Shown: positions 1 through 64,000 of the stretch, one piece after another
How the letters are laid out: every line of letters starts with the position of its first letter
How positions within the stretch are numbered: position 1 is the first letter of the stretch
IMG/VR virus record: IMGVR_UViG_3300022746_000018
Reading direction: 5' to 3' (one strand)
DNA from: a virus
DNA length: 64,000 bases
Made by a program: the position numbers and the translations under genes
The notes under the pieces: model-generated
The model's input: the letters and a program-made list of their open reading frames with translations, nothing else
What the model was told of the DNA's origin: nothing
Databases searched by the model: none

Positions 1-44
1 CTAATAGTATGTTTGAATATATATAGATAAAGAAAGGAAAACTA

Positions 45-218
45 ATGAAAGACTTCAACACAATCATCATCACCAAGCGAGGCTGTCGGGAAGATGGCGT
101 AGCGTTCACTATGCACAAGTTCTCAGCCTCTACTCAAGAGCAGGTTCAGGCTATCATCAGCCACCCAAGCATCAAGGGTTGGAAGTATGGCATCAGCATT
201 GGTTATGCCAAGTTGTAA
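45..218 (+). CDS. hypothetical early protein (57 aa)
   Basis: ATG 45 follows the AAAGGAAAACTA RBS shared by most early genes. Hand translation MKDFNTIIITKRGC...IGYAKL, TAA at 216. Below the 60-aa cutoff of the ORF track. Confidence 0.6.
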   Translation: MKDFNTIIITKRGCREDGVAFTMHKFSASTQEQVQAIISHPSIKGWKYGISIGYAKL

Positions 219-241
219 ATGTCAGACCTATCATCTATAAT
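213..241 (+). promoter_or_regulatory. promoter, TTGTAA-N17-TATAAT with AAATGTC element
   Basis: -35-like 213-218, AAATGTC 217-223, TATAAT 236-241. Same AAATGTC-to--10 spacing as the other early promoters. Confidence 0.5.
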
Positions 242-266
242 AGACTTATCAAACAAAGGACAAAGA

Positions 267-479
267 ATGACTCACTACATCAAGACTCTACTCAAGGCTT
301 CGTTTCTATCACTAGCACTAACTATCTTGACTGTGTTTCTTGGTATCACTACCGCCACTAATTCAGACCCATACATTTCAGCCCTTGCTCAGATGGGAAC
401 CTTTATTATTGGTATGTTCACTATCGTTGCTATCATCAGCACTACCGTCTATATGTTTGTTGGTGATGAAAGAATCTAG
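267..479 (+). CDS. small membrane protein (70 aa)
   Basis: Internal ATG 267 of track ORF 219..479 has the RBS AAAGGACAAAGA. The ATG at 219 lies inside the promoter motif. Two hydrophobic helices are present. Confidence 0.6.
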   Translation: MTHYIKTLLKASFLSLALTILTVFLGITTATNSDPYISALAQMGTFIIGMFTIVAIISTTVYMFVGDERI

Positions 480-507
480 CGTGTCAGCTTGACAACTGAT
501 CTCGAAA

Positions 508-521
508 GGGGTCGGCCCCCC
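508..521. repeat. G4-N4-C4 early-region element, copy 1
   Basis: GGGGTCGGCCCCCC, intergenic, about 40 nt upstream of the promoter at 559. Confidence 0.8.
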
Positions 522-553
522 TGTTATCAAACTGTTATAAGAAATGTTACAAA
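522..553 (+). promoter_or_regulatory. three direct TGTTAYMAA repeats upstream of -35
   Basis: TGTTATCAA 522, TGTTATAA 533, TGTTACAAA 545, spaced 11-12 nt. Confidence 0.5.
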
Positions 554-558
554 TATGC

Positions 559-588
559 TTGACAAATGTCTGAGGGTATGCTTATAAT
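559..588 (+). promoter_or_regulatory. early promoter, TTGACA + AAATGTC + TATAAT
   Basis: TTGACA 559-564, AAATGTC 564-570, TATAAT 583-588. Confidence 0.75.
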
Positions 589-612
589 AGATACATAAAG
601 AAAGGACAACTA

Positions 613-828
613 ATGTCAAACATCGAATGGGTAGTAACTCTAGTAACCGAGGACAACACTGTAGTTCGTGGTGTTCAGAAGGCTATGTTTGGTCACCCTG
701 CCATTGACTTCTTCTCAAAGCGTGTAGGTATCAAGGCTAAGGCAGCCTCTGCTGAGAAGATGGTTCACTTTGAACAGTTTCTAGCACAGGGTCTACGCAA
801 TCCGCTTACCGCTGAAGAACTAGCCTAG
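613..828 (+). CDS. hypothetical early protein (71 aa)
   Basis: Track ORF with the RBS AAAGGACAACTA immediately upstream. Confidence 0.75.
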   Translation: MSNIEWVVTLVTEDNTVVRGVQKAMFGHPAIDFFSKRVGIKAKAASAEKMVHFEQFLAQGLRNPLTAEELA

Positions 829-840
829 GGCTACCAGGGC

Positions 841-869
841 GACACGCCCGACAGCGTGGGTCGGCCCCC
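841..869. repeat. 20-mer GACACGCCCGACAGCGTGGG plus G4-N4-C4 element, copy 2
   Basis: The 20-mer 841-860 is identical to 2732-2751. It is followed by the GGGTCGGCCCCC core at 858-869. Confidence 0.8.
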
Positions 870-891
870 TGTGGATAACTCTGTGGATAAA
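870..891 (+). promoter_or_regulatory. two perfect DnaA boxes (TGTGGATAA x2)
   Basis: TGTGGATAA at 870-878 and 883-891 is the reverse complement of the TTATCCACA consensus. The pair lies about 60 nt upstream of the promoter at 950. Confidence 0.6.
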
Positions 892-922
892 GCTACGAAG
901 ATCGATCCAAATCCCCTAGCTC

Positions 923-942
923 TGTTATCAAATCGTTACCAA
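923..942 (+). promoter_or_regulatory. direct repeats TGTTATCAA / CGTTACCAA upstream of -35
   Basis: Same repeat family as 522-553. CTGTTATCAAA is identical to 521-531. Confidence 0.45.
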
Positions 943-949
943 AAAAGAC

Positions 950-979
950 TTGACAAATGTCCTAGGGTGTGCCTATAAT
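950..979 (+). promoter_or_regulatory. early promoter, TTGACA + AAATGTC + TATAAT
   Basis: TTGACA 950-955, AAATGTC 955-961, TATAAT 974-979. Confidence 0.75.
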
Positions 980-1003
980 AGAGGTATCAAGAAAGGAAAA
1001 CTA

Positions 1004-1195
1004 ATGAAAATCAACTTCAATACCCCAAGCGTAGAGGCTCAATACATTGCCCTTACCGCTCACTGGGACGACCGTTTCTATGTAAACGAATGCCTCTGTG
1101 GCTATGAGTTGTTTGGTCGCACTAAGTCAGACCTAATCAAGGCTTTTGAGTTTCACATTCAGACTTGCGACACGAAAAGCCTAATGAAGAAATAA
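1004..1195 (+). CDS. hypothetical early protein (63 aa)
   Basis: Internal ATG of track ORF 950..1195 follows AAAGGAAAACTA. The start used by the track is the TTG of the -35 box. Confidence 0.7.
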   Translation: MKINFNTPSVEAQYIALTAHWDDRFYVNECLCGYELFGRTKSDLIKAFEFHIQTCDTKSLMKK

Positions 1196-1218
1196 ATGTC
1201 TGCCCCTACTGTTAGACT
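1194..1218 (+). promoter_or_regulatory. AAATGTC-type promoter (no TTGACA), -10 TAGACT
   Basis: AAATGTC 1194-1200. TAGACT 1213-1218 starts 19 nt after the first base of AAATGTC, the conserved offset. Confidence 0.45.
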
Positions 1219-1242
1219 TGTAACACAACGAAAGGAAAACTA

Positions 1243-1398
1243 ATGAACGAAATCTTCCCTCTAAGCAAGGAATACTACGCAGAGGACTTTGGCTTCTGTG
1301 ACCTATGCGACAACTACACCCCATTCGATGAATGTGTCGAATGTGGCGAAGATGTTTGTGTTGTTTGCCACAACGCCTACGGTTGCCCTGAAGACTAA
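1243..1398 (+). CDS. Cys-rich mini-protein (51 aa), zinc-ribbon-like
   Basis: AAAGGAAAACTA RBS. Hand translation MNEIFPLSKEYYAEDFGFCDLCDNYTPFDECVECGEDVCVVCHNAYGCPED. Confidence 0.6.
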   Translation: MNEIFPLSKEYYAEDFGFCDLCDNYTPFDECVECGEDVCVVCHNAYGCPED

Positions 1399-1421
1399 AT
1401 GTCTGTGGCTACTGCTAAAAT
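1397..1421 (+). promoter_or_regulatory. AAATGTC-type promoter, -10 TAAAAT
   Basis: AAATGTC 1397-1403, TAAAAT 1416-1421. Confidence 0.45.
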
Positions 1422-1445
1422 AAAATCACTACGAAAGGAAAACTA

Positions 1446-1625
1446 ATGACCAAAGATGAAAAACTAGCCCTGTTGGAAGACCTATTCCGTCAGGAAGATG
1501 ACCGCCAGAGTATGGTCTATGCTCGTATGTATGGAATGCTTGCCGCTTGGGTTCGTGATGAAGACCTGAACCAGATGCTTCAGTTTCGTGGCGTAAACCT
1601 TGACAACCTAACCGAAACCCTGTAA
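1446..1625 (+). CDS. hypothetical early protein (59 aa)
   Basis: AAAGGAAAACTA RBS. Hand-translated MTKDEKLALLEDLF...NLTETL. Confidence 0.6.
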   Translation: MTKDEKLALLEDLFRQEDDRQSMVYARMYGMLAAWVRDEDLNQMLQFRGVNLDNLTETL

Positions 1626-1654
1626 ACTAGTAGAAACGAACAAAGGACAGAAAA

Positions 1655-1831
1655 ATGATGACTCGCAAAGACTATGTAGCAACCGCAGAGATTTTGAACG
1701 AATACAAGGACAAGATTGACTTTTTGATTTTGGCAGACATCGCTGAAGACTTTGCTGAAATGTTTGCTGAAGACAATGAGCGTTTCAACCACCAGCGTTT
1801 TATTGACGCAGTATTCGCAGAGGGGAACTAA
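1655..1831 (+). CDS. hypothetical early protein (58 aa)
   Basis: RBS AAAGGACAGAAAA. Hand-translated MMTRKDYVATAEIL...AEGN. The stop overlaps the next start (TAATG). Confidence 0.6.
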   Translation: MMTRKDYVATAEILNEYKDKIDFLILADIAEDFAEMFAEDNERFNHQRFIDAVFAEGN

Positions 1832-1968
1832 TGGGATATGTCTTGGTTGCTCTTGGGTATATTGGCCTTTGTGCTTATATTGTTTTTCAAGCAATAACGC
1901 TTGATAAATTCCGAAAGTGGAATGCAGAGTTGCGACTTGAGGTTGAGTTAAACAAACCTCCATTCTAA
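1831..1968 (+). CDS. small membrane protein (45 aa)
   Basis: TAATG coupling to the upstream gene. N-terminal hydrophobic helix GYVLVALGYIGLCAYIVF. Confidence 0.5.
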   Translation: MGYVLVALGYIGLCAYIVFQAITLDKFRKWNAELRLEVELNKPPF

Positions 1969-2059
1969 AATAGGAATATGTCTGCCTGGGGCTGGATCCC
2001 CCAAACCAAGCGGTAGACAACTAGATCTGGTAGCTAAAATAAAATAGGCTACCACATCT

Positions 2060-2074
2060 GGGGGTCGGCCCCCC
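2060..2074. repeat. G4-N4-C4 element, copy 3
   Basis: GGGGGTCGGCCCCCC. It is preceded by the GGTAGC...GCTACC hairpin at 2029-2056. Confidence 0.8.
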
Positions 2075-2117
2075 TACATCTAGTAGCTTACGTAGCTTAA
2101 GACACAAGATCTAGATC

Positions 2118-2144
2118 TGTGGAATGTTATAAATCTGTTACCAA
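2118..2144 (+). promoter_or_regulatory. direct repeats TGTGGAATG / TGTTATAAA / TGTTACCAA
   Basis: Phased about 11 nt apart, directly upstream of the -35 at 2151. Confidence 0.45.
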
Positions 2145-2150
2145 ATAGAC

Positions 2151-2180
2151 TTGCTAAATGTCTGTTGGTCTTGCTATACT
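2151..2180 (+). promoter_or_regulatory. early promoter, TTGCTA + AAATGTC + TATACT
   Basis: TTGCTA 2151-2156, AAATGTC 2156-2162, TATACT 2175-2180. Confidence 0.65.
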
Positions 2181-2205
2181 TATTTTATCAACGAAAGGAC
2201 AACTC

Positions 2206-2340
2206 ATGACCCCAAACGCTATCGTATTCTACAACGGCTTCAACCTACTACTTGACATTGTGTTCGTATACATTGCTTATCGTATTGGCAAGTCTATCGG
2301 ATACCGCCAAGGCGAAGAGGATAACCAGCCACCATTCTAA
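2206..2340 (+). CDS. small membrane protein (44 aa)
   Basis: Internal ATG of track ORF 2158..2340 follows AAAGGACAACTC. Hydrophobic core FNLLLDIVFVYIAY. Confidence 0.6.
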   Translation: MTPNAIVFYNGFNLLLDIVFVYIAYRIGKSIGYRQGEEDNQPPF

Positions 2341-2341
2341 T

Positions 2342-2366
2342 AAATGTCATACCCCTATGCTAAACT
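2342..2366 (+). promoter_or_regulatory. AAATGTC-type promoter, -10 TAAACT
   Basis: AAATGTC 2342-2348, TAAACT 2361-2366. Confidence 0.45.
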
Positions 2367-2393
2367 AAATACATAATCAAGAAAGGCAAACTA

Positions 2394-2531
2394 ATGGCTA
2401 AGAGCAACTACACCCTGTATTCATACAACTTCAACGGCAGCGAGGTTGTTTCGGCAATCCACGCCTATGACTTGAGCAAGTTTCTAACAGAACACCCAGA
2501 CGCAAAGCCATTCAAGCGAGAGGTAAACTAA
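2394..2531 (+). CDS. hypothetical early protein (45 aa)
   Basis: RBS AAAGGCAAACTA. Hand-translated MAKSNYTLYSYNFNG...KREVN. Confidence 0.55.
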   Translation: MAKSNYTLYSYNFNGSEVVSAIHAYDLSKFLTEHPDAKPFKREVN

Positions 2532-2680
2532 TGTCAAGCCCTATTATCTGCCAAATGTGTGATGAAGCACGAGCAACCGAGGTTGGCGTATTTGTTGATG
2601 GTTCGATGATGGCTCTATGCGATGAATGCCTAGAGAAGTCTGAAGAGTTTATCGTGAATGTTGGGTGTCTAGCAGACTAG
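2531..2680 (+). CDS. zinc-ribbon mini-protein (49 aa)
   Basis: TAATG coupling. CQMC...CDEC motif pair. Confidence 0.55.
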   Translation: MSSPIICQMCDEARATEVGVFVDGSMMALCDECLEKSEEFIVNVGCLAD

Positions 2681-2731
2681 ACGCTAGGGGGCTAGGGTGA
2701 GCCTAGAAATAGCAAATAAACTTAGCCCCAC

Positions 2732-2760
2732 GACACGCCCGACAGCGTGGGCCGACCACC
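2732..2760. repeat. 20-mer GACACGCCCGACAGCGTGGG plus inverted G4-N4-C4 element, copy 4
   Basis: The 20-mer is identical to 841-860. It is followed by GGGCCGACCACC. Confidence 0.8.
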
Positions 2761-2792
2761 TGGATCTGGATCAGCATTAAGTTTAAGATAAT

Positions 2793-2817
2793 AAATGTCC
2801 TAGGTCTGTGATAGGCT
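2793..2817 (+). promoter_or_regulatory. AAATGTC-type promoter, -10 TAGGCT
   Basis: AAATGTC 2793-2799, TAGGCT 2812-2817. Confidence 0.35.
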
Positions 2818-2823
2818 GAAGCC

Positions 2824-2928
2824 ATGAACGTAGAAGAATTTAACGAGTTTTTTGCTGGCATGACCGCTGAGGAGATTCAGCAGTGGTATGACGAAAACAT
2901 GTTCAATAAGGATTGGGATTGGACCTAG
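2824..2928 (+). CDS. hypothetical mini-protein (34 aa)
   Basis: ATG 2824 lies 7 nt after the putative -10, so it may be leaderless. There is no clear RBS. Confidence 0.35.
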   Translation: MNVEEFNEFFAGMTAEEIQQWYDENMFNKDWDWT

Positions 2929-2930
2929 AA

Positions 2931-2941
2931 GGGTCGGCCCC
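2931..2941. repeat. G4-N4-C4 element, copy 5
   Basis: GGGTCGGCCCC directly after the stop at 2928. Confidence 0.75.
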
Positions 2942-2969
2942 TAGCTTATCAAATCAATTAAGATAATGC

Positions 2970-2998
2970 TTGACATTTCCTAATTTATGATGTAAGAT
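2970..2998 (+). promoter_or_regulatory. promoter TTGACA-N17-TAAGAT driving a leaderless gene
   Basis: TTGACA 2970-2975, TAAGAT 2993-2998. The ATG at 3005 is 7 nt past the -10. Confidence 0.6.
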
Positions 2999-3004
2999 AA
3001 TACT

Positions 3005-3175
3005 ATGAAGAAAAACAAGAAGCCATTGGGCAAAGCCAATGAAGCAAGACGCAAGGCAGAAGCAAAGGCACTATTTCAGTCTATGCTATCCAACCACGCT
3101 AGTGTAGTTATCCCTAATCGTTTCAAGGGTAGTCGTCAAGCAAACATTCGCAAGGCTATTAGCGAGTCTTACTAA
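3005..3175 (+). CDS. small basic protein (56 aa), leaderless
   Basis: Hand-translated MKKNKKPLGKANEARRKAEAKALF...ISESY. No RBS; the start coincides with the predicted TSS. Confidence 0.55.
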   Translation: MKKNKKPLGKANEARRKAEAKALFQSMLSNHASVVIPNRFKGSRQANIRKAISESY

Positions 3176-3177
3176 AT

Positions 3178-3202
3178 AAATGTCATACCCCCCTGTTATA
3201 CT
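3178..3202 (+). promoter_or_regulatory. AAATGTC-type promoter, -10 TATACT
   Basis: AAATGTC 3178-3184, TATACT 3197-3202. Confidence 0.5.
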
Positions 3203-3230
3203 ATAAACAACCTCAAAAGAAAGGCTCACA

Positions 3231-3698
3231 ATGGGCACTCGTAATCTAACCAAGGTAATCAACAGCGATGGCGTTACTGTCGTTGCACAGTATGGTCAAT
3301 GGGATGGCTATCCAGAAGGTCAAGGCTTAGTTGCTTTGCACCATGCTCGTATGGCACACGCTATTTCTAATGCCCTGCCGTATGTTCGTTTTATTTCAGA
3401 AGATGAAGCCAATGCCCTATTTGCTGGCTATGACTTTGCTAATGGAAACTTTAGCCGTGACTTTCCTACCTTTAGCCGTGATACTGGTGCAGACATTCTA
3501 GGTGTTATTGCCTATTCCGCTGGTGAAGTATTGCTTATTGATAACAGCGAGTTTGAGAATGACGACCTGTTTTGTGAAGGTGTCTACACTATTGACTTTG
3601 AGTCTAACAAGTTTATTAGCAACTTTGGCAAGGTAGTTGAGTTTGACTTGAGTAATCTGCCTACTAAGGAACAGTATTTGGATGCCTTTAGGGCTTGA
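3231..3698 (+). CDS. hypothetical protein (155 aa)
   Basis: Track ORF with the RBS AAAGGCTCACA. Confidence 0.8.
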   Translation: MGTRNLTKVINSDGVTVVAQYGQWDGYPEGQGLVALHHARMAHAISNALPYVRFISEDEANALFAGYDFANGNFSRDFPTFSRDTGADILGVIAYSAGEVLLIDNSEFENDDLFCEGVYTIDFESNKFISNFGKVVEFDLSNLPTKEQYLDAFRA

Positions 3699-3723
3699 CA
3701 ATACCCCCACTATCCTGTAAACT
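3695..3723 (+). promoter_or_regulatory. promoter TTGACA-N17-TAAACT
   Basis: Overlaps the stop of the upstream gene. Confidence 0.5.
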
Positions 3724-3751
3724 AATACCAACCCTAAAGAAAGAAGGCACT

Positions 3752-3970
3752 ATGCCTAGTTATGTTACTCGCCAGACTCGTGTTTCAGAAGTCAGCAAGT
3801 GGAATGAGATTTACACTAGCGACATCGGGACGGTATGGAAGGCAGAAAACTTTTTTGGATACTACAAAACCAAACTAAATGGTAAGACAAAGTATTTCAA
3901 GGGAGAGATGGCAGAGATGGACATTGAGAGAATGTTTCGTGATGCTGGAGATTGGGAGTGTATGCTATGA
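3752..3970 (+). CDS. hypothetical protein (72 aa)
   Basis: Internal ATG of track ORF 3695..3970 follows AAAGAAGGCACT. Confidence 0.65.
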   Translation: MPSYVTRQTRVSEVSKWNEIYTSDIGTVWKAENFFGYYKTKLNGKTKYFKGEMAEMDIERMFRDAGDWECML

Positions 3971-4041
3971 GCGATGAACCAACTTGTGCCTATTCCTTTG
4001 ATGGAGATAACTGCGAAGTCTGCTTTCCTGATGAAGGTTAG
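3967..4041 (+). CDS. possible Cys-containing micro-protein (24 aa)
   Basis: ATGA overlap with the upstream stop. Very short. Confidence 0.25.
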   Translation: MSDEPTCAYSFDGDNCEVCFPDEG

Positions 4042-4044
4042 CTA

Positions 4045-4066
4045 GGCCCCTTCGGGGGCCGACCCC
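4045..4066. repeat. G4-N4-C4 element, copy 6 (inverted) with UUCG hairpin
   Basis: GGCCCC-TTCG-GGGGCC followed by GACCCC. Confidence 0.8.
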
Positions 4067-4098
4067 TCCCTACACACCCCCTTGATCAAAAAATTTTG

Positions 4099-4107
4099 TT
4101 TAAGAAA
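4099..4107 (+). promoter_or_regulatory. TTTAAGAAA box 3 nt upstream of -35
   Basis: TTTAAGAAAtgcTTGACT. The same arrangement occurs at 5870-5887. Confidence 0.5.
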
Positions 4108-4110
4108 TGC

Positions 4111-4139
4111 TTGACTTTTGCTTGGAACTTTGCTAAACT
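4111..4139 (+). promoter_or_regulatory. promoter TTGACT-N17-TAAACT (TGn extended)
   Basis: TTGACT 4111-4116, TGcTAAACT 4131-4139. Confidence 0.65.
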
Positions 4140-4166
4140 AAACATACAAAGAAAGGCTAACCCCCA

Positions 4167-4886
4167 ATGGCACTTATCAGAAGCAAAGACCGTAAAGTCA
4201 CTAATGCTGTATCACCTAATGGCAAGACCCCTACTATTGCTAATACCTTTGGACTACCTGCTGGCAAGGCTTTTTCATGCCCTGGGGCTACCTCGGTTTG
4301 CGAGAAGGTTTGCTATGCTGGAAAGTTGGAAAAAGTATACAAGGGCGTTCGCAACATCCTAGTGACTAACTATGAGCAACTATTGGCTACTGATAAAATG
4401 GGCATGGTCAATTTGTTGAACGACATGATTGTTGATTTCAAAAAGGATTGCGACAAGCGTGGGGCAGAAAAGTTGTTCCGTATCCATTGGGATGGCGATT
4501 TCTTTAGTGTCACCTACGCTATGGCATGGGCTATGGTTATTGAACTACACAAGGATGTTCAATTCTGGGCATACACTCGTTCAGATTTTGCTGTTCCATA
4601 CCTGTATGACATTGACAACCTAGCCCTGTATTTCTCAACTGATAGTGCTAATCGTGCTTTGGGCATTCGCCTCAAGAAGCAATTCGGTATCAAGTTGGCA
4701 TACCTTGCAAACACTTTTGCAGAAGGTAAAGCAGACTTCAAGCAACTACAAGACAAGTCTGCAGTGCCATGCCCTGAAAACAACAAGAAAGTCAAGTTGA
4801 TTAGCGAACAGGGTTCAGCGTGTGTTCTATGCTCTCAATGTGTATTTGCTCGTAATGACATTTTGTTTAGTGTGACTAAGAAATAG
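4167..4886 (+). CDS. conserved phage protein with N-terminal Cys cluster (GP88-like, tentative)
   Basis: 239-aa track ORF with the RBS AAAGGCTAACCCCCA. The CPGATSVCEKVCY motif is present. The family assignment is from memory only. Confidence 0.8.
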   Translation: MALIRSKDRKVTNAVSPNGKTPTIANTFGLPAGKAFSCPGATSVCEKVCYAGKLEKVYKGVRNILVTNYEQLLATDKMGMVNLLNDMIVDFKKDCDKRGAEKLFRIHWDGDFFSVTYAMAWAMVIELHKDVQFWAYTRSDFAVPYLYDIDNLALYFSTDSANRALGIRLKKQFGIKLAYLANTFAEGKADFKQLQDKSAVPCPENNKKVKLISEQGSACVLCSQCVFARNDILFSVTKK

Positions 4887-4892
4887 GTAAGT

Positions 4893-4955
4893 ATGGAAAT
4901 AGTATTAGTTATCATGGCTGCCCTGATTGTGTTGCTGGCTTTTCTAAACCAGTGA
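4893..4955 (+). CDS. possible hydrophobic micro-peptide (20 aa)
   Basis: MEIVLVIMAALIVLLAFLNQ with a weak RBS TAGGTAAG. Confidence 0.25.
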   Translation: MEIVLVIMAALIVLLAFLNQ

Positions 4956-4971
4956 CCCTTCGGGGCCGACC
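4955..4971. repeat. G4-N4-C4 element, copy 7 (inverted)
   Basis: ACCCTTCGGGGCCGACC. Confidence 0.75.
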
Positions 4972-4992
4972 TGGATCGACCTCCTAAAATCT

Positions 4993-5010
4993 TTTAAGAA
5001 AGTTTAAGAG
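4993..5010 (+). promoter_or_regulatory. TTTAAGAAA / TTTAAGAG direct repeats upstream of -35
   Basis: Copies at 4993-5001 and 5003-5010. Confidence 0.5.
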
Positions 5011-5015
5011 TATGC

Positions 5016-5044
5016 TTGACATTCTCCTGAATCTCTGGCATACT
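5016..5044 (+). promoter_or_regulatory. promoter TTGACA-N17-CATACT
   Basis: TTGACA 5016-5021, CATACT 5039-5044. Confidence 0.6.
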
Positions 5045-5070
5045 ATATATATCGAAGAAAGGCCAACTAT

Positions 5071-5319
5071 ATGCTAATGAAGTATGACTACGACTACCAA
5101 GCCTTTGTATCAGGCGATGGCAGTTATGGTGTAGACACTGTTGTTACATTTAACTACGATGAGTTTCATGAGCGTTACCCCAATGCATGGTCAAGCCTTG
5201 ATGAGGTTCACGACTCTACTCGTATTGAGTTGATTATGGCTACCCTTGAGCAGGATGAGGAAGCCATCCGTGACCTTTGTGACGAGAACGACCTTAACCC
5301 TCTAGACTTCCTAGATTAA
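5071..5319 (+). CDS. hypothetical acidic protein (82 aa)
   Basis: Track ORF with the RBS AAAGGCCAACTAT. Confidence 0.75.
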   Translation: MLMKYDYDYQAFVSGDGSYGVDTVVTFNYDEFHERYPNAWSSLDEVHDSTRIELIMATLEQDEEAIRDLCDENDLNPLDFLD

Positions 5320-5341
5320 TGTCATACCCATACCGTATACT
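5317..5341 (+). promoter_or_regulatory. AAATGTC-type promoter (TAATGTC), -10 TATACT
   Basis: TAATGTC 5317-5323, TATACT 5336-5341. Confidence 0.4.
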
Positions 5342-5372
5342 TAGACGTAAACCCCAAGAAGAAGGAACCTTC

Positions 5373-5777
5373 ATGAACGAAGAAAACGCAGTTATCGACA
5401 ACACCATTGCAAGCGAGCACCCAGTGCTTATTCAGTATAAGACCCAGATTGCTACTCTTCAGTCATCTCTTGATGACATGCGTCAACGTTGGGAACGCAC
5501 GTTCAGTGCAAAGAACACTTTCGAAGAGAAGGTGAAGAACGTTCTTATTGAGGCCATTGAGGACCATGACGAAGATACCGTCCGCTACATTGCTAATCAG
5601 CTAAACGTTGACCTAACGGTTACCAAGACCTACGAGATTAACGTGACCTTCCGAGTAGACGTTGAGTTGGAGATTGGTGAAGACATTGACCCAGATTGGG
5701 ACTTTGACTTTACCGTATCCAGTGACAAGGTTGTTGACTATAGCTCTGACATTATTTGGAGCAACGAAGTTTCATAG
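5373..5777 (+). CDS. hypothetical protein (134 aa)
   Basis: Internal ATG of track ORF 5319..5777 follows GAAGGAACCTTC. Confidence 0.7.
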   Translation: MNEENAVIDNTIASEHPVLIQYKTQIATLQSSLDDMRQRWERTFSAKNTFEEKVKNVLIEAIEDHDEDTVRYIANQLNVDLTVTKTYEINVTFRVDVELEIGEDIDPDWDFDFTVSSDKVVDYSSDIIWSNEVS

Positions 5778-5818
5778 GGGTATGAAAAAAGGGACCTAGG
5801 CTACGTCCATGTAAACTG

Positions 5819-5841
5819 GCCCCCTTCGGGGGTCGGCCCCC
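5819..5841. repeat. G4-N4-C4 element, copy 8 with UUCG hairpin
   Basis: GGCCCCCTTCGGGGGTCGGCCCCC. Confidence 0.8.
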
Positions 5842-5857
5842 TGGGTGATCGAAACTT

Positions 5858-5878
5858 TTTAAGAAATCTTTTAAGAAA
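5858..5878 (+). promoter_or_regulatory. two TTTAAGAAA boxes, 12-nt phasing
   Basis: Copies at 5858-5866 and 5870-5878; the proximal copy is 3 nt from the -35. Confidence 0.55.
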
Positions 5879-5881
5879 TGC

Positions 5882-5910
5882 TTGACAAATCCCCTGTTAT
5901 GCCCCATAAT
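5882..5910 (+). promoter_or_regulatory. promoter TTGACA-N17-CATAAT
   Basis: TTGACA 5882-5887, CATAAT 5905-5910. Confidence 0.65.
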
Positions 5911-5965
5911 AGTATTACAAGGAAATACGGAAGCAAGAAACAGTCTAGAAAATAAATAAAAAAGT

Positions 5966-6006
5966 TTGACAAAATGCTTGACAAATCCTGTTTTCCCTGT
6001 CATAAT
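5966..6006 (+). promoter_or_regulatory. tandem promoter, two TTGACA boxes and CATAAT
   Basis: TTGACA 5966-5971 and 5978-5983, CATAAT 6001-6006. Confidence 0.6.
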
Positions 6007-6079
6007 AGATAAGTAAACAAAAACGGAGAACAAACTCCCCTAACAAAATCCTAATACCGATTAGGTGAAAGAAGCAAAA

Positions 6080-6226
6080 ATGACCGCTATTACTGTTGGC
6101 TCACAGTTCGCAACCCAGAAGTCTGGCGTTGTTGGTATTGTTCGTGAGGTAGTTGCTAACAAGAACGGCACTCAGCGTGTTCGTCTTGAGGTAAACGGTG
6201 CTGACCGTTGGACTACTGTCAAGTAA
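6080..6226 (+). CDS. hypothetical protein (48 aa)
   Basis: RBS AGGTGAAAGAAG. Hand-translated MTAITVGSQFATQKSG...WTTVK. Confidence 0.55.
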   Translation: MTAITVGSQFATQKSGVVGIVREVVANKNGTQRVRLEVNGADRWTTVK

Positions 6227-6394
6227 GACCCTTTCAGTAGGGAAAAGTCCTGAGTATGACTTTGTGAAAATAACTGCTCAACATCTTTGGAAAATGTAAA
6301 CTAATCCCTTTTGCTTGGGGGGTAGGTATTCTAGAAATGCTTATCCCCCTAGCGATTGTTCAACCCCCATACCCCCAAAAGAAAGAAAACTAAA

Positions 6395-6826
6395 ATGGCT
6401 CGTGCCCTATCTGTAAAAGTTCCAACCGCAAGTGTAATCGCTCTTATTGAGCAGAAGATTGCTGACATTGAAGTAAAGGTTGCTTCCTACAACGAAGATG
6501 TAAAGGCATACAAGGAAGCATACAAGCAGTATAAGCGTGACCTTGTTTCTGCTGCTGTTGAGGCTATCAAGAACAACGCTGATGAAGATGCTTTTGACGC
6601 TACCACTTCATACAATGGTCGTGATGTAAACCTGACCATTAGCGGTTCGTTGATTATCCTGCCAGAGCCACCTGCTCAGGTTACTGACCCAAACCAGCGT
6701 GAGTGGATTGGTCGTGAGCACATCTCTCGCCTTGAGGTTTTGAAGAAGAACCTTGCTGTGCTAAAGATGACCACCCAAGAGGAAATCAACGCAAGTTCCT
6801 ACTCGTCTGTAATGGACTTGCTGTAA
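6395..6826 (+). CDS. hypothetical protein (143 aa)
   Basis: Internal ATG of track ORF 6356..6826 follows AAAGAAAGAAAACTAAA. Confidence 0.75.
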   Translation: MARALSVKVPTASVIALIEQKIADIEVKVASYNEDVKAYKEAYKQYKRDLVSAAVEAIKNNADEDAFDATTSYNGRDVNLTISGSLIILPEPPAQVTDPNQREWIGREHISRLEVLKKNLAVLKMTTQEEINASSYSSVMDLL

Positions 6827-6923
6827 AACCATTTGGCTTCCCCTAGTCTTCCGTTCCGTAAGGGTAAATCGCTAGACTTGCGTTAGCCAAAACACCTGAG
6901 TATGTGTTCTAAACTGCTCACCT

Positions 6924-6995
6924 GCCCCCATAGGATAGTGGTTAGTCTTCTGGTCTTTCATACCAGCGGTGAGAGTTCGATTCTCTCTGGGGGTG
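6924..6995 (+). tRNA. tRNA-Glu (anticodon TTC)
   Basis: Hand-folded cloverleaf. Acceptor GCCCCCA/TGGGGGT, anticodon loop CTTTCAT, T arm GAGAG-TTCGATT-CTCTC. Confidence 0.8.
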
Positions 6996-7013
6996 CTTCG
7001 GGGGTCGGCCCCC
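6996..7013. repeat. G4-N4-C4 element, copy 9
   Basis: CTTCGGGGGTCGGCCCCC immediately 3' of tRNA-Glu. Confidence 0.8.
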
Positions 7014-7073
7014 TCAGCTCATGATCCATTTACGATAACGTTACGACACGCTAAAATATTTTCCCAAATAGTC

Positions 7074-7102
7074 TTGACAAACACCCCAAACTCATGTATT
7101 CT
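7074..7102 (+). promoter_or_regulatory. promoter TTGACA-N17-TATTCT (TGn)
   Basis: TTGACA 7074-7079, TGtATTCT ending at 7102. Confidence 0.55.
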
Positions 7103-7139
7103 AGTCTTATAAGAAATCCCCTACAGAAAGAAGTGGCTC

Positions 7140-8159
7140 ATGGCTCACGAACTAGAAATCAATGAAGAAACTGGCGAAGCAACTTTTGCGTCTTTGCGTG
7201 AACCTGCTTGGCATGGACTAGGCACTGTATTTACTGAAGAAGTAACTACTGCTAAGATGTTGGAACTTGCTCACCTTGACAACTGGAATGTTCGCCTAGA
7301 GGACGTTGCTGTGCCAGAGGGTTTTGCTAGTGACAAGACCTACTCATTCGTTACTCGCACTAACCCATTCAATAAAGACCAGAACGACATTCTTGGTGTT
7401 GTTGGTGAGCGTTACAAGGTTTTGCAGAATGAAGACCTGTTTACCTTTGGTGACAACCTGCTAGATGGTGGTAGCCGTTGGGAAACTGCTGGCTCTATCA
7501 AGGGTGGACGACAGGTGTTTGGTTCGCTTGCTCTTGAGCGTGAAACTATTCTAGACCCTAATGGTGTATCTGATAAGGTAAAGACTTATCTGCTAATCAA
7601 TACCTCGCACGATGGTTCTGTGGCTATTCAGGCAAGCATTACCCCTGTTCGTGTTGTCTGTGCAAATACTCTGAACCTTGCTCTGTCTGCTGTTCGTGGC
7701 AAGAAAGCACCTAAGCAGACTTTCAAGATTCGTCACACTCAGACTGCAGAGGGCAAGATTGCTATTGCACGAGAAGCACTTGGCTTGGCTAATGCTTACA
7801 TGGACGAGTTTGACCTAATGGCTAAGGCTATGATTGAGAAGACCGTTACCGATAACCAGTTCTTGGAAATCATTGCTAAGGCATACCCTGCACCAGAAAA
7901 GGACGCTAAGGGTTCGTTCAAGAAGTATGACGCTAAGGTAGATTTGCTTCAGGGCATTTATCGTGGACAGTTCAACGACACTATCGCTGGAACTGCTTGG
8001 GGTGCTTACAATGCATTGACCGAGCGTCTGGACTGGTATCGTTCTGCACGAGGTGGCAGTAACGAATCTATCTTGGCTAGTGCTTCAGGCTTTGACCCAA
8101 TGGTGAACGCTGAGAAGAACCGCCTAATGAAGATTGTTCAGGAAGTGGTTATGGCGTAA
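7140..8159 (+). CDS. DUF932-family protein (phage/plasmid-like, tentative)
   Basis: 339-aa track ORF. N-terminal LREPAWHGLG pattern recalled from DUF932. RBS GAAAGAAGTGG. Confidence 0.8.
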   Translation: MAHELEINEETGEATFASLREPAWHGLGTVFTEEVTTAKMLELAHLDNWNVRLEDVAVPEGFASDKTYSFVTRTNPFNKDQNDILGVVGERYKVLQNEDLFTFGDNLLDGGSRWETAGSIKGGRQVFGSLALERETILDPNGVSDKVKTYLLINTSHDGSVAIQASITPVRVVCANTLNLALSAVRGKKAPKQTFKIRHTQTAEGKIAIAREALGLANAYMDEFDLMAKAMIEKTVTDNQFLEIIAKAYPAPEKDAKGSFKKYDAKVDLLQGIYRGQFNDTIAGTAWGAYNALTERLDWYRSARGGSNESILASASGFDPMVNAEKNRLMKIVQEVVMA

Positions 8160-8204
8160 GCCATAGCCCAACCTGGGTCTCCTACTTGACAAAGTGGGGG
8201 ATCT

Positions 8205-8217
8205 GGGGTCGGCCCCC
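8205..8217. repeat. G4-N4-C4 element, copy 10
   Basis: GGGGTCGGCCCCC, followed by TGTTACAAA at 8218-8226. Confidence 0.8.
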
Positions 8218-8253
8218 TGTTACAAAACATTTATAAAATATCTTACGAAACAC

Positions 8254-8282
8254 TTGACAAACCCCAGAATCTATGAAACAAT
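8254..8282 (+). promoter_or_regulatory. promoter TTGACA with weak -10
   Basis: TTGACA 8254-8259. Only AACAAT-like hexamers lie at the expected distance. Confidence 0.4.
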
Positions 8283-8308
8283 AGATGTATAAGAAAGGAC
8301 AACCCCTA

Positions 8309-8479
8309 ATGCCTGTTTATACCTATAGAGTGACTGCTACTTATTGGATTGATGTTGAAGCCCCTGATGAATCTACCGCTGAACAGTTGGCTATGACTAA
8401 CTATGAAGATGGTGCTTATGACGGTGTAGATTCCTGTGACCTAATGGCGGTAGAGGAAGATGAGGAAGTAGATGAGTAA
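8309..8479 (+). CDS. hypothetical acidic protein (56 aa)
   Basis: Internal ATG of track ORF 8285..8479 follows AAAGGACAACCCCTA. Confidence 0.65.
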   Translation: MPVYTYRVTATYWIDVEAPDESTAEQLAMTNYEDGAYDGVDSCDLMAVEEDEEVDE

Positions 8480-8657
8480 CTTTATCCGTGCCAGTCTAGT
8501 CTTTGAATACTTTCCAGAAGAAGACGAGATAATGCAAGACCTATCCCCAGAAGAGCAAGAAGAGTATGTTCTAGGGACTGTCATTGAAGACATTTTTTCC
8601 TATCAGTTGCACGGTGAATTGCAAGAGTGTATCAAGATTGAGAGAATCTATGATTGA
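8472..8657 (+). CDS. hypothetical acidic protein (61 aa)
   Basis: Track ORF; 8-nt overlap with the upstream gene. Confidence 0.65.
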   Translation: MSNFIRASLVFEYFPEEDEIMQDLSPEEQEEYVLGTVIEDIFSYQLHGELQECIKIERIYD

Positions 8658-8757
8658 TGATTTTCGTAAACTACTAGACCTAATAATGTCGGAGGGTCTT
8701 GATAGAATAGACTCTCTATCCGATGATGAACTGAGAAAGGTAATGGTTGATGGCTAA
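8650..8757 (+). CDS. hypothetical mini-protein (35 aa)
   Basis: Overlap-coupled. Hand-translated MIDDFRKLLDLIMSEG...VMVDG. Confidence 0.4.
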   Translation: MIDDFRKLLDLIMSEGLDRIDSLSDDELRKVMVDG

Positions 8758-8893
8758 AACCTATGAAGAGGCTATCGGTGAAGCATTTGCTGACGGTGTG
8801 AAGTATGCCCTAGAGTATCTTGAAGAAGTCTATGGCGAGGGAATAATGGAAACGGACATTTGGAATGATTACTTTGGAGAAGACAATGCTTGA
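8750..8893 (+). CDS. hypothetical mini-protein (47 aa)
   Basis: Overlap-coupled. Hand-translated MAKTYEEAIGEAFADG...GEDNA. Confidence 0.45.
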   Translation: MAKTYEEAIGEAFADGVKYALEYLEEVYGEGIMETDIWNDYFGEDNA

Positions 8894-9107
8894 ACTAAGT
8901 CCAGACGCAGACTACACATCTATGGAAGACCTTGCTAACGAACTCATTAGCAGGATAACTAGTTATACATTGGAACAGGAGAAGTTTGACGAAAATGACC
9001 TTGACGGTTTCTATGATTATCTTGGCGGTCTTATTTCTGCTTATCAATCAGTAGCAGGAATGATTGGTGTTCCACACGAGATTGCTTACCCGAACGGAGA
9101 TTGCTAA
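8886..9107 (+). CDS. hypothetical acidic protein (73 aa)
   Basis: Internal ATG of track ORF 8865..9107, overlap-coupled (ATGCTTGA). Confidence 0.6.
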   Translation: MLELSPDADYTSMEDLANELISRITSYTLEQEKFDENDLDGFYDYLGGLISAYQSVAGMIGVPHEIAYPNGDC

Positions 9108-9223
9108 TGAACCTTGATTACCTTACCCCAAGTATGTGGGAGACCCTACGCAAGTTGGATTATTATCAGTTGCTGAAGTTTGCAGAGATGATGCAGCCAG
9201 TAGAGGAGGAATACAATGGATAG
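9107..9223 (+). CDS. hypothetical mini-protein (38 aa)
   Basis: TAATG coupling. Hand-translated MNLDYLTPSMWETLRK... Confidence 0.4.
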   Translation: MNLDYLTPSMWETLRKLDYYQLLKFAEMMQPVEEEYNG

Positions 9224-9338
9224 CGAGTATGTAGCAGAGCTAGTAGCAATGTATCAAGAGGGAGAAATCTCTGCCACCGATTTGATGATGGATTTGGATA
9301 TTGGTGGATTTGATGGAGATTTGCTAGACTTCCTGTAA
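9216..9338 (+). CDS. hypothetical mini-protein (40 aa)
   Basis: RBS GAGGAGGAATACA. Hand-translated MDSEYVAELVAMYQEG... Confidence 0.5.
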   Translation: MDSEYVAELVAMYQEGEISATDLMMDLDIGGFDGDLLDFL

Positions 9339-9342
9339 CCAG

Positions 9343-9362
9343 GACCCTTCGGGGTCGGCCCC
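9343..9362. repeat. G4-N4-C4 element, copy 11 with UUCG hairpin
   Basis: GACCC-TTCG-GGGTC followed by GGCCCC. Confidence 0.8.
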
Positions 9363-9425
9363 TTATTTAGATATATAATGATCAAATATCGATTACGATA
9401 GATCTAAAAATTTCCCAGAAACCGC

Positions 9426-9454
9426 TTGACAAATGCTTAGTCCTCTGTCATAAT
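9426..9454 (+). promoter_or_regulatory. promoter TTGACA-N17-CATAAT
   Basis: TTGACA 9426-9431, CATAAT 9449-9454. An ATTACGATA box lies at 9392-9400 upstream. Confidence 0.65.
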
Positions 9455-9483
9455 AGATATACAACCCCAAGAGAAAGAACCCC

Positions 9484-10026
9484 ATGCATACTTTACATTG
9501 GATTGCAGTAAAAGACGTAGAAGATAAAGACATGGCTCTACGCACAGTCACAAATAACCTAGAAGCCCTAATGGGAGACGAATACTCTGGTGGCACTTGG
9601 TTTGACTGGTTTGTTGCTGGTGGTGGACGCTGGAATGTTGAAGAAGGCGAAGACTTTGCAGAAGCATATAAAGACTATAAGACTAATATGATTATCTCTT
9701 TTGAGGAAGAGCCTGACCTATTTGAAGAGCGTGTCCTTCTGTCTATGGAAGCACGTAAGTCAGAGTTTGATAGTTATGCTAAAGACGTGAAGCCAGAGTT
9801 GCTTACTAAGATTATTAGTGAATACAATCCACGTGAGATTGACTGGTCTATTACTATGGATGTTTATCCTATCAAGAAGGTTATTGATATGGCATATGGA
9901 GAGTGGGATTTCAACTCTTATTTCTATGACATGGAAAATACTTCAACTACCCCGAAATATATGTTTGAAACTATTGACAAGGGCGACAAGAACTGGTATA
10001 TTGTTCCTGTAGACTTCCACTTCTAA
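9484..10026 (+). CDS. hypothetical protein (180 aa)
   Basis: Track ORF with the RBS GAGAAAGAACCCC. Confidence 0.8.
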   Translation: MHTLHWIAVKDVEDKDMALRTVTNNLEALMGDEYSGGTWFDWFVAGGGRWNVEEGEDFAEAYKDYKTNMIISFEEEPDLFEERVLLSMEARKSEFDSYAKDVKPELLTKIISEYNPREIDWSITMDVYPIKKVIDMAYGEWDFNSYFYDMENTSTTPKYMFETIDKGDKNWYIVPVDFHF

Positions 10027-10038
10027 GGAGAACCCCAA

Positions 10039-10179
10039 ATGGAATACAAAATTACACTAGTTCATTCACCAAGTGGTCAGTATCTAGAGTTTTATGCTGA
10101 CCTTGATGAGTTTGATGAACAAGACATTGCTGATGATATTATTTCTAATTGTTACGTTTCTGTGGAGTGTGTGGAGTAG
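10039..10179 (+). CDS. hypothetical mini-protein (46 aa)
   Basis: RBS AAGGAGAACCCCAA. Hand-translated MEYKITLVHSPSGQY... Confidence 0.55.
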   Translation: MEYKITLVHSPSGQYLEFYADLDEFDEQDIADDIISNCYVSVECVE

Positions 10180-10182
10180 ATA

Positions 10183-10602
10183 ATGTCTAAGTTTTATACA
10201 TATGACGCTTGGGTTCGTGAGTTTCAACCTATCAAGAATACTATCACTAAGTATCCTGACATTCTTCACTTTGAAACTTATGGTGAGGAAGTAGAGTTTG
10301 TTCAGAAGGCAGATAACAAGTATATCTGGACTGAAGTAGATGGTGATAGTGGCACTTACATTATTGCAGGGTATCACTATGTGAACCGTATCCATTACTA
10401 CATTACAGAGAACCCTTGGGACGATGAGTATACCGAGGTTCCTACTTGGGTATACCGCCGTTGTGACTGCACCGAGGAAGATGGTTTCGAAGACGGTAAC
10501 CCAGATTGCACTGAATGCGAGTATGGTGACATTGATATCTCTATTGATACTATCGAAGACCTAAAGCAGATTTATGGAGAGGAGGCCAACATTGTTAGTT
10601 AA
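10183..10602 (+). CDS. hypothetical protein (139 aa)
   Basis: Track ORF. Confidence 0.75.
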   Translation: MSKFYTYDAWVREFQPIKNTITKYPDILHFETYGEEVEFVQKADNKYIWTEVDGDSGTYIIAGYHYVNRIHYYITENPWDDEYTEVPTWVYRRCDCTEEDGFEDGNPDCTECEYGDIDISIDTIEDLKQIYGEEANIVS

Positions 10603-10852
10603 TAAGTTTACTTTACTTGTTGACAATGAATGGCTTCGTGAGATTCTTAAGCACTATGACCATGTAGAGGGCGGTGAGGTATTTCAACTACTGGACCAGG
10701 AATCGATCGAAATCTGTGATGACTGTCAATCATACTTGACAAAGGATGACGGAGAGGTTATCATGGATGTATACCGTTGCCCAGACCAGCAAGAGTTTTG
10801 CCTCAATTGCTGTGGATGCCCAGAACACGAAGGAGAACTTTGGTATGAGTAA
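10592..10852 (+). CDS. Cys-rich hypothetical protein (about 86 aa)
   Basis: Track ORF 10574..10852. A TTG at 10592 sits 6 nt after GGAGG (10581-10585) and is the more likely start. CDDC...CLNCCGC motifs. Confidence 0.6.
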   Translation: MLVNKFTLLVDNEWLREILKHYDHVEGGEVFQLLDQESIEICDDCQSYLTKDDGEVIMDVYRCPDQQEFCLNCCGCPEHEGELWYE

Positions 10853-11231
10853 TTATCTAGATAAGAACACACTGAGTATTTTGGAATATGACCTAAACGT
10901 TTTCTATGCTGAAGACTGGTCTGAAGAAAAGGGCACCACTTGGGAGGACGTATACACTATTCAGCCTAGTATTTACTATGTAGTTAAAGATACATGGGCA
11001 TCCTCACGTGTATATATGAAATCATTCAAGTTGACTCTAGCAGAGACTAGGGCCATTGCTCCTGACTTCCCTGAAGAAGAGTGGGGTAGTGATTTCTTCA
11101 TTGGCCTAGAGTATTTCACTAATACCTGTAAGGCACTTCCTGACAGTGTTAGAGACAAGCTAGCTTTACTTCCAAACCTAGACATGCTAGATATCGATCC
11201 CGATGCTAGTGAACTAGAATGGATTAATTAG
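10845..11231 (+). CDS. hypothetical protein (128 aa)
   Basis: Internal ATG of track ORF 10746..11231 follows GAAGGAGAACTTTGGT. Overlap ATGAGTAA. Confidence 0.7.
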   Translation: MSNYLDKNTLSILEYDLNVFYAEDWSEEKGTTWEDVYTIQPSIYYVVKDTWASSRVYMKSFKLTLAETRAIAPDFPEEEWGSDFFIGLEYFTNTCKALPDSVRDKLALLPNLDMLDIDPDASELEWIN

Positions 11232-11315
11232 TCTTCCCTGTTGAGATTACTCCAGGGGTGGACCACCAGTAAGGGGTTGCTAGGTGGGTCCAAGGGGGAA
11301 GTTGGGATTTAGGTC

Positions 11316-11344
11316 TTGACTTCCCCCTCTTATTTTGATAAAAT
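11316..11344 (+). promoter_or_regulatory. promoter TTGACT-N17-TAAAAT (TGn)
   Basis: TTGACT 11316-11321, TGaTAAAAT ending at 11344. Confidence 0.6.
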
Positions 11345-11370
11345 GTATGTGTATAAGTGAATAGAGTATT

Positions 11371-11580
11371 ATGGCAAAACAAACTAATGAAGAGAAAGCA
11401 GTAAGCGTAATCGCAAAACTACTAGCAAGTCTAGATTTGGACATTGAAATGGTTGGTCGCTATCTAGCCCAAAATGTCAGTAGGGTAGTGTATAATCGTT
11501 TTATAACAATCGCTGAGAGTGCGGAATACGAGCAAGAGAAAAAGAAAGCAAGGATTGAAGACTATGGAAACTACTTTTGA
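11371..11580 (+). CDS. hypothetical protein (69 aa)
   Basis: Track ORF. Confidence 0.65.
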   Translation: MAKQTNEEKAVSVIAKLLASLDLDIEMVGRYLAQNVSRVVYNRFITIAESAEYEQEKKKARIEDYGNYF

Positions 11581-11845
11581 AAACAAGTGCGTTATTCTAG
11601 CAGACCTATGGCTAGAGTATCGGGAAGACCCAGAGTTTGAAGACTACATCAAGTATAATGACCTATCACTTCCACTAGCATACGCTATCACTAATAAGAT
11701 AATCGAACCTAGTGACAGAGCAAAGTCTTTCATCAACGAGGGATTTGCCTTGCTGCTTGATTTGCTAGATGTATCAGATGACAACTATCAAAGTCTAGAT
11801 GACTTGTTTGCTGGTTCTATTGGAGACACTCCAGAAGAAAATTAA
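11564..11845 (+). CDS. hypothetical acidic protein (93 aa)
   Basis: Internal ATG of track ORF 11519..11845 follows AGGATTGAAGACT. It is the last gene of the + block. Confidence 0.65.
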   Translation: METTFENKCVILADLWLEYREDPEFEDYIKYNDLSLPLAYAITNKIIEPSDRAKSFINEGFALLLDLLDVSDDNYQSLDDLFAGSIGDTPEEN

Positions 11846-11850
11846 CTAGA

Positions 11851-11880
11851 CAGGCTCATATCAGAAATGGTATGGGCTTG
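11851..11880 (+). terminator. 10-bp stem-loop at the end of the early block (no U-tract)
   Basis: CAGGCTCATA-loop-TATGGGCTTG with two G-U pairs, hand-folded. Confidence 0.4.
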
Positions 11881-11883
11881 CCT

Positions 11884-11894
11884 GGGCCGACCAC
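11884..11894. repeat. G4-N4-C4 element, copy 12 (inverted, degenerate)
   Basis: GGGCCGACCAC. Confidence 0.65.
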
Positions 11895-12002
11895 ACCAAA
11901 CACCAAATGTCAAGTAGCAAAAATAACAAATAAATAACATTACGATAGCTATCCAAAATTCGTGGAAGTTTCCAAATTGGGATATCAAGTTATGTGTTTG
12001 TA

Positions 12003-12155
12003 TATAGGGTATTTCTACTATAGGGTATTACGATCATCAATTTAGATACCCCCGATTTGAGGGGGTCTGCCTGGCAGGGTATTACGAAGTATCCCAAAAT
12101 CCCCCTATAAGTAATAACACCCTATATACAATATATAAGCAATTTCTACCCTATA
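12003..12155. repeat. iteron-like TATAGGGT / AGGGTATT repeats around a GC hairpin
   Basis: TATAGGGT is direct at 12003 and 12019 and inverted at 12119 and 12148. Partial copies lie at 12076 and 12103. Hairpin ACCCCC/GGGGGT spans 12048-12066. Confidence 0.7.
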
Positions 12156-12159
12156 AGAT

Positions 12160-12224
12160 AAAACACTTTTTCTTTTTGATATTTATTTATTTATATTATT
12201 TATTGATATTTATTCTCAATAAGC
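12160..12224. other. AT-rich DUE-like tract with two TTGATATTTATT 12-mers
   Basis: Almost pure A/T. The 12-mers lie at 12176-12187 and 12203-12214. Confidence 0.6.
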
Positions 12225-12253
12225 TTGACAAATTGATCAAAATATGATATGGA
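12225..12253 (+). promoter_or_regulatory. possible promoter TTGACA-N17-TATGGA reading into the DnaA-box cluster
   Basis: TTGACA 12225-12230. The -10 is weak, with an upstream TG. Confidence 0.3.
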
Positions 12254-12335
12254 TATTTGGGGGTATATGGCTATTTGGATATGGGGATTTGGAGGTTTAG
12301 GAGCTATGCTGAGATAGGGCTATTTGGGGCTAGAA
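12245..12335. repeat. degenerate ATATGG / ATTTGG short tandem repeats
   Basis: GATATGGATATTTGGGGGTATATGGCTATTTGGATATGGGGATTTGG... Confidence 0.55.
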
Positions 12336-12452
12336 GGGGGCAAGGAGGGCCGAACAGCATTACGATGGCCCCTTATATACCTGTATTATTACCCAAACAA
12401 CATTTCCCAAATCAATCCCTATTGATAACCATTATCATCAGTAATATCTATC

Positions 12453-12551
12453 TGTGGAAAACTATGTGGATAAGTCTGTGGATATGTCCTAGTTATCTGT
12501 GGATAACTAAGGACTAGGCGTAGCCATAACTCTATTTTAGACTGTGGATAA
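12453..12551 (+). promoter_or_regulatory. cluster of five co-oriented DnaA boxes
   Basis: TGTGGAAAA 12453, TGTGGATAA 12465, TGTGGATAT 12477, TGTGGATAA 12498, TGTGGATAA 12543. Confidence 0.65.
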
Positions 12552-12557
12552 CTTGGA

Positions 12558-12749
12558 TTAAGCGAAGTCATAAATGTCATTTTCGTCTAAATCAGGGGTA
12601 TCCAGGTCTAGCTTCTTGTGGATAGATCTGTGGATATCTTGAAAGTTATTTATGTTATTGTTTACAAAATCTTGTTTAAATAATGTGTCACACATATCAC
12701 AATATAACTCCGTATCAGATAGTGTCTTTACATAGAAAAGTCTTTGCAT
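12558..12749 (-). CDS. hypothetical protein (63 aa)
   Basis: Track ORF; the last gene of the - block. Confidence 0.6.
   Translation of the reverse strand: MQRLFYVKTLSDTELYCDMCDTLFKQDFVNNNINNFQDIHRSIHKKLDLDTPDLDENDIYDFA
12617..12637 (+). promoter_or_regulatory. two further DnaA-box-like 9-mers inside a CDS
   Basis: TGTGGATAG 12617 and TGTGGATAT 12629, in the same orientation as the cluster. Confidence 0.4.
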
Positions 12750-12844
12750 TATTTCCCTAAATACAGACTATAGGCAACATAACATTCAATCAAGTCATAG
12801 CCCATTACTTCTGATTCTTCACCAGCTATTACGATCTTATACAT
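12749..12844 (-). CDS. possible mini-protein (31 aa)
   Basis: TAATG coupling to the downstream gene. Hand-translated MYKIVIAGEESEVMGYDL... Confidence 0.25.
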   Translation of the reverse strand: MYKIVIAGEESEVMGYDLIECYVAYSLYLGK

Positions 12845-12902
12845 TTCATTAGGATGTATTTGTATCAATAGGTATTCTTTCTACTTGTAATTTGTTATAG
12901 GG

Positions 12903-13154
12903 TTAGTGAGCTATCTTTTCTATACCCTGCAAAATTTGGGATTTCAAATTGGAGATATCTTCTACCAGGGTTTCTCCTACCCATTCACCAGACTCTATAA
13001 TTCCTACTAGGATTTCTTGTGCATATAGGGATGCGAATTTTCTACCATTTACATACCCTGCCCAATAGTGCTCACAGTCTTTCTGGTAGCCTTCGCATTC
13101 AGGACATGCACGGTTAGCATAATAGAAATCATTTGCGTTCATACTATTCATCAC
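12903..13154 (-). CDS. hypothetical Cys-containing protein (about 80 aa)
   Basis: Track ORF. The start is ambiguous (13142-13154). CPECEGYQKDCEH motif. Confidence 0.65.
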   Translation of the reverse strand: MMNSMNANDFYYANRACPECEGYQKDCEHYWAGYVNGRKFASLYAQEILVGIIESGEWVGETLVEDISNLKSQILQGIEKIAH

Positions 13155-13572
13155 TTACCCAATTCTTTTTATCAAAGATGTTTACAAACTTGTCTTCTTT
13201 TATCTCTGGCACTTCTTTTACTAGGAGTGAGAATCCTGTGCCATAGTATCCATTACCATCACTACCGCTGATATCTGCTACTGATGTTGAGATACCCCCA
13301 GAATATACAAATAGTTGATAAAACTTGTCTTCCTCATATTCATCAAGATCGATTACCTTGACTTCTACATTTGTAATGATGTTATCAAACTTGTTGATAT
13401 TATCTAAGTAGTAGTCTCCAGCAGAACAAGCACACCCACCCTTATTAGGATAAACAAATAGCTCAGTGCCAGTATCTAGGGTAAGGACATTATTTTCTGC
13501 CTTCACAATCTTTCGACCAAGAAGAGCAGACTTAATCTTATCAGCTTCGTAATATCCGATTAAGCTTTCCAT
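13144..13572 (-). CDS. hypothetical protein (142 aa)
   Basis: Track ORF, ATGA-type coupling. Confidence 0.75.
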   Translation of the reverse strand: MESLIGYYEADKIKSALLGRKIVKAENNVLTLDTGTELFVYPNKGGCACSAGDYYLDNINKFDNIITNVEVKVIDLDEYEEDKFYQLFVYSGGISTSVADISGSDGNGYYGTGFSLLVKEVPEIKEDKFVNIFDKKNWVSDE

Positions 13573-13880
13573 TAGTTATCCCAAGGGGCTTTCTTGCTAA
13601 ATAAGTCATTTAATCCTTTGCTAAACTTAGATGGTCTATTAAGATCTTCTAGCATTTGAGCATATGCTTCCTGGCTAAATGTAATTGTATATGGTTCTGG
13701 CTTTTGTGTTCCATAGAAACGCTCACTTAGATTCTTTACAATCATCTCTAGATTGTTAATACTACTACCATAGAACTTAACAGTATCTTCTAGCTCAGAG
13801 ATACGTGCTTCATGGTATGCAATTATTTCAGAATGCATTGCTACAATTTCTTCAAATAGCTTTTCTGTTTCTTTATTCAT
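13572..13880 (-). CDS. hypothetical coiled-coil protein (102 aa)
   Basis: Track ORF 13572..13883; the ATG at 13880 is preferred over the TTG. Confidence 0.7.
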   Translation of the reverse strand: MNKETEKLFEEIVAMHSEIIAYHEARISELEDTVKFYGSSINNLEMIVKNLSERFYGTQKPEPYTITFSQEAYAQMLEDLNRPSKFSKGLNDLFSKKAPWDN

Positions 13881-14028
13881 CAAAATATGCTTTCAGTTCT
13901 GGATGTAGTTTAAATAGGTGTGTGTATACCATAGTTAATATAGTATTTCCTGTTACTTCATATACCCTGCCATCCAGGTTAAAAGTATAAATCTTATCCC
14001 TGTGAATTTGGTATCGAAATTTGTCCAT
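13873..14028 (-). CDS. hypothetical mini-protein (51 aa), leaderless
   Basis: The ATG at 14028 lies 7 nt past the TATACT of a consensus promoter. Hand-translated MDKFRYQIHRDKIYTF... Confidence 0.5.
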   Translation of the reverse strand: MDKFRYQIHRDKIYTFNLDGRVYEVTGNTILTMVYTHLFKLHPELKAYFDE

Positions 14029-14034
14029 ATATTA

Positions 14035-14063
14035 AGTATAGTAGAGAATGGCCCTTGTGTCAA
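14035..14063 (-). promoter_or_regulatory. promoter TTGACA-N17-TATACT
   Basis: On the - strand, -35 is at 14063-14058 and -10 at 14040-14035. Confidence 0.6.
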
Positions 14064-14080
14064 GGGTTTGGTTCTCTTAT

Positions 14081-14242
14081 TTACCGCCGAGCTTTATGGC
14101 ATTTACAATTGCACTCTACGCCATTAGAAATTACTTTAATACATATATCATGATGTCCTGTTATACACCAACCGAACTTAGAACCAGTTTCTTTTACTAC
14201 TGGCTCTTCATCTTTAACTTTCTTTGGTCTGCCTCTAGGCAT
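14081..14242 (-). CDS. AT-hook-like (PRGRPKK) Cys/His-rich mini-protein (53 aa)
   Basis: Hand-translated MPRGRPKKVKDEEP...CITGHHDICIKV...CNCKCHKARR. ATGCCTAG overlap with the upstream stop. Confidence 0.55.
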   Translation of the reverse strand: MPRGRPKKVKDEEPVVKETGSKFGWCITGHHDICIKVISNGVECNCKCHKARR

Positions 14243-14612
14243 CGAACTCTCCATTTAGATAATTAAGCATAGTCTGATACTCTTCTACGGATCCCATGAA
14301 ATAATACTCAGCATCTGGACTAGTGTTCTTTGCTTCTTCTAGATTACGAGATACCCAAATCTTTGCATTATGTATTTGGAATAGTAGGTTATCTCTTAGT
14401 TCTTCTTCTGCTTCTTCTAGGGTTGTGCATTTGCTACCTTCAAAGTTGTCTCCGACATACCCCCAGTGAAATGCTTGGTAGTATGGAGGTTCTCCATAAG
14501 AATAATACTTTTCCACATACCAGTGACAATCTTTATCTTTGTGATGATCTAGTCCAACAAACCGCATCCAAAGATAACTAAGCTTTGTGATCTCTTCTTG
14601 TAGTGGTGTCAT
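14235..14612 (-). CDS. hypothetical protein (125 aa)
   Basis: Internal ATG of track ORF 14235..14675 follows GGAGAG and lies 1 nt after the upstream stop. Confidence 0.7.
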   Translation of the reverse strand: MTPLQEEITKLSYLWMRFVGLDHHKDKDCHWYVEKYYSYGEPPYYQAFHWGYVGDNFEGSKCTTLEEAEEELRDNLLFQIHNAKIWVSRNLEEAKNTSPDAEYYFMGSVEEYQTMLNYLNGEFDA

Positions 14613-14613
14613 G

Positions 14614-15129
14614 TTACTCTCCGTTTGTAATATCTCTGAAACCAATAGGTGGATGTGGTATACGTTCTGCACCAATAGCCTCTAGCTTTTCTAGTGCATT
14701 CTTATATGAAATCTTAGTATTTGTTCCTAGCTTACCTGTGCCATACCACTTTAATACCTGGCTATTTGAGACCTTATATACAGGAACATTTGGGAACTGA
14801 GTAATGTCAGTAACGATATATCCTTCAATACTATTTACTTTATTAAAGAATCCTTCTTCATCGAAGCTACGCTTTGAACCTACCATTGACGATGGACAGA
14901 AGTAAATACCTGAATTAGTTAATGATCGGACTTCCCATTTCTTACCAAATCGATCTTCAATGTCCCAACCAGCACCCTCGCTGTCTGCTCTCTTGCCACC
15001 AGTATAATCTCTTACAAGTCTATTCTCTAGAATAAAAGAGGCTTTACGACCATCGTTAAAGTATTCAATTACAGCATCTTTAGAAATACCCAAGGCTTCT
15101 TCAAGAGCCTGAATGTTGAATTTGATCAT
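14614..15129 (-). CDS. putative PD-(D/E)XK restriction-endonuclease-like protein
   Basis: Track ORF 14614..15159 (GTG start); the ATG at 15129 is preferred. The GWDIED...WEVRS pattern resembles a D-x(n)-E-x-K/R nuclease core. Motif-level call only. Confidence 0.45.
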   Translation of the reverse strand: MIKFNIQALEEALGISKDAVIEYFNDGRKASFILENRLVRDYTGGKRADSEGAGWDIEDRFGKKWEVRSLTNSGIYFCPSSMVGSKRSFDEEGFFNKVNSIEGYIVTDITQFPNVPVYKVSNSQVLKWYGTGKLGTNTKISYKNALEKLEAIGAERIPHPPIGFRDITNGE

Positions 15130-15205
15130 TTTTTCGTTCTTCCCTAACACAATATACACAGATAAACATAAATGGTTGACGGTGAGTCTTACAGAAATGC
15201 TTCAT
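15101..15205 (-). CDS. possible Cys-rich micro-protein (34 aa)
   Basis: Strong RBS AAGGAG 6 nt upstream. MKHFCKTHRQPFMFICVYCV... It overlaps the start of the nuclease-like gene. Confidence 0.3.
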   Translation of the reverse strand: MKHFCKTHRQPFMFICVYCVREERKNDQIQHSGS

Positions 15206-15207
15206 TG

Positions 15208-15348
15208 TCACTCCTTCGTTACAAATAATAGTATAAGGGATACGGCTGTAATTGTCAAGGATATCATTGGATCTCCATTAATAATAAATCCACCGATTCC
15301 TACTACCAGCATACCGCTGGCAATTGCTCTAATCATTAAACTAATCAT
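15208..15348 (-). CDS. small membrane protein (46 aa)
   Basis: Hand-translated MISLMIRAIASGMLVVGIGGFIINGDPMISLTITAVSLILLFVTKE. Confidence 0.45.
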   Translation of the reverse strand: MISLMIRAIASGMLVVGIGGFIINGDPMISLTITAVSLILLFVTKE

Positions 15349-15349
15349 A

Positions 15350-15358
15350 TGATATACT
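15350..15358 (+). promoter_or_regulatory. extended -10 promoter (TGaTATACT) for a leaderless + strand gene
   Basis: TG 15350-15351, TATACT 15353-15358. The ATG lies 7 nt downstream. Confidence 0.4.
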
Positions 15359-15364
15359 TTCTAT

Positions 15365-15475
15365 ATGGCTGCTAAGAAAACTTCTACTCGTAACTCAAAC
15401 CGTCAAAACGGCAAGGCTTCTAAGAAACGTCCTAAGATGTTTGATCCTGCTAAAAGACGTTTAGTTTCTATTTAA
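15365..15475 (+). CDS. highly basic 36-aa peptide, opposite strand, leaderless
   Basis: Hand-translated MAAKKTSTRNSNRQNGKASKKRPKMFDPAKRRLVSI. It lies in a 224-nt gap between - strand genes. Confidence 0.35.
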   Translation: MAAKKTSTRNSNRQNGKASKKRPKMFDPAKRRLVSI

Positions 15476-15572
15476 TCTTTTACCCTGCATTATTAATAGC
15501 TTTGCTTGAAATGTTGACAATGATACGATTACACTACCCACTACCCTGATTCCCCAGGTAAGCGGTGTTCCC

Positions 15573-15881
15573 CTACGCTTGTGTCGTGCCATTGCTCTCT
15601 CCCTGCTTCTTCTGATATTCAACACCATCAAACCAGCCTTCAGATGCACCTTCATCTTTGCCACGCATAAAAGCTAATTTCTCAAGAGGCTTTGCTTCAC
15701 GCCACTTCAAAACAGGTCCACCACCAGCACAAGATTGTAGATGTTCGGTCATATCATATTTGATATCAGAACAGGTGCATTCTACAAAGGATTCATCGAT
15801 CTCTTCCCAAGTTTCTCCACAGCAACCTGGGTCTCCGCAACCCCAGATAGTATTGTCTTGCTTTATGTAATAAATAGTCAT
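15573..15881 (-). CDS. Cys-rich hypothetical protein (102 aa)
   Basis: Track ORF with a GCGDPGCCGE motif. Confidence 0.75.
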   Translation of the reverse strand: MTIYYIKQDNTIWGCGDPGCCGETWEEIDESFVECTCSDIKYDMTEHLQSCAGGGPVLKWREAKPLEKLAFMRGKDEGASEGWFDGVEYQKKQGESNGTTQA

Positions 15882-16150
15882 TTGTTCTCTTCCTTGATAA
15901 GTGCGATTAGTTTAATTAGCAGGTCAAGTTCACGCTTCGCTAGTGCAATGCCAAAAAACTCAATGGTGTCATTATACTCTTTTTCTAGCAACTTGATAAT
16001 GCGTTCCGTAGTTTCTTTTACTACTCGTGCATCACGCTCTACCATGTAGCGATCAAATGCTTCACCCTCAACCTCAGCAAGTTCTGCACGACCCTCAACT
16101 CCATACCCCATATACCAATCACGAAGTTCTTTATCTGTTGGTGTATTCAA
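15878..16150 (-). CDS. hypothetical protein (90 aa)
   Basis: Track ORF, ATGA coupling. Confidence 0.75.
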   Translation of the reverse strand: MNTPTDKELRDWYMGYGVEGRAELAEVEGEAFDRYMVERDARVVKETTERIIKLLEKEYNDTIEFFGIALAKRELDLLIKLIALIKEENK

Positions 16151-16151
16151 C

Positions 16152-17318
16152 TTAGTCTCCCTTTACGTTAATAATCTGTCTTAGTGTGTGTCTAATCTTT
16201 ACTAAATCTTTTGCATCTTCCATAACAACATCAATATCTTTGTATGCATTTGGATGTTCGTCAATGAATGCATCGGAGTGTGACCATTCAATACCCTCCA
16301 TCATAGCATCCAAAGACTCTTTTGTAAAGGTCTTACGTGCTTCATTGCGAGAATATTCACGTCCAGCCCCATGTGGTGCAGTGCAGAATGATAACCTATT
16401 TCCAAGTCCCTCAACTACATACGAGGCAGTTCCCATTGATCCTGGAATAAGACCCATCTGTCCTTCATTGGCAGAGATAGCACCCTTACGAGTTATCCAC
16501 AAGTCTTTGCCCCAATGATTCTCAGGCTGAGTAAAGTTGTGATGACAGTTAATTTCTTCAATGATCTCAAAGTCTCCTGCGTGGTGCTTGAAAGCCTTCT
16601 TGACACGCTCCATCATTACTTCACGATTCTTAAATGCAAACTTCTGTGCCCAAGTCATTTCAGCAATATAGCGATCGAATTCTGGAGTGCCTTCTACAAG
16701 GTATGCCAAGTCTGGATCTACAAGGATAATGAAGTTCTTCTTAGCATACTCTTGTGCAACAGCAATGTGATGTGTAGCAATCTTGTTACCAACTCCACGT
16801 GAACCTGAGTGCAGGAATAGCCAGATAGACCCCTCTTCATCTTTCGTAATCTCAATAAAGTGATTGCCAGATCCAAGCGAACCAATCTGGTGTGTCCAGT
16901 TGCTTGCATACTCAGATGGATTAAATCCTGCGTCCAATGCAGACTCTAAAAGTTCTTCTGCTGCATCAAGTGCGTCTGGCTTGACTGTCTGATTATGCTT
17001 AAAAGCTGACAGTGGAATAGCAGACTCAATTGACTCTCGTAATCTTTTAAGGTCCACGGTAGCCAAATCATCTACAGTCTTATTAGTCTTAATAGCCATC
17101 ATTCCACAACCAATATCCACGCCAATTGCAGCTGGCATAATTGCTCCCTGCGTAGGAATTACAGAACCGACAGTTGACCCCTTGCCAAGGTGTGCGTCTG
17201 GCATTAAGGCTAGGTGTGGAAATATGAACGGCATTGATGAAGTCACTTTAGCCTGTTCAAGTGTCTTTTCATCTAAGATGGATGCCCAGTTAAATAGTTT
17301 GTTAGTTATTTGTTTCAC
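16152..17318 (-). CDS. rtcB: RtcB-family RNA 3'-phosphate ligase
   Basis: MPDAHLGKGSTVG, GCGM and GSGNHFIE motifs typical of RtcB. A GTG at 17318 follows AAGGAGAG and overlaps the upstream stop (GTGA). Confidence 0.9.
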   Translation of the reverse strand: MKQITNKLFNWASILDEKTLEQAKVTSSMPFIFPHLALMPDAHLGKGSTVGSVIPTQGAIMPAAIGVDIGCGMMAIKTNKTVDDLATVDLKRLRESIESAIPLSAFKHNQTVKPDALDAAEELLESALDAGFNPSEYASNWTHQIGSLGSGNHFIEITKDEEGSIWLFLHSGSRGVGNKIATHHIAVAQEYAKKNFIILVDPDLAYLVEGTPEFDRYIAEMTWAQKFAFKNREVMMERVKKAFKHHAGDFEIIEEINCHHNFTQPENHWGKDLWITRKGAISANEGQMGLIPGSMGTASYVVEGLGNRLSFCTAPHGAGREYSRNEARKTFTKESLDAMMEGIEWSHSDAFIDEHPNAYKDIDVVMEDAKDLVKIRHTLRQIINVKGD

Positions 17319-17512
17319 TTGTTCTCTCCTTTGATAACATCCTGTAACCATTCAAGACTACTTACAACCTCTGGATAGTCGCTGTTTTCAATGAATTCAT
17401 CGATGATGCCATTGATGCGTTCACGCTCTTGCTTTGCCCCAAGGTCGATGTCCTCTTGGCGAAGTGCTTGCCCCTGACGGACAAGTTCTCTTAGGTGTTC
17501 TTCCCTGCTCAT
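17315..17512 (-). CDS. hypothetical protein (65 aa)
   Basis: Track ORF. Confidence 0.7.
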   Translation of the reverse strand: MSREEHLRELVRQGQALRQEDIDLGAKQERERINGIIDEFIENSDYPEVVSSLEWLQDVIKGENK

Positions 17513-17791
17513 TTACTTTTCTCCTTCACAACATCCATCACAGCCATGCACTTTTCGACTAGGCAGATGTAAATTAATTTCATCTGGGTCTGGGTGACCA
17601 ATTCCATGTGGGCAGATACGTTCCATCATGCTCTTATCTCCACGCCATTTCTGGGGGAATGCCCTCATAGAGTGGTTACTACGATTATGAATAGTGCAAT
17701 ACTCTCCAACACAAGAATCTGAAGAATGCATCCACACAAAAAACTTGGTGGTATGTTCCATAGTGATGATTTTATCAGTTTCTAGGCTCAT
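17513..17791 (-). CDS. Cys/His-rich hypothetical protein (92 aa)
   Basis: Track ORF with CVGEYCTIH...CPHGIGH...HGCDGCC motifs. Confidence 0.75.
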   Translation of the reverse strand: MSLETDKIITMEHTTKFFVWMHSSDSCVGEYCTIHNRSNHSMRAFPQKWRGDKSMMERICPHGIGHPDPDEINLHLPSRKVHGCDGCCEGEK

Positions 17792-18271
17792 TTAGTTCTC
17801 CTTGTGAGTTACCCAGTAATAATTGCATCGTTCACAGCATGGCTCATTGTTAGGATCAATAACAGCACTAGCAAAGTCATGATAGTAAGCATCATCTTTA
17901 CGATATAGATTAGCTTTGTGTGTTGTAGTTACCCTGGCGATAATGTCTTGGTTATTAAACCAGGCTGGCAGCTTTTCGTTCCATGTTGCAGCACGTTGCA
18001 AAGCAATCATAAGTAGATTAGCCTTGTTCTTGTCAGTCTTGATACCACGCTTGTCTGCTTCTTGAACCATGTTAATGGTATAAGTATACAAAGCACCTTC
18101 ATGTCCACGCCACATCTTTACAGCAGGATGGTTACGCCATCCAGCACGTGGGTCTTCATTGTATAGAACATTAAGGATTTGGTAGCACTCTAGAATTTGC
18201 TTGTTAAGACGCTTGTTGTCTAGTGCCTTGGCAGACTCTCGGAAGTCAGCATATGGAAGAAAAGTTTGCAT
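17792..18271 (-). CDS. Pyr_excise-like protein (pyrimidine-dimer DNA glycosylase superfamily, tentative)
   Basis: MQTFLPYADF...LDNKRLNKQ...GWRNHPAVKMWRG pattern recalled from that family. RBS GAAGGACAAC. Confidence 0.5.
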   Translation of the reverse strand: MQTFLPYADFRESAKALDNKRLNKQILECYQILNVLYNEDPRAGWRNHPAVKMWRGHEGALYTYTINMVQEADKRGIKTDKNKANLLMIALQRAATWNEKLPAWFNNQDIIARVTTTHKANLYRKDDAYYHDFASAVIDPNNEPCCERCNYYWVTHKEN

Positions 18272-18305
18272 GTTGTCCTTCGTTTAACGGAAACTTTATA
18301 TATTA

Positions 18306-18334
18306 ATTATACCTAGCGAGGAATAGTTTGTCAA
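18306..18334 (-). promoter_or_regulatory. consensus promoter TTGACA-N17-TATAAT
   Basis: On the - strand, -35 is at 18334-18329 and -10 at 18311-18306. Confidence 0.75.
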
Positions 18335-18342
18335 GCATACGG

Positions 18343-18351
18343 TGATATAAT
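18343..18351 (+). promoter_or_regulatory. extended -10 promoter (TGaTATAAT) for a leaderless + strand gene
   Basis: TATAAT 18346-18351. The ATG at 18358 lies 7 nt downstream. Confidence 0.4.
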
Positions 18352-18357
18352 TATTGA

Positions 18358-18564
18358 ATGGATCTTGAAGAGATGCAAATTGAAATAGATAAGCTTGCTA
18401 ATGAACTTGGACCTAGAGCTGAAGAATTGTTTTCTTTAGCCATTGCTTATGAAAGAACTCAGATGTTCTTAAAACTTAGAGACATCATTATTACTAAAGA
18501 TGCTATGAATGATCAGATTGCTGTTGATACCCTGGCATGGGCATGGCAAGAATTGTCTTTATAA
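18358..18564 (+). CDS. hypothetical helical protein (68 aa), opposite strand
   Basis: Track ORF. Leaderless architecture. It is convergent with the tRNA cluster. Confidence 0.4.
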   Translation: MDLEEMQIEIDKLANELGPRAEELFSLAIAYERTQMFLKLRDIIITKDAMNDQIAVDTLAWAWQELSL

Positions 18565-18565
18565 G

Positions 18566-18638
18566 TGCCCCCAGTAGGGATCGAACCTACGGCCTAGAGA
18601 TTAGAAGTCACTCGCTCTTTCCACTGAGCTATGAGGGC
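18566..18638 (-). tRNA. tRNA-Arg (anticodon TCT)
   Basis: Hand-folded. Anticodon loop CUUCUAA, T arm GUAGG-UUCGAUC-CCUAC, one U-U in the anticodon stem. Confidence 0.75.
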
Positions 18639-18642
18639 TTAG

Positions 18643-18715
18643 TCCCCCAGGGGAATTTCGAAATCCCGACCCTTCGATTAAAAGTCGAATGCTACTGCCT
18701 CTGAGCTACTGGGGG
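18643..18715 (-). tRNA. tRNA-Lys (anticodon TTT)
   Basis: Hand-folded. Anticodon arm UUCGA-CUUUUAA-UCGAA and a perfect acceptor. Unusual U53-U61 in the T stem. Confidence 0.7.
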
Positions 18716-18732
18716 TAGTTATTAAGTTATAG

Positions 18733-18813
18733 TGCTCCAAGTGAGATTCGAACTCACAATCCTTTCGGCAATTGATTTTAAGTCAATCGTGTATACCATT
18801 CCACCATTAGAGC
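18733..18813 (-). tRNA. tRNA-Leu (anticodon TAA), type II
   Basis: Hand-folded. Anticodon loop CUUAAAA and a 13-nt variable arm with a CC-GAAA-GG stem. Confidence 0.8.
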
Positions 18814-18817
18814 ATGG

Positions 18818-18894
18818 TCCTCCAGGTGGGACTTGAACCCACGTGTCACCAACTACGGTTTCAACACCTTATAAGAGTGAGCCGATACTAGAGG
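18818..18894 (-). tRNA. tRNA-like element with canonical acceptor/T-arm but non-canonical core
   Basis: Acceptor CCUCUAG/CUGGAGG and T arm GUGGG-UUCAAGU-CCCAC are clean. I could not fold a normal D arm or a 5-bp anticodon arm. The best hairpin is CACU-CUUAUAA-GGUG. Confidence 0.35.
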
Positions 18895-18902
18895 CTATTG
18901 AA

Positions 18903-19454
18903 TTATAGAGTTGTGATTAAAGAGTCTATTTGTTTATGCAACTCTTCTATCGAACCGTTATTCAATATTACACCATCAAATGGGAAGTTGTCAAGTGCTG
19001 TCTCAGAATTGTGTGCATTTACTGCTTCAACTCCATCCTTAACTACCCTGAAAACCTTTCCGTAATAAGACTTAATCTGAGCAAACTCATTAGGAAATCG
19101 AACATCTGTAAACACTACCTGACTATCAGAACTAACTTTGTTCTGTTGCCATGCTTGATGAACCCAAAAATCTGTTCCAAACATTTGTCTGCCAACCTCA
19201 GTTCCCATTCTTTGCAGTAGTCCACGAACCTGTGGTGACGATTGCTTAACCAACTCCCAGCCAAGACTATCTACAGCAGAACGAAGATGAACTCCTGGAA
19301 CCTCTGGGATATCAGAAATTATTGGGTCAAGTCTATACAGTGCTTCACGCAATGGGTCTGCAAATGCGATACGTTTGAAGCCATAGTTTGTAACCAAATG
19401 CTGTGCAATAGTATCTTTGCCTGTTTGAGCGTATCCGCTAAGACCAATAATCAT
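18903..19454 (-). CDS. deoxynucleoside monophosphate kinase-like P-loop protein
   Basis: Internal ATG (19454) of the track ORF, ATGA coupling. GLSGYAQTGKDT Walker A; resembles phage dNMP kinases. Confidence 0.7.
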   Translation of the reverse strand: MIIGLSGYAQTGKDTIAQHLVTNYGFKRIAFADPLREALYRLDPIISDIPEVPGVHLRSAVDSLGWELVKQSSPQVRGLLQRMGTEVGRQMFGTDFWVHQAWQQNKVSSDSQVVFTDVRFPNEFAQIKSYYGKVFRVVKDGVEAVNAHNSETALDNFPFDGVILNNGSIEELHKQIDSLITTL

Positions 19455-19630
19455 TGCTTTGTTCCTGTTCCACGATTCATACCTGCAACATAACCTGCCT
19501 GGAATGCCTTCAGCTCTGCCTCTGTTGGTGGAAGAGCCAAGGTCACAATCCAATTCTCAGTATCAATCTTTGCTTTACGAATGATTGAATTAAGGAGACG
19601 CTCTTGTTCTCGCTTTGTCTGCCTACTCAT
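19451..19630 (-). CDS. hypothetical protein (59 aa)
   Basis: Track ORF 19451..19642; the ATG at 19630 overlaps the thyX stop. Confidence 0.6.
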   Translation of the reverse strand: MSRQTKREQERLLNSIIRKAKIDTENWIVTLALPPTEAELKAFQAGYVAGMNRGTGTKQ

Positions 19631-20294
19631 GAAGTGCCTCAAATGTCTTTGGGAATGCCTGGTGTGCTAGATCTTTAACAGCATGAGCATACTCCTGGAT
19701 CTCTACCTGTGCATCATGCTCTAGTCGCTGGTCAAGGAATGTCATTACTCCCTGTAGAGAAGTTGTCCAACGCCAACGAACATACATTCCATATGCAGGT
19801 AGGAATAGACGTGCAATCTCTGGAGCAATGTTATCATTCATAGCATCATGATACAGCTTGGTTCCCTGAACAATAAGTTCATTTAGCTTATTAGTATAAT
19901 ATGCTCCATTAGAGAAGTGGATTGGTTCTCCACTACCCTGCTTGCTATTCTCTGGCTTGGAACGCCATGAGGATGCACTAGGAACGTAGAACTCTTCTTG
20001 CTCCGTAATATAACGGCGTGAGCTTTCATTCCAGCCATTCTGGTCGTCTACGTGCGTTGAACCAACGGCATACTTCCACCACTGTCTTGCAACAAATAGT
20101 GGTGCATATACCTCAAATGTGAGGGCTGCGTGACGAAATGGTGACGTGTGACCCTCACGGACGAGGAAGTCAATAAGCTTTGCATCTTTGGGGGTAAACT
20201 CCTCAGACTCTTTATCATACGATACACGAGCAGCATTAACGACAGATAGGTCATTACCAAGAGTATCAACAAGACGAACATAACCTTTATCCAA
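19623..20294 (-). CDS. thyX: flavin-dependent thymidylate synthase
   Basis: RHAALTF and ESSRRY (ThyX motif) are present. Confidence 0.9.
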   Translation of the reverse strand: MDKGYVRLVDTLGNDLSVVNAARVSYDKESEEFTPKDAKLIDFLVREGHTSPFRHAALTFEVYAPLFVARQWWKYAVGSTHVDDQNGWNESSRRYITEQEEFYVPSASSWRSKPENSKQGSGEPIHFSNGAYYTNKLNELIVQGTKLYHDAMNDNIAPEIARLFLPAYGMYVRWRWTTSLQGVMTFLDQRLEHDAQVEIQEYAHAVKDLAHQAFPKTFEALHE

Positions 20295-20313
20295 TACATT
20301 AACAGTATTAATT

Positions 20314-20451
20314 TTATTTACCTAGTTTCTTTTTTAACAGTTTATAAACAATTGTTGCTAGAACTATTTCGAACATTGAGTTCCAAATAAATTCTATAAG
20401 CATTTGAGTAGGATCAGCCAGCGTTTGCCAAACGATATCCCAATTTATCAT
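20314..20451 (-). CDS. small hydrophobic protein (45 aa)
   Basis: Hand-translated MINWDIVWQTLADPTQMLIEFIWNSMFEIVLATIVYKLLKKKLGK. Confidence 0.4.
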   Translation of the reverse strand: MINWDIVWQTLADPTQMLIEFIWNSMFEIVLATIVYKLLKKKLGK

Positions 20452-20453
20452 TG

Positions 20454-20741
20454 TTACTCAATCACAGCAAACAGGTCACGGATAGTGATAACCAGATAGT
20501 CTTCTCCATCATGGGTGATTTCTGTTCCACCATATTGCGAGAATACTACTCTATCTCCTGGCTTTACATCTGGAGTAATCTTTGAGCCATCTGGTAGTGT
20601 AATACCTGGGCCTACTGCTACAACGATACCCTCGTTTGAAACTTCTTTATTACTAGTGATAATGAGACCTGATGCAGACTTCTCTTCTGAAATCTTGTCT
20701 CGCTTTACGACAATTTTGTCTTCAATTGGTTTAAGTGACAT
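20454..20741 (-). CDS. groES: co-chaperonin GroES
   Basis: 95 aa with KP..D.I.V......EKSASGLII...........G.VVAVGPG, the classic Cpn10 pattern. Confidence 0.9.
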   Translation of the reverse strand: MSLKPIEDKIVVKRDKISEEKSASGLIITSNKEVSNEGIVVAVGPGITLPDGSKITPDVKPGDRVVFSQYGGTEITHDGEDYLVITIRDLFAVIE

Positions 20742-20930
20742 TTAATATTCACCTTTCTGGTGCTTAACACCGTGCTTATCGTCAATATACTTGTGAATCT
20801 TTGGAAGGACTATCTTCTTAATAATTATACCGTAGCCGAATGTAATAATCAATACATCAAATACAATATTCCATGCTAATTCTGCCAAAATATGATTTGG
20901 ATCAGTGGCAATTTCCCACCAAGTTTCCAT
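20742..20930 (-). CDS. small membrane protein (62 aa)
   Basis: Track ORF with the TM helix FDVLIITFGYGIII. Confidence 0.65.
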   Translation of the reverse strand: METWWEIATDPNHILAELAWNIVFDVLIITFGYGIIIKKIVLPKIHKYIDDKHGVKHQKGEY

Positions 20931-21145
20931 TAACGCTTTCCTTTACGAATAATCTCTATTGCTCTGTCTAGTCCAGCTTCTAAATGCTTGTTTTCGTCAG
21001 TGCTTTGAATATGCTTTATTTCTTGAACAAGTAATTTAATTAATACCTTGCGAATTTCTGCTGTAACCTTTTTACGTGCTGAGTCAAAGCCTTCTTGCCA
21101 TCCTCTACTTGCTACTGCATCTAAATCTCTTTTTCTTATGAACAT
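20930..21145 (-). CDS. hypothetical protein (71 aa)
   Basis: Track ORF with the RBS AAGGAGGAAAGA. Confidence 0.7.
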   Translation of the reverse strand: MFIRKRDLDAVASRGWQEGFDSARKKVTAEIRKVLIKLLVQEIKHIQSTDENKHLEAGLDRAIEIIRKGKR

Positions 21146-21158
21146 TCTTTCCTCCTTG

Positions 21159-21229
21159 CTCCCCCACCTGGACTCGAACCAAGACTAAAGGCTCCAAAGG
21201 CCTCTGTGCTGCCATTACACCAAAGGGGA
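21159..21229 (-). tRNA. tRNA-Gln (anticodon TTG)
   Basis: Hand-folded. Anticodon arm GAGGC-CUUUGGA-GCCUU, U1-A72, T arm CUUGG-UUCGAGU-CCAGG. Confidence 0.7.
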
Positions 21230-21234
21230 ATGTG

Positions 21235-21308
21235 TGCTCTAGGTGGGATTCGAACCCACAACCTTTTGATCCTAAGTCAAACGCCTCTACCAGTTGGGCT
21301 ACAAGAGC
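21235..21308 (-). tRNA. type-I tRNA with Leu anticodon TAG (5-nt variable loop)
   Basis: Hand-folded. Perfect anticodon arm UUUGA-CUUAGGA-UCAAA, variable loop AGGUU, T arm GUGGG-UUCGAAU-CCCAC, A73. Confidence 0.65.
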
Positions 21309-21312
21309 ATCA

Positions 21313-21391
21313 GTGGCATGTCAGGGAATCGAACCCTTCTAGCAAATTGCACAGGATTTACAGTCCCGTCTCTGTCCCAGCAGCCATGCCA
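21313..21391 (-). tRNA. tRNA-Tyr (anticodon GTA), type II, atypical junctions
   Basis: Anticodon arm CGGGA-CUGUAAA-UCCUG and a variable arm with a GCA-AAU-UGC stem. The acceptor/D and acceptor/T junctions do not fold canonically by hand. Confidence 0.55.
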
Positions 21392-21396
21392 TATGG

Positions 21397-21482
21397 CGGA
21401 AGATGTGAGATTCGAACTCACGGTAGGTTTTGCCTACGCTTGTTTTCAAGACAAGTGCCTTAGTCCACTAGGCTAATCTTCC
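21397..21482 (-). tRNA. tRNA-Ser (anticodon TGA), type II
   Basis: Anticodon arm CUUGU-CUUGAAA-ACAAG, a long variable arm GUAGG...CCUAC, and a perfect acceptor. Confidence 0.85.
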
Positions 21483-21492
21483 TTATGTATTA

Positions 21493-21521
21493 ATTATATA
21501 GGTGTGATATCTATTTGTCAA
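21493..21521 (-). promoter_or_regulatory. consensus promoter TTGACA-N17-TATAAT driving the tRNA cluster
   Basis: -35 at 21521-21516 and -10 at 21498-21493. The tRNA-Ser 5' end lies about 11 nt downstream. Confidence 0.75.
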
Positions 21522-21524
21522 GCA

Positions 21525-21944
21525 TTATTTAGAAAATGCTGACCCAGACCAAACATTGTCTGATTTAGTTCCCATTGATCCGCCAGGACCACCAGAAGCA
21601 AATGCTCCTGTGCTATTATTCGCATCTGCTGAAATACCCCTACGAGCTTTTAGCTTTTTAGCTCTACGACTTTTACGCTTACCGCCTGGATTTACATCAG
21701 GATATTTAATGCCTACTCCTGGGTAGTGTGGATTTGGTGTAGACGATGGATTGATTCCAGATCCTGTTAGTAATCCGTCTCCCATTGCTTTATCTATTCC
21801 TGGCTCATTGATATGAAGAGCTGCCATTTGCTTCATAGCATCATCTTGTGATGGGTGGCATCCCATAACTTCACCAGTTTTAGTTTTAACTACAGGGTAT
21901 CCAGAGCAACCGTGAGAACCCTTTTCTCCGATTGAGTAAGGCAT
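21525..21944 (-). CDS. hypothetical protein (139 aa) with basic Gly-rich tail
   Basis: Track ORF, ATGA-type coupling. Confidence 0.75.
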   Translation of the reverse strand: MPYSIGEKGSHGCSGYPVVKTKTGEVMGCHPSQDDAMKQMAALHINEPGIDKAMGDGLLTGSGINPSSTPNPHYPGVGIKYPDVNPGGKRKSRRAKKLKARRGISADANNSTGAFASGGPGGSMGTKSDNVWSGSAFSK

Positions 21945-22399
21945 TAGTCCTGCTCAACATCCTTGGCAGATGCACGAAGCTGCCAGCACCACTTCTGGTG
22001 CATAGTCTGACGGTCTCCAAGGAAGTTTGCTAGTCCATACTGCTTTGCTGCAGTTGCATTGTCGCAAGCAGCGACTATTGCAGCAGTAACTAGGTCTAGA
22101 GACTCACAAAGATCATTAGCCATATCGATTGGGTCTGAGGACACTGAAGCCTCTGGAACGATGCTAAGAGATGCTAAACGTGATAGAGAGAATGGAGCAT
22201 ATGCATTTACATCAAGCATACGAATCCATTCTGCAAATGTGTCAATAGCACCATCTAGATCCTCGTAGATGTCTCCAAACTTATCGTGCCATTGAGGGAA
22301 ATCGTCCCCTTCACAGTTCCAGTGGAAACCATGTGCCTTAAATTTAAGGGCTACGGTGCTGGCTTCAAGCACCTTTAGGGTATCAATTAACTCATTCAT
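21944..22399 (-). CDS. dps: Dps-like ferritin-fold protein
   Basis: LKFKAHGFHWNCEGDDFPQWHDKFGDIYEDLD matches the Dps ferroxidase-site pattern. Leaderless start. Confidence 0.8.
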   Translation of the reverse strand: MNELIDTLKVLEASTVALKFKAHGFHWNCEGDDFPQWHDKFGDIYEDLDGAIDTFAEWIRMLDVNAYAPFSLSRLASLSIVPEASVSSDPIDMANDLCESLDLVTAAIVAACDNATAAKQYGLANFLGDRQTMHQKWCWQLRASAKDVEQD

Positions 22400-22405
22400 A
22401 CTAAC

Positions 22406-22414
22406 ATTATAGCA
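22406..22414 (-). promoter_or_regulatory. extended -10 promoter (TGcTATAAT), leaderless dps
   Basis: TATAAT at 22411-22406 on the - strand. The ATG at 22399 lies 7 nt downstream. Confidence 0.55.
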
Positions 22415-22454
22415 TAATAATAGAGCAGTTTTAACTCGTGCTCAGGAGTATATG

Positions 22455-22901
22455 TTAGCCAATATTAATTGACTTTGGCTTTTCTTCTTCTGGAACTGAT
22501 CTTACCAGAGAAATAGAAAGAATTCCATCTGCAACGGATGCATCAAGAACTTCTGTATAGTCTGGCAAAGTAAACGAACGAGAGAACTTGCGAGTGGCAA
22601 TACCCTTGTGTAAATACTTTGCTCCATCAATTAGTTCATCGATATCATCAATAGTTTTTTCACCAACGATTGACAATACCCCCTTGTGTGTCGTTACCTG
22701 GATTTCTTCACGAGAAAACCCTGCAACTGCAAACTCAAATAGCCATTCGTCATTATCAATTTGAATAATGTTGTAAGGTGGGTAGTTGGTTGCTCCAGTT
22801 ACTGGGCTCTTTGCGAGTGTGTTGAACATCTTATCAAATTCCTGACTAAGTGTTCCAATGTTGGGGAATCCCCCATTAGGTCCATAAGTTAATGTAACCA
22901 T
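22455..22901 (-). CDS. small heat-shock protein (Hsp20 / alpha-crystallin)
   Basis: AVAGFSREEIQV...GVLSIVGEK...RSFTLPD...DGILSISL pattern. The ATG at 22901 lies 9 nt after AGGAG; the track start at 22910 abuts the RBS. Confidence 0.85.
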   Translation of the reverse strand: MVTLTYGPNGGFPNIGTLSQEFDKMFNTLAKSPVTGATNYPPYNIIQIDNDEWLFEFAVAGFSREEIQVTTHKGVLSIVGEKTIDDIDELIDGAKYLHKGIATRKFSRSFTLPDYTEVLDASVADGILSISLVRSVPEEEKPKSINIG

Positions 22902-22954
22902 ATATATCATCTCCTATTAAGCGAGTTGTGCATCCCATTTGGCGATGCATATAT

Positions 22955-22983
22955 ATTATAGCAAAAGAAAAGAGGTAATGCAA
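22955..22983 (-). promoter_or_regulatory. promoter TTGCAT-N17-TATAAT (TGn) for hsp20
   Basis: -10 at 22960-22955. The -35 lies inside the upstream terminator hairpin. Confidence 0.55.
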
Positions 22984-22993
22984 ATGCATTACC
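22961..22993 (-). terminator. rho-independent terminator
   Basis: GGUAAUGCA-UU-UGCAUUACC followed by UCUUUUCUUUU on the - strand. Confidence 0.75.
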
Positions 22994-23012
22994 CCTAATC
23001 TATTTAGCAATA

Positions 23013-23282
23013 CTACTTCTTTGCAGTAGTCTTTTTTACAGCTGGTTTCTTTGCCACTGGCTTGACTTCAGTCAATGCCTCCTCAATTTCCTTAGCTGCT
23101 GGAACACGTCCAAAAGCAGGATCATTTGGATTTATGTAGCGAATGATTACAGGAACCAATGCTGCCAGGAGAGCGTTTAGCAACTCCGTTGGATTAGTAA
23201 TACCAGACATGTATAGTGCTATTGCTGCACCCAGAACTGATCGTCCATAGGATGCAAGAAGAGCCTTAGTCTTTGCATTCAT
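23013..23282 (-). CDS. membrane protein with Lys/Ala-rich tail (holin-like, tentative)
   Basis: Track ORF. Two hydrophobic segments and a KKPAVKKTTAKK tail. Confidence 0.7.
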   Translation of the reverse strand: MNAKTKALLASYGRSVLGAAIALYMSGITNPTELLNALLAALVPVIIRYINPNDPAFGRVPAAKEIEEALTEVKPVAKKPAVKKTTAKK

Positions 23283-23291
23283 AATTTCTCC

Positions 23292-23693
23292 TTAATTATT
23301 TGGCGTTTCGCTAGGAAGGGTTGCAGCCTTCAAAGTTTCAAATGCCTTTTTAATTTCTTTAACATCTTTATATCTAGATGTTTCAAAAATTGATTTTGTT
23401 TCACTATCAAACTTTTTGATAGCTTCTTGTAATGACTCTATAAAGCTAAAGGCTGAGTCTCTTGACTCTTCCAAAAACTTTAAGAACCCATCTGTTTGTT
23501 CTATTGGCTTTTTCTCTAAATTATCTAGAGCTTCTGACAATTTCCCCAACACTAAATATCGATCTATTATTGCTTGGTTTAGTAACTCTTCCGTAATCTT
23601 GTTATGCTTACGAAGCTTGTATACATAAAACACAAGTGCAATAGTTCCCATCGATGAAATTGATAAGATAATGTCATTCAACATCTTTCCCAC
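23292..23693 (-). CDS. N-terminally anchored coiled-coil protein (133 aa)
   Basis: Track ORF with the TM helix IILSISSMGTIALVFYVY. Confidence 0.7.
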   Translation of the reverse strand: MGKMLNDIILSISSMGTIALVFYVYKLRKHNKITEELLNQAIIDRYLVLGKLSEALDNLEKKPIEQTDGFLKFLEESRDSAFSFIESLQEAIKKFDSETKSIFETSRYKDVKEIKKAFETLKAATLPSETPNN

Positions 23694-23919
23694 CTTCTCT
23701 AACTACCAACACAATAGCTCCATTAGCCTCAAATGCCATTTTTACCTTAGACATGTATTCTACAGCCTTACGCTTATCAAAATCATTCAGTCTCATAAAG
23801 ACATCTTCTTTAGCTAAGATTGTGATAAACATGTCATTGTCAAAAACATCTACATAAAAGCCTTTTGGACAGTAAGAGTCTAGAGAGCGAAAAGCCCTCT
23901 TCATGTCGTTTGTATACAT
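23674..23919 (-). CDS. hypothetical protein (81 aa)
   Basis: Track ORF. Confidence 0.7.
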   Translation of the reverse strand: MYTNDMKRAFRSLDSYCPKGFYVDVFDNDMFITILAKEDVFMRLNDFDKRKAVEYMSKVKMAFEANGAIVLVVREGGKDVE

Positions 23920-24215
23920 TATTTGTCTCTATCTATTGTTAGATTTGCCCATTTTTCAGCCCAGTCTTGTTTGGATTTGTGTCTATTAAATTCCCTGGAA
24001 ATTTTTCCATTCTCTAAATAAACTCCACCCCAAACACCCCAAGCTTTTTGAGAGATGCCAACAGCAAAACAGTGTCTAACCAACGGACAACTAGCACATA
24101 GTTCATCTATGTCTCGTCTTAGTTCGTATGATTCATCATTTTCATAATCATCATAAAACAAGTTGGTGTCAAATGATTTACATATAGCATCGTCTTTCCA
24201 AGCATTATTACTCAT
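23919..24215 (-). CDS. whiB: WhiB-like Fe-S transcription factor
   Basis: C-x(n)-C-x2-C-x5-C pattern (ICKSFD...CASCPLVRHC) followed by GVWGG. Confidence 0.85.
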   Translation of the reverse strand: MSNNAWKDDAICKSFDTNLFYDDYENDESYELRRDIDELCASCPLVRHCFAVGISQKAWGVWGGVYLENGKISREFNRHKSKQDWAEKWANLTIDRDK

Positions 24216-24217
24216 GA

Positions 24218-24430
24218 CTACCTCATAAGTTTACTTGGAATCTCCCAACCCTTAGCAGTTGCATCATAACGCTTCTGTATGATCCACTTGCCATCAACGT
24301 ATGCACCGTCTTTTGACATTGCACCATTATCATTGGTTCGGTTTTCTAGGACGGTCCAGCCATCCCAAGATAGGCTATCGTTATTCTCTACGATAGTCTC
24401 CATCTCTTCTAGTGATTTGATAAACATCAT
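24218..24430 (-). CDS. hypothetical protein (70 aa)
   Basis: Track ORF. Confidence 0.7.
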   Translation of the reverse strand: MMFIKSLEEMETIVENNDSLSWDGWTVLENRTNDNGAMSKDGAYVDGKWIIQKRYDATAKGWEIPSKLMR

Positions 24431-24435
24431 CTCTC

Positions 24436-24786
24436 CTAGTATCTATATACGCCTACTTCAACACTCTTCTTGTCTGCAATATCAACCAATGGAGAAACTG
24501 TCTCCTTTGGCTTGCTAAAGAATGCGAAGTAGTCTATCTTACTCATATTTTCTTCGATCCACGAAGGTGGAACTTTAATAAGCTTAATTTTAATTCCACG
24601 AGCCTTAAGGCTACGTTCCGAGATATTCGTAAACTCCATTGCCATAGAGTTTAAACGTGCTGGACCAGCAGAATAAACAAGAATTATCTCGTCACCCTGT
24701 TCAAGACCAGACATGGCTGTTCCCATAGCTCTAAGGAAAATGGAATAATCATCAAAATTTTTAGTTGCCTGTATGGCAATAATCAT
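24436..24786 (-). CDS. hypothetical protein (116 aa)
   Basis: Track ORF. Confidence 0.75.
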   Translation of the reverse strand: MIIAIQATKNFDDYSIFLRAMGTAMSGLEQGDEIILVYSAGPARLNSMAMEFTNISERSLKARGIKIKLIKVPPSWIEENMSKIDYFAFFSKPKETVSPLVDIADKKSVEVGVYRY

Positions 24787-25151
24787 TTTTCTAATCCTTC
24801 CGTAAGCTTTTCGATAACAAATGCTATCTTTTCTAATTGTATCTTGTCCATGCTTATCATGTCAAGCTGTTTTGCTGAAGTTTTATCAATATTATTTTCA
24901 TCTGCCATATTTGCAACAAATACAGCATTGTCTTTAATCCAATAAGCTTCATTATCCATAACGAATACACGCATCATTAGGGATTTCTCAAACTTTCTAG
25001 CCTGAGTTTCTTTATATTCTAATTTCTTCAGAATGTCCAGAATGGGCATTGCAGGAGCGATTGTCTTATAAATATATGATTGTGAAATTCTTACTTTATA
25101 TGTTGGCTTTCTAAAGAAATCTGCAACATGTAGTAAAAATTTTATAATCAT
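24783..25151 (-). CDS. hypothetical protein (122 aa), leaderless
   Basis: Track ORF. The ATG at 25151 lies 7 nt past the TATAAT of a consensus promoter. Confidence 0.7.
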   Translation of the reverse strand: MIIKFLLHVADFFRKPTYKVRISQSYIYKTIAPAMPILDILKKLEYKETQARKFEKSLMMRVFVMDNEAYWIKDNAVFVANMADENNIDKTSAKQLDMISMDKIQLEKIAFVIEKLTEGLEK

Positions 25152-25157
25152 AAAACA

Positions 25158-25186
25158 ATTATACGACTATAGTTACTTGTTGTCAA
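25158..25186 (-). promoter_or_regulatory. consensus promoter TTGACA-N17-TATAAT inside the 3' end of the upstream gene
   Basis: -35 at 25186-25181 and -10 at 25163-25158. Confidence 0.7.
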
Positions 25187-25598
25187 GGTAATCTGTGCAA
25201 ATTCCAAAGCAATCATATTCCCCAGAATTTTCTAGGTCTACGATTACGGACCAATCTCCAACTTGCTTGCCTGGATATGTCCAAACGTAATTTTGACTAG
25301 TCATAGTAAAGTCATCTTCTTGATGCCAAAAGTAATTAAAAGAGTTGCCCATCTTGGCAAAATGATCTAGAGCTTCAAAATTTTTACAATGAATCCAAAG
25401 ATGAAGAATATTCTTGAGCAAGAAATCTTCTGTGATTAAATATTGTGCATGGTCGTGCCCAGCCCAAAGATATTGACCCATCTTCCATACATCTATCTCA
25501 ACATCATAACCCTTATCCATAGCTTCTTCTAGATACCAAAGTTGGTTTTCATGAATGCTAGGACCGTTGGTGTTTCCTCTATGTGCGATCTTTCTCAA
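25173..25598 (-). CDS. glycerophosphodiester-phosphodiesterase-like (GDPD fold) protein
   Basis: AHRGN...HENQL...G.D.EIDVW...AGHDH pattern. A TTG at 25598 lies 6 nt after GGAGG; the track ATG at 25628 would overlap the upstream gene by 50 nt. Confidence 0.6.
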   Translation of the reverse strand: MRKIAHRGNTNGPSIHENQLWYLEEAMDKGYDVEIDVWKMGQYLWAGHDHAQYLITEDFLLKNILHLWIHCKNFEALDHFAKMGNSFNYFWHQEDDFTMTSQNYVWTYPGKQVGDWSVIVDLENSGEYDCFGICTDYLDNK

Positions 25599-26289
25599 GA
25601 TATGCCTCCAAATCTTCAGGTGTTCCAATACCGTGCATTTCTTCTACAAAATATGGAATCACGATATGACCATCATTGATGGCTTCATTATAAACTGGAC
25701 AGATATAGAATTCATTATTAGTTCTAATATTCTTTTCAATCATTTGTTCTGCATATTTAACATAGTCGGAACCATGCTGGAATCCATAGACACCTACACT
25801 GGCATTGTCACTAATAACTTCTTTTTCTGCTACCTTTGTAACCATACCGCCATTAATTTGAGCAAAGGACCACTTGGGATCATTGGCTTTAAATAGGGCT
25901 ATAGCGTCCCTAGAACGGAGCAGGGAGGTAAATACCAAACTATCCCATATGATTACCTGGTCTGAATTTGCAATTAGCAAAGGAGCATCATTATTGATCA
26001 AATCTTTTGCAGCAAGAGTAGTTCTTGCAGCACCATCTGTAAGTCCATCTATCTCAACAATCTTGCATCCTGGAACAAATTCATCCAATACATCTTGAAG
26101 ATGATATTTTACAGAGTGTTCTTTTTGCACAATAAAAATATAATTGCCATCAATATTAAGACTATCAATTACAGCCTTAATCATCGGAACACCGTTAACA
26201 TCAATAAGTGGTTTTGGCTTTTCGTATCCCTTTTGGGCAAATCTAGATCCCAGACCTGCCATTGGTATAAGTATGTTTATTTTACTCAA
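25579..26289 (-). CDS. sugar-phosphate nucleotidyltransferase
   Basis: N-terminal ILIPMAGLGSRF...KPKPLI signature of the NTP_transferase fold. Confidence 0.8.
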   Translation of the reverse strand: MSKINILIPMAGLGSRFAQKGYEKPKPLIDVNGVPMIKAVIDSLNIDGNYIFIVQKEHSVKYHLQDVLDEFVPGCKIVEIDGLTDGAARTTLAAKDLINNDAPLLIANSDQVIIWDSLVFTSLLRSRDAIALFKANDPKWSFAQINGGMVTKVAEKEVISDNASVGVYGFQHGSDYVKYAEQMIEKNIRTNNEFYICPVYNEAINDGHIVIPYFVEEMHGIGTPEDLEAYLEKDRT

Positions 26290-26905
26290 GATAACTGATC
26301 ACCATATTTCTTACAAAACGCATAGTGATATCTGCTCTACTTTCTACTTCTACAAGATGTCCACCAGATGCCCTGGCTGCTTCTCTTCCGATATTGCTAT
26401 CTTCAAATATTATAGCATTCTCTGGGGCTACGCCAAGCATAGCCATACACTTATTATAGATTTCAGGATTAGGCTTGGGATTACTTACATCCTCATTACT
26501 CAAAGATACATCTATATATCTCCAGATACCTAATGATTGTAAACAGTTAGTCAGGGTGTCTCTGATGCTATTACTAGCTACTCCCACCTTAAGCCCACTA
26601 TCCTGGAGATATTTAAATATATCTATAAGCTCTGGATCTGATTCAAGACTCTCAAACATCACAGACGAATATTCCTGTTTAAGTTGCCAGACATACTGAT
26701 GTAACTCTTTTGGAAGCCCCTTGAGATGTGTGAGTAAATCTAATTTAGATTTAGTAGTCATTCCCTCATAGATAGTGTCTTGCTCTTCTTGTGATATAAC
26801 ATATTTATTATTTACATTGGCGAGGGCAAGATTGAGAGCATTAAAATGTAACTCTTTGCTTTCAACAAGGACTCCATCAAGATCAAATATAACTGCTTTA
26901 TTCAT
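26282..26905 (-). CDS. HAD-superfamily phosphatase / phosphomutase
   Basis: VIFDLDGVLVES motif I and FEDSNIGREAA motif IV. Confidence 0.8.
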   Translation of the reverse strand: MNKAVIFDLDGVLVESKELHFNALNLALANVNNKYVISQEEQDTIYEGMTTKSKLDLLTHLKGLPKELHQYVWQLKQEYSSVMFESLESDPELIDIFKYLQDSGLKVGVASNSIRDTLTNCLQSLGIWRYIDVSLSNEDVSNPKPNPEIYNKCMAMLGVAPENAIIFEDSNIGREAARASGGHLVEVESRADITMRFVRNMVISYLE

Positions 26906-28025
26906 GGGTAATAAAGTCTTTCAAGCCTGGAACATTTTCAATAATGCTCTTTATCTTTTCTGCTTTTCTATGGAAATTAGGGATTGATACGTATACGATA
27001 TCTCTAAAGAATGCTAAGTTGTGATAGAACATATGAAGTTCTTGAACTAAATTAGGATCTAATGCAATGTCTTCAGGGTCTATTTCATTTTCTGCAAAAT
27101 ATCCTTCTGTAATTAAAGGTGAGTGAGTAATCAGTGGGGTAGCTAGTTCAATCAGGATACCACCTGGCTTCATAAACATGGCATTGGTTAATCCAGATCC
27201 AGTGACTCCAGCCACAATCCTAGCTGAATTAAATAATGCAATTTGTTCCTCAAAAGTTTGGATAGACTCACCATATACTATATCAAATCCCATTTCAAGA
27301 AAAACTTGCTCAATTTCTTGATGGTTGTCCATTCTATTGTCATTAGGATATGAAAAGTCTTGAGTGTGGTGTCCAAAATTTGAATCTGCAACCCTGGCTC
27401 TGGAAATAAAGATCTTTCTTTCTCCAGACTTATCTGCTGCTATAGTGAGATGCTTTGTCAAATATTCATAAAGCAGGTCAAGTCTTGCACCAGAATGGAA
27501 TGGGAATAGAACTTTTGAGAACTTATTTATATAAATACCATCTACCTTAGACAGGTCTACCAGGGTATACTTTACTTTGTCTTTGTCTAAACATGCTAAG
27601 AAATAATTAACAAGATCCCATTCAACCTTGTCTAACCTATCTGCAATATCGGTTATATCTAAGATTAACTCAATATTCTTTGGAGAGATTTGCAAAGCAT
27701 ATACAATTTCTGCAAGATCGTCTGCTACAACGTGATAGAAGCTATTAACTAATGGCTTAAAAAGCTTGATATTGTCATTTACAAAGTTCAATACATTTGG
27801 TCCAACATCCTGATATCCAGGAGCAATTGCTGCACTAAGCCCTTTGGCTAAATGCTTGGTTCCATGCTTGGCCTCTGGATCTGTAAATACCATTGTTGAT
27901 ATTTCATCAACAAAGGGTAGATGATTTTTGTAACCTTTTGGGATATTGGTCTCTAGCACCCTAGAGATACCTTCTCCGCCTCTTCCAAAAACTGTAAATG
28001 CTTTCTTGATAGCAGTCTTATTCAT
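26898..28025 (-). CDS. glycosyltransferase, GT61/DUF563-like
   Basis: RKIFISRA...EQIALFNSARIVAGVTGSGLTNAMFMKPGGILIEL pattern recalled from GT61/DUF563 proteins. Confidence 0.65.
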   Translation of the reverse strand: MNKTAIKKAFTVFGRGGEGISRVLETNIPKGYKNHLPFVDEISTMVFTDPEAKHGTKHLAKGLSAAIAPGYQDVGPNVLNFVNDNIKLFKPLVNSFYHVVADDLAEIVYALQISPKNIELILDITDIADRLDKVEWDLVNYFLACLDKDKVKYTLVDLSKVDGIYINKFSKVLFPFHSGARLDLLYEYLTKHLTIAADKSGERKIFISRARVADSNFGHHTQDFSYPNDNRMDNHQEIEQVFLEMGFDIVYGESIQTFEEQIALFNSARIVAGVTGSGLTNAMFMKPGGILIELATPLITHSPLITEGYFAENEIDPEDIALDPNLVQELHMFYHNLAFFRDIVYVSIPNFHRKAEKIKSIIENVPGLKDFITHE

Positions 28026-28026
28026 A

Positions 28027-28245
28027 CTAATCTTCTAATGTCCTATTCTCTATGAGACGTTCTCTCTCATCAATTATATCAAAAGCAAACGCTTCTAGTT
28101 TAGATCCATTAGCTTTGTTATAGTGATGGGCACAGAACATAAGCTCTCCAGAGATTCCCCTGACTAGAACATATGCCTGTGCCCCACACTGATAACCATC
28201 GCATCGGTCATTGGCTGTCAATGTCCATGCCTTGGTTTCAATCAT
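28027..28245 (-). CDS. hypothetical Cys/His protein (72 aa)
   Basis: Track ORF, TAATG coupling. Confidence 0.7.
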   Translation of the reverse strand: MIETKAWTLTANDRCDGYQCGAQAYVLVRGISGELMFCAHHYNKANGSKLEAFAFDIIDERERLIENRTLED

Positions 28246-28421
28246 TACTTATCCTTGCTGTAAAATCCACTACCGTTAAATGTAATGGCTCCAATGTTGT
28301 ATACTTGAGTCATTTTGTTACCGCATTTTTCACACATGTGAGTTGGTGTAGGTGCAGTAATTGATCTTGTTTCTGATAAAGTAGTTTCACATTCACGACA
28401 AATATATTGGTATGTTGGCAT
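28245..28421 (-). CDS. FmdB-family zinc-ribbon protein (58 aa)
   Basis: Hand-translated MPTYQYICRECETT...CEKCGNKM... It is TAATG-coupled at both ends. Confidence 0.6.
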   Translation of the reverse strand: MPTYQYICRECETTLSETRSITAPTPTHMCEKCGNKMTQVYNIGAITFNGSGFYSKDK

Positions 28422-29143
28422 TAACCCAGAGCCTTCCAGGTAAGCGGACCAACAACTCCATCGGCCTTTAGTCCCGACTTCTTCTGAAGGGCTGCAACAG
28501 CCTTGTGAGTGTTGCTACCAAAGAATCCTACTTCATCTCCAGTAACACCAAGAGTTGTTTGAAGATACTTAACTGCTGCACCCTCAGAACCCTTCTTTAG
28601 TTCTCCAACAAGCTTTGGCTTGGCTGGCTTCTTTGGTGCTGGAGCAGCGACAACTGCTGCTGGAGCCTCTGCCTTTGGTGCTGCTGGAGCAGCAGGAGCA
28701 GACCCTGTAGAATTTTTTGTAATGTGCTTAATAGGATCAATTAGCTTATCATATGGTGCTAGGTGACCATTCTTTTGCTTTGACATTCCTAGGTGAAGGT
28801 GGGCCCCAGTGCTTGCGGATCCACTTGGAGTATTGCGTCCTCCACCAACACGACCAATAGGTTGACCAAGAGTAACAAGATCTCCTACCTTATAGCTTTG
28901 TGGCTTTGCTGCAAGGTGACAGTATTGAGCGTAAACTCCATCTTCACCTAGCACTTCTACAACGTGACCAAGAACATCAGACCAGAAAATCTGAGTAACT
29001 TTTCCTGCAGTAATTGCTGGAATGATTGTCTTTTCTGCTGGATGCCAGTCTTGTCCACGGTGTGGGTGCTTGCGGTATGAAGCCATGTTTCCGAATTCAT
29101 CACCACGTAATTTCTTATCAAATGGTTCTTTATAAAGTGCCAT
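28421..29143 (-). CDS. endolysin: M23 peptidase + peptidoglycan-binding domain
   Basis: HRGQDW...H.H.G M23 pattern, an Ala/Pro linker, and a C-terminal YLQTTLGV...ALQKKSGLKADGVVGPLTW PG_binding_1 pattern. Confidence 0.85.
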   Translation of the reverse strand: MALYKEPFDKKLRGDEFGNMASYRKHPHRGQDWHPAEKTIIPAITAGKVTQIFWSDVLGHVVEVLGEDGVYAQYCHLAAKPQSYKVGDLVTLGQPIGRVGGGRNTPSGSASTGAHLHLGMSKQKNGHLAPYDKLIDPIKHITKNSTGSAPAAPAAPKAEAPAAVVAAPAPKKPAKPKLVGELKKGSEGAAVKYLQTTLGVTGDEVGFFGSNTHKAVAALQKKSGLKADGVVGPLTWKALG

Positions 29144-29194
29144 TATTCCTCCTAATGTAGAGTTTTCTACATATTAATTTTAGCATTACTTTGG

Positions 29195-29266
<72 letters not shown>

Positions 29267-29276
29267 GTATTATTTA

Positions 29277-29305
29277 ATTATAGCACTAGAACTACTTGCC
29301 GTCAA
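29277..29305 (-). promoter_or_regulatory. promoter TTGACG-N17-TATAAT driving tRNA-Thr and the endolysin
   Basis: -35 at 29305-29300, inside the HNH gene 3' end; -10 at 29282-29277. Confidence 0.65.
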
Positions 29306-29726
29306 GTGGTTTGTGTGGTTTAATTAAAAGCTTCATGTTTGCCTGTTCTGGAGTGCGTCCACCTTTTTTCAGATTACATTCCCTGCAGCAAGCAACAGTA
29401 TTAAGCCAGGTAGACATTCCATCCTGGCATCTTGGAATAACGTGATCTACAGTAGTGGCATGTTTCTTACAGTATGCACAAACATTATTATCTCTACGAA
29501 GCACTGCTTCCTTGGAGTATTGATTCTTACGAATCTCATACTTCCAACGAGCATAGATATACTTAACCAGCTGGACAGCCTTTGGGATAATAAAAGAACC
29601 CACAGAATCATCCGTGGGCGTGATAATGCTTACTACACCCCGATGAAGCATGGTTAGTGCTTTCTTAACAGATACTGTCATTAGAAGTTCTGTTCCGCCT
29701 TGGTTATATACTGCTACGTTTGTCAT
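29292..29726 (-). CDS. HNH endonuclease
   Basis: CAYC...DHVIP...N....CC..CN..K pattern. Confidence 0.85.
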   Translation of the reverse strand: MTNVAVYNQGGTELLMTVSVKKALTMLHRGVVSIITPTDDSVGSFIIPKAVQLVKYIYARWKYEIRKNQYSKEAVLRRDNNVCAYCKKHATTVDHVIPRCQDGMSTWLNTVACCRECNLKKGGRTPEQANMKLLIKPHKPLDGK

Positions 29727-29741
29727 AATGATTCTATTATA

Positions 29742-30470
29742 CTATATGTCCATGCTTTTGAAAAATAGACGTTTTATATGATTCTTAATATTATAAATCT
29801 TACTTGGTCCACGACCATCGATGTAAAACTTTTGGAAAACATATTTTTCGGAATAGGTTCTAATTAGTTTATGTCTAGAGTCAGCATACTCGTTAAAGTC
29901 TTTATACAATTCTGGATTTTCACGAATGTCTTTTGCTTTTAATGAAAAGTTTTCGACTGTGTTTCTTTCAATTGGAAAAAAACAGAATAGTGGATCTCCC
30001 TTTTTAAATTCTACCGTGCCAGGTTCAATAAACTTAAAGTTATAGGTAAAAGTAAATGGCAACCAGTCAGTCTCTACGATAGCATCTAGTGGTTTTAGGA
30101 TGCCATAGTCATGATTTGGAATACCACGAATATAAAGAGAATAATTTTCTGGTGTTGTAATCAAAAAGTCTGGAAGAATTGTAAGAACAGATTCTCCAAA
30201 ATGAGTAACAAATCTTACTGGATCAAATTTTGGATCATCTGAGAATACCTCTACATCATTGTGCTTTGTTCCTCCATACCAAGAAACGGTAAAATCTACT
30301 GGAGATGCTACAGCCCAACCATATTGATTGGCAATGCCTAATGGCAAACACTTATATACAAACTTCTCTTTGCTATTATGCATCCAGTCTCTTTGCATGG
30401 TAAGGGGAACAATATCAAAATATTTATTCTCTATGCCGTCAAGGTAATTTGCAATAATTTCTTTAGACAT
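29742..30470 (-). CDS. conserved hypothetical protein (DUF6065-like, tentative)
   Basis: 242-aa track ORF. The family name is from memory only. Confidence 0.75.
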   Translation of the reverse strand: MSKEIIANYLDGIENKYFDIVPLTMQRDWMHNSKEKFVYKCLPLGIANQYGWAVASPVDFTVSWYGGTKHNDVEVFSDDPKFDPVRFVTHFGESVLTILPDFLITTPENYSLYIRGIPNHDYGILKPLDAIVETDWLPFTFTYNFKFIEPGTVEFKKGDPLFCFFPIERNTVENFSLKAKDIRENPELYKDFNEYADSRHKLIRTYSEKYVFQKFYIDGRGPSKIYNIKNHIKRLFFKSMDI

Positions 30471-30489
30471 TCTATCTCTTTCTTACTTG

Positions 30490-30563
30490 TGGGAAATACA
30501 GGATTCGAACCTGTGACATTTTGCTCCGTAGGCAAACGCTCTAATCCTCTGAGCTAATTTCCC
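30490..30563 (-). tRNA. tRNA-Arg (anticodon ACG)
   Basis: Clean cloverleaf with anticodon arm UUUGC-CUACGGA-GCAAA. Confidence 0.85.
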
Positions 30564-30731
30564 ATTTGCCAATCGTGCACCGTTTTATGTTCGCATACCA
30601 TTGGCTGTATATCCTAGTCCTCGCATTAGGCATAGGGTCCATGAGTCTGAACACTTTCACCCTACCGCTGGGACAGCGTAATTTTCGGATACACATATCT
30701 TAGTATAAGTTGTTCAGACTTATACCTTGAG
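30564..30731 (-). ncRNA. structured inter-tRNA spacer 1 (putative stable RNA)
   Basis: No ORF of 60 aa or more. Hairpin GTATAAG/CTTATAC spans 30703-30725. Its loop TGTTCAGA (30711-30718) is complementary to TCTGAACA (30646-30653). Confidence 0.3.
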
Positions 30732-30805
30732 CGATCTGTATGGGACTTGAACCCACGACCCCCACCGTGACAGGGTGGTGCTCTAACCAACTGAGCTAAC
30801 AGACC
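30732..30805 (-). tRNA. tRNA-Asp (anticodon GTC)
   Basis: Anticodon arm CCACC-CUGUCAC-GGUGG. G-U pairs occur in the acceptor and T stems. Confidence 0.8.
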
Positions 30806-30997
30806 AAATGTGAGAAGGTGGATTGTCTATTACCACCAAGGAGAAGTCTAGATACCATTAGATATCGCCTTAATCCTACCACAGCCTTGCTCCGCTAAGA
30901 GCAGGGACGCTAATCCCAGCCATGTGCCTTTCTCATTCCATCTAGACAAGGAACTTCGTTCAGCCATTCTCCAGACCTCTCGTCAGAGATCTGTTTG
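30806..30997 (-). ncRNA. structured inter-tRNA spacer 2 (putative stable RNA)
   Basis: Several hairpins, including GGTGG...CCACC, CCTTGCTC...GAGCAGGG and CAGACCTCT...AGAGATCTG. Confidence 0.3.
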
Positions 30998-31068
30998 AGC
31001 GAATAGCGAGAATCGAACTCGCATTATCTGCTTGGAAGGCAGAAGTTTTACCACTAAACTATATTCGC
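30998..31068 (-). tRNA. tRNA-Gly (anticodon TCC)
   Basis: Anticodon arm UCUGC-CUUCCAA-GCAGA with a perfect acceptor. Confidence 0.85.
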
Positions 31069-31232
31069 AGTTGAGATGTCAGATTAATCAGATCTACATC
31101 TCTGAGTCGTTTCCTAAGACGAGTGACCAACTCCGAACCGATAACGAGAGATTCCTACACGCTTACTGTATCGCTGTAAGGGCGTTCATTTGTCCGAAAT
31201 GAAACGGTTGTGATAGTGATTATCTATCAACG
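31069..31232 (-). ncRNA. structured inter-tRNA spacer 3 (putative stable RNA)
   Basis: Hairpins GAGATGT...ACATCTC and CGT-TTCCTAAG-ACG. No ORF of 60 aa or more. Confidence 0.3.
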
Positions 31233-31305
31233 CTGGTCCAGTAGGATTCGAACCTACAACCGATCGGTTAACAGCCGATTGCACCGCCAATTGTGCTATG
31301 GACCA
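31233..31305 (-). tRNA. tRNA-Asn (anticodon GTT)
   Basis: Anticodon arm AUCGG-CUGUUAA-CCGAU. The 5' end overlaps the endonuclease VII stop by 10 nt. Confidence 0.85.
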
Positions 31306-31727
31306 AGATACTCTATAAGTCTTTGTAAAACGACTTTAGAATCTTTTAACAATCCCAATGCCGTATTACATTGATTACAAAGTATGCCACGAATACAACT
31401 TCCACAACTTCTATTGCCTGGGCAACAAGAATGGTCATGGTCTATATTTGTAGCTTTGTTTGTTTTACAAGTATAGCATTTGCCATCAAATTTGTCAACC
31501 ATTTCATCGAACTTTTCTTTTGAAATGTGATGCCTTTTCCAGTTAAAATCTTTACCTGTATTTATTCTATTTTTAATTGTTCTTTGTTCGTCATTATTTT
31601 TATAGTAATTAACCATGTAATCAGAGTGGCATTGCTTACAAATATTTCTTCTGCCATCTTTATAGGCTTTACCCTTGGCAAAAAGCTCAATGTCCTTGCT
31701 CTGATTACATTTATTACATATCTTCAT
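31296..31727 (-). CDS. recombination endonuclease VII
   Basis: NIDHDHSCC...CGSCIRGILCNQCNTALG, the Endo VII zinc/HNH-like signature. Confidence 0.85.
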   Translation of the reverse strand: MKICNKCNQSKDIELFAKGKAYKDGRRNICKQCHSDYMVNYYKNNDEQRTIKNRINTGKDFNWKRHHISKEKFDEMVDKFDGKCYTCKTNKATNIDHDHSCCPGNRSCGSCIRGILCNQCNTALGLLKDSKVVLQRLIEYLGP

Positions 31728-31755
31728 ATGTTAACAGTATAGCATACTTGTTAAA

Positions 31756-31935
31756 CTAAACAAGAATTTTTATTACTGGGGCACATGGATCTCCGCCATC
31801 TTCCCATTCTTTTTCTTCTTCTTCTGTCATATATGGATCGCCATCATGCGTGTAACAGAATGGCTCAGTTACCCAACCATTCTTAATACCAACATCAAGC
31901 CATTCATACATTTCTGTATAATTTACTTCACTCAT
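31756..31935 (-). CDS. hypothetical acidic protein (59 aa)
   Basis: Internal ATG of track ORF 31756..31992 follows GAAGGGG. The track start lies in the promoter -35. Confidence 0.6.
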   Translation of the reverse strand: MSEVNYTEMYEWLDVGIKNGWVTEPFCYTHDGDPYMTEEEEKEWEDGGDPCAPVIKILV

Positions 31936-31963
31936 GTGAAAACCCCTTCTAGGTGATATATAT

Positions 31964-31992
31964 ATATTATACCAACTACAAGGGGTTGTCAA
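31964..31992 (-). promoter_or_regulatory. promoter TTGACA-N17-TAATAT
   Basis: -35 at 31992-31987 and -10 at 31969-31964. Confidence 0.55.
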
Positions 31993-32010
31993 GGGGTTGT
32001 TATAGATTCG

Positions 32011-32391
32011 TTACACAACTGTATCTTCATCTACTGGTGGGTGTTTGTATTTCTTATCTGGGACATAACCCGAAACAGCCTCATAAGGGTGATCAATTGG
32101 AAGATCAAGTGGTCCTTCCGCAAGCTGTTTAACTGCTGCTTCTGGATTATCGATATTCTTAAGCTTGACTGTCTGTTGAAAAGCTGCATTGATTTCATCC
32201 TTAGTTAACTTTCCATCTTCTAGGAATGCTAGAGATAGAAGTTCGATTACTTTAGCTACCGCCAAAATACCTCCCATTGTTGCTGCAAGCACTGGTGGAA
32301 CTCCACCGATTGCTCCTGCACCAATTACTCCAAGTGCTGATGCTACGAATGTTGCGACAATACGCATTATTACATTTCCGAATAACTTCAT
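32011..32391 (-). CDS. membrane protein (126 aa)
   Basis: Track ORF with the RBS GGAGAGGAGGAG and N-terminal TM helices. Confidence 0.75.
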   Translation of the reverse strand: MKLFGNVIMRIVATFVASALGVIGAGAIGGVPPVLAATMGGILAVAKVIELLSLAFLEDGKLTKDEINAAFQQTVKLKNIDNPEAAVKQLAEGPLDLPIDHPYEAVSGYVPDKKYKHPPVDEDTVV

Positions 32392-32392
32392 A

Positions 32393-32569
32393 CTACTCCT
32401 CCTCTCCTTGTGAATTTCTAAATGGGTAAGTTACTGCCCACAAACCTAGTGTTCCTAGAATGCAGTATCCTACTATAGTTTTGGCTGAACCTTCTAGAAC
32501 AATCCATGCTACAAACATACCTAGAAGAGTCCAGGCTTGTTCAAGAATATCTTTAATTATTTTTTTCAT
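32393..32569 (-). CDS. small membrane protein (58 aa)
   Basis: Hand-translated MKKIIKDILEQAWTLLGMFVAWIVLEGSAKTIVGYCILGTLGLWAVTYPF... ATGA overlap with the PA14 gene stop. Confidence 0.55.
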   Translation of the reverse strand: MKKIIKDILEQAWTLLGMFVAWIVLEGSAKTIVGYCILGTLGLWAVTYPFRNSQGEEE

Positions 32570-34569
32570 CTTGTTTCCCTCCTATTAGGTTTATTTGTTT
32601 CTGTTTTTTCATTACCGCCAGAACTACCGCCTGACGAGCCACCAGAGCCTCCTGTGGACCCTGTAGAAGCTGCTGAGGTTGCTGCACCTGTAGCAGCACT
32701 TACGGCTGCTCCTGTGGCTACAACGGCTGCGATAACCTCTTTCTTGGCTTTCTCACGAGTAGCTGGTGCCATGTCTGCACCAACATTTCCCATAAAGTTA
32801 ATAGCTGCAATGGCTGCTACGGCAGCTTGCCCTACACCTGGAATAGCAGCAAGGGCTGGATCAACTTGAATATCGTCTGCTTGAGCAGCAACAAACAGGG
32901 CATCTAGGGCTTTTTCATATTCTGGAGAGCCTTCCTTGGCTGTCGCCAAGACTTCATTTGCTGCTAAGACTAATTGCGTTACTTCGGCTGAAGACAATTC
33001 TTGAGGATCAATTGAAGAAATGTCTACAGGTAGCTTAGGTTCTGGTTGAACTTCTGGGGTTGATACTTGCTCTGGAGTTCGTGTCGGGATTGGCTCAGGC
33101 GTTGCTGGCTCTTGAGTAGGTTCCGAGGACGGCGTAGGTGTAGATGTTGGCTCTTCCGTAGGTGGAATGGTTGGTTCCACGGTTGGTTCTTGAGTTGGGA
33201 CAACTACTGGCTCCTCTGTTGGCTCTACCGTTGGTAACGGTGTTGGTTCTATTATACCTGTTGTTTCAGATGGTGCAGGTGTGGGAGTAGGCGTAGGAGT
33301 TGCATTAGCAGCTGCTTCTGCAGCTTGTCTGGCAGCCTCTTCTGCTGCCAATTGAGCTTGTCTAGCTGCTTCTTCTGCTGCTGCGACTGCGGCAAGTCTA
33401 TCTCTTTCTGCTTGAGCAGCAATAGCTGCTTGCTCTGCAGCAATCCTATCCGCCTCTGCTTGAAGTGCTGCTGCTTGCTCTGCTTGTTGCTGTGCAAGTT
33501 GTTCTGCAGCAATCCTATCTGCTTCAGCTTGAGCAGCTTGTTGTGCTGCAAGAGCATCTGCTGCTGCTTGCTGGGCAATCCTATCTGCTTCTGCTTGTTG
33601 TTCTGCTAATAACGCTGCAGCTTCTGCATCTGCTTGAGCCTGAGCTGCTTGCTGTTCTGCCAAAATTCTAGCATTTTCTGCATCTATTAATGCTTGAGCA
33701 TCATCAACAGCTTGTTGCAGTAATGGCATGGCTTGAGTTGCAGTGTCTAGTCTAATTTGTGCTTGTTGTTGTGCGATTTGAGCAGCATCCAATTCTTGTT
33801 GTGCTTGATTTAAAATAAGTTGTTTTTCTTGGACTATTACTAATAATGCTGGATCATTAACCATTATAGTAGTAGCTGTTTGACCAAACCATGCTGCAGG
33901 AACTACCCCCCAGTTACCTGAATTTTGATAATATAAAGTAGAACATGCCCCTCCACCATTTTCATAGAACCAGGCATCAAGAGTGTAAGCATGACCAGCT
34001 TCAAGATTTATTGGATACCAGTTACCTCCACAACCTTTGTCTCGCCATTCGGGAATAACTACCTGACCATCTAAGGTCATGTAAAACCCATCATCTGCTA
34101 TGTTGCGGAAATAGTATTGTCCACTTGTCGGCACAGTTAATGTTCCATAATAATGAATAGTTACCCAGTCAGAATTACATCCCATGACAGATCCACTACC
34201 CCAGTTAGCAGAGATTTGGCTAACAGTGTCGTGACGACATAATTGCCATGCCTCTGGAGTTCTGCTAATTATATTATTATAAATATCTACAGATAGTCCA
34301 GATCCACTAGAAGTTGTTTGTGAAATTAAATTAGTATCATAGTTAGTTTGTGCTATTGTTAGTTCTTCTTGAGCAGCAACTACGGCTGCTAATTTATTTA
34401 CAACCAATAAGTCTGCATCTGCTTTAGCTTGGGTAGCGTCAGATAGCTCTTGCTGCCCTGCCAAAAGAGCCGATTGAGCTTCTTCTAGTGTTTGTGCTTT
34501 TGCAGGGGTTATTATAAAGAGGGATATAGTTGCTAGTGTTATTGCTGTTAAAAATCTAAGAGTTTTAAT
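32566..34569 (-). CDS. secreted PA14-domain coiled-coil protein with PT-rich linker and C-terminal hydrophobic anchor
   Basis: Track ORF 32566..34464 (TTG start). The same frame stays open 35 more codons up to a TAG at 34582-34584. Those codons encode a Sec-type signal peptide (IKTLRFLTAITLATISLFIITPAKA). AGGAG lies 9 nt before an ATT at 34569. PA14-like block GTLTVPTSGQYYFRNIADDGFYMTLDG. Confidence 0.7.
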   Translation of the reverse strand: MKTLRFLTAITLATISLFIITPAKAQTLEEAQSALLAGQQELSDATQAKADADLLVVNKLAAVVAAQEELTIAQTNYDTNLISQTTSSGSGLSVDIYNNIISRTPEAWQLCRHDTVSQISANWGSGSVMGCNSDWVTIHYYGTLTVPTSGQYYFRNIADDGFYMTLDGQVVIPEWRDKGCGGNWYPINLEAGHAYTLDAWFYENGGGACSTLYYQNSGNWGVVPAAWFGQTATTIMVNDPALLVIVQEKQLILNQAQQELDAAQIAQQQAQIRLDTATQAMPLLQQAVDDAQALIDAENARILAEQQAAQAQADAEAAALLAEQQAEADRIAQQAAADALAAQQAAQAEADRIAAEQLAQQQAEQAAALQAEADRIAAEQAAIAAQAERDRLAAVAAAEEAARQAQLAAEEAARQAAEAAANATPTPTPTPAPSETTGIIEPTPLPTVEPTEEPVVVPTQEPTVEPTIPPTEEPTSTPTPSSEPTQEPATPEPIPTRTPEQVSTPEVQPEPKLPVDISSIDPQELSSAEVTQLVLAANEVLATAKEGSPEYEKALDALFVAAQADDIQVDPALAAIPGVGQAAVAAIAAINFMGNVGADMAPATREKAKKEVIAAVVATGAAVSAATGAATSAASTGSTGGSGGSSGGSSGGNEKTETNKPNRRETR

Positions 34570-34585
34570 TTGGGGTTTCTCCTAG

Positions 34586-34599
34586 TTGGAAGTTTCCAA
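34586..34599. promoter_or_regulatory. 14-bp palindrome TTGGAAGTTTCCAA between -10 and RBS
   Basis: The 13-mer TGGAAGTTTCCAA is repeated exactly at 11963-11975. Confidence 0.5.
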
Positions 34600-34606
34600 C
34601 AAAATA

Positions 34607-34615
34607 ATTATAACA
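34607..34615 (-). promoter_or_regulatory. extended -10 promoter (TGtTATAAT)
   Basis: TATAAT at 34612-34607 on the - strand. No good -35. Confidence 0.5.
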
Positions 34616-34621
34616 TTATTT

Positions 34622-34655
34622 AGATAAATAAAAAGAGGGGGCTTTCGCCCCCCCT
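34622..34655 (-). terminator. rho-independent terminator after nrdF
   Basis: GGGGGC-GAAA-GCCCCC followed by UCUUUUUAUUUAU. Confidence 0.8.
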
Positions 34656-34662
34656 TGTTTAG

Positions 34663-37713
<3,051 letters not shown>

Positions 37714-37721
<8 letters not shown>

Positions 37722-38124
37722 TTAGTTTCTCCAACCTCTTTCTTACTTTTTGGACATCTTCTGATGTTCCAAATATTTCTACCCTGGCAATTATGGGGAT
37801 GCCAGTCTTCCCTGAAATCATTTCTGCAGCTTTACAATAATGATTACCAAAATTAGTATTGCCCAGACCTACAATTCCTATTAACAATTCTCTGTTTTCA
37901 GGTATGTTAAGGAAGCTTCTTACTTGTCTGGGTATGGCGGATCTTTCGCTTCCGCCTCCGTAGGTAGGGACAAAAAGAACATACTTGTTCTTAGCAATGA
38001 TAGGGTCAGAATCGTCCCAAGATATAGGGATCCGAATAATATCGTATTGTCCATTGTCAACCTTTTCTACGAATCGTTTTGTGTTCCCCGAATAATTGGA
38101 GAAATACACAATAGTGATAGACAT
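37714..38124 (-). CDS. nrdI: flavodoxin-like NrdI
   Basis: [17 protein letters not shown]...VPTYGGG pattern, directly upstream of nrdE. Confidence 0.9.
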
Positions 38125-38151
38125 CTATTTTACCTCCATTTTTTGATATCC

Positions 38152-38187
38152 AGGGACAAGAAAGGGGAAGGATATTTCGCCTTCCCC
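38152..38187 (-). terminator. rho-independent terminator
   Basis: GGGGAAGG-CGAAAUAU-CCUUCCCC followed by UUUCUU. Confidence 0.75.
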
Positions 38188-38204
38188 AATCTATTTTATC
38201 CCAA

Positions 38205-39188
38205 TTACTTGAGAAGTGCAACCTTGTGCTTTGGATTAGCCTTGTTCCACTTTGCAGCAAGAGCATTATACTTAGCCTTGTTGCCAGCAGTAGCAGCATC
38301 TGCAAGGGCAAGCTTTGCAGTAAGGTCTGCAACCTGTGCAGATAGAGCAGTCTTTTCAGCAGTTAGTGCAGTTACCTTGCCATTTGCCACAGCAAGTTCT
38401 GCATCCTTTTCTGCTACTAGAGCAGCAAGGTCTACAACCTTAAGGGTTCCACGAACGAAACCTACAGGAGCAGCAAGACCAGTAATAGCAGTTGCTACAG
38501 TAGCAGTTGCAATTAAATCATACGAACCTACAGCAAGACCAGTCAGCTCCTTGGTAGCTTCGCCTCTTGCATCAGTGCTTACCGAATAGGTATTGGTGGC
38601 AGTGCCACTAACTACCTGAATTGCTACAGTTGAACCTGCAACAGCATTTCCGAATACGTCAGTTCCAGCTACAGTTACCTTAGCAGTGGTGCCAAGAGCA
38701 GCAGTTGGTGCTGAAAGTGCAATAGTATTTAGTGCACCTGCAGTTCCCTTTACGTAATAAGTTCCAATAGTAGCAGTTCCAGCGGTGATCACAATCTTTC
38801 CAACAGCAGTTGACTTAGTGTAGGCATAGAACGTAGCACTAGTTCCAGTTCCAGTAGCAACAGAAGCAGATGCGGTTCCTGCAGAAGCAGTAACAGAGTC
38901 TCCAACAGTGGATACAAGAAGTGCATTGGTTGCAGTAGCGGTTACGGTTACGTTGTTGTCTAGACCAGTAACAGCAATACGAACTGCATCAGTTACCTGA
39001 ACAGCATTATCTGCTGGGACTGGAAGGATAACGGCGGTTGCCTCAGTTAGACCATCGGTGGTGGTTGCTACAGCATTAACAGTTAGACCAGTTGCTACTG
39101 CAGCGTTTGCAGGTGCAGCAACTAGTGCGGTTGTAGCAAGTGCTACTGCAGTGGCAATAGCGATAAGTGGCTTCTTTAGTGAAGTCAT
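38205..39188 (-). CDS. Sec-signal Thr/Ala/Val-rich beta-repeat protein with C-terminal coiled coil
   Basis: Signal peptide MTSLKKPLIAIATAVALATTALVAAPANA. Ig-like low-complexity repeats. C-terminal heptads AEKDAELAVANGKVTALTAEKTALSAQVADLTAKL. Confidence 0.8.
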   Translation of the reverse strand: MTSLKKPLIAIATAVALATTALVAAPANAAVATGLTVNAVATTTDGLTEATAVILPVPADNAVQVTDAVRIAVTGLDNNVTVTATATNALLVSTVGDSVTASAGTASASVATGTGTSATFYAYTKSTAVGKIVITAGTATIGTYYVKGTAGALNTIALSAPTAALGTTAKVTVAGTDVFGNAVAGSTVAIQVVSGTATNTYSVSTDARGEATKELTGLAVGSYDLIATATVATAITGLAAPVGFVRGTLKVVDLAALVAEKDAELAVANGKVTALTAEKTALSAQVADLTAKLALADAATAGNKAKYNALAAKWNKANPKHKVALLK

Positions 39189-39207
39189 GTATTTTCCTTT
39201 TCTATAG

Positions 39208-40983
39208 TTAGATTAATTCGAATCTAGCCAGGTATTCTTTTACCTCTTTTGGCATAGGATTCAATCTTATCACATTGTCATTATCCATGTCAAGTTGTTT
39301 TTTAGGTCTATCTTTAAAAGTATGAATTTCAACAACTTGATTTAGATCCTTTGGAGTGTGCGATATGGCTCCAAAGATAGCTCCACAAACAGCATCTGCC
39401 AAGTCTTTGGAAGATTTACGAGGGTGGTCTACACGATTTTGTTTTACAATCTTTAATTCTGTAAGCTCTTCAAACAATAGTTCAATAGCTGGCATGATAA
39501 GACGATCTTCATAAACAAGCATTGCCATATCTTCGTAGTGCTTCTTGGCAACAGAAACAGTATCTGTTCTAATACCAACCTGTTTTAGCTCATTCTGAAT
39601 ATCAAATGAGTTCCAACGGTCAAATGACACCATTCCAATATTGAAACCTAGTCTACGTAGATTTTGAATCCATTGCTTAACCTCAGATAAGTTTACAGGG
39701 CCTTCTACCTTTGGCTCCCACCATGCTACAGCATCTACTACAACAATTGGTGCTACCTGGCTATAATCCTTAACTACCTGAATATTTACCCATTTGTCTA
39801 CGTGAGCAATTGCAACAGCACACTTGTCATGTTTCTGTGCAAGGTCAGCATGGACAAAATAAGTCTTATCTGGGTCTGGCTCAAATGATTCCTCAAATCT
39901 CTTCCAGCCGTCAATAGGATTTCTAATGCTCATGGCAGAACGAATCTTATCTTCTTGCTTAAAGAAGCGATCAGACGAGAACGTAGGAACACAAGCAAAA
40001 CGTTGCATAGCATCTCCCATGTCAGTAAAGAATGAAACTTTAAAATCATCAATTTGTCTGGTAGGATTTACAACCCAAGTTGGACGCTTAAGAGCAAACA
40101 TTCCTGGGTATTTGTATGACAAGATGGTATCTTCGTCCCACTCAATTTCTAAGAAGTTTCCTTCGGCATCTTCGGGCAGGTCAGGATTCATAATAAATTT
40201 ATGTTTCTTGGTGACAACTTCCTTGTCAGCAATTACTGCGTCATAGCGAGATGAGATAAAGTCTCCTGGATAACGAGGGAATGATAGTAGTGCCACCTTT
40301 CCCAAATCTGGGAAACGAGAGTCTACAGAAGCACGGAAGGCTTTATATATGTTGTCTGCTGTCTTACCCTGATCATTACCAGTCCCAATCTCTTGAGCAA
40401 AACCAGAGATCTCGTCAAGAACTGCTAGGATAAGGTTAAGACCCTCGTGAGACTCACGCTCTGAGTGACCAGAGTAAACGGTTATTGACTTATCGAATTC
40501 GATACTTTCTGCTTTCGCATAGAACTTACCAGCAAACCACGGAGATTTCTCAATCTTAGTTTTAAAACCTTTAAAGAAAACGTTCTTTGCCTGTTGTGCG
40601 TTAATAGCCACGTTGATAATATCGATGGCATCTCCACTGGGCTTACCAAAATAACGAGCAGGGTCTTTAAGGCATAGTAGTTTATAGACAATATAGCTAC
40701 AAGCAACAGTAGAGGTAAAGTCTTTACCACTTCCCTTGCCAAGTTGTAGAATAACTTCATTCTTAGTATACTTTTTAAAATAACGTCTACCTTCCGTATC
40801 TCCCATAAGCTCAATAACATCTTCAAGCTTGTAAATCTGACTCATAGCTTCAACAATATCATACTGAATTTGTGACAATGGTGGCTGGTTTAGATAGTCT
40901 TCACCCTCAACAAATGTCTTGGCATCCACTGGTCGTTCTGCGAATACATCAGACTTGAGGGCTTCTAGAAAATCATCAAACAT
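39208..40983 (-). CDS. terL: terminase large subunit
   Basis: 591 aa. Walker-A-like QLGKGSGKD and a LAVLDE Walker B. The C-terminal nuclease-type half is typical of TerL. Confidence 0.8.
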   Translation of the reverse strand: MFDDFLEALKSDVFAERPVDAKTFVEGEDYLNQPPLSQIQYDIVEAMSQIYKLEDVIELMGDTEGRRYFKKYTKNEVILQLGKGSGKDFTSTVACSYIVYKLLCLKDPARYFGKPSGDAIDIINVAINAQQAKNVFFKGFKTKIEKSPWFAGKFYAKAESIEFDKSITVYSGHSERESHEGLNLILAVLDEISGFAQEIGTGNDQGKTADNIYKAFRASVDSRFPDLGKVALLSFPRYPGDFISSRYDAVIADKEVVTKKHKFIMNPDLPEDAEGNFLEIEWDEDTILSYKYPGMFALKRPTWVVNPTRQIDDFKVSFFTDMGDAMQRFACVPTFSSDRFFKQEDKIRSAMSIRNPIDGWKRFEESFEPDPDKTYFVHADLAQKHDKCAVAIAHVDKWVNIQVVKDYSQVAPIVVVDAVAWWEPKVEGPVNLSEVKQWIQNLRRLGFNIGMVSFDRWNSFDIQNELKQVGIRTDTVSVAKKHYEDMAMLVYEDRLIMPAIELLFEELTELKIVKQNRVDHPRKSSKDLADAVCGAIFGAISHTPKDLNQVVEIHTFKDRPKKQLDMDNDNVIRLNPMPKEVKEYLARFELI

Positions 40984-41515
40984 CGTTGCTCACCACCACA
41001 GTTATTACTTCTTTATCTTTGGATACTGATGAAAGTCTACGCATGATATCGTCTCTAATTTGTGGATAGTCTCTTGCAATATCCTTAAGAATGTTTACTA
41101 GGACTTCCTGCTTACGCTCAATCTCAACCATCTCTTCTGCCAGCTCCTTGTTTTCTAGCAGACCAGCCTTCTGAAGCATATCAATACGCTTAGACTCAAG
41201 GTCCATGACTAGCTTAATACCAGAAGTCTTAGCCTGTAGGTTTGCAGTTGTCGTAGCATCATCAATAACTTCATATGCCTTCTGGATTAGTTTAGTGTAA
41301 TGAGTGTCTGCTCCTACCAGGGCTTCTTTGGCTCTAGCACGGATAGCAGCATTATCTGCAGCCATGCTACGCCACTCATTAATATAAGCCACAACTTTTT
41401 GTCTAGGCATGGCAAGCTCTTTGGAGATCTGGGTAGGTTCATTACCTGCCAGATATTTTTCTACAACCTTGTTTACTTCATCAAGGTGTTCTACGGTTAG
41501 GTCCTCAAATGACAC
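40976..41515 (-). CDS. putative terminase small subunit / HTH DNA-binding protein
   Basis: N-terminal HTH (EPTQISKELAMPRQKVVAYINEW). Immediately upstream of and overlapping terL. Confidence 0.5.
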   Translation of the reverse strand: MSFEDLTVEHLDEVNKVVEKYLAGNEPTQISKELAMPRQKVVAYINEWRSMAADNAAIRARAKEALVGADTHYTKLIQKAYEVIDDATTTANLQAKTSGIKLVMDLESKRIDMLQKAGLLENKELAEEMVEIERKQEVLVNILKDIARDYPQIRDDIMRRLSSVSKDKEVITVVVSNDV

Positions 41516-41795
41516 GCTTTGCTCTCTTTCCTCGTTGTGGAATACGCTTTACCATTTCTGGTCTGAACGACCGATAAGCAGATGCCGAGGCACGGAATAC
41601 CTCAAAGCAATCTACCCATACAGCTCCAGTCTCAGTATTCGTAACTAGGCTATCAAACTTAAACTTAGTTCCATACTGACCAGATACCTTTATAAGGTCA
41701 CCCTTAACAATTTCAAATCCATTAACAATTACCCTATCCTCACGGACAAACTTTTTTGCCATTTCTGGAACAACATACTTTTTAGGTCTAGCCAT
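41505..41795 (-). CDS. hypothetical basic protein (96 aa)
   Basis: Track ORF. Confidence 0.7.
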   Translation of the reverse strand: MARPKKYVVPEMAKKFVREDRVIVNGFEIVKGDLIKVSGQYGTKFKFDSLVTNTETGAVWVDCFEVFRASASAYRSFRPEMVKRIPQRGKRAKRVI

Positions 41796-41955
41796 TTGTT
41801 TCCCTTACTGATACATATTTCATACAGCGATCACAAGACTCATATGTATACCCTGTAAAAGGGCATGATGCCTTGTGTGTGTTCTCGTGCTTGCAGCCAA
41901 TTCTAACTAGATAAGACTTTGCTACGTGAACAAAATGCTTTAAAACTCTTTTCAT
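41788..41955 (-). CDS. Cys/His-rich mini-protein (55 aa)
   Basis: Hand-translated MKRVLKHFVHVAKSYLVRIGCKHENTHKASCPFTGYTYESCDRCMKY... It overlaps both neighbours. Confidence 0.5.
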   Translation of the reverse strand: MKRVLKHFVHVAKSYLVRIGCKHENTHKASCPFTGYTYESCDRCMKYVSVRETNG

Positions 41956-42107
41956 CTTTTACTCTTTCTTAACCCAAACTTAGCTAGATAAACATAGATG
42001 GTTTCTACGCTTGTCCCACACTCTTTAGCAATCTCTTCTGGAGTCTTCTTATCTAGGTGATATCTCTTCTTGAGCCATGCTTCGCTGGTATATAGTTTAG
42101 TAGCCAT
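41952..42107 (-). CDS. HTH mini-protein (51 aa)
   Basis: Hand-translated MATKLYTSEAWLKKRYHLDKKTPEEIAKECGTSVETIYVYLAKFGLRKSKR. TAATG and ATGA coupling. Confidence 0.5.
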   Translation of the reverse strand: MATKLYTSEAWLKKRYHLDKKTPEEIAKECGTSVETIYVYLAKFGLRKSKR

Positions 42108-42685
42108 TACTTTGCAATCTTTCCCCAGTTATTGATAGCATAATGACCAATACCGACAGCATCAGCCACGTCATCATCCTGGATATTCTTGTCATAGAAT
42201 CCATTGACAAAGGTAATGGTCTTTTGCTTTCGAACTTCTCGCTCTTTAGCTTTATACCAAGTCTTTGTTTTATTTGGGAATTCATTCATTATAGCTTGTT
42301 TTTCCATTGCTGTCAACTTGCCATTGCCAATATACGTTTGCCATGTAATTGGATTGATTGAACCTGCAGTTCTAATACCTGCAATTCTTGCAGCTCCCAG
42401 CAAAGCTCCTTGAATCAGGGCTAGATCAGAAGCAGTCTTTGGGCTATTAATAAATACTGTATGTTCAATAACAATTGCATCTATTTTAAAATTTTTAAGG
42501 AATGGCAAAGTTTTTCTTGCAGCATCTCCTAGTTTTTGATAAGCGTTAAGGCCATCAAATCTAATCTTTCCATATTTAACTAATGACTTGCCCTCAAAAA
42601 TAGAAAAGGCCAGACTTGTGGTGCTTGCATCAATAGCCATAATTACATTTGGTTTATTATTACCTATTTGTGCTAGCTTACTCAA
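42107..42685 (-). CDS. ruvC: RuvC-like Holliday junction resolvase
   Basis: IMAIDASTTSLAFSIF...IVIEH...DDDVADAVGIGHY acidic tetrad pattern. Confidence 0.75.
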   Translation of the reverse strand: MSKLAQIGNNKPNVIMAIDASTTSLAFSIFEGKSLVKYGKIRFDGLNAYQKLGDAARKTLPFLKNFKIDAIVIEHTVFINSPKTASDLALIQGALLGAARIAGIRTAGSINPITWQTYIGNGKLTAMEKQAIMNEFPNKTKTWYKAKEREVRKQKTITFVNGFYDKNIQDDDVADAVGIGHYAINNWGKIAK

Positions 42686-42965
42686 GTCCGAACCTCTTCA
42701 TTTCCTTTAATGCCCTACCGACATCTTTTGGATTTACAGAACATACGCTACACAGAATGTCGTCATTATAGATTGATAATTCAGCATTACAAGATTTGCA
42801 GTTACGTTTTTTACCATTTGCTCTTCTTGAAATTCTTGATATCTGATATCTAGCAGCAATCTTTTCTTTAGTTGCTGCTTCACGACACTCTGCGGAGCAG
42901 TATATCTGATAGCTTATTTTTGTTTGAAATTGGTGGTCACACCATTCACAGTGTTTGTTTTTCAT
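42678..42965 (-). CDS. zinc-finger protein (95 aa)
   Basis: CEWCDHQF...YCSAECRE and CKSCNA...CSVC motifs. Confidence 0.7.
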   Translation of the reverse strand: MKNKHCEWCDHQFQTKISYQIYCSAECREAATKEKIAARYQISRISRRANGKKRNCKSCNAELSIYNDDILCSVCSVNPKDVGRALKEMKRFGLE

Positions 42966-43770
42966 CTAGTGGCTCCAAGGAATTAATTTTTAATACCCCA
43001 GTTCCTGCATTATCGCAAGCTTCCCGAATCGGACAAGTCTTACAGATCTTTGAATTGCTGCGATAGTTCTTGGTAGGAAGAGTCTTATCTTCCCAAGCCT
43101 TTCGAACAGTTCGCATCCAATCAAATGCATTCTCCACCCACTGATACATATACTCATTTAGTTCGATTGGAATAATCAAAAGTTCATGAGTATTTTTGTT
43201 TTCATAAATAAGAACTGATTTATTCTTATTCATAATCTTCATATAGATAAGCAGCTGAACTAGATGTCCTAGCTTTGGCTTACCCGAAATCTTGCGATAC
43301 TCAAAAGCATCGTGAGGCATAGTCTTAATCTCACCAAGAAGTTCTGACCCTTCCCAGTTAAGCATAACGTCACCAAATCCAAAGATTGGTGGGTCATTAG
43401 ATGTAACCTTAAACTCTGAATCAACCAAGAAGCCAGGAACATTTCCCATTGCTTCCTGAATTCTTTCATGTGACTTGGTTCCTGCTGTCATGTTAGCAGC
43501 ACCATAAGCATCTGCATTGTCAGTGAAATTAGCACCTTCAAATGCTAGATACCAGTAACGAGGACATTCTCCGTGAGAGAATGCAATTGTGCTTGGAGCA
43601 AATGTCTTTTTGGTTGTAAACTTGTCCACACGGTTAATGGTGTATCCAGAATTAATCTTTGCAATAAGAGCATCTTTATCAAGAAAAGATGGTTTTGATT
43701 CTGGACCATTTTCCATCTTCTTGAGCATTACTTGCTGTAATAAATTTTTTGCCATAATGTTATCGAACAA
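42946..43770 (-). CDS. Cas4/AddB-type PD-(D/E)XK exonuclease with Fe-S Cys cluster
   Basis: N-terminal HGECPRYW Cys, a GEIK-type core, and C-terminal CKTCPIREAC. Confidence 0.7.
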   Translation of the reverse strand: MFDNIMAKNLLQQVMLKKMENGPESKPSFLDKDALIAKINSGYTINRVDKFTTKKTFAPSTIAFSHGECPRYWYLAFEGANFTDNADAYGAANMTAGTKSHERIQEAMGNVPGFLVDSEFKVTSNDPPIFGFGDVMLNWEGSELLGEIKTMPHDAFEYRKISGKPKLGHLVQLLIYMKIMNKNKSVLIYENKNTHELLIIPIELNEYMYQWVENAFDWMRTVRKAWEDKTLPTKNYRSNSKICKTCPIREACDNAGTGVLKINSLEPLDEKQTL

Positions 43771-44065
43771 TATACTTTAGTGCTGATACAAGGTCAGTAA
43801 TGGCCTCGTGAGCAGTGAAGTAAATATTCTTCTTCTCCCTATTTCCTTTGTCTACGTTAACCATCCAGGTTGCTTTAAATGCCATCTTGGCAGCGATTGC
43901 CTGGAGTCTAACGATCTCTATGGTGGCAACATTTAGTGGAATATCTGGCTTAATGATTAGCTTGGCAATAAAAGTAAGAGCCTCAGTTAGTTCATCATCA
44001 TTCATGTAGTCAGCAATCTCTGAGAGACCGTTGACCATATCAATTGTCGTTTTATTTTGTTCCAT
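43760..44065 (-). CDS. hypothetical protein (101 aa)
   Basis: Track ORF. Confidence 0.7.
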   Translation of the reverse strand: MEQNKTTIDMVNGLSEIADYMNDDELTEALTFIAKLIIKPDIPLNVATIEIVRLQAIAAKMAFKATWMVNVDKGNREKKNIYFTAHEAITDLVSALKYIVR

Positions 44066-44092
44066 TAGTTTTCCTTAAACATTGTATTTCTA

Positions 44093-44380
44093 TTATACAT
44101 CATCAGACAGGATTTGTTCAAGTAAAGATAGCTCAATTATAGCAAGCCTTGTCTTTGGAGCACTATCTCCAATAACAACAACGATAGCAGGATCGTTGCC
44201 ATTTCGAATAGCATCAGTAGTAGCTTTGGCCCATACATCCTTATTAAGTGTAAAGCTTTTGCCAACTTCTTTGAAGTCAACTGTAAAGTTTTCCCAGGTA
44301 GCATCTCCCTTATGAGTTCCTCTACCTGAGTTCTTGTGTTGTTTAGCTCCAATACGCTTACTCTCGCTCTGTTCGCTCAT
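44093..44380 (-). CDS. small PD-(D/E)XK-like nuclease (tentative)
   Basis: NSGRGTHKGD...VDFKEV resembles a GD...(D/E)xK core. Motif-level call only. Confidence 0.5.
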   Translation of the reverse strand: MSEQSESKRIGAKQHKNSGRGTHKGDATWENFTVDFKEVGKSFTLNKDVWAKATTDAIRNGNDPAIVVVIGDSAPKTRLAIIELSLLEQILSDDV

Positions 44381-44543
44381 AGTCTTCCTTTTTCTTTTTA
44401 GTATTAAGACTTACTTCACTTAAATGTTTTTCTGGACACATCCAAGTTAGTTTCTTAAGCTCTGGGTAAGAGCGGAGGGTTTTAACCTCCGCCTTACACA
44501 CATGACATACGAATGAGCCTGGGTATATGTTATACCGTGCCAT
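44358..44543 (-). CDS. zinc-ribbon mini-protein (61 aa)
   Basis: CHVCKAE...CPEKH. Confidence 0.65.
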   Translation of the reverse strand: MARYNIYPGSFVCHVCKAEVKTLRSYPELKKLTWMCPEKHLSEVSLNTKKKKEDYERTERE

Positions 44544-45546
44544 TGACCTTTTCCTTAATTAAATCTTGTAGGTCTAAGTCTTCACGGACTCTTGCTACGA
44601 ATTTTTCTCTACCTTGCAACTTATCTCCACTGCCGTCTGGCAAAATATACCAAGCACCAGTTCTCTCTACAATACCCATCATTTCAGCAGTGTCTACTAG
44701 ATCGCCTATGCTATCTACACCCACGTCACCACGGAAATAGAAGTCATATTCACCAGACTGAAAAGCAGGTGAAGTCTTTGAGAACTGAACTTCCCAACGA
44801 ACTCTGCGTCCTACCTTCTCTTCAATGAGCTTATCTCCCACCGCAATCTTGCCTTTAATAGCCTGATTGTCTGACTCAGAAGAGAAAAGTTTGATAACGG
44901 TTGAACTATAGAACTTAGTCGCTTGACCACCCGAAGGCTGCTGACTTGTATACATAGCACTAATATTATTACGAGATTGACTAATAAGAACAAGCATCGT
45001 AGGCTTAACCTTATTATTGGCATAGTTAAGCATTTTCCATGCGTTGCTAAAGTCTCTAGACTCAGCTCCAATTTGCTTGGTGTTTTCAAGCTCTTTGAGT
45101 TCATCAGTTCCCTTTTCAAAATAAATAGCTGGCAGAAGTGAAGTAATAGAGTCAACAACAATTAGGTCAACCCCAGCATTCATAAGTGCAACACCTACGT
45201 CTACCATCTCGTTAATTGTTCTTGCTTGTGATACGATTAGCTTGTCTGTATCTACCCCTAGCTTTTCTGCCCACTCTTCAGAATATGACATCTCAGCATC
45301 GATCCAGGCACAAAGCTTTCCCTCTTGCTGGGCTAGGGCAATCATCTGAAGGCACATAGAGGACTTTGCAGACGACTTTGAACCCCAAATAAGAACCTGT
45401 CTACCATATGGCAAACCGCCATTCAGAGCACGATTAAGACCAAAGCTAGGAGTCTTCTGGAACTCAGTCTTAAAACCAATTCCAGTTGTTAGACGTTTAC
45501 GAATCTTTGGGTCCAGCTGTGCGAGAGCTTCTTCGACTGTTGTCAT
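44530..45546 (-). CDS. RecA/RadA-family recombinase (Sak4/UvsX-like)
   Basis: Walker A WGSKSSAKSS, Walker B DLIVVDSITSL, and RecA-like length and order. Confidence 0.75.
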   Translation of the reverse strand: MTTVEEALAQLDPKIRKRLTTGIGFKTEFQKTPSFGLNRALNGGLPYGRQVLIWGSKSSAKSSMCLQMIALAQQEGKLCAWIDAEMSYSEEWAEKLGVDTDKLIVSQARTINEMVDVGVALMNAGVDLIVVDSITSLLPAIYFEKGTDELKELENTKQIGAESRDFSNAWKMLNYANNKVKPTMLVLISQSRNNISAMYTSQQPSGGQATKFYSSTVIKLFSSESDNQAIKGKIAVGDKLIEEKVGRRVRWEVQFSKTSPAFQSGEYDFYFRGDVGVDSIGDLVDTAEMMGIVERTGAWYILPDGSGDKLQGREKFVARVREDLDLQDLIKEKVNGTV

Positions 45547-45767
45547 TAATTAGCCAGCCCATCTAGCTTGTCTGGCTTGTATCCTGCCCATGAATCGTTG
45601 TCAGTAATTACCACTGGAGCAGCCTGGAAGCCCAAAGCAACAATCTTGTCATATGCTTCCTGGTCCTGGGTGATATCTACTGTAGCAAACTCAATGTTGA
45701 GCTTCTTTAGATGTCTCTTAGTAGCATCACATTGAACACATGATGGCTTTGTATATACTGTAATCAT
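45546..45767 (-). CDS. nrdH: NrdH-like glutaredoxin
   Basis: 73 aa with a CVQC redox motif near the N-terminus and WAGY/KPDKL C-terminal pattern. Confidence 0.8.
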   Translation of the reverse strand: MITVYTKPSCVQCDATKRHLKKLNIEFATVDITQDQEAYDKIVALGFQAAPVVITDNDSWAGYKPDKLDGLAN

Positions 45768-46102
45768 TAGAATCTTACTCCGTGCTTCTCAGGACGTGCC
45801 TGGTTAATATTAGTCTTCTTTTCAAATGCGTGATCTAGAGATATCGTAGTGTATCCATGCTCTACAAGACCTGCGTATAGATCAAAAGTGCGGATAAGAA
45901 TATCTGCCATTTCATCGGCAACTTCTTCCTCTCCCTTATCCTTTCGGATAGCCTCCATAACCTCCACAGCCTCTGATACAATCATCATTAGCTGCTTGGT
46001 TACAAAGATGTCTGTCTGCTCCTGTGTAGCGTCCTCCAAGACGCTCCAGAAGCCCTTTTTGACTGCAGTTTCATGCAGCTGTTCACAAATGTCATCAAAC
46101 AT
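45767..46102 (-). CDS. mazG: MazG-like nucleotide pyrophosphohydrolase
   Basis: EAVEVMEA...EEVADEMADILIR EEXX(E/D) pattern. Confidence 0.75.
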   Translation of the reverse strand: MFDDICEQLHETAVKKGFWSVLEDATQEQTDIFVTKQLMMIVSEAVEVMEAIRKDKGEEEVADEMADILIRTFDLYAGLVEHGYTTISLDHAFEKKTNINQARPEKHGVRF

Positions 46103-49100
46103 TGTATACCTCTTCCATTATTGTTGTTCCGTCCTTAGTTTTACCAAGGTCAAATTTATATACTCCACCCTCGTCAATTTTCATATAGGCCTTTGAGAAG
46201 TTTGTTGGGAATACTGTCACACTTTGTAGTTCACGAGTTGAGTCAGCAAGCACTAGAGATGCCATCTTCTTTCCAGCCTTAGTTACACGAGGCTTAAACG
46301 ATACCACAAACTTTTCATCTTCCTTGAATGGCAGAGTCTTGTAGTTTAGAATTTTTACTAGTCCAGACTGATTGCCCTTAATTTCATCTGCTGGAATAGC
46401 ATTAGTAACACGGTTATCGCTGGCAAGAATTAGATAAGTCTTTCCTGGCTCAATGGTTGTCTGTTCTTCATCGAAGATACCAACACTACCAGTCTTATCT
46501 AGGATCTCTACACGAGACCATCCCTTGCCACGCTTGATAGCTTTTACCATTCCCATGAGGATGAATGAGCCCTTTTCTTCGTAGTCTTCGGCATCATTGA
46601 TGAATGCATAATAATGCTGTGGGACCGTGATGTTAAACTCTGGAAGATTAAGATATTCATAGAGATTCTCACGAATTTCTTCATCATTTCTAGGATTGTC
46701 TTCAAAGGTTGCAGCACCAACAGCTCTAAGAGCCTGAAGAGCACGAGAATTAACACCATTACCCTTAGTAAAAGTAAACTCTTCAAGTTCTTTATATGAG
46801 CTAAAAGGACGAGCATCAATAAACTTGCTAGCAATGTTGTCTGAAATAAACTTAATTGCTGATAGTCCAAAACGGATTCCCTTTCCCTCAATCTTAAAAT
46901 CAATGTCTGAATCATTTACGTGTGGCAAACGGACAGGAATACCCATACGCTTGGCCTCAATAAGATACTCAGTTCGTGCATCCTTATCGCCCTCATTCTT
47001 AAGTAGCGAATACATGAACTCAATTGGATAGTAGTTCTTTAGCCATGCAGTCCAATATGACACAGTAGAGTATGCAACAGCGTGTGACTTGTTAAACGAA
47101 TATCCTGCGTGAGCCTCAAAGTCATGCCATAGTTCTTCTGCTACTGCTGGATTCAAATACTGAGAAGCTCCAGATACGAACTTGTCCTTGAACTGGTCGA
47201 ATTCCTTAGCATCCTTCTTCTTACCAATGATCTTACGAACCTTATCGGCCTCAGCCATTGTCATACCGCCAAGTTCTACACAGGCAAGCATAACTTGTTC
47301 CTGATACAGAATACAGCCATATGTTTCCTGGGTAAAAGCTTTCATTCTAGTGTGCTTATAGTCTAGGTTCTGCTTACCGTGCTTACGAGCAATGTAATCT
47401 TTACCGATAGTGTTCATAGCACCTGGACGAACCAAAGCATTAGAAGCAGCAAGTTCTGCAAAGCTCTTTACACCCATCTTAACTAGAAGATTCGTGTATG
47501 GAGTTGCTTCACACTGGAAAACACCCTTAGTGAATCCATCAGACAGCATGGCGTAGACGTTCTTGTCTTCCATATCAATATCATGCAGATCGATAGTCTT
47601 ACCAGTTCGATCCTTAATAATTTTTAGTGTGTCTTGAATAACAGATAGAGTTTTTAGACCAAGTGCGTCAATCTTAATTAGACCAATACGCTCTGCTTCT
47701 TCCATGTCTACCGCCACAACAGGAATACGCTCTTTGTTTCCTGGCGATGTGCGAGTCTCTAGAGGAGCAAACTTAAAGATAGGCTGCTTTGAGGTCACAA
47801 CACCTGCAGCGTGAATACCAGTGCCACGGATGCGTCCACGAAGTTGCTCTCCATACTGCTCAACTTCTGGATACTTTTCACGGAACCATGATGCTTGCTT
47901 TGAAGAGCAATAGTCGTCCCAGTCGTCAATAGTCTTAAGAACCTTGTTTACGTCAGTCAGAGGGATCATTAGAACACGAGAAATGTCACGAACAATGCCC
48001 TTACCCTTGAACTCAAGGAATGTAGCGATAGATGCAACATGGCGATACTGACGAACCAGATAGTCCTTTACTTCTTCACGGCGTGAGTCCTGAATATCGG
48101 TATCGATATCTGGGAAGTCGTTACGCTCTGGGTTAATGAATCGGAAGAACAGCAGTCCATGCTTAATGGGGTCAATGTCAGTGATGCCTAGAGCATAGCA
48201 AACTAGAGAACCAGCAGCAGAACCACGTCCTGGTCCAACCATAATGTCTTCTTTCTTAGCCCAATTAATCATGTTACGAACTACTAGGAAGTATGGTCCA
48301 AACTTCTTATCCTTAATTACCTGAAGCTCTTCATCAAGACGTGCCAGATATTCCTCATTCTTATCAAGACCCATGCTTGCAAGACCTTCAAGAGCAAGGT
48401 TCTTAATTTCACTATCTGGATCTTGATACTGTGCAGGAAGAAGGTCTAGATGATCTTTGATATTATAGTCTTCAATCTTGTTTACAATCTCAATGGTATT
48501 GTCATACATATCCTGACGATCGATACCCTGGGCTTCCATAGCCTTGTGCATCTCTTCATCCGATAATAGGTGAATCTCAAAGTCACGGAAAGTCATTTGA
48601 CGATCTGCACCATAAAGGTAGTCTAGACGGTCCATGAGATTATCCATACTTGCAGACTTATCGTAGGTAACATCTTTAACAGTCTTGTTTGAATAAGAGT
48701 TAAGGATAAGCTTTAGCTCCTGAATCTCACGCTGTGCTGGATCAGAGTGGTGGCAGTCTGGAGTGACGATTGGCTTTAGTCCAAACTCGTCTGCAAGGGC
48801 TAGAATAGTTTTATTTACTTCTGGAGGATTGTGTGGCATTACCTCAATGTAATAATCATCTCCAAATGTTTCTTTAGCCCACTTAAGATGCATCTTAGCA
48901 GCAGCTAGGTTGTCTGCCTCAATTGCCTTTGCAAGGTATCCTGATAGGCAGCCAGAGGTAATTACAAGCCCCTCTTTATACTGCTCTAGAATTGCCCAGT
49001 CCATACGAGGCTTCTTGAAGAACCCCTCAGTCCAGGCAAGTTCATTTAGCTTGTTAAGGTTTTCTAGACCCTTTTCATTCTTTGCAAGCACAATAAGGTG

Positions 49101-49373
49101 ATTGTAGTTTAGATCAAGTGGGTCGTTCTTGTCTTTCTTGTCTTCGTGGTCAAAGCGATCCTTGGTAATGTATCCCTCAATGCCCAGGATTGGCTTAATA
49201 CCCTTTTCCTTAGCAGCACGATACATTTCACGGTGCCCAGATAGCGAACCGTGGTCAGTAATTGCGATGGCTGGCATACCAATTTCTACAGCCCTATCCA
49301 CATATTCCTGTGGGGTAGCGATGCCATCGAATAGGCTGTAGTGAGTGTGAACGTGAAGTCCAGCGTAACTCAT
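46095..49373 (-). CDS. dnaE: DNA polymerase III alpha subunit
   Basis: 1092 aa with an N-terminal PHP domain (HVHTHYSLFDG) and a Pol IIIα core (GRGSAAGSLV, FPDIDTD). Confidence 0.95.
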   Translation of the reverse strand: MSYAGLHVHTHYSLFDGIATPQEYVDRAVEIGMPAIAITDHGSLSGHREMYRAAKEKGIKPILGIEGYITKDRFDHEDKKDKNDPLDLNYNHLIVLAKNEKGLENLNKLNELAWTEGFFKKPRMDWAILEQYKEGLVITSGCLSGYLAKAIEADNLAAAKMHLKWAKETFGDDYYIEVMPHNPPEVNKTILALADEFGLKPIVTPDCHHSDPAQREIQELKLILNSYSNKTVKDVTYDKSASMDNLMDRLDYLYGADRQMTFRDFEIHLLSDEEMHKAMEAQGIDRQDMYDNTIEIVNKIEDYNIKDHLDLLPAQYQDPDSEIKNLALEGLASMGLDKNEEYLARLDEELQVIKDKKFGPYFLVVRNMINWAKKEDIMVGPGRGSAAGSLVCYALGITDIDPIKHGLLFFRFINPERNDFPDIDTDIQDSRREEVKDYLVRQYRHVASIATFLEFKGKGIVRDISRVLMIPLTDVNKVLKTIDDWDDYCSSKQASWFREKYPEVEQYGEQLRGRIRGTGIHAAGVVTSKQPIFKFAPLETRTSPGNKERIPVVAVDMEEAERIGLIKIDALGLKTLSVIQDTLKIIKDRTGKTIDLHDIDMEDKNVYAMLSDGFTKGVFQCEATPYTNLLVKMGVKSFAELAASNALVRPGAMNTIGKDYIARKHGKQNLDYKHTRMKAFTQETYGCILYQEQVMLACVELGGMTMAEADKVRKIIGKKKDAKEFDQFKDKFVSGASQYLNPAVAEELWHDFEAHAGYSFNKSHAVAYSTVSYWTAWLKNYYPIEFMYSLLKNEGDKDARTEYLIEAKRMGIPVRLPHVNDSDIDFKIEGKGIRFGLSAIKFISDNIASKFIDARPFSSYKELEEFTFTKGNGVNSRALQALRAVGAATFEDNPRNDEEIRENLYEYLNLPEFNITVPQHYYAFINDAEDYEEKGSFILMGMVKAIKRGKGWSRVEILDKTGSVGIFDEEQTTIEPGKTYLILASDNRVTNAIPADEIKGNQSGLVKILNYKTLPFKEDEKFVVSFKPRVTKAGKKMASLVLADSTRELQSVTVFPTNFSKAYMKIDEGGVYKFDLGKTKDGTTIMEEVYNV

Positions 49374-49402
49374 ATATTTTCCTTACGTTTTGTTGTTATA
49401 AA

Positions 49403-49431
49403 AGTATGACATAGTTTTTTTTGAAAGTCAA
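49403..49431 (-). promoter_or_regulatory. promoter TTGACT-N17-CATACT upstream of dnaE
   Basis: -35 at 49431-49426 and -10 at 49408-49403. Confidence 0.55.
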
Positions 49432-49463
49432 TAGCAAAAGGGGGATAAGTTTCCCTATCCCCC
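49432..49463 (-). terminator. rho-independent terminator
   Basis: GGGGGAUA-loop-UAUCCCCC followed by UUUUGCUAUU. Confidence 0.75.
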
Positions 49464-49476
49464 AAGCTAATGCATA

Positions 49477-50130
49477 TTACCAATCGGTATTACTTGAAGT
49501 TACCGAACCAGTATCAAAGCCAAAGTAGAACGACTCCTGCTCTGCATACGGAACCTCACGAACAACCTTTTCAAGATCAAAGGTTTCTAGATTACCCCAC
49601 TGATATGGCTCTGCGTCTGGCTTAATTGGTAGAAGAGTATAGTTAGTCTCAGTTCCCTGACCATTACGCTTAATCTTCCATTCAAGATTTGATACTGAGC
49701 CAGTGTCTAGTGCATACTCACGAATAGTGTTGAATGCTGACTGCTTGCTGATACCCTGTGACCATACAGCGACATATGGCTCTTCAATTCCGTCATTTAC
49801 AATAACGTTGCAATAGAAGCGAAGACGTGAACGCCATCCGCTCTTTGGATCCTTACGTGCCATCTCGCAACCATAGCAACGACCTTCACTATCCATAGTG
49901 CAAGCAGCCTTACGCTTGTAGTCCTTTGGATTGGTGTGTTCTGCGATTACAACCGACAGACCACGTTCAGCTGAGTAACTTGCCGAATCTTCATCCAGCT
50001 CCTCAACAAATCGAATCTTTGCAGACTGTCCGTCTGCCAACTTGACCCAGCGAACCTTCTGACCCGAAGACTCAAACTTCGGCTTGTCTAGGATTGCACT
50101 GATGTCCTTTAGTCCCTTAATAATACTCAT
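49477..50130 (-). CDS. putative ssDNA-binding protein with gp32-like zinc site
   Basis: The H-x12-C-x8-C-x2-C spacing (HTNPKDYKRKAAC TMDSEGR CYGC) resembles the T4 gp32 Zn site. Located between primase and polymerase. Confidence 0.5.
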   Translation of the reverse strand: MSIIKGLKDISAILDKPKFESSGQKVRWVKLADGQSAKIRFVEELDEDSASYSAERGLSVVIAEHTNPKDYKRKAACTMDSEGRCYGCEMARKDPKSGWRSRLRFYCNVIVNDGIEEPYVAVWSQGISKQSAFNTIREYALDTGSVSNLEWKIKRNGQGTETNYTLLPIKPDAEPYQWGNLETFDLEKVVREVPYAEQESFYFGFDTGSVTSSNTDW

Positions 50131-50161
50131 AATATATTTCTCCTGTATCTGAATTGGTATT

Positions 50162-51106
50162 TTAGTTTAGCATAGCAGCGATAGATTTGTCAAACGATTC
50201 TTCAATATTTTTTATTGCTTCATCTGACATATCGCCAATATCCTTATATTGTTTATCTAATGTAATAACGCTAACACGAGATCCTAGCCTTTCAATAAGC
50301 TTATCTTTCATGTTACCGCCAGCTTCATCGTTATCTGCAATGACATATATCTCATTGAAGTATTTTTGAAGTAGGTCTGTTTGGTAGTTGGATACGTTTG
50401 CACCCAATGTAGCTACCGCTGGAAAACCGCATTGGTCAAGTCGAATAGCATCGAATGATGATTCGACAACATATACCTTTCCTGCGGTTTTAGTTCTATG
50501 CAAATTGAATAGCACTTTTGATTTTGGTAGTCCTGGAGTATTTTTAAATTCTTTGCCTTCTACAGAACGCCCAACAAAGCCAACTGCAATTCCATCTGGT
50601 GAGTGAACAGGAATAGTTACCATGTCCTGCTTTTCTGAAAATCCTAATCCAAACTTTTTTACAGATGATTCTGTTATCAATCTACCATTGTAATATCTCA
50701 TAGCACGTGGAGATTCTAGTGCCTGAACATTAAGTCGTTTTATAAGAACATCATCATATGGGGTATACATTGGTTTCTCTACCAGCTTCTTATCTATTTC
50801 GCTAGATAGGTCTGTTTCAGTTTCTTTAGATTTAATAAAACGGACAGCCTCAAAATAGGTTCTGCCAGAAGTATGCATTACAAACTCATTAAGCTCTGCA
50901 ATTTTTTGGCATGAAAAACAGAAAAAGATTCCAGAAGATTTATCAATTTCGCCAGCAGGTGAGCGAGAATTATTGTGATATGGGCAAAAGATGATATAGT
51001 CAGAGTCTACTTCAGATTCGATGCTGATTCCTGATCCAGTAAGGACCCTTTTGATTTGCTCGGCTGTATAGCTATTACTTCTGTTCCATCTATTCCTATT
51101 GTCCAT
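50162..51106 (-). CDS. dnaG: DNA primase (CHC2 zinc finger + TOPRIM)
   Basis: CPYHNNSRSPAGEID...FFCFSC zinc finger, then TOPRIM-type EG/DNDEAG motifs (VVESSFDA, IADNDEAGG). Confidence 0.85.
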   Translation of the reverse strand: MDNRNRWNRSNSYTAEQIKRVLTGSGISIESEVDSDYIIFCPYHNNSRSPAGEIDKSSGIFFCFSCQKIAELNEFVMHTSGRTYFEAVRFIKSKETETDLSSEIDKKLVEKPMYTPYDDVLIKRLNVQALESPRAMRYYNGRLITESSVKKFGLGFSEKQDMVTIPVHSPDGIAVGFVGRSVEGKEFKNTPGLPKSKVLFNLHRTKTAGKVYVVESSFDAIRLDQCGFPAVATLGANVSNYQTDLLQKYFNEIYVIADNDEAGGNMKDKLIERLGSRVSVITLDKQYKDIGDMSDEAIKNIEESFDKSIAAMLN

Positions 51107-51354
51107 TGTGCTCTCGTCTTTCCTACATATGATCCGTATACTGATAATGTAAATTCAAAATGTTCTCTTATATGATTATAACTAATTGTGAAGTCTGGGT
51201 CAATATCCAATCTTGGAACATACCCCAGAATTTTCATCTCTGAATTGATTAAACGCATATACTCAGCACGAAGACGTTGGATAGCTGAATCATCTCTAAT
51301 AGATCCAGCAAATCCAAACTTTCTTATAGGCTTATGATGTATGTGTTTAAACAT
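51007..51354 (-). CDS. hypothetical protein (115 aa) overlapping the primase start by 100 nt
   Basis: Track ORF. Both frames stay open across 51007-51106. Confidence 0.55.
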   Translation of the reverse strand: MFKHIHHKPIRKFGFAGSIRDDSAIQRLRAEYMRLINSEMKILGYVPRLDIDPDFTISYNHIREHFEFTLSVYGSYVGKTRAQWTIGIDGTEVIAIQPSKSKGSLLDQESASNLK

Positions 51355-51366
51355 ACATCTATTATA

Positions 51367-52587
51367 CTAGTTATCTTCGTAATCCTTATACTTATACCAT
51401 CCCTTGTCAAAATCTGCCTGGACAAGGAATTCGCCCATAAATCCATTACGGTTCTTACGGAATACACACTCAATAATATCAGAGTTTGTAGCACGACCAA
51501 GTGCTAGAACCCAGTCAGCGTCATATGCAATCTGTCGTGACCATGCAGTCTGTCCTAGAGTAGGAACAGTATCTAGTTTATTAACATCATCTGGAGTTGC
51601 AGACGAAATAGCAATGATAGGCATTTCTTCAGCAATTGCCAAAAGCTTTAGCTCACGAGACAGGTTCTTCATACGAACAGTTTCGTTATCTGACTTCTGG
51701 TTAGGAGACATTAGTTGTAGATAGTCAACAATAATAAGATCTGGCTTATATTGGTCAATCTTTCCACGAATTACCGATGGTGATACATCTCCTGCACCAT
51801 CATTAGAAATGATATGGAACTCTGGCTTACCCTGCAACTCTTTCTTGTGCCAACGGCGTAGATCATCTGTTTCTACTGCACCAGAAGAAAGTTTGCGGTG
51901 TGACCAAAGACCTTCACCCATGATAGTAAATACACGGTTACGAACTTCTGTCTCACTCATTTCTAGAGAGATGATTAGTGGTGACTTACCCTGCTTCCAT
52001 GCTTGAACAGCAAAGTATAATGCCATCCATGACTTACCGATACCTGGGTAGGCTAGGAATACGCCTAGTTGACCTGGAGTAATACCAGCAGGAAGATAGT
52101 TGTCAAAGCCAGCAAGACCAGTCTTAATTCCAACAGAGCCAAGTTCATTCTGCCTCTTTACATGCTCATAATAAGCAACAGCATCTTCAATATCAATTAC
52201 ATCGATATCACGAATTACGGTTGTGGTCTTGCGAAGTGCAGAAGTTTTGGTAATGATATCCTCTAATGCCTTGGCTCCCTGACCAGCTTGAACATCGGCT
52301 GCAGTGGCCCTCAGAACGTCCTTGAGACTGTCTGTAAGGAATTCTGACTGTAATTCATCTAAATGATATTTCGTGGCTCCTACGCCCTCTACAGGGACGA
52401 AATCACGGAATTTTTCGACAACCAAGCTAGTAGGAGGAACGGTTCCGTTCATGTCAGCATAGTTGCGGATAAATTGCCAGATATCATTGTGAGTTCTTAG
52501 AATGCTGTCAACATTTGCCTGTAGCAAAACGTGAACTTGCTTGTCCTGTAGAACTGCTGAAATTAGCTTTGATTCTGTATTACTCAT
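51367..52587 (-). CDS. dnaB: DnaB-like replicative helicase
   Basis: Walker A AYPGIGKSW, Walker B IIVDYLQLM, and a DnaB C-terminal pattern. Confidence 0.9.
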   Translation of the reverse strand: MSNTESKLISAVLQDKQVHVLLQANVDSILRTHNDIWQFIRNYADMNGTVPPTSLVVEKFRDFVPVEGVGATKYHLDELQSEFLTDSLKDVLRATAADVQAGQGAKALEDIITKTSALRKTTTVIRDIDVIDIEDAVAYYEHVKRQNELGSVGIKTGLAGFDNYLPAGITPGQLGVFLAYPGIGKSWMALYFAVQAWKQGKSPLIISLEMSETEVRNRVFTIMGEGLWSHRKLSSGAVETDDLRRWHKKELQGKPEFHIISNDGAGDVSPSVIRGKIDQYKPDLIIVDYLQLMSPNQKSDNETVRMKNLSRELKLLAIAEEMPIIAISSATPDDVNKLDTVPTLGQTAWSRQIAYDADWVLALGRATNSDIIECVFRKNRNGFMGEFLVQADFDKGWYKYKDYEDN

Positions 52588-52888
52588 TTAGCCACTCCTT
52601 AGCCCTCTTACGGCGTTCGGCTCTCTCCTTTAAATCTTGATTATAGTCTTCTCGTGCATCGATAATTTTGTCTGCATAGTTTGCAAAGTATTTCCAACTA
52701 GGAGACTGTGCAACATTGAAATAATATTCTAGCAGATCATAGCAATATGGTAAAGTATATGATTCAATAAGTGCGTCAGCAGCCCATTGCTCAACGTTTA
52801 GATTGAGAGTAACTCTTTGCTCATAATGCTTGGTGTGCAACTTAGCGTAGCGACTGAGCAAAGCCATACGGTCTTTGCGTTCAGCCAT
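52580..52888 (-). CDS. hypothetical protein (102 aa)
   Basis: Track ORF. Confidence 0.7.
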   Translation of the reverse strand: MAERKDRMALLSRYAKLHTKHYEQRVTLNLNVEQWAADALIESYTLPYCYDLLEYYFNVAQSPSWKYFANYADKIIDAREDYNQDLKERAERRKRAKEWLNE

Positions 52889-53127
52889 TACTTACCTTCG
52901 ATCTCGCTCTGTGCTTCAGATACCTTTTCCTGAAGCTTGGCTTCTACAAAAGCGTATACTCGCTCAAATGCCTCGTTGACATTTTCGCCTTCACGCTTAT
53001 TGTCCTGGATCTCTAGATCAATTCGTAGCGACTGAAAGTTTCCCAAATTGATGGTGTAACCTAGTGCTACCTTTACCTTAGTTTCTTCGTTAACAACTGT
53101 GTTGTTTACTATGTTATTCATACCCAC
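52888..53127 (-). CDS. hypothetical protein (79 aa)
   Basis: Track ORF. Confidence 0.7.
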   Translation of the reverse strand: MGMNNIVNNTVVNEETKVKVALGYTINLGNFQSLRIDLEIQDNKREGENVNEAFERVYAFVEAKLQEKVSEAQSEIEGK

Positions 53128-53144
53128 GTTCCTTTCAAGAACAA

Positions 53145-53675
53145 TTAAATTGATTCAGACCAAATAGGAATATATCTTCCATCTTCAGTCCTCGTATATG
53201 TTAGTATACCATCACCCATACGTCTTGTCAACTCCTGTTTTGTGGGAGTTACATCATTTGTTATAAGCTTGTCATTTCTTGGTCTACCGTGGTGGTAGGA
53301 AGCAAGTATATCACGAATCTCACGAACTTGCGACTCTGAATAATACGCTCTTACTTGCCAAGCAATTGCTCCACCCTTTTGTGCCCCTGTTGGACCAGGA
53401 ATAATGCCCTTCTTGACAATCTGTGGCATATACTTTCTGTGTCTATTTACAAGTTCTGCAGTCTGATTAACAGTATAAGCTCTCTCACGATTCTTTTTAA
53501 AGTCGGCAATTAGGCAGCTTTCAATCTGATCTTTTGTAATATTGAAAACAGACATGATTCCATTAGATCTGTTTAGGTGGTGAACTCTTACTAAGTCTCC
53601 ATTAAGAAACCAGATCTTAGCTACCGATTTTACAGGAGGAGCACTATTATAATCTTCTCTAGTTCTTAGAGCCAT
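53145..53675 (-). CDS. putative HTH DNA-binding protein (176 aa)
   Basis: YTVNQTAELVNRHRKYMPQIVKKGIIPG resembles a MerR/excisionase-type HTH. It lies at the tail/replication module boundary. Confidence 0.55.
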   Translation of the reverse strand: MALRTREDYNSAPPVKSVAKIWFLNGDLVRVHHLNRSNGIMSVFNITKDQIESCLIADFKKNRERAYTVNQTAELVNRHRKYMPQIVKKGIIPGPTGAQKGGAIAWQVRAYYSESQVREIRDILASYHHGRPRNDKLITNDVTPTKQELTRRMGDGILTYTRTEDGRYIPIWSESI

Positions 53676-54088
53676 TATGCTCCAGTTGCTGAGGGGTATC
53701 CAATTGCAATAACATTTACAACAACAGATGATACTCCAGTATCAAATTTGGCTACTATATTGCATCCACCTGTTGTTACATTTTGCACAGATACTGAAAG
53801 ATTGTTAGTGCTGGCAATTCCTGATGAATCAATTACAGCGGTAACAATTGGAGGAGCTCCAAATTTAGATGTTCCAAAACTAATTGGAACAGATGTTCCT
53901 GATGCAGAGATTGTCTGTTTTAGTGCAACAACAGATAGATTGGCTGTTGGAAGAATGTTTCCACTAATGTTGGCATTCTTTCCACTAGTAATTTGTGTAT
54001 CGTATAGTGAATTAATTGCTGCAACCATGTCTGTCAAGAATAGTGCGTCAACTGGTTGTCCAGGACTTATATTTGGTAATCTGCTCAT
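53675..54088 (-). CDS. tail-associated protein (137 aa)
   Basis: Called from its position in the tail module and its Ser/Thr/Asn-rich composition. Confidence 0.6.
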   Translation of the reverse strand: MSRLPNISPGQPVDALFLTDMVAAINSLYDTQITSGKNANISGNILPTANLSVVALKQTISASGTSVPISFGTSKFGAPPIVTAVIDSSGIASTNNLSVSVQNVTTGGCNIVAKFDTGVSSVVVNVIAIGYPSATGA

Positions 54089-54106
54089 GAATTTAATTAT
54101 AGCATA

Positions 54107-54634
54107 CTAGACCGAGAAGTTTGTTTCTTCCCAGATTTTTGCAGTAGAAACTACTTCATGTGGATTTGTAGCAACCTGAATAAGAACATCTAGGTGTTTG
54201 GCTGTGTTTGGAATTCTTAATGTAAACAGATTGTATGTTGGCTGAGAGCCAGCTGTTCCAGCATATTTGTAAGAAGAAAAACCAGATAAATATGCATTAG
54301 ATGCATCTTTCCATCTTACATAGATATCAAAGAAATTTGTGTTTATGCCTTTGCTTGTAACATTATTATTACCGTCATAAGTAATTACGTTAGCAGGATT
54401 GTCCCAAACAATAGATGCAAGTGTTCCAGTTGATGATACAGAAATGTTTACATTTGTTTGTGGAATTGATCTAATTGGGACTTCGTATATTGGAGACCAT
54501 GCAGAAGTTTCAGTTCCATCTTTTGATACAATCCTATATCTAACAGGATAAACTAGTTCATTATTACCAATCAAACTTAGAACTGGAAGCTTTGATGCAG
54601 AGTATACTACTTTTTTAATTCCAGTATCTGACAT
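54107..54634 (-). CDS. tail-associated protein (175 aa)
   Basis: Called from its position in the tail module. Confidence 0.6.
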   Translation of the reverse strand: MSDTGIKKVVYSASKLPVLSLIGNNELVYPVRYRIVSKDGTETSAWSPIYEVPIRSIPQTNVNISVSSTGTLASIVWDNPANVITYDGNNNVTSKGINTNFFDIYVRWKDASNAYLSGFSSYKYAGTAGSQPTYNLFTLRIPNTAKHLDVLIQVATNPHEVVSTAKIWEETNFSV

Positions 54635-55707
54635 TATGTCACATCCAAGCTAAATCTAAACTCTACGAAGTTTGTTGTGTTTGCAGCTTTTACAATTGGA
54701 GATCCTATGGTGGTGTTTCCGATTGTTACTGGATTAACTACTACCTTGTATGCAACAAGTCCAAAAGATGAATTGAATGATGCAGTATTGTCAATTCTTA
54801 ATCCGTCAAGTAGTAGCCAGTTAGTTTCTGTTGCAGAACCACTAGTTTTAGCAATTGAAAATTGAACTCTATTAATGTTATATAGTGTTGGACTTGTTCC
54901 AACAGCCTCTAAGCTTTTAATTTGAAATGGCTCAATATTGTATCTTGAACTAGAAAGACTATTTGCATCTATGTCAAAAGTGTGTCTATAGTAGTCTGTT
55001 TCTGAGGATGTCATAAATTTTATTGTAACAGTATAGGTATTCTGAACTCCCAAGCCATCGCCAACCGTGTCATTTAGGAAAGAGTATGCTAACGACACAT
55101 AGTCTTCTGGTGAATTTTTACTTAAGTCAATATTTAAATTTCGTGCTTCTACAGATCCAGTTGTATTAGATTTAATAAGCAATGCCTTATCTAAAAATCG
55201 TGGGGCTTCCAATCTTTTTTGTCTATCATCAGATGTTAGTTGACCGTCTGAAGAACTAATAAAGAATGGTTTTGTTTCTGTTACATCACTAATTGTTCCG
55301 CTATTAGGAATGTTTACTGTTGTAGAAGATATGTCAGAAATGGTATTTGAATTATAGACATATGCTTCATCTACAAAGTTAAGTAATATTCTACTATCAT
55401 AGTCTTTTGCCGATGGATTTTCTAGTCCTGGGAACAATGCAATTTCGGTAATGCCATATCTGTTATTAGTTGGCAATTCTGCGATTAAAGATAGTTCTGG
55501 AATTCCATCATTGTTAACGTATCCTCGTGAAATAATTTTTGATCTATATGTTTCAAATCCTAGCTTGGTTTGCGATATATATGGGTTATTTGTTGGCTCT
55601 TGGGTAAGTGCCTTGGCACCACAGCCAATTGCAATATGGGTAGCAAAAGCAGGTAATTGACCAAGCATATATTTTGCTAAAAGGGAAGATCCAGAACTTG
55701 TAAACAT
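54634..55707 (-). CDS. tail fibre / baseplate-associated protein (357 aa)
   Basis: Called from position and Ser/Thr/Asn-rich beta-type composition. Confidence 0.6.
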   Translation of the reverse strand: MFTSSGSSLLAKYMLGQLPAFATHIAIGCGAKALTQEPTNNPYISQTKLGFETYRSKIISRGYVNNDGIPELSLIAELPTNNRYGITEIALFPGLENPSAKDYDSRILLNFVDEAYVYNSNTISDISSTTVNIPNSGTISDVTETKPFFISSSDGQLTSDDRQKRLEAPRFLDKALLIKSNTTGSVEARNLNIDLSKNSPEDYVSLAYSFLNDTVGDGLGVQNTYTVTIKFMTSSETDYYRHTFDIDANSLSSSRYNIEPFQIKSLEAVGTSPTLYNINRVQFSIAKTSGSATETNWLLLDGLRIDNTASFNSSFGLVAYKVVVNPVTIGNTTIGSPIVKAANTTNFVEFRFSLDVT

Positions 55708-55722
55708 AAATCTATTATAGCA

Positions 55723-56589
55723 TTAATAGCTATATACCTCCGAAGAATCCATAACCTCTACCTGAACCGTCTCTTGTGTTTTATCTGTAATGCCTATAAC
55801 CTCAATAATTAAGTTATCTAAATTAGTAGAAGATATTGTGTCTTCCATATAAATATAAAAATCTTTTGTTGGTGATAGCGGAACATATTTTGATATGTCT
55901 ATTGGATATGCATTAAGACTATCCCCAATTGCATCTTGCAATCCAGACAAACTCTTTGGAGAATATTTGCTTTGTAAAATTGATAAATCTGATAATGGTT
56001 GATATGCTAATGCCTGATTATCAATATCATATACCATATCGGATCTAGAATATTGCAATATTTCTATACCGCCGATAGATTGGAACAGCATGTTCGTAGT
56101 TGCTTCAGCATCTATTGTTGGTGGCTTAAAGGCCAACAAATTGTCTGTTGCCAATTTTATTGTTGTAGATGCATTACCTGTATTTTGAGATGATGATCCG
56201 CTATTTGACGAAGATCCTCCACCAGTTGTAATTGTCGTTGGTGTAGGGGTGACTGTAGGAGTTACAATTACTGGAGTTGATGTTGATGTTGGAGTGGGAG
56301 TCTTGAATTCTGGTGAATTTGTAACATATGATTGAGCTGCTCTTACTATACCATGATCTATGCCAGCTGCATCTGCTTGAGAATAGGTCATGTTAGATAC
56401 GGCAAGGGTATCTGCTTTAGCTTTGGCAGCACTTGCTGCTGCTGCTGCATCGTCTGCCCTAAGAGCTGCTAAGGCTTTTTGTTTAGCTGCTGCTGCAGCG
56501 GCATCTGCTGCTGCTTGTTTGGCTGCTAGCTCTTGTTGATATTGTGATCTTAATGCAGGACTTGCTGCTAAACTATCTGCTGATGGCAT
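55723..56589 (-). CDS. tail-associated protein with Ala-rich coiled coil and TP linker (288 aa)
   Basis: Called from position. AAKQAAADAAAAAAKQKA repeats. Confidence 0.6.
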   Translation of the reverse strand: MPSADSLAASPALRSQYQQELAAKQAAADAAAAAAKQKALAALRADDAAAAASAAKAKADTLAVSNMTYSQADAAGIDHGIVRAAQSYVTNSPEFKTPTPTSTSTPVIVTPTVTPTPTTITTGGGSSSNSGSSSQNTGNASTTIKLATDNLLAFKPPTIDAEATTNMLFQSIGGIEILQYSRSDMVYDIDNQALAYQPLSDLSILQSKYSPKSLSGLQDAIGDSLNAYPIDISKYVPLSPTKDFYIYMEDTISSTNLDNLIIEVIGITDKTQETVQVEVMDSSEVYSY

Positions 56590-56590
56590 A

Positions 56591-59500
56591 CTATATTCCT
56601 CCCAATGGTTCTACTATTTCACTTAAGTATACAGTATTCTTAATTCCATCAGCACCCTTAGAGTATTGAATGTTATATACCACAAATCTTGAATCTGAAG
56701 ATACCGCTTCGTCAATACCGTTTGATTGATAATCAATTTGAACTATATCTCCCAGTTGAAGTATCGGCATCCCGAACAACTCAAGACCAACAGATTTTCT
56801 TGGTCGCATTACTTTTTGAGTAATCCAAGCCATTAGCTTATTAGCCAAATCTTCAGACTGAATATATGGAGTATCTAGTGTAAACTCCTTCTTCCCATAC
56901 GTCATTCGACTTGCTTTAATATCATCATAGGTCTTTTTGTTTTTTAACTCTTCCTTTGAAGATAATTTGAAATTTGAGAAATCGCTATTCTTCATAAAGA
57001 ATTGATCTACAGTTAATTCATTTTGTGTTTGTTGCGTAAATGCTATTCCCTGGATTCTTAAATAATTTCCACTAGAATCGTCCAACGTCAGAAGAGTGTC
57101 TGTATTGTTGAAAATTAAGAACTCTGCTCCATATGGAGTTGACTTAAATCCAGATATGGTGTAGCCCTTTAGGCTATTAAATGTTGGTGATACAACAGAA
57201 TACAGCGATGGATATGCCTTGTCAAATCTTACATTCATGTATGCACATTCACGCATAATTGTTCCAAATTCATCGTAGTAAATGTTATATTTTGGATCAG
57301 CTTGAGCACCAATTCCAGACAAGTATGCACCATTTACAATACCACTCATGGCATATTTTCTAAATGAATCTGTTACAGAAATTAATCCTAGGTGATCGGA
57401 TCCATATCCAAATGCCTTAGCTGTGTCATTTCCTACAGGAACATCTAGCAATGCGTCATTAGTTTGTGAGTAATTTTTCACAAGACCATATACATTTTCA
57501 AACATTAACTTTGAAGATCCTCTGGTAAATAATGCAACATTTGTAGTAGAAGAATTATTTTCTGGCAGAGCACTTTTATCTTCTACTGTTGCAACTACTT
57601 GACCATTTATAAATAGATAGAATTTTTTAGTAGTGGCAGAAATTCTTTCATATTCAACGGCTAGGTCATATACTGTCGGAGATGTTTCGTTCATCATTCT
57701 TGACTGTCCAGTAAAGTTGCCATCATCTACAATGATAGGAGCAAGTCCAGACCATAGAACATTTGGAATGGCCTTGTCTCCATCCGAGGTAGCTGTAGCA
57801 CTTCTTTGAATTTTATAGAAGAACATGTTATTAATTGGAACTGATCCAGAATAGTTGTTAACATTATTATTAGTTAGTGCAGCTATTTCAAAGTAGTATC
57901 CGTTATTAGTTGTTGGATCAATTAGTATTGCAATACCGCCACTAGAACCACCAAGAACTTGTGCTTTTGATGTTACGTTTACTGTTGTAGTTGTTCCATC
58001 TGCATTAGTTATAGTCTTTGGATATGTTGTTTCTTTTAGAGAATACATTGTAGAGTTTCCTACTGGTTGTTGGTCATAACCTGATCCATTTCCAATTGAA
58101 CCTATAATTCTTGTCCTAGTTCCAAAGTGTGTGTATCTTGTTGACAACTGTTTATACACATAGGAAACATAATCAACAGGGTTTTGAGAGCTACTAAATG
58201 ATGGTCCATTCATAACTAAAGCAGATGATTGAACGGTAGCTGGAACAGCCTGATCAGTAGTAGTAAATATATTCTTAATTACTCCAGATATTGTTGTATT
58301 ATTTTTATTTGATGTTTCAATACCAGCTTTACCATTTGAATTATTGATAGATACAGTTCCTCCATTAAGAAGTATTTTTGAATCCATGAAACAGCCCTTT
58401 AGGTTGTTTGAATTAGTCCATGTCGATCCAAGCCCATAATAGTGATCAACGATATCTGTTCCAAATTGACCACGACCGTGTTTGGCAACTGCCCCCACCT
58501 TGTATGTTCCATCTGAATTAACATTTGGTTCTGCATATATTCTAACTCTACCTGTTGGATATATTCTTTGACCAAGAGTTAATTTGGCAAAATAGTATTC
58601 AAAGTCTTTAGGATTTGATATCCACACTAGGGTTGGTGTTCCTGTAGAACCAGATATGGAGAATTCAACAGCATCATATCTAATAATTTCACCATTTGCA
58701 TAGAAGTATCCAGAATATTTTGAAATAAACTGGATGCCATCTCCAAATTCCATGATGTTGTCAATCACAATACCAGACGAATTTACTGTAGGAAGAGTCT
58801 TGGATAATCCAATACCGTCTGTTCTTGAGCCAGATAGTGGAATGGCTGACAAAGTATATGCAGATTGTGAACCAGTTTCTCCATTTGTAGGGTTCAGGTT
58901 TGCTTCTGGGGATACTTCCCATAACAATGATGGTTTATATATCCAGGTTTTTGATTTTAGTCCAGAACTTGATTGCGATACAGCACCATAAGTCTTTTGA
59001 ATATATTTATTTGAATAAGTAATTTTTCCACTATTAAAAATAGTTGTGTCTGCCGATGCCACATCAATAATATTATTGTTACCGTCTATAACTAAATTAG
59101 TAGCTCTATCTGATGATGACGGCATCATATAGTCTCTTGTCATTACAACAAAATTGTTGTCTTCATCAAAGAACATCGCTGACTGTGTAGAGATAGCTAG
59201 CTGTTCTAAAACTTGAGATACATTTGTATCTGGACCAACAAAGAAGTAAGGGATTACATCATTATTGTTTTTTGTTGCGTAGAATCTATAATTTGAAAAT
59301 CCAATAGAGTCCATTAATCTTGAAACTATATAAAGGAATGGCTTATTGACCATCATCATTTGTGGAACAATTGTTGTCTCTAGCAGAATGCTAAGATCTC
59401 TCAATTGAATTGATAAATCTCTTGTGGAAGAGTTTAACTTAGGTGCATCATCTGAATACATTGTTTTAATAGGAACATAGTAATCATACATAGTTCCATT

Positions 59501-60967
59501 GTTGTTAACATCAAATATTGCCTCATAAAACTTAAACTGTATATTTCTTGTAGTTAGACCATAAAAAATACTAGAGTCATTATTTTCTGAAAATGCCTGG
59601 TCAAAATCAAACAAGCTTATGCTACCTGTTCCTGCTAACATTTTTGAAACTGGAAGTCCTGCTCCAGATAGGTCTGATGCTGGCTTTGTAATGTCATATG
59701 ACTGAACTCTATCTGATATATTCATAAACAATCTAGGAGATAGTTCAATAAGGTCAAAACTGGATCCTGGAGCATTCATTTCATCTACAACAATTCTAAT
59801 TCCGTTCAAATAGTCAAACTGTCTATACTTTGTAATTCCAGATTGAACATAGGAAGTGTTGGTTTTAATTGGATCTGTAAGATAAATGGTTTGGCTATTT
59901 ATTGCTTGCTCACTTGGAAGCCATGAATAATTTGGGCTAAATGATTTATATGGGTTATTGTAATCTTCATCAGTCCAAATGTAGAAAGTTCCAATATCTG
60001 TATTGCTATTTTTAATTAAGTATGTATAACCCAAAAATGATGTTTGTGGCAATGCAGATGTAGAAGATAGCTCTCCTGCAAAAACAAATATGTCTTTGTA
60101 TTGGTCAGGAACTTGTAGTCCATAAGAAAATTCTACATAGCCATCTTCTGCAATTGTTGCTGGCATGTTAGAATAGTCAACGATGTCCACCCAATCAGTT
60201 CCTTGGAGTTTTTGCAATTTCCATTTTTTTGGAACTGTTTTATTGGCATCTCCATAAAATGGATCATTGATTGTTTTATTAGAAGATGTTTTTAATGAAC
60301 CTAGGTTGATAGTTCCAACATTAGTTTGCATCTTAATTACTATTTTATTTGCAGCAATTGAATTTTTATATACAATGAATGGTGCAACATCTTCTATTGG
60401 GTATCCTCCAGATATTGATGCCGTATTAGAAGAATATCCTCTAGTAGCCAAAACCTTTTCTGTTGTGTCCCATTCAGTTTTATATGATGTCCAATACTTA
60501 AAGATGTCGTCTTTATCAGATGCATAGTATCTTGGTCGTTTCTCAATGATCGATGTATTGCCAGACATAGTTTGTCCAACTTGAAGAATTTGACTAGACT
60601 TATCCAAATATCTTAATTTATTAATTCCAGAACGTGGTCTGAATCTTCCAAAACAATCTTCAAGAGAGTAGTATAGTTGTTCTTTTATTTTCTTTTTGGT
60701 AAAGAATACAGATTCGCTATTCCCATCAATACCTCCAGAAATTACGGCATCTGCATTAGTTCCATTATCGTAATATCTTCCAGTATCATTAGCATCGAAC
60801 TGTCCATATGGTGTTACATATTGTGGGTCTGTTTTTCTATATTTGTAGTTTCCAATTTTTGAAATGTTTGTTGCATCATTTAGATTCCATTCCATTAAAA
60901 TTAAAGCTTGGCTTTTTATTGCTGAACTTGTTTCTAGATGATTTTTTAATGCTGAGTCTGTATACAT
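56591..60967 (-). CDS. large tail-tip protein (Tal-like, about 1458 aa)
   Basis: It follows TMP and Dit in the canonical siphovirus order. The ATG at 60967 is TAATG-coupled; the track start is at 61000. Confidence 0.7.
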   Translation of the reverse strand: MYTDSALKNHLETSSAIKSQALILMEWNLNDATNISKIGNYKYRKTDPQYVTPYGQFDANDTGRYYDNGTNADAVISGGIDGNSESVFFTKKKIKEQLYYSLEDCFGRFRPRSGINKLRYLDKSSQILQVGQTMSGNTSIIEKRPRYYASDKDDIFKYWTSYKTEWDTTEKVLATRGYSSNTASISGGYPIEDVAPFIVYKNSIAANKIVIKMQTNVGTINLGSLKTSSNKTINDPFYGDANKTVPKKWKLQKLQGTDWVDIVDYSNMPATIAEDGYVEFSYGLQVPDQYKDIFVFAGELSSTSALPQTSFLGYTYLIKNSNTDIGTFYIWTDEDYNNPYKSFSPNYSWLPSEQAINSQTIYLTDPIKTNTSYVQSGITKYRQFDYLNGIRIVVDEMNAPGSSFDLIELSPRLFMNISDRVQSYDITKPASDLSGAGLPVSKMLAGTGSISLFDFDQAFSENNDSSIFYGLTTRNIQFKFYEAIFDVNNNGTMYDYYVPIKTMYSDDAPKLNSSTRDLSIQLRDLSILLETTIVPQMMMVNKPFLYIVSRLMDSIGFSNYRFYATKNNNDVIPYFFVGPDTNVSQVLEQLAISTQSAMFFDEDNNFVVMTRDYMMPSSSDRATNLVIDGNNNIIDVASADTTIFNSGKITYSNKYIQKTYGAVSQSSSGLKSKTWIYKPSLLWEVSPEANLNPTNGETGSQSAYTLSAIPLSGSRTDGIGLSKTLPTVNSSGIVIDNIMEFGDGIQFISKYSGYFYANGEIIRYDAVEFSISGSTGTPTLVWISNPKDFEYYFAKLTLGQRIYPTGRVRIYAEPNVNSDGTYKVGAVAKHGRGQFGTDIVDHYYGLGSTWTNSNNLKGCFMDSKILLNGGTVSINNSNGKAGIETSNKNNTTISGVIKNIFTTTDQAVPATVQSSALVMNGPSFSSSQNPVDYVSYVYKQLSTRYTHFGTRTRIIGSIGNGSGYDQQPVGNSTMYSLKETTYPKTITNADGTTTTVNVTSKAQVLGGSSGGIAILIDPTTNNGYYFEIAALTNNNVNNYSGSVPINNMFFYKIQRSATATSDGDKAIPNVLWSGLAPIIVDDGNFTGQSRMMNETSPTVYDLAVEYERISATTKKFYLFINGQVVATVEDKSALPENNSSTTNVALFTRGSSKLMFENVYGLVKNYSQTNDALLDVPVGNDTAKAFGYGSDHLGLISVTDSFRKYAMSGIVNGAYLSGIGAQADPKYNIYYDEFGTIMRECAYMNVRFDKAYPSLYSVVSPTFNSLKGYTISGFKSTPYGAEFLIFNNTDTLLTLDDSSGNYLRIQGIAFTQQTQNELTVDQFFMKNSDFSNFKLSSKEELKNKKTYDDIKASRMTYGKKEFTLDTPYIQSEDLANKLMAWITQKVMRPRKSVGLELFGMPILQLGDIVQIDYQSNGIDEAVSSDSRFVVYNIQYSKGADGIKNTVYLSEIVEPLGGI

Positions 60968-61584
60968 TATGCCTCTTCCAAAGTAAGAGAAATATTCCAC
61001 AGGTCGTGCTCATTACTTCCACGCTTAACTATTGAATAGGAAAAATCTGATATAAACATTTCTAATACCTGGTTGTATTCGTGAAGATGTCCATATTGGT
61101 TTTCAGAGTTTGGGTTAAACTCGTTATACTTATCATAGGCTAAATAAACATAGAATGAACCATAGTGGTTTTCATACCAATCTAGAAGCTCTACGCCTCC
61201 AGCACCACCGTCTACGGTTACCTCGTCTGTTCCACTTAATGCTCCAGATGTATTAAATGTTGGTGCACTATTAAATGATCTTGATGGAATCATATTCCAT
61301 GAAACTGACATCGAAAGTTTGTCTGCAATATGGTAAGAACGCATTCTACCATTTATTGTTCTTTTTCTTTGCTCAATACGAATAGCTTTCATTTGAAGAG
61401 GATCTCTATTATGGTCTGATAGAATTATAAAATCCTCAAACTCATTTCCATCTGGAACAAAATATCCATTGCTAATGGTTCCCTGATTATTTGAAAATAG
61501 TAATGCTGCTGGGCGACCACGAAGAACACCGCTTACCTCATTAACAAATTTTTGTCTTCCTATGATGTAGTCTTTTGTTGACAC
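60967..61584 (-). CDS. distal tail protein (Dit-like)
   Basis: 205 aa, immediately downstream of the tape measure gene. Positional call. Confidence 0.55.
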   Translation of the reverse strand: MSTKDYIIGRQKFVNEVSGVLRGRPAALLFSNNQGTISNGYFVPDGNEFEDFIILSDHNRDPLQMKAIRIEQRKRTINGRMRSYHIADKLSMSVSWNMIPSRSFNSAPTFNTSGALSGTDEVTVDGGAGGVELLDWYENHYGSFYVYLAYDKYNEFNPNSENQYGHLHEYNQVLEMFISDFSYSIVKRGSNEHDLWNISLTLEEA

Positions 61585-63995
61585 TAAACTCTAACTCCTC
61601 TTACACGCTGGCTATCGTATTCACGGATCTTTCCAATTACTGCTCTAGCAATTGAGTCTGTATCCTGTGAGCCAGTAGTGTGAATATTAACACTATAGCT
61701 ATTATTATACACTGAACTGTTGTCAACGTTTGAGGAAATGTTATTGTTTACTGGAGATACCTGCGAAATTTGTGGAGTTGCAGAGTATGAAGGCATTTCA
61801 AAGTTTCCAGCGTTAATACTATCCATCAATCCAGAGCCATACTTCTTTACAGACGATCTGCTCATAATAAACTCTCCTGGAGTTAGCATGGCAGGAACTG
61901 TATCGGACCCTCTGGCAATAAAACCACCATTGGCATAATATCCCATTTTTGCCAATTCGTCTTTTGGCAGGAACTGAAGTCCTGCAGGAGCCTGAACTAG
62001 TGGTTTTGTTGTAGTGCTTATTGTAGATGATGAAGATGTTGCAGACTTTGGAGCCATTCCAAGTAACGCTCTCTCTTCATCCGATAACGCATCGGCACCG
62101 CTACTTTGAAGATGAATAAGTGCAAATCTTGCCTTTTCTGATCTATCTAATGAAGTATCTGGTGCAGGTGCAGGTATAGGTGTTACAGATCCTAATGCCT
62201 TTGTAGCTGCGACCATATCATAAACAGCCTTAGCTGCATTGTATTCATCAGTTCTTGCAGCAATGTTTGCCTTAATTGCAAGAATTGCTTGAGAGCTTTC
62301 AAAGTTATAAATGCTTTGCTCTATTGCCAGAATATCTGCTTCAATTTGTTTACGTGTCATCATGGTTCCATTTACCGATACCATTATTGAATCAAGTTCA
62401 CGTTGGTGTGCAGTATCAAGGGCATCTTTTTGATCTTGCATTGCACGATCAGCAGAATTCTTTCTAGCTTGTTGAACTGCTCTAGCTGCTGCTGCCATGT
62501 CACCAGTGGTAATTGCTGATGCTACGTCAAGTTGGTCTTGCTGTGCCTGAGAAATCGCTTCTTGTGCTTTTTGAATTTCATCAAGTGCCTTAGTTCTTTC
62601 GTCATAGGTCTTATTGATGGCATCTTCTTTTCTAGATATTTCTTCTAGTGCCTGGTTATCCATAGCAAGCTTGTTCTGCTTTGCTTCCATGCCAAACTTA
62701 GCTTCAGCTGCAGATAGTTCTGCATTTGCAGAGTCAAGTCTTGCCTGGGCAGCATCCATAGCCTTTTCTTCGGTTGACTTTGCTGCTTCGGCTGCTGCAT
62801 CGCTGGCTGCTTGTGCTGCATCATCGATTAACTTTTGATTAGCATCAATTTCTCCTTGAAGAGATATCTGCTGTCTCATTGCAGCAAGAATTGCATCTCT
62901 CTTCTTTTTGGTATTTGCTGATGCCCATGCTTCTTGCCACATAGAATCTGCAGAAAGTTTTGCAGCATCTGCAATGCTAAAGCCAAGACTCTTCAGGCTG
63001 GTCTGAAGTCCTATCTGTGCTCTAAAGTTTTTTACGTTTGTTGATACAGAATTAAGAGCTTCCTGGATAACCTTTTTATCATATGCTTCTTTAAGGGCTT
63101 TTCCTGCAGCCTTAAGGGTAAATACTCCATTCTTATTGATATATCCGTAATAGTCTCTAGTCTTTTTATCCATTCCAGCAATAATTTCTTGCATACCTGC
63201 TGTAATGTCCTTATTTCTAATAAGTTGTTTTCCTAATACTGCTGCAGCAGCTGCTGCTCTCATATCTTTAAGTGGAGCCTTGACATCTACCTTGTTGGCT
63301 CCTGAACTATTATTGCTTGTATCTGGAGTTGTATATGTCTGTTTAAATATCTTAAAGATATCTCCATAAGCTTTCAAATCTTTTTTAGCTTGTGCAATTT
63401 TTCCAGCATTGTTTGACATAAGACCAGAAACAATGTTCTGACCCTTTGTAGGATCTGCCTGAAGTATTGTCAGAAGCATTAGCTGGTCATTAACATTTCT
63501 TAGTCCTGCAGCTGCAGTTCTTGCAGTTGGGCCTCCAAGAGAACCAATAGTATTTAATAGATTTGCTTTTCCTTGAGCTGATTTACTTATGTTGGCAGCA
63601 ATTTCTCCAATTGATGCTCCAAATTGCTTTGAGTTAATAATGCCCTTGCCGAATTGTGCTGCTAGGTCAGCAATGCCTTGCTTGAAGTTATTTGATGAAG
63701 CTTTTGCTGCATTGGCTTTTCCTACAAAACTATTAAAGTCTGCATTCTTAAAGAATTCTAAATCTGCTCTTTGCTGGTCAGTTAGATTCTTAGCCTTGCC
63801 AAGGTCTGAACCAACAAATGCATCTACTCTTTTACCTCGTTGCCATTTAGCAAGTTCGGCGTTTCCAGAAGCAGTAACATCTTGTGCCACTTTTTTGGCT
63901 AGATCTGCTCTTCCCTTTTTTGTGGTTACGTCTATATCTGCAAAGGTAAGCTTTAGAGATTCTTTTCCTGCTGCAATTTGAAGAGCTTTAATCAT
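61584..63995 (-). CDS. tail tape measure protein
   Basis: 803 aa and highly alpha-helical, Ala/Gln/Lys-rich. C-terminal GGFIARGSDTVPAMLTPGEFIMS motif typical of TMPs. The start lies 5 nt from the window edge. Confidence 0.85.
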   Translation of the reverse strand: MIKALQIAAGKESLKLTFADIDVTTKKGRADLAKKVAQDVTASGNAELAKWQRGKRVDAFVGSDLGKAKNLTDQQRADLEFFKNADFNSFVGKANAAKASSNNFKQGIADLAAQFGKGIINSKQFGASIGEIAANISKSAQGKANLLNTIGSLGGPTARTAAAGLRNVNDQLMLLTILQADPTKGQNIVSGLMSNNAGKIAQAKKDLKAYGDIFKIFKQTYTTPDTSNNSSGANKVDVKAPLKDMRAAAAAAVLGKQLIRNKDITAGMQEIIAGMDKKTRDYYGYINKNGVFTLKAAGKALKEAYDKKVIQEALNSVSTNVKNFRAQIGLQTSLKSLGFSIADAAKLSADSMWQEAWASANTKKKRDAILAAMRQQISLQGEIDANQKLIDDAAQAASDAAAEAAKSTEEKAMDAAQARLDSANAELSAAEAKFGMEAKQNKLAMDNQALEEISRKEDAINKTYDERTKALDEIQKAQEAISQAQQDQLDVASAITTGDMAAAARAVQQARKNSADRAMQDQKDALDTAHQRELDSIMVSVNGTMMTRKQIEADILAIEQSIYNFESSQAILAIKANIAARTDEYNAAKAVYDMVAATKALGSVTPIPAPAPDTSLDRSEKARFALIHLQSSGADALSDEERALLGMAPKSATSSSSTISTTTKPLVQAPAGLQFLPKDELAKMGYYANGGFIARGSDTVPAMLTPGEFIMSRSSVKKYGSGLMDSINAGNFEMPSYSATPQISQVSPVNNNISSNVDNSSVYNNSYSVNIHTTGSQDTDSIARAVIGKIREYDSQRVRGVRV

Positions 63996-64000
63996 ACTGT

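What the first reader, a model, noticed from the sequence alone, without database searches (positions are those of the whole stretch)
213..5341. Conserved AAATGTC element at about -30 defines the early promoters and replaces the -35 box in about seven of them
Ten early promoters carry AAATGTC (TAATGTC once), and a TAnnnT hexamer starts 19 nt after its first base in every case. The hexamers are 236 TATAAT, 583 TATAAT, 974 TATAAT, 1213 TAGACT, 1416 TAAAAT, 2175 TATACT, 2361 TAAACT, 2812 TAGGCT, 3197 TATACT and 5336 TATACT. In three promoters (559, 950, 2151) the element is fused to TTGACA or TTGCTA. In the other seven there is no recognisable TTGACA, and the element usually overlaps the upstream stop codon (TAAATGTC). 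A fixed-position element near -30 that substitutes for -35 resembles T4 MotA-box middle promoters. It could mark a phage-directed RNAP appropriation step or an alternative sigma. A side effect is that the embedded ATG creates false long ORFs, for example 219..479.
Basis: seen in the sequence. Interest (0 to 1): 0.62.

Follow-up and report, generated by a model that had tools for sequence, protein, structure and literature searches.

The report
Actinophage promoters with a TGTC box
The repeated AAATGTC signal is a real promoter part shared by a large family of uncultured freshwater actinobacterial phages; it sits exactly 12 bases before an ordinary -10 box where the usual -35 box would otherwise act, and the protein that reads it is unknown.

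Summary
The pattern [A/T]AATGTC-N12-TAnnnT occurs 12 times in the window. All 12 are on the + strand and in front of small genes of the 1-12 kb block. Chance expectation is 0.57.

The window is an uncultured phage of an actinobacterium; it carries WhiB and DnaE. In 80 related IMG/VR loci the pattern occurs 563 times on the gene strand and 31 times on the other strand. In near-complete relatives it is confined to one 10-13 kb small-gene block.

- **Core element:** TGTCnGA(SS) at about -28 to -20, followed by TGn in about half the sites, then TAnnnT.
- **Spacing:** the gap is rigidly 12 nt.
- **Start points:** in 88 of 839 sites the start codon lies exactly 7-8 nt after the hexamer. These are leaderless mRNAs and fix the transcription start.
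- **Interchange:** the same orthologous gene carries a TGTC-box promoter in some phages and a TTGACA promoter in others.

These are genuine promoters in which the box stands where -35 would act. No sigma, MotA or AsiA homologue was found.

The scan has noted analogous "-30 box plus -10" promoter families in other phages, but not this motif.

The parts
217..248 (+). TGTC-box promoter: AAATGTC 217-223, -10 TATAAT 236-241, predicted start A248. Partial -35 TTGTAA at 213. Serves gene 267-479.
559..595 (+). Hybrid promoter: TTGACA 559-564 fused to AAATGTC 564-570, -10 TATAAT 583-588 (18-nt spacer). Follows a GC hairpin. Serves gene 613-828.
950..986 (+). Hybrid promoter: TTGACA 950-955 fused to AAATGTC 955-961, -10 TATAAT 974-979. 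Serves gene 1004-1195.
1194..1225 (+). TGTC-box-only promoter overlapping the stop codon of gene 1004-1195. TGt + TAGACT 1213-1218. Serves gene 1243-1398.
1397..1428 (+). TGTC-box-only promoter overlapping the stop codon of gene 1243-1398. TGc + TAAAAT 1416-1421. Serves gene 1446-1625.
2151..2187 (+). Hybrid promoter: TTGCTA 2151-2156 fused to AAATGTC 2156-2162, TGc + TATACT 2175-2180. Serves gene 2206-2340.
2342..2373 (+). TGTC-box-only promoter directly after the stop codon of gene 2206-2340. TGc + TAAACT 2361-2366. Serves genes 2394-2531 and 2531-2680.
2793..2824 (+). TGTC-box-only promoter after a hairpin. TGa + TAGGCT 2812-2817. The ATG of ORF 2824-2928 lies exactly 7 nt after the hexamer, so this is a leaderless candidate.
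3178..3209 (+). TGTC-box-only promoter after the stop codon of gene 3005-3175. TGt + TATACT 3197-3202. Serves gene 3231-3698.
5317..5348 (+). TGTC-box-only promoter (TAATGTC) overlapping the stop codon of gene 5071-5319. TATACT 5336-5341, no TGn. Serves gene 5373-5777.
8684..8715 (+). TGa + TAGAAT 8703-8708. Lies between genes 8472-8657 and 8750-8893.
11472..11503 (+). TATAAT 11491-11496. Lies upstream of gene 11564-11845.
2970..2998 (+). Comparison class: canonical TTGACA-N17-TAAGAT promoter after a hairpin, no TGTC box. Serves the 56-aa basic protein gene 3005-3175.
4111..4139 (+). Comparison class: canonical TTGACT-N17-TAAACT promoter of the GP88-family gene 4167-4886. In 35 of 67 distinct orthologous contexts in relatives this position holds a TGTC-box promoter instead.
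5882..6006 (+). Comparison class: two tandem canonical promoters (TTGACA-N17-CATAAT at 5882 and 5978) ahead of the conserved 48-aa gene 6080-6226.

Best explanation
The element is the upstream half of a phage-family-specific promoter class. The -10 part (TGn in about half the sites, TAnnnT, start 7 nt downstream) is read by the host's primary-type sigma (sigma A) holoenzyme. That part is shared with the canonical TTGACA-N17 promoters interleaved in the same block. Upstream, a TGTCnGA(SS) box at about -28 to -20 takes the place of -35; in this phage it reads AAATGTC at -31 to -25. The gap to the -10 hexamer is exactly 12 nt. The box-plus-RBS cassette is portable and sits in front of many unrelated small genes, often overlapping the preceding stop codon. 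My inference, not shown, is that the box is a positive element read by a sequence-specific protein held at a fixed place on RNA polymerase. That protein is most likely a phage-specified factor, either made from the -35-containing promoters or delivered with the DNA. This would be the logic of T4 MotA/AsiA sigma appropriation, built from unrelated and still unidentified proteins.
For: Shown:
- The window has 12 sites against 0.57 expected, all on the gene strand.
- Eighty relatives have 563 sites on the gene strand and 31 on the other strand.
- The gap is exactly 12 nt in 652 cases, against 3 at 11 nt and 8 at 13 nt.
- T-12, A-11 and T-7 emerge without being imposed. TGn and a T/A pair 6-7 nt after the hexamer are conserved, and there is no information at the normal -35 position.
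- Start codons lie exactly 7 nt (72 sites) or 8 nt (16 sites) after the hexamer and almost never at 1-6 or 9-21 nt. These are leaderless mRNAs.
- Upstream of the orthologous GP88-family gene, 35 distinct contexts are TGTC-only, 14 are -35-only and 5 are hybrid.
- The box precedes 183 unrelated protein clusters, and 39 clusters are served by both classes in different phages.
- The canonical class has the same TGn, -10 and start features.

For a positive role:
- Box-only promoters show no stronger -10 or TGn than those that also have a -35.

For a phage-specific reader:
- In near-complete genomes the box is confined to one 10-13 kb block.
- It is absent from the closest cultured relative examined, Streptomyces phage Wakanda.
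- It is kept in a relative as distant as 40% WhiB identity and 35% GC.
- The 5' flank and the spacer subtype are phage-specific.
- The geometry equals that of T4 middle promoters.
Against:
- No MotA, AsiA or sigma homologue was found, and no convincing DNA-binding early protein.
- The box-driven genes are small accessory ORFs of the kind usually transcribed immediately by unmodified host polymerase. The replication genes on the other strand lack the box, unlike T4 middle genes.
- In actinobacteria TAnnnT alone can make a promoter (PMC3898074), so a helper is not strictly required.
- The host is unknown, so host promoters could not be examined.
- Related sites are partly shared by descent, so the counts overstate independence.
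Confidence: 0.45

Rival explanations
1. Host polymerase alone. These are immediate-early promoters used by unmodified host sigma A holoenzyme, possibly with RbpA, CarD or a host transcription factor. The TGTC box would then be an auxiliary element read by a host component, tuned to the unknown host lineage.
For: The genes served are typical early host-takeover ORFs. In M. tuberculosis TAnnnT promoters show no conserved -35. About 27% of boxes sit next to the TTG of a properly spaced -35, so sigma region 4 and the box reader can coexist or alternate. The box is conserved across very divergent phages, as expected for a conserved host machine. No phage regulator was found.
Against: A 2-bit, rigidly spaced TGTC signal has not been reported in the actinobacterial TSS maps consulted (otherwise my own knowledge). 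The related Streptomyces phage lacks it. The same phages also use textbook TTGACA-N17 promoters, so host region 4 reads TTGACA and cannot also reach a box 5-8 bp closer to the -10. The flank and spacer subtypes are phage-specific.
Confidence: 0.3
2. Operator for shut-off. The promoters are -10-only promoters that work unaided, and the box is the binding site of a phage repressor that turns the small-gene block off later. This would be comparable to the asymmetric, orientation-locked stoperator sites of mycobacteriophage L5.
For: The sites are asymmetric and locked to one orientation, number 10-28 per genome, lie in short intergenic gaps and overlap the RNA polymerase footprint. The GP88-family gene links this block to cluster A mycobacteriophages. 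The L5 stoperator consensus, recalled from memory, also contains TGTC.
Against: A steric block does not need a spacing exact to one base pair. Box-only promoters are not compensated by better -10 or TGn elements. The box and -35 replace each other at the same gene. The sites never occur without a -10 or outside the block, unlike stoperators.
Confidence: 0.12
3. Alternative or phage-encoded sigma factor. In this reading AAATGTC is a -35 element with a short 12-nt spacer, as in sigma B or sigma H type promoters.
For: Short spacers are typical of some group 3 sigma factors (my own knowledge). The spacing is rigid.
Against: The -10, TGn and start features are identical to those of the canonical TTGACA class. 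Hybrids carry a sigma A-type -35 at 17-18 nt. No Sigma70_r2 domain is present in five relatives that are 82-100% complete, although the positive controls matched.
Confidence: 0.08
4. RNA-level signal or mere recombination scar. The conserved cassette would act in the read-through mRNA, as a processing or translation signal, or would be kept only because it mediates gene shuffling.
For: The cassettes are transcribed through from upstream promoters, and they flank hypervariable ORFs (1082 protein clusters in 81 loci).
Against: There is no long-range covariation, only neighbouring CC/GG coupling. There is no Rfam match. Leaderless genes and post-terminator copies tie the box to the downstream -10 rather than to the upstream gene. 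Shuffling may be a by-product of the cassette but does not explain the 1-bp spacing constraint.
Confidence: 0.05

Closest known systems
Bacteriophage T4 middle promoters (MotA box plus sigma-70 -10; sigma appropriation by MotA/AsiA)
   Same: Both combine a host-type TAnnnT -10 with a phage-specific box that begins with an A/T triplet followed by TG. In both, the box ends 12 bp from the -10 and stands in place of -35. About half the sites have TGn. Many lie inside transcription units that start at -35-containing promoters (PMC2988021).
   Different: The box sequence differs: TGTCnGA(SS) here, TGCTTtA in T4. The spacing is exact here rather than 12 +/- 1. No MotA or AsiA homologue was found. The host is an actinobacterium. 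The promoters serve small accessory genes, not replication genes. No activator has been demonstrated.
Actinobacterial sigma A promoters without a -35 (TAnnnT or TGnTAnnnT, frequent leaderless mRNAs), as mapped in M. tuberculosis
   Same: Both have a TAnnnT -10, no conserved -35, a purine start about 7 nt downstream, and leaderless genes starting at +1 (PMC3898074).
   Different: The M. tuberculosis promoters show no conserved element upstream of -10. Here a near-invariant TGTC lies at a fixed distance, and TGn occurs in about 50% of sites against 7% in M. tuberculosis.
Stoperators of cluster A mycobacteriophages (L5 gp71 sites; recalled from memory, not checked here)
   Same: Both are short asymmetric sites in many copies, in small intergenic gaps, in one orientation relative to transcription.
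   Different: Stoperators are spread over both genome arms and need no -10 at a fixed distance. The present sites always carry one and are confined to one block.
Promoter-early stem-loop (PeSL) cassettes of T4-type phages (mobile regulatory cassettes; recalled from memory)
   Same: Both are near-identical promoter cassettes that flank hypervariable small early ORFs and plausibly promote their shuffling.
   Different: PeSLs carry canonical sigma-70 early promoters plus a stem-loop. Here the cassette has no -35 and no conserved hairpin.

Membership tests
T4-type MotA-dependent middle promoters | Sigma-70-type -10 element TAnnnT with a start about 7 nt downstream | tested here: met
T4-type MotA-dependent middle promoters | Box centred near -30, 12 +/- 1 bp upstream of -10, in place of -35 | tested here: met
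   Gap of exactly 12 nt. No information at the -35 position. T4 values are from PMC2988021.
T4-type MotA-dependent middle promoters | MotA box consensus (a/t)(a/t)(a/t)TGCTTtA | tested here: not met
   The consensus here is aAAATGTCnGASS. Only the WWWTG part is shared.
T4-type MotA-dependent middle promoters | Phage encodes MotA and AsiA | tested here: not met
   No Pfam match in the window proteins. PF09010 and PF09158 were absent from five near-complete relatives, but that search had no positive control.
T4-type MotA-dependent middle promoters | Activity depends on phage early proteins and appears after early transcription | not testable with these tools
Primary-sigma extended -10 promoters | TGn immediately upstream of TAnnnT makes -35 dispensable | tested here: inconclusive
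   TGn is present in only about 50% of box-only sites, the same as in sites that have a -35.
L5-type stoperators / repressor operators | Sites act without an associated promoter and occur throughout the genome | tested here: not met
   The sites are confined to one block. Without a -10 imposed, about half of gene-strand AATGTC occurrences carry TAnnnT at exactly 12 nt, and T-12, A-11 and T-7 emerge at 67-70%.
L5-type stoperators / repressor operators | Cognate repressor encoded by the phage | tested here: inconclusive
   No repressor-like domain was recognised in the window. Weak sigma-4-like HTH ORFs exist in some relatives only.
Promoters of a phage-encoded sigma factor | Phage carries a sigma-70 family gene | tested here: not met
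   PF04542 was absent from five relatives that are 82-100% complete, while the controls matched. Only sub-threshold region 4-like hits were found.

The most novel reading that the evidence does not exclude
A sigma-appropriation-like switch has evolved independently in a large family of freshwater actinophages. In this reading an unrecognised small phage protein, or a pair of them, docks on sigma A or RNA polymerase at a fixed position. It reads TGTCnGA at -28 and so redirects the host enzyme to dozens of -35-less promoters. That would be the first MotA/AsiA-type mechanism outside T4-like phages and in Gram-positive, high-GC-type transcription machinery.
Probability: 0.35. Interest if true: 0.8.

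Novelty: new variant of a known kind. Interest (0 to 1): 0.6.

Why it matters
The phage family is abundant in freshwater metagenomes: 571 DnaE relatives were found in IMG/VR. It infects uncultured actinobacteria, about whose transcription nothing is known.

The box gives a precise sequence rule for finding this family's promoters and true gene starts, including leaderless ones. It also corrects false long ORFs created by the embedded ATG.

The box defines a regulon of up to 28 promoters per genome in the relatives examined whose reader is unknown.

The compact 32-bp promoter could also be useful as a portable part for actinobacterial genetics.

Tried and rejected
- **Close cultured relatives:** megablast against INPHARED found none. 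The closest cultured relatives are Streptomyces phages, at 56% DnaE identity. One of them, Wakanda, has no box enrichment.
- **Host identification:** Host promoters therefore could not be examined.
- **Candidate readers:** Pfam and PHROGs on 78 window ORFs showed no sigma, MotA, AsiA or classical repressor.
  - The conserved 48-aa early protein folds as a small Tudor/KOW-like barrel, but matches are weak: Foldseek E >= 0.14 and a sub-threshold KOW hit.
  - The 56-aa basic protein is two helices.
  - PDB profile searches gave nothing.
  - A sigma-4-like HTH ORF at the head of the block occurs in two of the three relatives examined, so it is not a universal reader.
- **RNA structure:** no long-range covariation and no Rfam family.
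- **Compensation test:** -35 presence against TGn or -10 quality showed no relationship.
- **WhiA (GACAC) or CRP-like sites:** considered from memory and rejected, because the consensus does not fit.
- **Literature:** searches found no description of this motif.

Full report
**1. The observation**

The pattern [A/T]AATGTC-N12-TAnnnT has 12 matches in the 64-kb window, all on the + strand. Shuffles give 0.57, and none of 100 shuffles reached 12. The two extra sites are at 8684 and 11472, and both are intergenic. Allowing one mismatch adds only background. With the loose core TGTC-N12-TAnnnT the same 12 sites stand out, and nothing convincing appears on the - strand.

A gene map based on ribosome-binding sites places each site 31-92 nt upstream of a start codon, usually 49-56 nt. 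Several sites overlap the preceding TAA stop. The embedded ATG does create false long ORFs at 219-479 and 5319-5777.

**2. What the DNA is**

There is no close match among deposited phages. The window encodes the following:

| Feature | Coordinates |
|---|---|
| DnaE-type polymerase | 46095-49373 |
| DnaB | not listed |
| primase | not listed |
| RecA-like protein | not listed |
| class Ib ribonucleotide reductase | not listed |
| RtcB | not listed |
| tail proteins | not listed |
| WhiB | 23919-24215 |

WhiB points to an actinobacterial host. The closest cultured relatives are Streptomyces phages of the Stanwilliamsviridae, at 56% DnaE identity. IMG/VR holds 571 DnaE relatives and 172 relatives of the GP88-family gene 4167-4886. 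No whole genome is held for the window.

**3. Conservation**

- In 80 loci around the GP88 homologue (1.01 Mb), the pattern occurs 563 times on the gene strand and 31 times on the other strand.
- A logo from 481 unique sites reads aAAATGTC-n-G-A-S-S-c-nnn-T-G-n-TAnaaT-N5-TA, followed by an A/G-rich ribosome-binding site. It carries essentially no information at the position where a -35 hexamer would lie.
- Without imposing any -10, AATGTC on the gene strand is followed by T (68%), A (67%) and T (70%) at the three defining -10 positions.
- The gap between AATGTC and TAnnnT is 12 nt in 652 cases, 11 nt in 3 and 13 nt in 8.
- In five relatives that are 82-100% complete, the sites lie in one 10-13 kb block on one strand. 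For example, one genome has 26 sites between 40,059 and 52,716, and the controls give 0-1.
- Divergent relatives keep TGTC at the same distance but change the 5' flank to CACTGTC, GAGTGTC, ATTTGTC or AATTGTC.
- A 110-kb contig with only 40% WhiB identity and 35% GC still has about 13 TGTCAGw-N9-TAnnnT sites in its small-gene block.
- The family-wide core is therefore TGTCnGA followed by an S-tract. That tract is CC(C) or GG(K), and the subtype is largely genome-specific.
- Streptomyces phage Wakanda shows no enrichment: 7 and 7 matches on the two strands against controls of 3 and 3.

**4. Are they promoters?**

Five independent lines say yes.

- (a) The T-12, A-11, T-7 signature is present, TGn occurs in about half the sites, and a T/A pair lies 6-7 nt after the hexamer. 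In the window, 10 of 12 sites have A at that position.
- (b) The distance from the hexamer to the first start codon of a downstream ORF of at least 35 codons is bimodal.
  - There is a sharp peak at 7 nt (72 sites) and 8 nt (16 sites), with almost nothing at 1-6 or 9-21 nt.
  - There is a broad peak at 24-36 nt with a Shine-Dalgarno sequence.
  - A start codon placed exactly at the predicted +1, with no ribosome-binding site, only makes sense if transcription starts there. The window's own example is ATG 2824.
- (c) Upstream of the orthologous GP88-family gene, 35 distinct contexts have a TGTC-box promoter, 14 a TTGAC-N17 promoter, 5 both and 13 neither by the strict patterns. In the window this position is canonical (4111).
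- (d) The box precedes 183 unrelated protein clusters. Thirty-nine clusters are served by either class in different phages.
- (e) The 284 canonical TTGAC(A/T)-N17 promoters of the same blocks share the TGn, -10 and start features. The same sigma domains 2 and 3 therefore read both classes.

**5. Relation to -35**

About 27% of 849 core sites have the TTG of a -35 at 17 or 18 nt, as in TTGACAATGTC or TTGACAAATGTC. The rest have none. TGn frequency and -10 quality do not differ between sites with and without a -35. The box therefore appears to supply what -35 would supply, rather than sitting on self-sufficient promoters.

Sites that abut an upstream stop codon rarely have a -35 (9%). Sites with more than 60 nt of upstream non-coding DNA have one more often (34%; Fisher p = 2e-13). 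This may simply reflect coding constraint, since two-thirds of the free-standing sites also lack a -35.

**6. What reads the box**

This is unresolved. The rigid 1-bp spacing argues for a reader held at a fixed place on the polymerase, not for a free repressor.

- No Sigma70_r2 domain exists in five near-complete relatives, although the positive controls matched.
- No MotA or AsiA was found, but that search had no positive control.
- No regulator domain was recognised among the window's ORFs.

The conserved early genes are all behind -35-containing promoters in the window:

| Gene | Product | Notes |
|---|---|---|
| 6080-6226 | 48 aa | Tudor/KOW-like barrel; weak matches only |
| 6395-6826 | 143 aa | helical protein |
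| 4167-4886 | GP88 family | |
| 7140-8159 | DUF932 | |
| 3005-3175 | 56 aa, basic | two helices; found in 27 loci |

These are leads, not findings.

The geometry is the same as in T4 middle promoters: a WWWTG... box 12 +/- 1 bp from TAtaaT, with half the sites carrying TGn (PMC2988021). Two points weigh against a simple transfer of the T4 model. In M. tuberculosis 73% of primary starts have TAnnnT and no conserved -35 (PMC3898074), so a helper is not obligatory. The box also serves accessory small genes rather than the replication genes.

**7. Rejected alternatives**

An RNA structure is rejected: mutual information exists only between neighbouring positions 10-12, and there is no Rfam family. 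A stoperator-like operator is less likely because of the spacing, the lack of compensation and the confinement to promoters.

**8. Verdict**

This is a real and strongly conserved promoter class of an abundant, uncultured actinophage family. The -35 element is functionally replaced by a TGTCnGA box at about -28.

Its promoter reading is supported. Its MotA-like mechanism is plausible but untested.

The scan has reported comparable "box at -30 plus -10" promoter families in other phages. The kind is therefore known, but this member, its host group and its unknown reader are new.

Noticed in passing
window 2812-2928: ORF 2824-2928 (34 aa) starts exactly 7 nt after the -10 hexamer TAGGCT and has no ribosome-binding site, so it is a leaderless mRNA candidate. 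The same arrangement recurs in about 10% of box promoters in relatives, including the GP88-family gene in several phages.
   Followed up: yes
window 6924-6996: A tRNA-Glu (anticodon TTC) gene lies inside the small-gene block, between the 143-aa gene and the DUF932 gene.
   Followed up: partly
window 5882-6226: Two tandem near-consensus TTGACA-N17-CATAAT promoters and a leader of about 70-170 nt precede a 48-aa gene (6080-6226). The gene is conserved in 76 of 81 loci and even in the most distant relative. Its predicted fold is a small Tudor/KOW-like beta-barrel, and its function is unknown.
   Followed up: partly
window 3005-3175: A 56-aa, very basic two-helix protein with an invariant KG(S/T)R...KAI...E motif is the first gene after a hairpin and a canonical promoter. 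It was found in 27 related loci, and those loci have a higher box density (1.38 against 0.80 per kb).
   Followed up: partly
L169 (G001:C1:39283-39759), L170, L171: At the head of the small-gene block in relatives, outside the window, there is a conserved Cys-rich 66-72-aa protein. In two of three phages there is also a 61-71-aa sigma-4-like HTH protein. These are followed by conserved repeats (aaaatctgaaaaaa, aatctgaatatttt, tgtatgatacat, tagtgagcacaca) before the first hybrid promoter.
   Followed up: partly
L162-L168 (CAINGU010000031.1, 109,918 bp): A contig in a MAG labelled 'uncultured cyanobacterium' is a WhiB-encoding phage of this wider family. It carries the 48-aa gene and TGTC-box promoters, so it is probably mis-binned.
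   Followed up: partly
G001 40059-52716 vs G003 35179-47182: The spacer just after TGTC is nearly uniform within a genome and differs between genomes: nnACCC in one and GGTGGT in another. This suggests concerted evolution of the promoter copies or co-evolution with a reader.
   Followed up: no
window 510-530, 855-870, 2060-2075, 2930-2942, 4045-4070, 4957-4975, 5820-5842, 7000-7015: GC hairpins of the GGGGTCGGCCCC type, without a T-run, close each transcription unit. The next promoter nearly always has a -35 and an A/T-rich repeat region upstream.
   Followed up: no

Follow-up and report, generated by a model that had tools for sequence, protein, structure and literature searches.

The window analysed here is a stretch of 64,000 nucleotides from a virus (IMG/VR record IMGVR_UViG_3300022746_000018). 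After 11.8 kb of small plus-strand genes with TTGACA-N17/18-TATAAT promoters, it has a gene-free gap of 712 bp (11846-12557) at which two gene blocks converge. The original prediction had placed seven DnaA-type boxes in a gene-free gap of about 700 bp; this is true of 11846-12557, but not of the boxes at 12617 and 12629, which lie inside a 63-amino-acid ORF. The last plus-strand gene before the gap (11519-11845) codes for a 108-amino-acid protein of no known family (no Pfam or PHROG match), and it directly precedes the same module of repeats in all members of the clade. Family searches with the flanking proteins gave nothing. The phage polymerase is of the DnaE type; the isolates closest to the phage belong to the Stanwilliamsviridae.

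The strongest repeat in the gap had been overlooked: a co-oriented two-part element, ATTACGA-N13-16-CCC(C)nAAA, which can also be written ATTACGA-N15-CCCCAAAT. Three such repeats, their CCAAAT-type half-sites facing forward, make up the left arm of the module (11939-12110, + strand). ATTACGA itself is found in one orientation at 11939, 12027, 12081, 12359 and 12828, and the three left-arm copies are followed 13-15 nt later by CGTGGAA, CCCCCGA and CCCCCTA, respectively. The gap has four to five copies and none on the other strand; in the relatives there are three to eight per gap, always in one orientation. By chance, the two-part pattern should occur 0.07 times per window; it was found twice. 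The left arm also carries two direct copies of TATAGGGT at 12003 and 12019 (12003-12026, + strand), arranged as in the relatives L005 and L018 and in phage Samisti12, and a double hairpin (12048-12077) in which ACCCCC-N7-GGGGGT (stems 12048-12053 and 12061-12066) is followed by CTGCC-T-GGCAG. When read from the sequences of the relatives, the stems are kept with changed letters (CTGGCC/GGCCAG in L005, CTGGC/GCCAG in L106 and CCACCC/GGGTGG in Samisti12). Inverted copies, ACCCTATA, lie at 12119 and 12148 with a partial CCCTATA at 12103, so that the minus-strand TATAGGG element is present three times between 12103 and 12155 (CCCTATA at 12103, 12120 and 12149).

Next comes a tract of about 90% A+T (12160-12224) with two copies of the 12-mer TTGATATTTATT, at 12176 and 12203. 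This tract is present in L001, L005 and L106 and absent from L117 and L089. It lies directly upstream of the -35 hexamer of a sigma70-type promoter of the early class (12225-12253, + strand; TTGACAAAT, N17, TGaTATGGA, a weak -10 with an extended TG), whose equivalent reads TTGACA-N17-TATAAT in L005 and L089 and has TATCAT in L117. The ATATGG/ATTTGG repeats of the original prediction (12246-12337) belong to a G-rich right arm (12246-12350, + strand), an ATTTGG(GG) array with a G-quadruplex-like run at 12317-12349. What had gone unnoticed is that this array is the reverse complement of the left-arm CCAAAT half-sites, that is, an inverted copy of the second half of the two-part element. A fourth ATTACGA (12359-12365, + strand) keeps its position after the G-rich arm in all relatives. 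Beyond it are TATTACCCAAAC / TTTCCCAAA repeats and 33 bp of AT-rich DNA (12386-12452, + strand). The counterpart of these repeats in the relatives is three TCCAC motifs with a period of about 10 nt, and where the AT-rich stretch has CAGTAATAT (12439-12447) the relatives carry CAGTAAGAT. Altogether, the gap region has 20 direct-repeat families and 21 inverted pairs within 915 bp.

The gap DNA gave no similarity match in 50,697 phage records, and Rfam covariance models run against 11700-12900 gave none either at the gathering threshold or up to E = 1. The idea that a G-rich transcript serves as a GGA-motif sponge RNA was dropped, since neither L117 nor L089 conserves the GGA motifs. A promoter role of ATTACGA-N15-CCC, for a sigma factor or RNA polymerase of the phage, was also rejected: relative to the genes downstream, the element has opposite orientations in the window and in phage Annadreamy, and one Annadreamy copy runs across a ribosome-binding site and a start codon.

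The tandem DnaA-type boxes

At the right end of the module are the seven co-oriented, plus-strand boxes of the TGTGGATAA type. They begin at 12453 (TGTGGAAAA), 12465 (a perfect TGTGGATAA), 12477 (TGTGGATAT), 12617 (TGTGGATAG) and 12629 (TGTGGATAT), with two single perfect TGTGGATAA boxes at 12498-12506 and 12543-12551, the latter being TGTGTATAA in L001. Thus, the predicted positions all hold, as do the three perfect boxes and the three pairs 12 nt apart (12453/12465, 12465/12477 and 12617/12629). This start-to-start distance corresponds to a 3-bp spacer. The first three boxes form one tandem row, TGTGGAAAActaTGTGGATAAgtcTGTGGATAT (12453-12485, + strand), from which L001 lacks exactly one 12-nt unit; the last two form the pair TGTGGATAGatcTGTGGATAT (12617-12637, + strand), inside the minus-strand ORF of 63 amino acids (12558-12749). 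A second tandem pair, made of perfect boxes (TGTGGATAActcTGTGGATAA, 870-890, + strand) and missed at first reading, has the same orientation and spacing. This 870/882 pair is situated between a terminator-like GC stem and a consensus sigma70 promoter, TTGACA(950)-N18-TATAAT(974), about 65 bp upstream of the latter, and L149 has an analogous pair and promoter upstream of its homologue of a 339-amino-acid protein of our phage. The isolated perfect box in rtcB (16493-16501, - strand), offered earlier as a warning that single hits occur by chance, is also there.

Comparison with shuffled sequences upheld only part of the expected enrichment. The number of boxes in the whole window (up to one mismatch) is 28 versus 21.3 ± 5.6 in the shuffles and hence not enriched, but their clustering and pairing are: seven co-oriented boxes per 200 bp against a maximum of three in 300 dinucleotide-preserving shuffles, and four exact 12-nt pairs against a shuffle mean of 0.003. 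Shuffling the gap alone (n = 2000) gave a mean of 0.43 and a maximum of four boxes versus the seven observed. A bare tandem pair was encountered in at least 120 stretches of a viral-contig scan; being that common, it is not diagnostic alone.

It is hardly credible that the boxes are a product of chance, which these statistics exclude, or a by-product of coding, by way of a repeated peptide (YPQ / IHR) in small minus-strand ORFs. Two such ORFs (12419-12580 and 12558-12749) do overlap the boxes, and a 22-nt deletion in L001 fuses their frames. However, the boxes fall in more than one reading frame, and conservation of either ORF stops at L001, which is 91% identical; since the 63-amino-acid ORF is found again only in this near-identical relative, its coding status is doubtful. 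Moreover, boxes that are clearly non-coding exist at 870/882, in L077, L089, L106 and L117, in the Streptomyces phages Samisti12, Wakanda and Annadreamy, and in T5. The sites exist, are non-random and are conserved, and in the isolates with mapped ends they occupy the genomic positions given below. As judged from its sequence, the array is real, selected and of the universal DnaA-box consensus; that DnaA binds to it, and with what effect, we infer.

DnaA bound at its boxes can block RNA polymerase, as at asnC of E. coli. Could the boxes therefore be concerned with transcription control alone, as roadblocks or operator-like sites through which host DnaA terminates or tunes early transcription at the end of the block and at individual early promoters, the other repeats being separate regulatory sites? 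The pairs at 870/882 and in L149, each with a terminator stem on one side and a strong promoter on the other, would fit this idea, and so would the two-part ATTACGA elements just upstream of the early promoters at 9392 and ~7030. The boxes of the module also lie 200-300 nt downstream of the 12225 promoter, in a zone with no intrinsic U-tract terminator. Nevertheless, we think this unlikely: the orientation of the boxes relative to the flanking transcription varies (both orientations in L077, co-directional genes in Wakanda and Annadreamy), seven to nine boxes are more than a roadblock needs, and the constant bordering of a terminal block is left unexplained.

Conservation and genomic position of the module

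The suggestion that conservation be checked in related phages was a fruitful one. The whole module, with its parts in the same order, is kept in about 15 metagenomic relatives and is also present in the Streptomyces phages Samisti12, Wakanda and Annadreamy (Stanwilliamsviridae). In L077, L106, L117 and L089 a perfect TGTGGATAAnnnTGTGGATAA persists beside CAGTAAGAT; the boxes of these diverged relatives are invariant although their flanks and iteron variants have changed, and in L077 they point in both orientations. Six others (L002, L003, L005, L006, L007 and L018) keep the module with no pair and at most one box, with one mismatch, and hence DnaA cannot be the core of the module's role. The half-sites of the two arms covary by lineage (CCAAAT/ATTTGG versus CCAAAC/GTTTGG), whereas the box is the same for E. 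coli, Streptomyces and whatever host our phage has. This would fit iterons that are bound by a phage ligand and boxes served by a universal ligand from the host, and the covarying arms predict a sequence-specific DNA-binding protein of the phage.

The modules of these three Stanwilliamsviridae are homologous to the one in the window, with TTACGA-N12-15-CC(C)AGGA repeats, TATATAGGG inverted repeats, a hairpin, ATTTGGGG repeats, TTGACA, and clustered perfect TTATCCACA boxes that include pairs with 3- to 4-bp spacers. The neighbouring genes are homologous as well, gp2 of Samisti12 being 55% identical to the 339-amino-acid protein. Unlike our phage, they have only three or four boxes, set head to head, the orientation of the module relative to its neighbours varies, and the hosts are high-GC bacteria. 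In all three Streptomyces phages, the only perfect TTATCCACA boxes in 15-20 kb cluster within the module region. We found no description of this largest intergenic region of the Stanwilliamsviridae in the searchable literature.

In the three Streptomyces phages, and in T5, the region lies 6-11 kb from one physical end of the genome and borders a terminal block of small genes. The module of Samisti12 is nt 1-900 of a 10,666-bp terminal repeat, and at the junction of unique sequence and right repeat it is once again located in a convergent gap; three perfect TTATCCACA boxes, the only ones in 14.7 kb, are 58-94 bp outside the repeat edge. In Wakanda and Annadreamy, the module is the largest non-coding gap, extending from about 6-6.5 kb to about 7.5 kb off the right end, with TTACGA-N12-15-CCCAGA repeats and the only perfect boxes of these loci, including a 12-nt-spaced pair. 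The genes that flank it there are co-directional; consequently, insulating convergent transcription cannot be its shared role. Homology of the module and of the 339-amino-acid protein with Samisti12 and its gp2 suggests that the small-gene block of our phage is likewise terminal.

Host bending factors can take part in packaging, as IHF does at cosB of lambda. By analogy, the module might mark a terminal-repeat edge or packaging site, where terminase or a repeat-duplicating machinery cuts concatemers with DnaA as the bending factor. In Samisti12, the iteron module and the boxes are indeed on opposite sides of the repeat edge, the nearest box being 58 bp away from it, and TATTAC(C/A)C, which follows the last ATTACGA in the clade, begins the unique sequence at that edge, a weak lead. 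In T5, the edge of the left terminal repeat lies within Repeat Region 3, the injection-stop-signal (iss) region (Heusterspreute et al. 1987, Gene 52:155; Davison 2020, bioRxiv 10.1101/866236). On the other hand, the T5 boxes are 700 bp from that edge, and Wakanda and Annadreamy have short terminal repeats (1773 and 789 bp) with the module 5-6 kb from their edges, which rules out that it always sits at such an edge. All told, this explanation appears very unlikely. Nor are box clusters a general property of long terminal repeats: SPO1, a long-repeat phage, has no such cluster.

The module as a possible replication origin

The original prediction took the gap for an oriC-like origin. A real and conserved box array speaks for this; the convergent setting, the placement of the AT tract, the skew, the box-less relatives and the head-to-head boxes do not, and the features of an origin are present only partly. 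The version weighed here is an iteron-type origin assisted by host DnaA, and we regard it as a close rival of the interpretation presented in the final section, tentative as it is. A phage initiator would bind the ATTACGA/CCAAAT iterons, and DnaA on the tandem boxes would open the AT-rich stretch or help to load the helicase; the 12225 promoter would transcribe the G-rich array and so activate the origin or form an R-loop primer, for which ColE1 and T4 oriF are precedents. The replicators P1 oriR, RK2 oriV and pSC101 are composed of iterons, an AT-rich tract and auxiliary DnaA boxes. The module resembles them in its co-oriented iterons, its AT-rich tract and its tandem boxes at the edge, which are sometimes dispensable; dispensable auxiliary boxes would also account for the relatives that have none. 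It differs in that the AT tract is away from the boxes and the iterons are two-part and mirrored by inverted half-sites. As predicted, family searches around the replication genes found no phage initiator, and none recognised a Rep or initiator gene adjoining the module, which leaves room for an initiator supplied by the host.

The basal unwinding system of oriC combines an AT-rich DUE with tandem DnaA boxes and DnaA-trios (Pelliciari et al. 2021, PMC8287927), and is defined by a tandem pair no more than 3 bp apart and at least three trios within 16 bp on the unwinding side. The module has consensus boxes with a 3-bp-spaced tandem pair, the weaker box nearest the triplets, and at least three NAN triplets within 16 bp. 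Eight such triplets follow each other without a break and end 5 nt 5' of the first box, on the side that the DUE occupies relative to R1 in E. coli; the relatives have 6, 6, 5 and 3. Hence, four of five clade members have 5-8 triplets within 5 nt of the tandem boxes, at chance rates of 4.2% for five or more and 1.6% for six or more. The triplets obey the permissive NAN rule but are a poor match to the 3'-GAT-5' consensus, only CAG and TAA approaching GAT. Further departures from the oriC system are the missing dnaA/dnaN context and the absence of the array from several relatives, and CAGTAAGAT is kept in relatives without boxes. Another point for an origin is that three weak TCCAC sites stand opposite the strong boxes, with 35 bp of AT-rich DNA in between.

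The stability of the duplex gives a similarly divided answer. No duplex in the 64-kb window is less stable than the AT tract (12160-12219), which has -36 kcal per 40-mer versus a window mean of -50.3 (sd 3.7), and downstream of the conserved sigma70 promoter the non-template strand is G-rich, with a G4-like run. However, this extreme tract is 235 bp from the boxes, with the G-rich array in between, and is not conserved in L117 and L089. The 5' flank of the boxes (12410-12459) has a value of -44 kcal; it is moderately AT-rich, and no strongly AT-rich unwinding element was found directly beyond the trios. The boxes of the Streptomyces phages are head to head and 3-14 bp apart, which leaves no room for an unwinding element between them, and identical box pairs are present at early promoters outside the module.

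The cumulative GC skew, proposed earlier as a check, turned out to be at its maximum near 12 kb and not at a minimum. It follows gene orientation, and in the phages whose module is flanked by co-directional genes the skew does not switch from one side of the module to the other (+0.105 versus +0.115 in Annadreamy; +0.066 versus +0.082 in Wakanda); we conclude that the skew tracks transcription only and has no value as origin evidence. Furthermore, recombination-dependent initiation is open to the phage, which encodes a recombinase, a Cas4-like exonuclease and a resolvase. The origins of T5 were placed mid-genome by older electron-microscopy mapping (cited in 10.1101/866236); a literature search for a mapped T5 origin gave nothing usable. 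If the module were an origin after all, Stanwilliamsviridae-like phages would thereby have their first defined replicator, and a virulent phage with its own replisome would still be recruiting host DnaA.

Resemblance to the injection-stop region of T5

The entry of T5 DNA stops after 8% of the genome, and how this happens has been an open question for decades. To our knowledge, 3-bp-spaced DnaA box pairs within an untranslated, repeat-rich region were the sole sequence clue, and T5-like phages were the only ones known to have them. The closest known counterpart of the module is this injection-stop region and not an origin of the bacterial type. In T5 the region is untranslated and full of repeats and palindromes, it lies between pre-early genes on the + strand and early genes on the - strand, and its DnaA boxes invariably come in pairs with a 3-bp gap (Heusterspreute et al. 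1987; Davison 2020). The two T5 pairs, TGGGGATAAgtcTGTTGATAA and TGTTGATAAgtcTGTGGATAA at 9437/9449 and 9498/9510, are oriented as in our phage. Both regions are large and untranslated, are positioned between convergent gene blocks at the inner border of a block of small early (in T5, pre-early) genes with strong sigma70 promoters, terminal in T5 and presumably so in our phage, and are dense with direct repeats, inverted repeats and palindromes, along with a G-rich stretch. Both have same-orientation box pairs with a 3-bp spacer, gtc being identical in one pair, and T5 has an extra box set 3 kb upstream beside its pre-early promoters, much as the window has 870/882. The caution in the original prediction that the gap is a zone of convergence rather than divergence was apt, given that the T5 region shares this layout.

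There are also differences. Except for the boxes, blastn reveals no sequence similarity; the repeat families are distinct (DRD TGTGCAAATCCGACA in T5 versus ATTACGA-N15-CCC), and so is the order of the parts, T5 having its boxes first and its G-rich stretch last. The phage in the window is unrelated to T5 and has a DnaE-type polymerase. The 339-amino-acid protein was considered as a homologue of T5.011 and discarded (E = 1.4, no homology). The same arrangement stands at an equivalent genomic position in an unrelated lineage, and this recurrence argues that selection maintains the boxes for a role linked to the early-block border.

Our preferred reading, to which we give a probability of roughly 0.4, is that the gap holds a border module of the T5 iss type that docks host DnaA. 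This is an analogy to an element that is itself unexplained. According to this reading, the gap would be a non-coding module, conserved in the family, that sets the small, sigma70-driven early block apart from the remaining genome. A putative phage DNA-binding protein would occupy the left-arm ATTACGA-N13-16-CCCnAAA elements and the inverted ATTTGG half-sites of the right arm, while host DnaA would bind the universal boxes in their 3-bp-spaced tandem pairs and, starting from these high-affinity sites, oligomerise cooperatively. Together with the hairpins, the two proteins might assemble into a large nucleoprotein block at the inner edge of the terminal block that enters first. Such a structure could hold or pause the DNA, as proposed for the first-step transfer of T5, and could also halt RNA polymerase that comes in from the convergent units or starts at the internal promoter at 12225, until the structure is remodelled by early phage proteins.

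A broader version of this border-module reading, that paired boxes at the border of the early block are a general DnaA-dependent checkpoint for staged entry in T5-like coliphages, Stanwilliamsviridae and the freshwater clade, is a speculation with the odds well against it. Were it true, two-step DNA transfer would be widespread, with the host replication initiator as the stop or anchor factor and a lineage-specific, iteron-binding phage protein as its release or assembly partner. Since the lineage includes cultured Streptomyces phages with mapped ends, the question of T5 entry becomes testable in a second system.

As for the host of the phage in the window, a scan of genome contigs returned only contigs of the clade itself, mis-binned into unrelated freshwater MAGs, and matching cyanobacterial contigs were set aside as a clue because they have no similarity to the window. 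From the kinship with actinophages, our guess would be a host among the low-GC freshwater actinobacteria.

The gap between the two gene blocks

A large virulent phage is the source of the window, in which small + strand genes with consensus TTGACA-N17/18-TATAAT promoters occupy 1-11845 and, from 12558 onward, every gene is on the - strand. The latter block encodes RtcB, 12/13 tRNA genes, a manA RNA and ribonucleotide reductase, together with a DnaE-type polymerase, SSB, primase, a DnaB-like helicase, a RecA/UvsX-like recombinase, a Cas4-like exonuclease and a RuvC-like resolvase; as first noted, no phage initiator gene is recognised in the window. Among isolates, it is closest to Streptomyces phages of the Stanwilliamsviridae, with identities of 56% for the polymerase, 41% for the helicase and 55% for a 339-aa early-block protein (7140-8159, PHROG 1221). 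This is the best-conserved gene in the early block, and its counterpart in the Samisti12-like phages, gp2, sits within the terminal repeat.

Read from left to right, the gene-free gap (11846-12557) begins with three co-oriented two-part repeats (ATTACGA, 13-15 nt, then a C-run element). Direct copies of TATAGGGT at 12003 and 12019 are separated from the inverted copies, as CCCTATA, at 12103, 12120 and 12149 by an ACCCCC/GGGGGT hairpin (12048-12066) that is part of a double hairpin. A 65-bp AT tract, the least stable duplex of the 64 kb, comes next and carries two copies of TTGATATTTATT (12176 and 12203); directly abutting this tract is a sigma70 promoter, TTGACAAAT, of the class that serves the phage's own early genes, its -10 being weak in the window and a consensus TATAAT in the related loci L005 and L089. 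The ATATGG/ATTTGG repeats (12246-12337) that follow belong to a G-rich array built of ATTTGG(GG) units, which includes a G4-like run; beyond it are a fourth ATTACGA, CCCAAA repeats (relatives have three TCCAC there, with a period of ~10 nt) and an AT-rich 33 bp with CAGTAATAT, after which the DnaA-type boxes begin. The repeats, hairpin, 12-mers and ATATGG/ATTTGG elements listed in the original prediction were all found. Downstream of the promoter at 12225, the G-quadruplex-like run GGGCTATTTGGGGCTAGAAGGGGGCAAGGAGGG occupies 12317-12349 of the non-template strand; such runs number 3 in the whole 64 kb.

Reading of 11700-12900 and a pattern scan recovered the seven + strand boxes of the TGTGGATAA type that had been proposed, at 12453, 12465, 12477, 12498, 12543, 12617 and 12629 (three perfect, four with one mismatch), as well as the 12-nt start-to-start spacing in three neighbouring pairs. 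Shuffling bore out their clustering but not their abundance: the count over the whole window, 28 against 21 +/- 6, is no enrichment, whereas seven co-oriented matches in 200 bp compare with a maximum of 3 in 300 dinucleotide-preserving shuffles, and exact 12-nt pairs number 4 against a shuffle mean of 0.003. Shuffles of the gap only (2000) gave a mean of 0.43 matches and a maximum of 4. The sites exist at these positions, are significant and are conserved. Boxes 12617 and 12629 do fall inside a 63-aa ORF, which is kept only in the 91%-identical relative; that the array reflects chance or coding sequence is effectively excluded. A 53-aa 'YPQ' ORF spanning the boxes was rejected as a real gene, being an artefact of the repeat.

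Both element types recur at early promoters. A second perfect box pair, at 870/882, follows a GC-rich terminator stem ~65 bp upstream of a consensus sigma70 promoter, TTGACA(950)-N18-TATAAT(974) (window 870-979), and in L149 an equivalent pair and promoter lie upstream of the homologue of the 339-aa protein. The two-part element, as ATTACGA/TTACGA-N15-CCCAGA/CCCAAA, is also present at 9392-9454 and ~7029-7102, directly upstream of the -35 hexamers of early sigma70 promoters (TTGACA at 9426 and 7074), which suggests that its ligand may also regulate early transcription. A purely transcriptional role for the module, to which such copies might point, nevertheless seems unlikely. The stem GGGTCGGCCCC(C), often with TGTTATCAAA after it, recurs in addition ahead of most early promoters (489-560, 850-870, 2945-2965, 8200-8225 and 11880-11895); stem and promoter together look like a shared terminator-and-promoter cassette between small early genes.

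The module in metagenomic relatives

Using neighbouring proteins and a DNA pattern, we have collected ~15 related gaps from viral contigs, and in every case the 108-aa protein (11519-11845 in the window) is the last gene ahead of the module. Conservation in related phages was borne out: the well-diverged L077, L106, L117 and L089 keep the order of the parts and retain CAGTAAGAT-N3-5-TGTGGATAAnnnTGTGGATAA, and three of these four (L089, L106, L117) have two extra single boxes. Over 12250-12580, the 91%-identical L001 differs by three indels: the clean loss of a single 12-nt box unit, a 15-nt insertion adding a unit to the G-rich array, and a 22-nt deletion through which the 63-aa ORF and the 'YPQ' frame become one. 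Repeat arrays thus change by whole units. Consensus boxes are absent from L002, L003, L005, L006, L007 and L018, which have degenerate remnants at most and still hold the module, including CAGTAAGAT. Since they are kept in diverged relatives and missing from six that bear the module, the boxes are under selection where present, yet belong to the module as an accessory rather than as its core.

Each G-rich unit reads as the reverse-complemented second half of the two-part repeat, and ATTACGA is absent from the opposite strand of the gap in the window and all relatives. The arms covary by lineage, CCAAAT left with ATTTGG right in the window and L005, CCAAAC left with GTTTGG right in L002, L003, L089 and L117, which would fit one lineage-specific DNA-binding protein reading both; unlike them, the box sequence TGTGGATAA is identical everywhere. 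The clade contigs L211, L213 and L217 are binned in metagenome-assembled genomes that bear the names Chitinophagaceae, Beijerinckiaceae (Lake Mendota) and Bacteroidetes, placements that are probably binning errors; the contigs point to a freshwater habitat, not to a host.

Streptomyces phages with mapped ends and the T5 parallel

Samisti12 has a direct terminal repeat of 10,666 bp, the first 900 bp of which are non-coding and carry the module mirrored (TTTACGA-N15-CCAGGA repeats, TATATAGGG inverted repeats, a hairpin and ATTTGGGG repeats); where the unique sequence joins the right repeat, the module again makes a convergent gap. At 58-94 bp outside the right repeat edge (L080 3952-3996, Samisti12 record 122951-122995) lie three perfect TTATCCACA boxes of the E. 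coli type, the only perfect ones in 14.7 kb. Such a layout might suggest a role in processing the repeat edge, which we consider quite improbable. The terminal repeats of Wakanda and Annadreamy are 1773 and 789 bp, and their module is the largest intergenic region, from ~6-6.5 kb to ~7.5 kb off the right end and flanked by co-directional genes; in 19-kb stretches of these two genomes the only perfect boxes fall in it, among them a 12-nt-spaced pair and, inverted beside that pair, a third box. Comparison of the three isolates excludes both the repeat edge and convergent transcription as the common denominator; what they share is the border of the terminal 6-11 kb small-gene block with the rest of the genome. 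In Samisti12, a TTGTGCACAA palindrome lies between the boxes and the right repeat edge, and the clade motif TATTAC(C/A)C begins exactly at the repeat edge.

Paired DnaA boxes in a region of this kind are already known from T5-like phages: Davison (bioRxiv 10.1101/866236), drawing on Heusterspreute et al. 1987, places in the T5 left terminal repeat an untranslated Repeat Region 3, or injection stop signal (iss), whose DnaA boxes always come as pairs with 3 bp between them, and also reports a second box set ~3 kb upstream of iss and an arrangement common to 25 T5-like phages. The T5 record has the convergent layout of the window (+ strand T5.011-017, iss, then - strand T5.018), its pairs TGGGGATAAgtcTGTTGATAA and TGTTGATAAgtcTGTGGATAA match the window boxes in orientation, and a G-rich stretch precedes the repeat end. 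The iss region also has a string, tttgggaggctagaagga, that resembles the G-quadruplex-like run of the window. Apart from the boxes, T5 has no sequence similarity to the module and the phages are unrelated; the likeness is one of analogy, possibly of convergence, and not of descent. In SPO1, whose terminal repeat is also long, no such box cluster occurs.

A border module or an origin

We give a probability of roughly 40% to the module being a border element of the T5-iss type, at which host DnaA docks beside a phage iteron-binding protein. At the early-block edge the two proteins would build a nucleoprotein block, holding or pausing the DNA and stopping polymerases there; DnaA binding, like every functional consequence, we infer. 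The T5 injection-stop mechanism is still "poorly understood" according to a 2026 paper, and the module would offer a second, tractable system for this old open question. New, in the literature searched, are the same arrangement in an unrelated DnaE-type polymerase lineage that includes cultured Streptomyces phages, the two-part iteron architecture with covarying arms, and lineage-specific iterons set against an invariant host box.

A DnaA-assisted iteron origin is only slightly less probable, and the evidence does not divide it sharply from the border-module reading. The composition is like that of iteron replicators with auxiliary DnaA boxes, already known from plasmids and P1, and the promoter next to the extreme AT tract transcribes into a G-rich non-template strand. 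Moreover, 5-8 NAN triplets (criteria of Pelliciari et al. 2021) lie within 5 nt of tandem boxes in four of five clade members, against a chance rate of 1.6-4%, on the side matching the E. coli DUE relative to R1, an orientation checked in 5425 E. coli genomes. However, these triplets satisfy the permissive rule only, CAGTAAGAT is retained in box-less relatives, the boxes of the Streptomyces phages face each other head to head, 3-14 bp apart, and identical box pairs occur at early promoters. From the oriC-like unit originally predicted, the clustered, conserved box array stands, but the AT tract sits 235 bp away from that array and lacks conservation. Cumulative GC skew also turned out against an origin, with a maximum at the module and no switch across it where the flanking genes are co-directional, and the phage encodes enzymes for recombination-dependent initiation.

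The RuvC-like resolvase, the Cas4-like PD-(D/E)XK exonuclease and the RecA/UvsX-like recombinase adjoin the DnaE polymerase at 42107-45546, and make up a complete toolkit for recombination-dependent replication. The manA RNA (30807-30990, - strand; Rfam RF01745, 65.9 bits) lies within a tRNA cluster; the window holds 13 tRNA genes in total.

Follow-up and report, generated by a model that had tools for sequence, protein, structure and literature searches.

Four open reading frames, all on the minus strand, span positions 25173-28025 of the window, the whole stretch of viral DNA that was analysed (64 kb of a 98 kb contig; the gene-content negatives given below apply to the window). Their coordinates, confirmed by reading the window sequence, and those of two internal ribosome-binding sites are as follows.

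26898-28025, minus strand: GT61-like glycosyltransferase gene, 375 amino acids, ATG start
26282-26905, minus strand: HAD gene, 207 amino acids, ATG start
26299-26303, minus strand: Shine-Dalgarno-like GGTGA inside the HAD gene, upstream of the NTase TTG at 26289, read from the sequence
25579-26289, minus strand: sugar-1-phosphate nucleotidyltransferase (NTase) gene, 236 amino acids, TTG start
25605-25609, minus strand: Shine-Dalgarno GGAGG inside the NTase gene, 6 nt upstream of the mGDPD TTG at 25598, read from the sequence
25173-25598, minus strand: minimal GDPD-like (mGDPD) gene, 141 amino acids, TTG start

The TTG start of the mGDPD gene is supported by the closely spaced GGAGG; an alternative in-frame TTG upstream, at 25628, would yield a protein of 151 residues. 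Public gene callers begin the NTase at an internal ATG, giving 227 residues. The TTG start is supported by the preceding GGTGA, by homologs of 236-237 residues that align to 100% of the 236-residue window protein and by the N-terminal strand INILIPMAG, which can be aligned with that of fused HAD-NTase homologs. Separate initiation of the HAD and NTase genes appears more likely than a programmed frameshift, since a stable split, with its own Shine-Dalgarno sequence and TTG, recurs in several relatives (L062-L065 and L072).

Consecutive genes overlap by 8 nt (ATGAATAA), 8 nt (TTGAGTAA) and 20 nt, exactly as an earlier note on this DNA had claimed. Its suggestion that the overlaps entail stoichiometric production is not supported, since overlapping genes are usual in this phage: of the 31 junctions in the 20 kb around the cassette, 11 overlap, and a spacer of at most 2 nt is seen at 15; the three genes upstream of the cassette (M23 peptidase, Zn-ribbon and DUF7455) are as tightly packed as the cassette itself. 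The overlaps were therefore rejected as a sign of special coupling and add little as evidence. The GC content of the cassette, 36.4% compared with 40% for the window, falls only at the 17th percentile of same-size windows, too slight a deviation to be taken up as a sign of recent transfer.

The source is a freshwater actinobacterial phage, the host being judged from the presence of WhiB, DUF7455 and an M23 peptidase with a PG-binding domain. The cassette is surrounded by host-takeover and replication genes, not by structural genes. Among the neighbours named in the earlier note, ThyX (PF02511) and dNMP kinase were recovered in the Pfam tables, 5-9 kb from the cassette, whereas MazG was absent from them. 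Megablast of the cassette and of window positions 1-25000 against 50,697 phage records gave no match, and homologs surfaced only in distant and protein-level searches.

Families and folds of the four proteins

Profile and structure searches bore out all four annotations first proposed for the cassette (GT61, HAD, nucleotidyltransferase and GDPD-like fold). The GT61 protein matches Pfam Glyco_transf_61 (PF04577) with 60.3 bits against a cutoff of 27 (E = 3e-16). A single-sequence search of the PDB returned spurious matches only, and a fold search was required. In a Foldseek search of the PDB with an AF2 model (pLDDT 79.8), the top 16 matches were chains of the GT61 enzyme POMGNT2 (E from 5e-7 to 1e-5), followed by TibC and WaaC; the TM-score (TMq) to solved structures is only about 0.4. 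The model thus indicates a GT-B fold like that of the solved GT61 enzyme. The protein shares the Pfam GT61 domain with POMGNT2 (its closest solved structure), EOGT and the plant xylan arabinosyl- and xylosyltransferases but, unlike them, is short and soluble, with no stem, transmembrane region or FnIII domain; neither a transmembrane segment nor a signal peptide was found in its sequence. Its narrow family comprises 46 homologs of about 375 residues, all with PF04577, and the transferase is specific to this phage lineage. Acceptors of GT61 members include proteins as well as polysaccharides.

The HAD protein matches Pfam HAD_2 with 106.9 bits against 23.8 (E = 1.6e-30), and the family alignment shows no variation in the motifs FDLDG, SNS, KP and EDS. 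By sequence it belongs to subfamily IA of the HAD superfamily and is β-phosphoglucomutase (β-PGM)-like, a predicted phosphatase or phosphomutase. It does not reach the β-PGM equivalog model TIGR01990 (86.7 bits; cutoff 189.4) and lies below the cutoff of the β-PGM subfamily model TIGR02009 (104.8 versus 153.35). The top PDB matches are TM_1254, CbbY and β-PGM, and the family profile scored β-PGM nearly equal to TM_1254 across the full length. Like Lactococcus lactis PgmB, TM_1254 and CbbY, to which it aligns over its full length, the protein keeps the DxDG nucleophile motif, His20 and the Lys and ED motifs; unlike PgmB, it has Thr at the position of the cap residue Arg49, with Lys54 conserved and an Arg following the SNS motif instead. 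Identity is 50% with the HAD domain of the cyanophage fusion and 35% with the second stand-alone HAD; in fused HAD-NTase proteins its ortholog is the N-terminal domain.

The NTase matches phrog_3980 (2.9e-66) and carries the G-x-G-x-R signature as MAGLGSRF. It scores below the cutoffs of Pfam NTP_transferase (PF00483; 24.1 versus 27) and NTP_transf_3 (16.9 versus 21.2), while fused HAD-NTase homologs pass PF00483 at 44-45 bits. PDB entry 4EVW is matched at 2.8e-17 with the single sequence and at 2e-28 with the family profile, followed in the profile search by GMPP, HddC, RmlA, GalU and GlmU. The nearest characterised relatives, as ranked by these searches, act on anomeric sugar-1-phosphates. 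Homologs about 55% identical occur in SAR11, SAR86, Prochlorococcus and CPR bacteria.

The mGDPD protein has no Pfam match at E < 0.1 and no NCBIfam match, but is recognized by phrog_34507 (1e-23), and its family profile matches the GDPD of PDB entry 7e0v (E = 0.0026). The family, which amounts to 2877 clusters at 50% identity, displays the conserved motifs HRG, EN, ExD, HD, HCK and C-x-D-Y; Glu17, Asn18, Glu34, Asp36 and His48 are invariant in the alignment, and His6, Arg7 and Asp49 are at least 90% conserved. The AF2 model (pLDDT 94.9) contains 12 strands and only four helices, and GDPDs top its Foldseek lists in both the PDB and BFVD. The protein therefore has the catalytic residues and fold of a GDPD, but neither the GDPD Pfam domain (PF03009) nor a full-size (β/α)8 barrel. 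Like GlpQ and UgpQ (Pfam GDPD), it has the HR, EN, ExD and HD motifs and a TDYP-like C-terminal strand. In contrast to these enzymes, of about 220-250 residues, it is some 100 residues shorter, has HCK for the ExK motif and two invariant cysteines, and occurs among nucleotide-sugar genes rather than in a context of glycerol-3-phosphate uptake. The full phosphodiesterase catalytic set is retained.

Conserved linkage and gene fusions

A co-occurrence survey found the HAD, NTase and mGDPD genes linked across cells and viruses. In a scan with mGDPD alone, HAD and NTase genes lay directly beside it in most of 59 cellular loci, the carriers being SAR11, SAR86, Prochlorococcus, CPR and Bacteroidota. 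On the viral side, 80 IMG/VR contigs were examined out of at least 584 with mGDPD; all three genes were present in 66 of the 80, and NTase with mGDPD in 11 more. Since the loci were retrieved via mGDPD, the constancy of this gene is partly by construction. More than 130 independent loci, drawn from several phyla and numerous viral contigs, show the same adjacency, and this conserved linkage exceeds chance. Cyanophages, freshwater actinophages and one giant virus also carry the module.

In most relatives the HAD and NTase form one bifunctional protein. The fused frames (n = 99; 440-480 residues) are colinear with the two genes of the window, the split point corresponding to the linker. Fusion partners of mGDPD itself are GT61 (P0341), DUF7796-like domains placed before or after it (P0421 and P0384) and methyltransferases. 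The neighbours of the module are glycan genes, among them GT4, GT2, GT6, GT9, GT25, WavE-like and DUF7796-like genes, NAD-dependent epimerases and O-methyltransferases; the DUF7796-like family profile gave nothing significant against the PDB. In related actinophages, GT61 and the module, whether split, fused or variant, occupy a common genomic position, as in a swappable slot, and a module variant consists of a PfkB-like kinase, a small HAD, an NTase-RpiB fusion and a cupin.

This synteny and these fusions strongly back the proposal that the genes form a single pathway making and transferring a nucleotide-activated sugar, and on the same grounds unrelated housekeeping morons were rejected. The combination had also been thought to be without a characterised phage counterpart. 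Indeed, literature searches on 4EVW, on HAD/NTase/phosphodiesterase combinations, on SAR11 hypervariable regions and on freshwater actinophage glycosyltransferases found no characterising paper; the combination is not unique, however, since it recurs in cyanomyoviruses and in the IMG/VR set counted above. The HAD-NTase-mGDPD module is uncharacterised, and one of its components, mGDPD, has no Pfam family.

Proposed pathway and alternatives

With its families, linkage and fusions as observed, the cassette is probably a mobile glycan-decoration unit that produces an NDP-sugar and attaches the sugar to a glycan acceptor in the cytoplasm. In the order of steps that we infer, the subfamily IA HAD and the NTase would convert a phosphorylated sugar from central metabolism to a sugar-1-phosphate and then to an NDP-sugar, the HAD acting either as a β-PGM-like phosphomutase or as a phosphatase on a bisphosphate. 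Since the four-gene cassette contains neither an isomerase nor a kinase, the sugar-1-phosphate would have to come from this putative mutase or bisphosphatase activity. The soluble GT61-type GT-B enzyme would then transfer the sugar to an acceptor facing the cytoplasm, most likely a lipid-linked precursor of a cell-envelope glycopolymer of the actinobacterial host, altering the cell surface during infection. Within the same pathway, mGDPD would most likely form or cleave a phosphodiester or a cyclic phosphate, located either on the sugar phosphate or on the residue once transferred, although a standard NDP-sugar route offers no obvious place for a phosphodiesterase, which speaks against this explanation.

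As for the sugar, we would guess at an aldose that derives from the pentose-phosphate pathway and is either a pentofuranose or else a manno-heptose or hexose. The RpiB fusion, a form-III RuBisCO-like neighbour in SAR11 and the CbbY-like HAD point to a pentose; GMPP and HddC as the nearest NTases, the PMI-like cupin, the PfkB kinase and the GT9 and WavE neighbours point to a manno-hexose or heptose. The PfkB/HAD/NTase-RpiB/cupin variant follows the isomerase, kinase, phosphatase and NTase logic of the NDP-heptose and NDP-arabinose pathways (PMC13326640), in support of the proposed pathway. A more speculative extension, to which we assign a low probability, is that the HAD-NTase and mGDPD trio constitutes an undescribed three-enzyme, kinase-free nucleotide-sugar route that diversifies the surface glycans of aquatic bacteria and phages. 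Such a route might, as one possibility, lead from a pentose-phosphate-pathway intermediate to an NDP-pentofuranose or NDP-β-heptose, with a bisphosphate or 1,2-cyclic phosphate intermediate handled by mGDPD.

The same NDP-sugar pathway could instead serve the virion, a less likely acceptor, with GT61 adding O-linked sugar to capsid or tail proteins while these are still unassembled in the cytoplasm. We consider this rather improbable. It draws on the resemblance of the GT61 model to POMGNT2, a protein O-glycan transferase, on the missing membrane anchor and on the actinobacterial host, with an actinophage precedent in the virion glycosylation reported for some mycobacteriophages (Freeman et al., 2023, as cited in PMC12801897). 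Cellular homologs of the module, however, reside in chromosomal glycan islands and not in phages, and the position of the cassette away from structural genes also argues against it.

Polyol-phosphate or teichoic-acid chemistry, raised by the earlier note as one option, is unlikely. The NTase would here make CDP-glycerol, CDP-ribitol or a similar activated alkyl phosphate, and mGDPD would supply, transfer or trim the glycerol-phosphate or ribitol-phosphate head groups of a wall polymer. The host is Gram-positive, mGDPD keeps the residues that bind glycerol-3-phosphate in GDPDs, and the NTase has an IspD match (only E = 0.022) and weak LicC-type matches; in the profile search of the PDB, however, GMPP and the other sugar-1-phosphate enzymes stand far above LicC, and IspD and TarI are absent. 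Moreover, the cassette lacks a reductase and a TagF/LicD-type phosphotransferase, most module carriers are Gram-negative or CPR bacteria, and the sugar-phosphate isomerase and PfkB kinase of the variant modules fit an aldose, not a polyol.

DNA hypermodification, in which GT61 would move the NDP-sugar onto a modified base of phage DNA and so block restriction, is very unlikely. ThyX and dNMP kinase do lie nearby, but ThyX yields ordinary dTMP, and no ThyA-like hydroxymethylase, hydroxylase or other base-modifying gene, nor a SIS gene, appears in the Pfam tables covering the 64 kb window. The reading is disfavoured because the window has ThyX only and because the module is chromosomal in many bacteria (SAR11, SAR86, CPR and Prochlorococcus), beside LPS and glycan genes of GT4, GT2, GT9, GT25 and WavE type. 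In RB69 and DLP3, a phage HAD phosphatase, an NTase and glycosyltransferases do make arabosylated cytosine (PMC13326640), but tblastn of the NTase against the 50,697 phage records did not reach RB69-type phages.

Least probable of all is a small-molecule or lipid product, for which mGDPD would free glycerol-3-phosphate or act as a phospholipase C, GT61 would glycosylate glycerol-3-phosphate or diacylglycerol and the HAD would remove phosphate to leave a glycosylglycerol or glycolipid, freeing phosphorus in P-poor waters: the scheme uses all four activities, mGDPD-glycosyltransferase fusions exist and the module is carried by aquatic bacteria of oligotrophic habit and by phages of these bacteria, but the HAD is fused to the NTase and not to a glycosyltransferase, the several glycosyltransferases, methyltransferases and epimerases per island suggest larger glycans, and no membrane-interaction features were seen in the mGDPD model.

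Glycan genes of phages tend to be reported without an explanation; in this case, a single cassette opened the way to a compact and highly conserved module. Identification of the product of the proposed glycan-decoration pathway would name a surface sugar of the dominant bacteria of the ocean, likely to be a phage receptor or shield, reveal the benefit that aquatic phages draw from the pathway and establish a new minimal GDPD enzyme. Should the kinase-free reading be true, mGDPD would be the smallest known catalytic GDPD-type barrel, and SAR11, SAR86, Prochlorococcus and CPR bacteria and their phages would diversify their surface glycans by means of the trio. The question is directly testable, since the cultured cyanophages S-CAM9, S-PRM1 and DSL-LC03 carry the module.

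Comparison with known systems

The teichoic-acid CDP-polyol pathway (TagD or TarI-TarJ with TagF/TarL) differs from the cassette in its reductase and TagF-like gene. The NDP-arabinose pathway of RB69, DLP3 and HY126, which provides for arabinosyl-5-hydroxycytosine DNA, resembles it in that a phage HAD phosphatase, an NTase and GT-B transferases build and use a nucleotide sugar (PMC13326640). That pathway, however, depends on three enzymes not seen in the window, namely a 5hoC synthase resembling thymidylate synthase, an isomerase for arabinose-5-phosphate and a kinase; its HAD is GmhB-like rather than β-PGM-like, its glycosyltransferases resemble GT4/BshA-type enzymes and it has no GDPD-like gene.

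The GDP-/ADP-heptose pathway (GmhA, HddA or HldE, GmhB and HddC) has HddC, with GMPP, among the nearest characterised relatives of the NTase, and in the variant modules an NTase-fused isomerase is accompanied by a PfkB-like kinase and a small HAD; GT9 and WavE-like genes co-occur with the module. It differs in that the window cassette has no kinase or isomerase and a HAD of subfamily IA, and in that the isomerase of the variant modules is RpiB or a cupin rather than a SIS-type GmhA.

The cell-wall/LPS islands of T4-like cyanophages of the Kyanoviridae (S-CAM9, DSL-LC03, S-PRM1, S-8S53/55/56 and B3/B23), for which the literature offers speculation on surface modification, differ from the window in encoding HAD-NTase as a single 461-residue protein, in having a second HAD ahead of mGDPD and in using GT6, GT4, GT25, GT11 and DUF7796-like transferases in place of GT61. 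Like the cassette, they carry HAD, NTase and mGDPD homologs in the same order, with identities of 56-58% for the NTase and 48% for mGDPD, set inside a glycosyltransferase island.

Gene layout and predicted protein functions

The four open reading frames described in the earlier note, on whose products a modification pathway had been proposed, were borne out in both strand and coordinates by reading the window sequence:

26898..28025, minus strand, GT61-like glycosyltransferase gene (GT61), 375 aa
26282..26905, minus strand, HAD gene, 207 aa
25579..26289, minus strand, sugar-1-phosphate nucleotidyltransferase gene (NTase), 236 aa, TTG start
25173..25598, minus strand, minimal GDPD-like gene (mGDPD), 141 aa, TTG start

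The junctions between these genes are ATGAATAA, TTGAGTAA and a 20-nt overlap. The mGDPD start (TTG 25598) lies 6 nt downstream of a perfect GGAGG, and that of NTase (TTG 26289) is preceded by GGTGA. Public gene callers place the NTase start at an internal ATG; the TTG is the more likely start, since full-length and fused homologues cover the N-terminus that it adds. The overlaps had been taken as a sign of special coupling within the cassette, a view that is not sustained, as 11 of the 31 junctions in the surrounding 20 kb also overlap and the three genes upstream are packed equally tightly. A short distance upstream of the cassette, 29742..30470 encodes a 242-aa DUF6065 protein (E 9.5e-59), and 32566..34464 a 632-aa product that matches PA14 weakly.

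GT61 matches its Pfam family well over threshold and, as its AF2 model (pLDDT 79.8) most closely resembles POMGNT2, followed by TibC and WaaC, it is predicted to be a soluble GT-B enzyme. The HAD protein is a member of subfamily IA. A profile of its family aligns to β-phosphoglucomutase (bPGM) over the full length, only slightly less well than to TM_1254, a sugar phosphatase, and CbbY is a further match; the protein scores below the bPGM equivalog cutoff. NTase scores under the Pfam thresholds, carries the GxGxR signature and matches 4EVW, an uncharacterized NDP-sugar pyrophosphorylase from V. cholerae; next in its family profile are mannose-1-phosphate and heptose-1-phosphate guanylyltransferases, RmlA, GalU and GlmU, all of them acting on anomeric sugar 1-phosphates. 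mGDPD has no match in Pfam or NCBIfam. Its family (2877 clusters at 50% identity, nearly all of 140–160 aa) conserves HRG, EN, ExD, HD, HCK and WH motifs together with a C-terminal CxDY, and its profile matches a solved GDPD across the first 50 residues. The confident AF2 model (pLDDT 94.9, 12 strands and four helices) finds GDPDs as its top fold matches in both the PDB and BFVD, and we read the protein as a stripped-down GDPD barrel that retains a complete phosphodiesterase active site.

A widespread module with variable partners

When GTDB genomes, one for each species, were scanned with the mGDPD profile, 59 cellular loci emerged, the majority in Pelagibacter/SAR11 and the remainder in SAR86, Prochlorococcus, Bacteroidota, several CPR lineages, Melainabacteria and one actinomycete MAG. 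HAD and NTase homologues, the latter about 55% identical to the phage NTase, directly adjoin mGDPD in approximately 50 of the 59, in the order HAD–NTase–mGDPD or mGDPD–HAD–NTase. At least 584 IMG/VR contigs also carry mGDPD, and among the best 80 of these all three genes occur in 66 and NTase plus mGDPD in 11 more. In T4-like cyanophages (S-CAM9, DSL-LC03, S-PRM1 and others) the trio sits within glycosyltransferase islands. One locus labelled as a Chitinophagaceae MAG (L003, CANGYR010000020.1) has both the WhiB-neighbourhood families and the GT61/HAD-NTase/mGDPD cassette in common with the window, and is probably a mis-binned relative of the actinophage rather than Bacteroidota DNA.

Gene fusions reinforce these associations. 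HAD and NTase form a single protein of 440–480 aa in 99 ORFs across the compared loci, with which the separate window proteins align colinearly, the break point falling in the linker. Occasional fusions also join mGDPD to other domains: GT61 (P0341), DUF7796/WavE-like domains in either order (P0421 and P0384), methyltransferases of several types, one of them an FkbM protein encoded by a giant virus, and a sulfotransferase-like domain. Conserved synteny and fusions thus back the proposal of one pathway, in which we place all four window genes on these comparative grounds.

GT61 is the variable part of the cassette. Its homologues occur alongside the module chiefly in the phage's closest relatives (L062–L065, L070–L072, L083, L109 and L132), some of which have two or three copies, and are replaced elsewhere by DUF7796-like, WavE-like, GT4, GT2, GT6, GT9, GT25 or PF11397 transferases; NAD-dependent epimerases and O-methyltransferases also accompany the module in loci without GT61. 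The locus itself is swappable, because in related actinophages the same slot beside the WhiB block is filled by split, fused or alternative versions of the module.

The phage and its likely host

The window comes from an uncultured phage (JGI sample 3300022747, contig Ga0228703_1000073; roughly 98 kb, about 40% GC). Nucleotide searches of 50 697 deposited phage genomes found nothing closely related. Its WhiB, DUF7455 and M23 peptidase with a peptidoglycan-binding domain indicate, we infer, an actinobacterial host, and its low GC content would fit the freshwater low-GC actinobacteria described previously (PMC10202952). The phage further encodes NrdIEF, Pol III alpha, DnaB, primase, RecA, denV-like, RtcB, GroES, HSP20 and Dps proteins, as well as ThyX (19623..20294) and a dNMP kinase (within 18903..19553), both correctly placed near the cassette by the earlier note; MazG, named with them, is absent from the Pfam tables of window 15000–38000. 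The Dps/ferritin-like, HSP20, WhiB, GroES and RtcB genes share the minus-strand block with the cassette (21944..22399, 22455..22910, 23919..24215 and 16152..17351). The window contains 13 tRNA genes (6924–6996, 18565–18813, 21158–21482 and 29192–31305), the last group interleaved with an HNH endonuclease gene (29292..29726) and an Endonuclease VII-like gene (31296..31727).

Proposed chemistry, acceptor and known pathways

As the window cassette lacks a kinase and an isomerase, the bPGM-like HAD enzyme may shift a phosphate to C1 or strip the distal phosphate from a host-derived bisphosphate, after which NTase would make the NDP-sugar. mGDPD could open a sugar cyclic phosphate or phosphodiester, feeding or repairing the donor pool, or alternatively act on the transferred residue. 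The module also exists in a second form, in which mGDPD is accompanied by an unfused NTase and by a cupin (about 108 aa) whose nearest solved relatives include KdgF and a small protein deposited as mannose-6-phosphate isomerase. In the fullest version of this form there are, in addition, a small HAD, a kinase resembling PfkB and an RpiB domain fused to NTase. Fusions of NTase to RpiB (a sugar-phosphate isomerase) and to a HAD-IIIB/PNKP-like phosphatase are found at L020:6530-7687 and L009:6584-7678, respectively. In some SAR11 loci HAD is replaced by a RuBisCO-like protein that is most similar to the form III enzymes of archaea (2cwx, E 1.9e-40) and directly follows mGDPD and the unfused NTase (L026:9203-10393; also L027, L045 and L053, in SAR11 and other genomes). 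RpiB, the form III RuBisCO-like neighbour and the CbbY-like HAD suggest a pentose; the nearest NTases (GMPP/HddC), the cupin, the PfkB kinase and the GT9 and WavE neighbours suggest a manno-hexose or heptose.

Since GT61 lacks a membrane segment, its acceptor would face the cytoplasm. The most parsimonious choice of target is a host envelope glycan precursor, given that in cells the homologues of the module occupy small chromosomal glycan islands; in a Pelagibacter example, it adjoins a double GT4 of 704 aa and is flanked by housekeeping genes. Glycosylation of virion proteins, in an actinophage, is a real alternative. The polyol-phosphate chemistry offered in the earlier note is weakened by the preference of the NTase profile for anomeric sugar-1-phosphate enzymes, and DNA hypermodification, also suggested there, is unlikely given that the 64-kb window encodes ThyX alone, a ThyA-like synthase being absent, and that the cellular distribution and partner genes of the module are those of glycan synthesis.

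Phage cassettes combining nucleotide-sugar and glycosyltransferase genes are already known as a kind; no description of this module, of its Pfam-less minimal GDPD or of their wide distribution was found in the searchable literature. The ADP- and GDP-heptose pathways follow an isomerase, kinase, phosphatase and NTase logic, and the fullest module variant has the same. It likewise shares this enzyme logic with the phage NDP-arabinose pathway, which proceeds through isomerase, kinase, phosphatase and NTase (PMC13326640).
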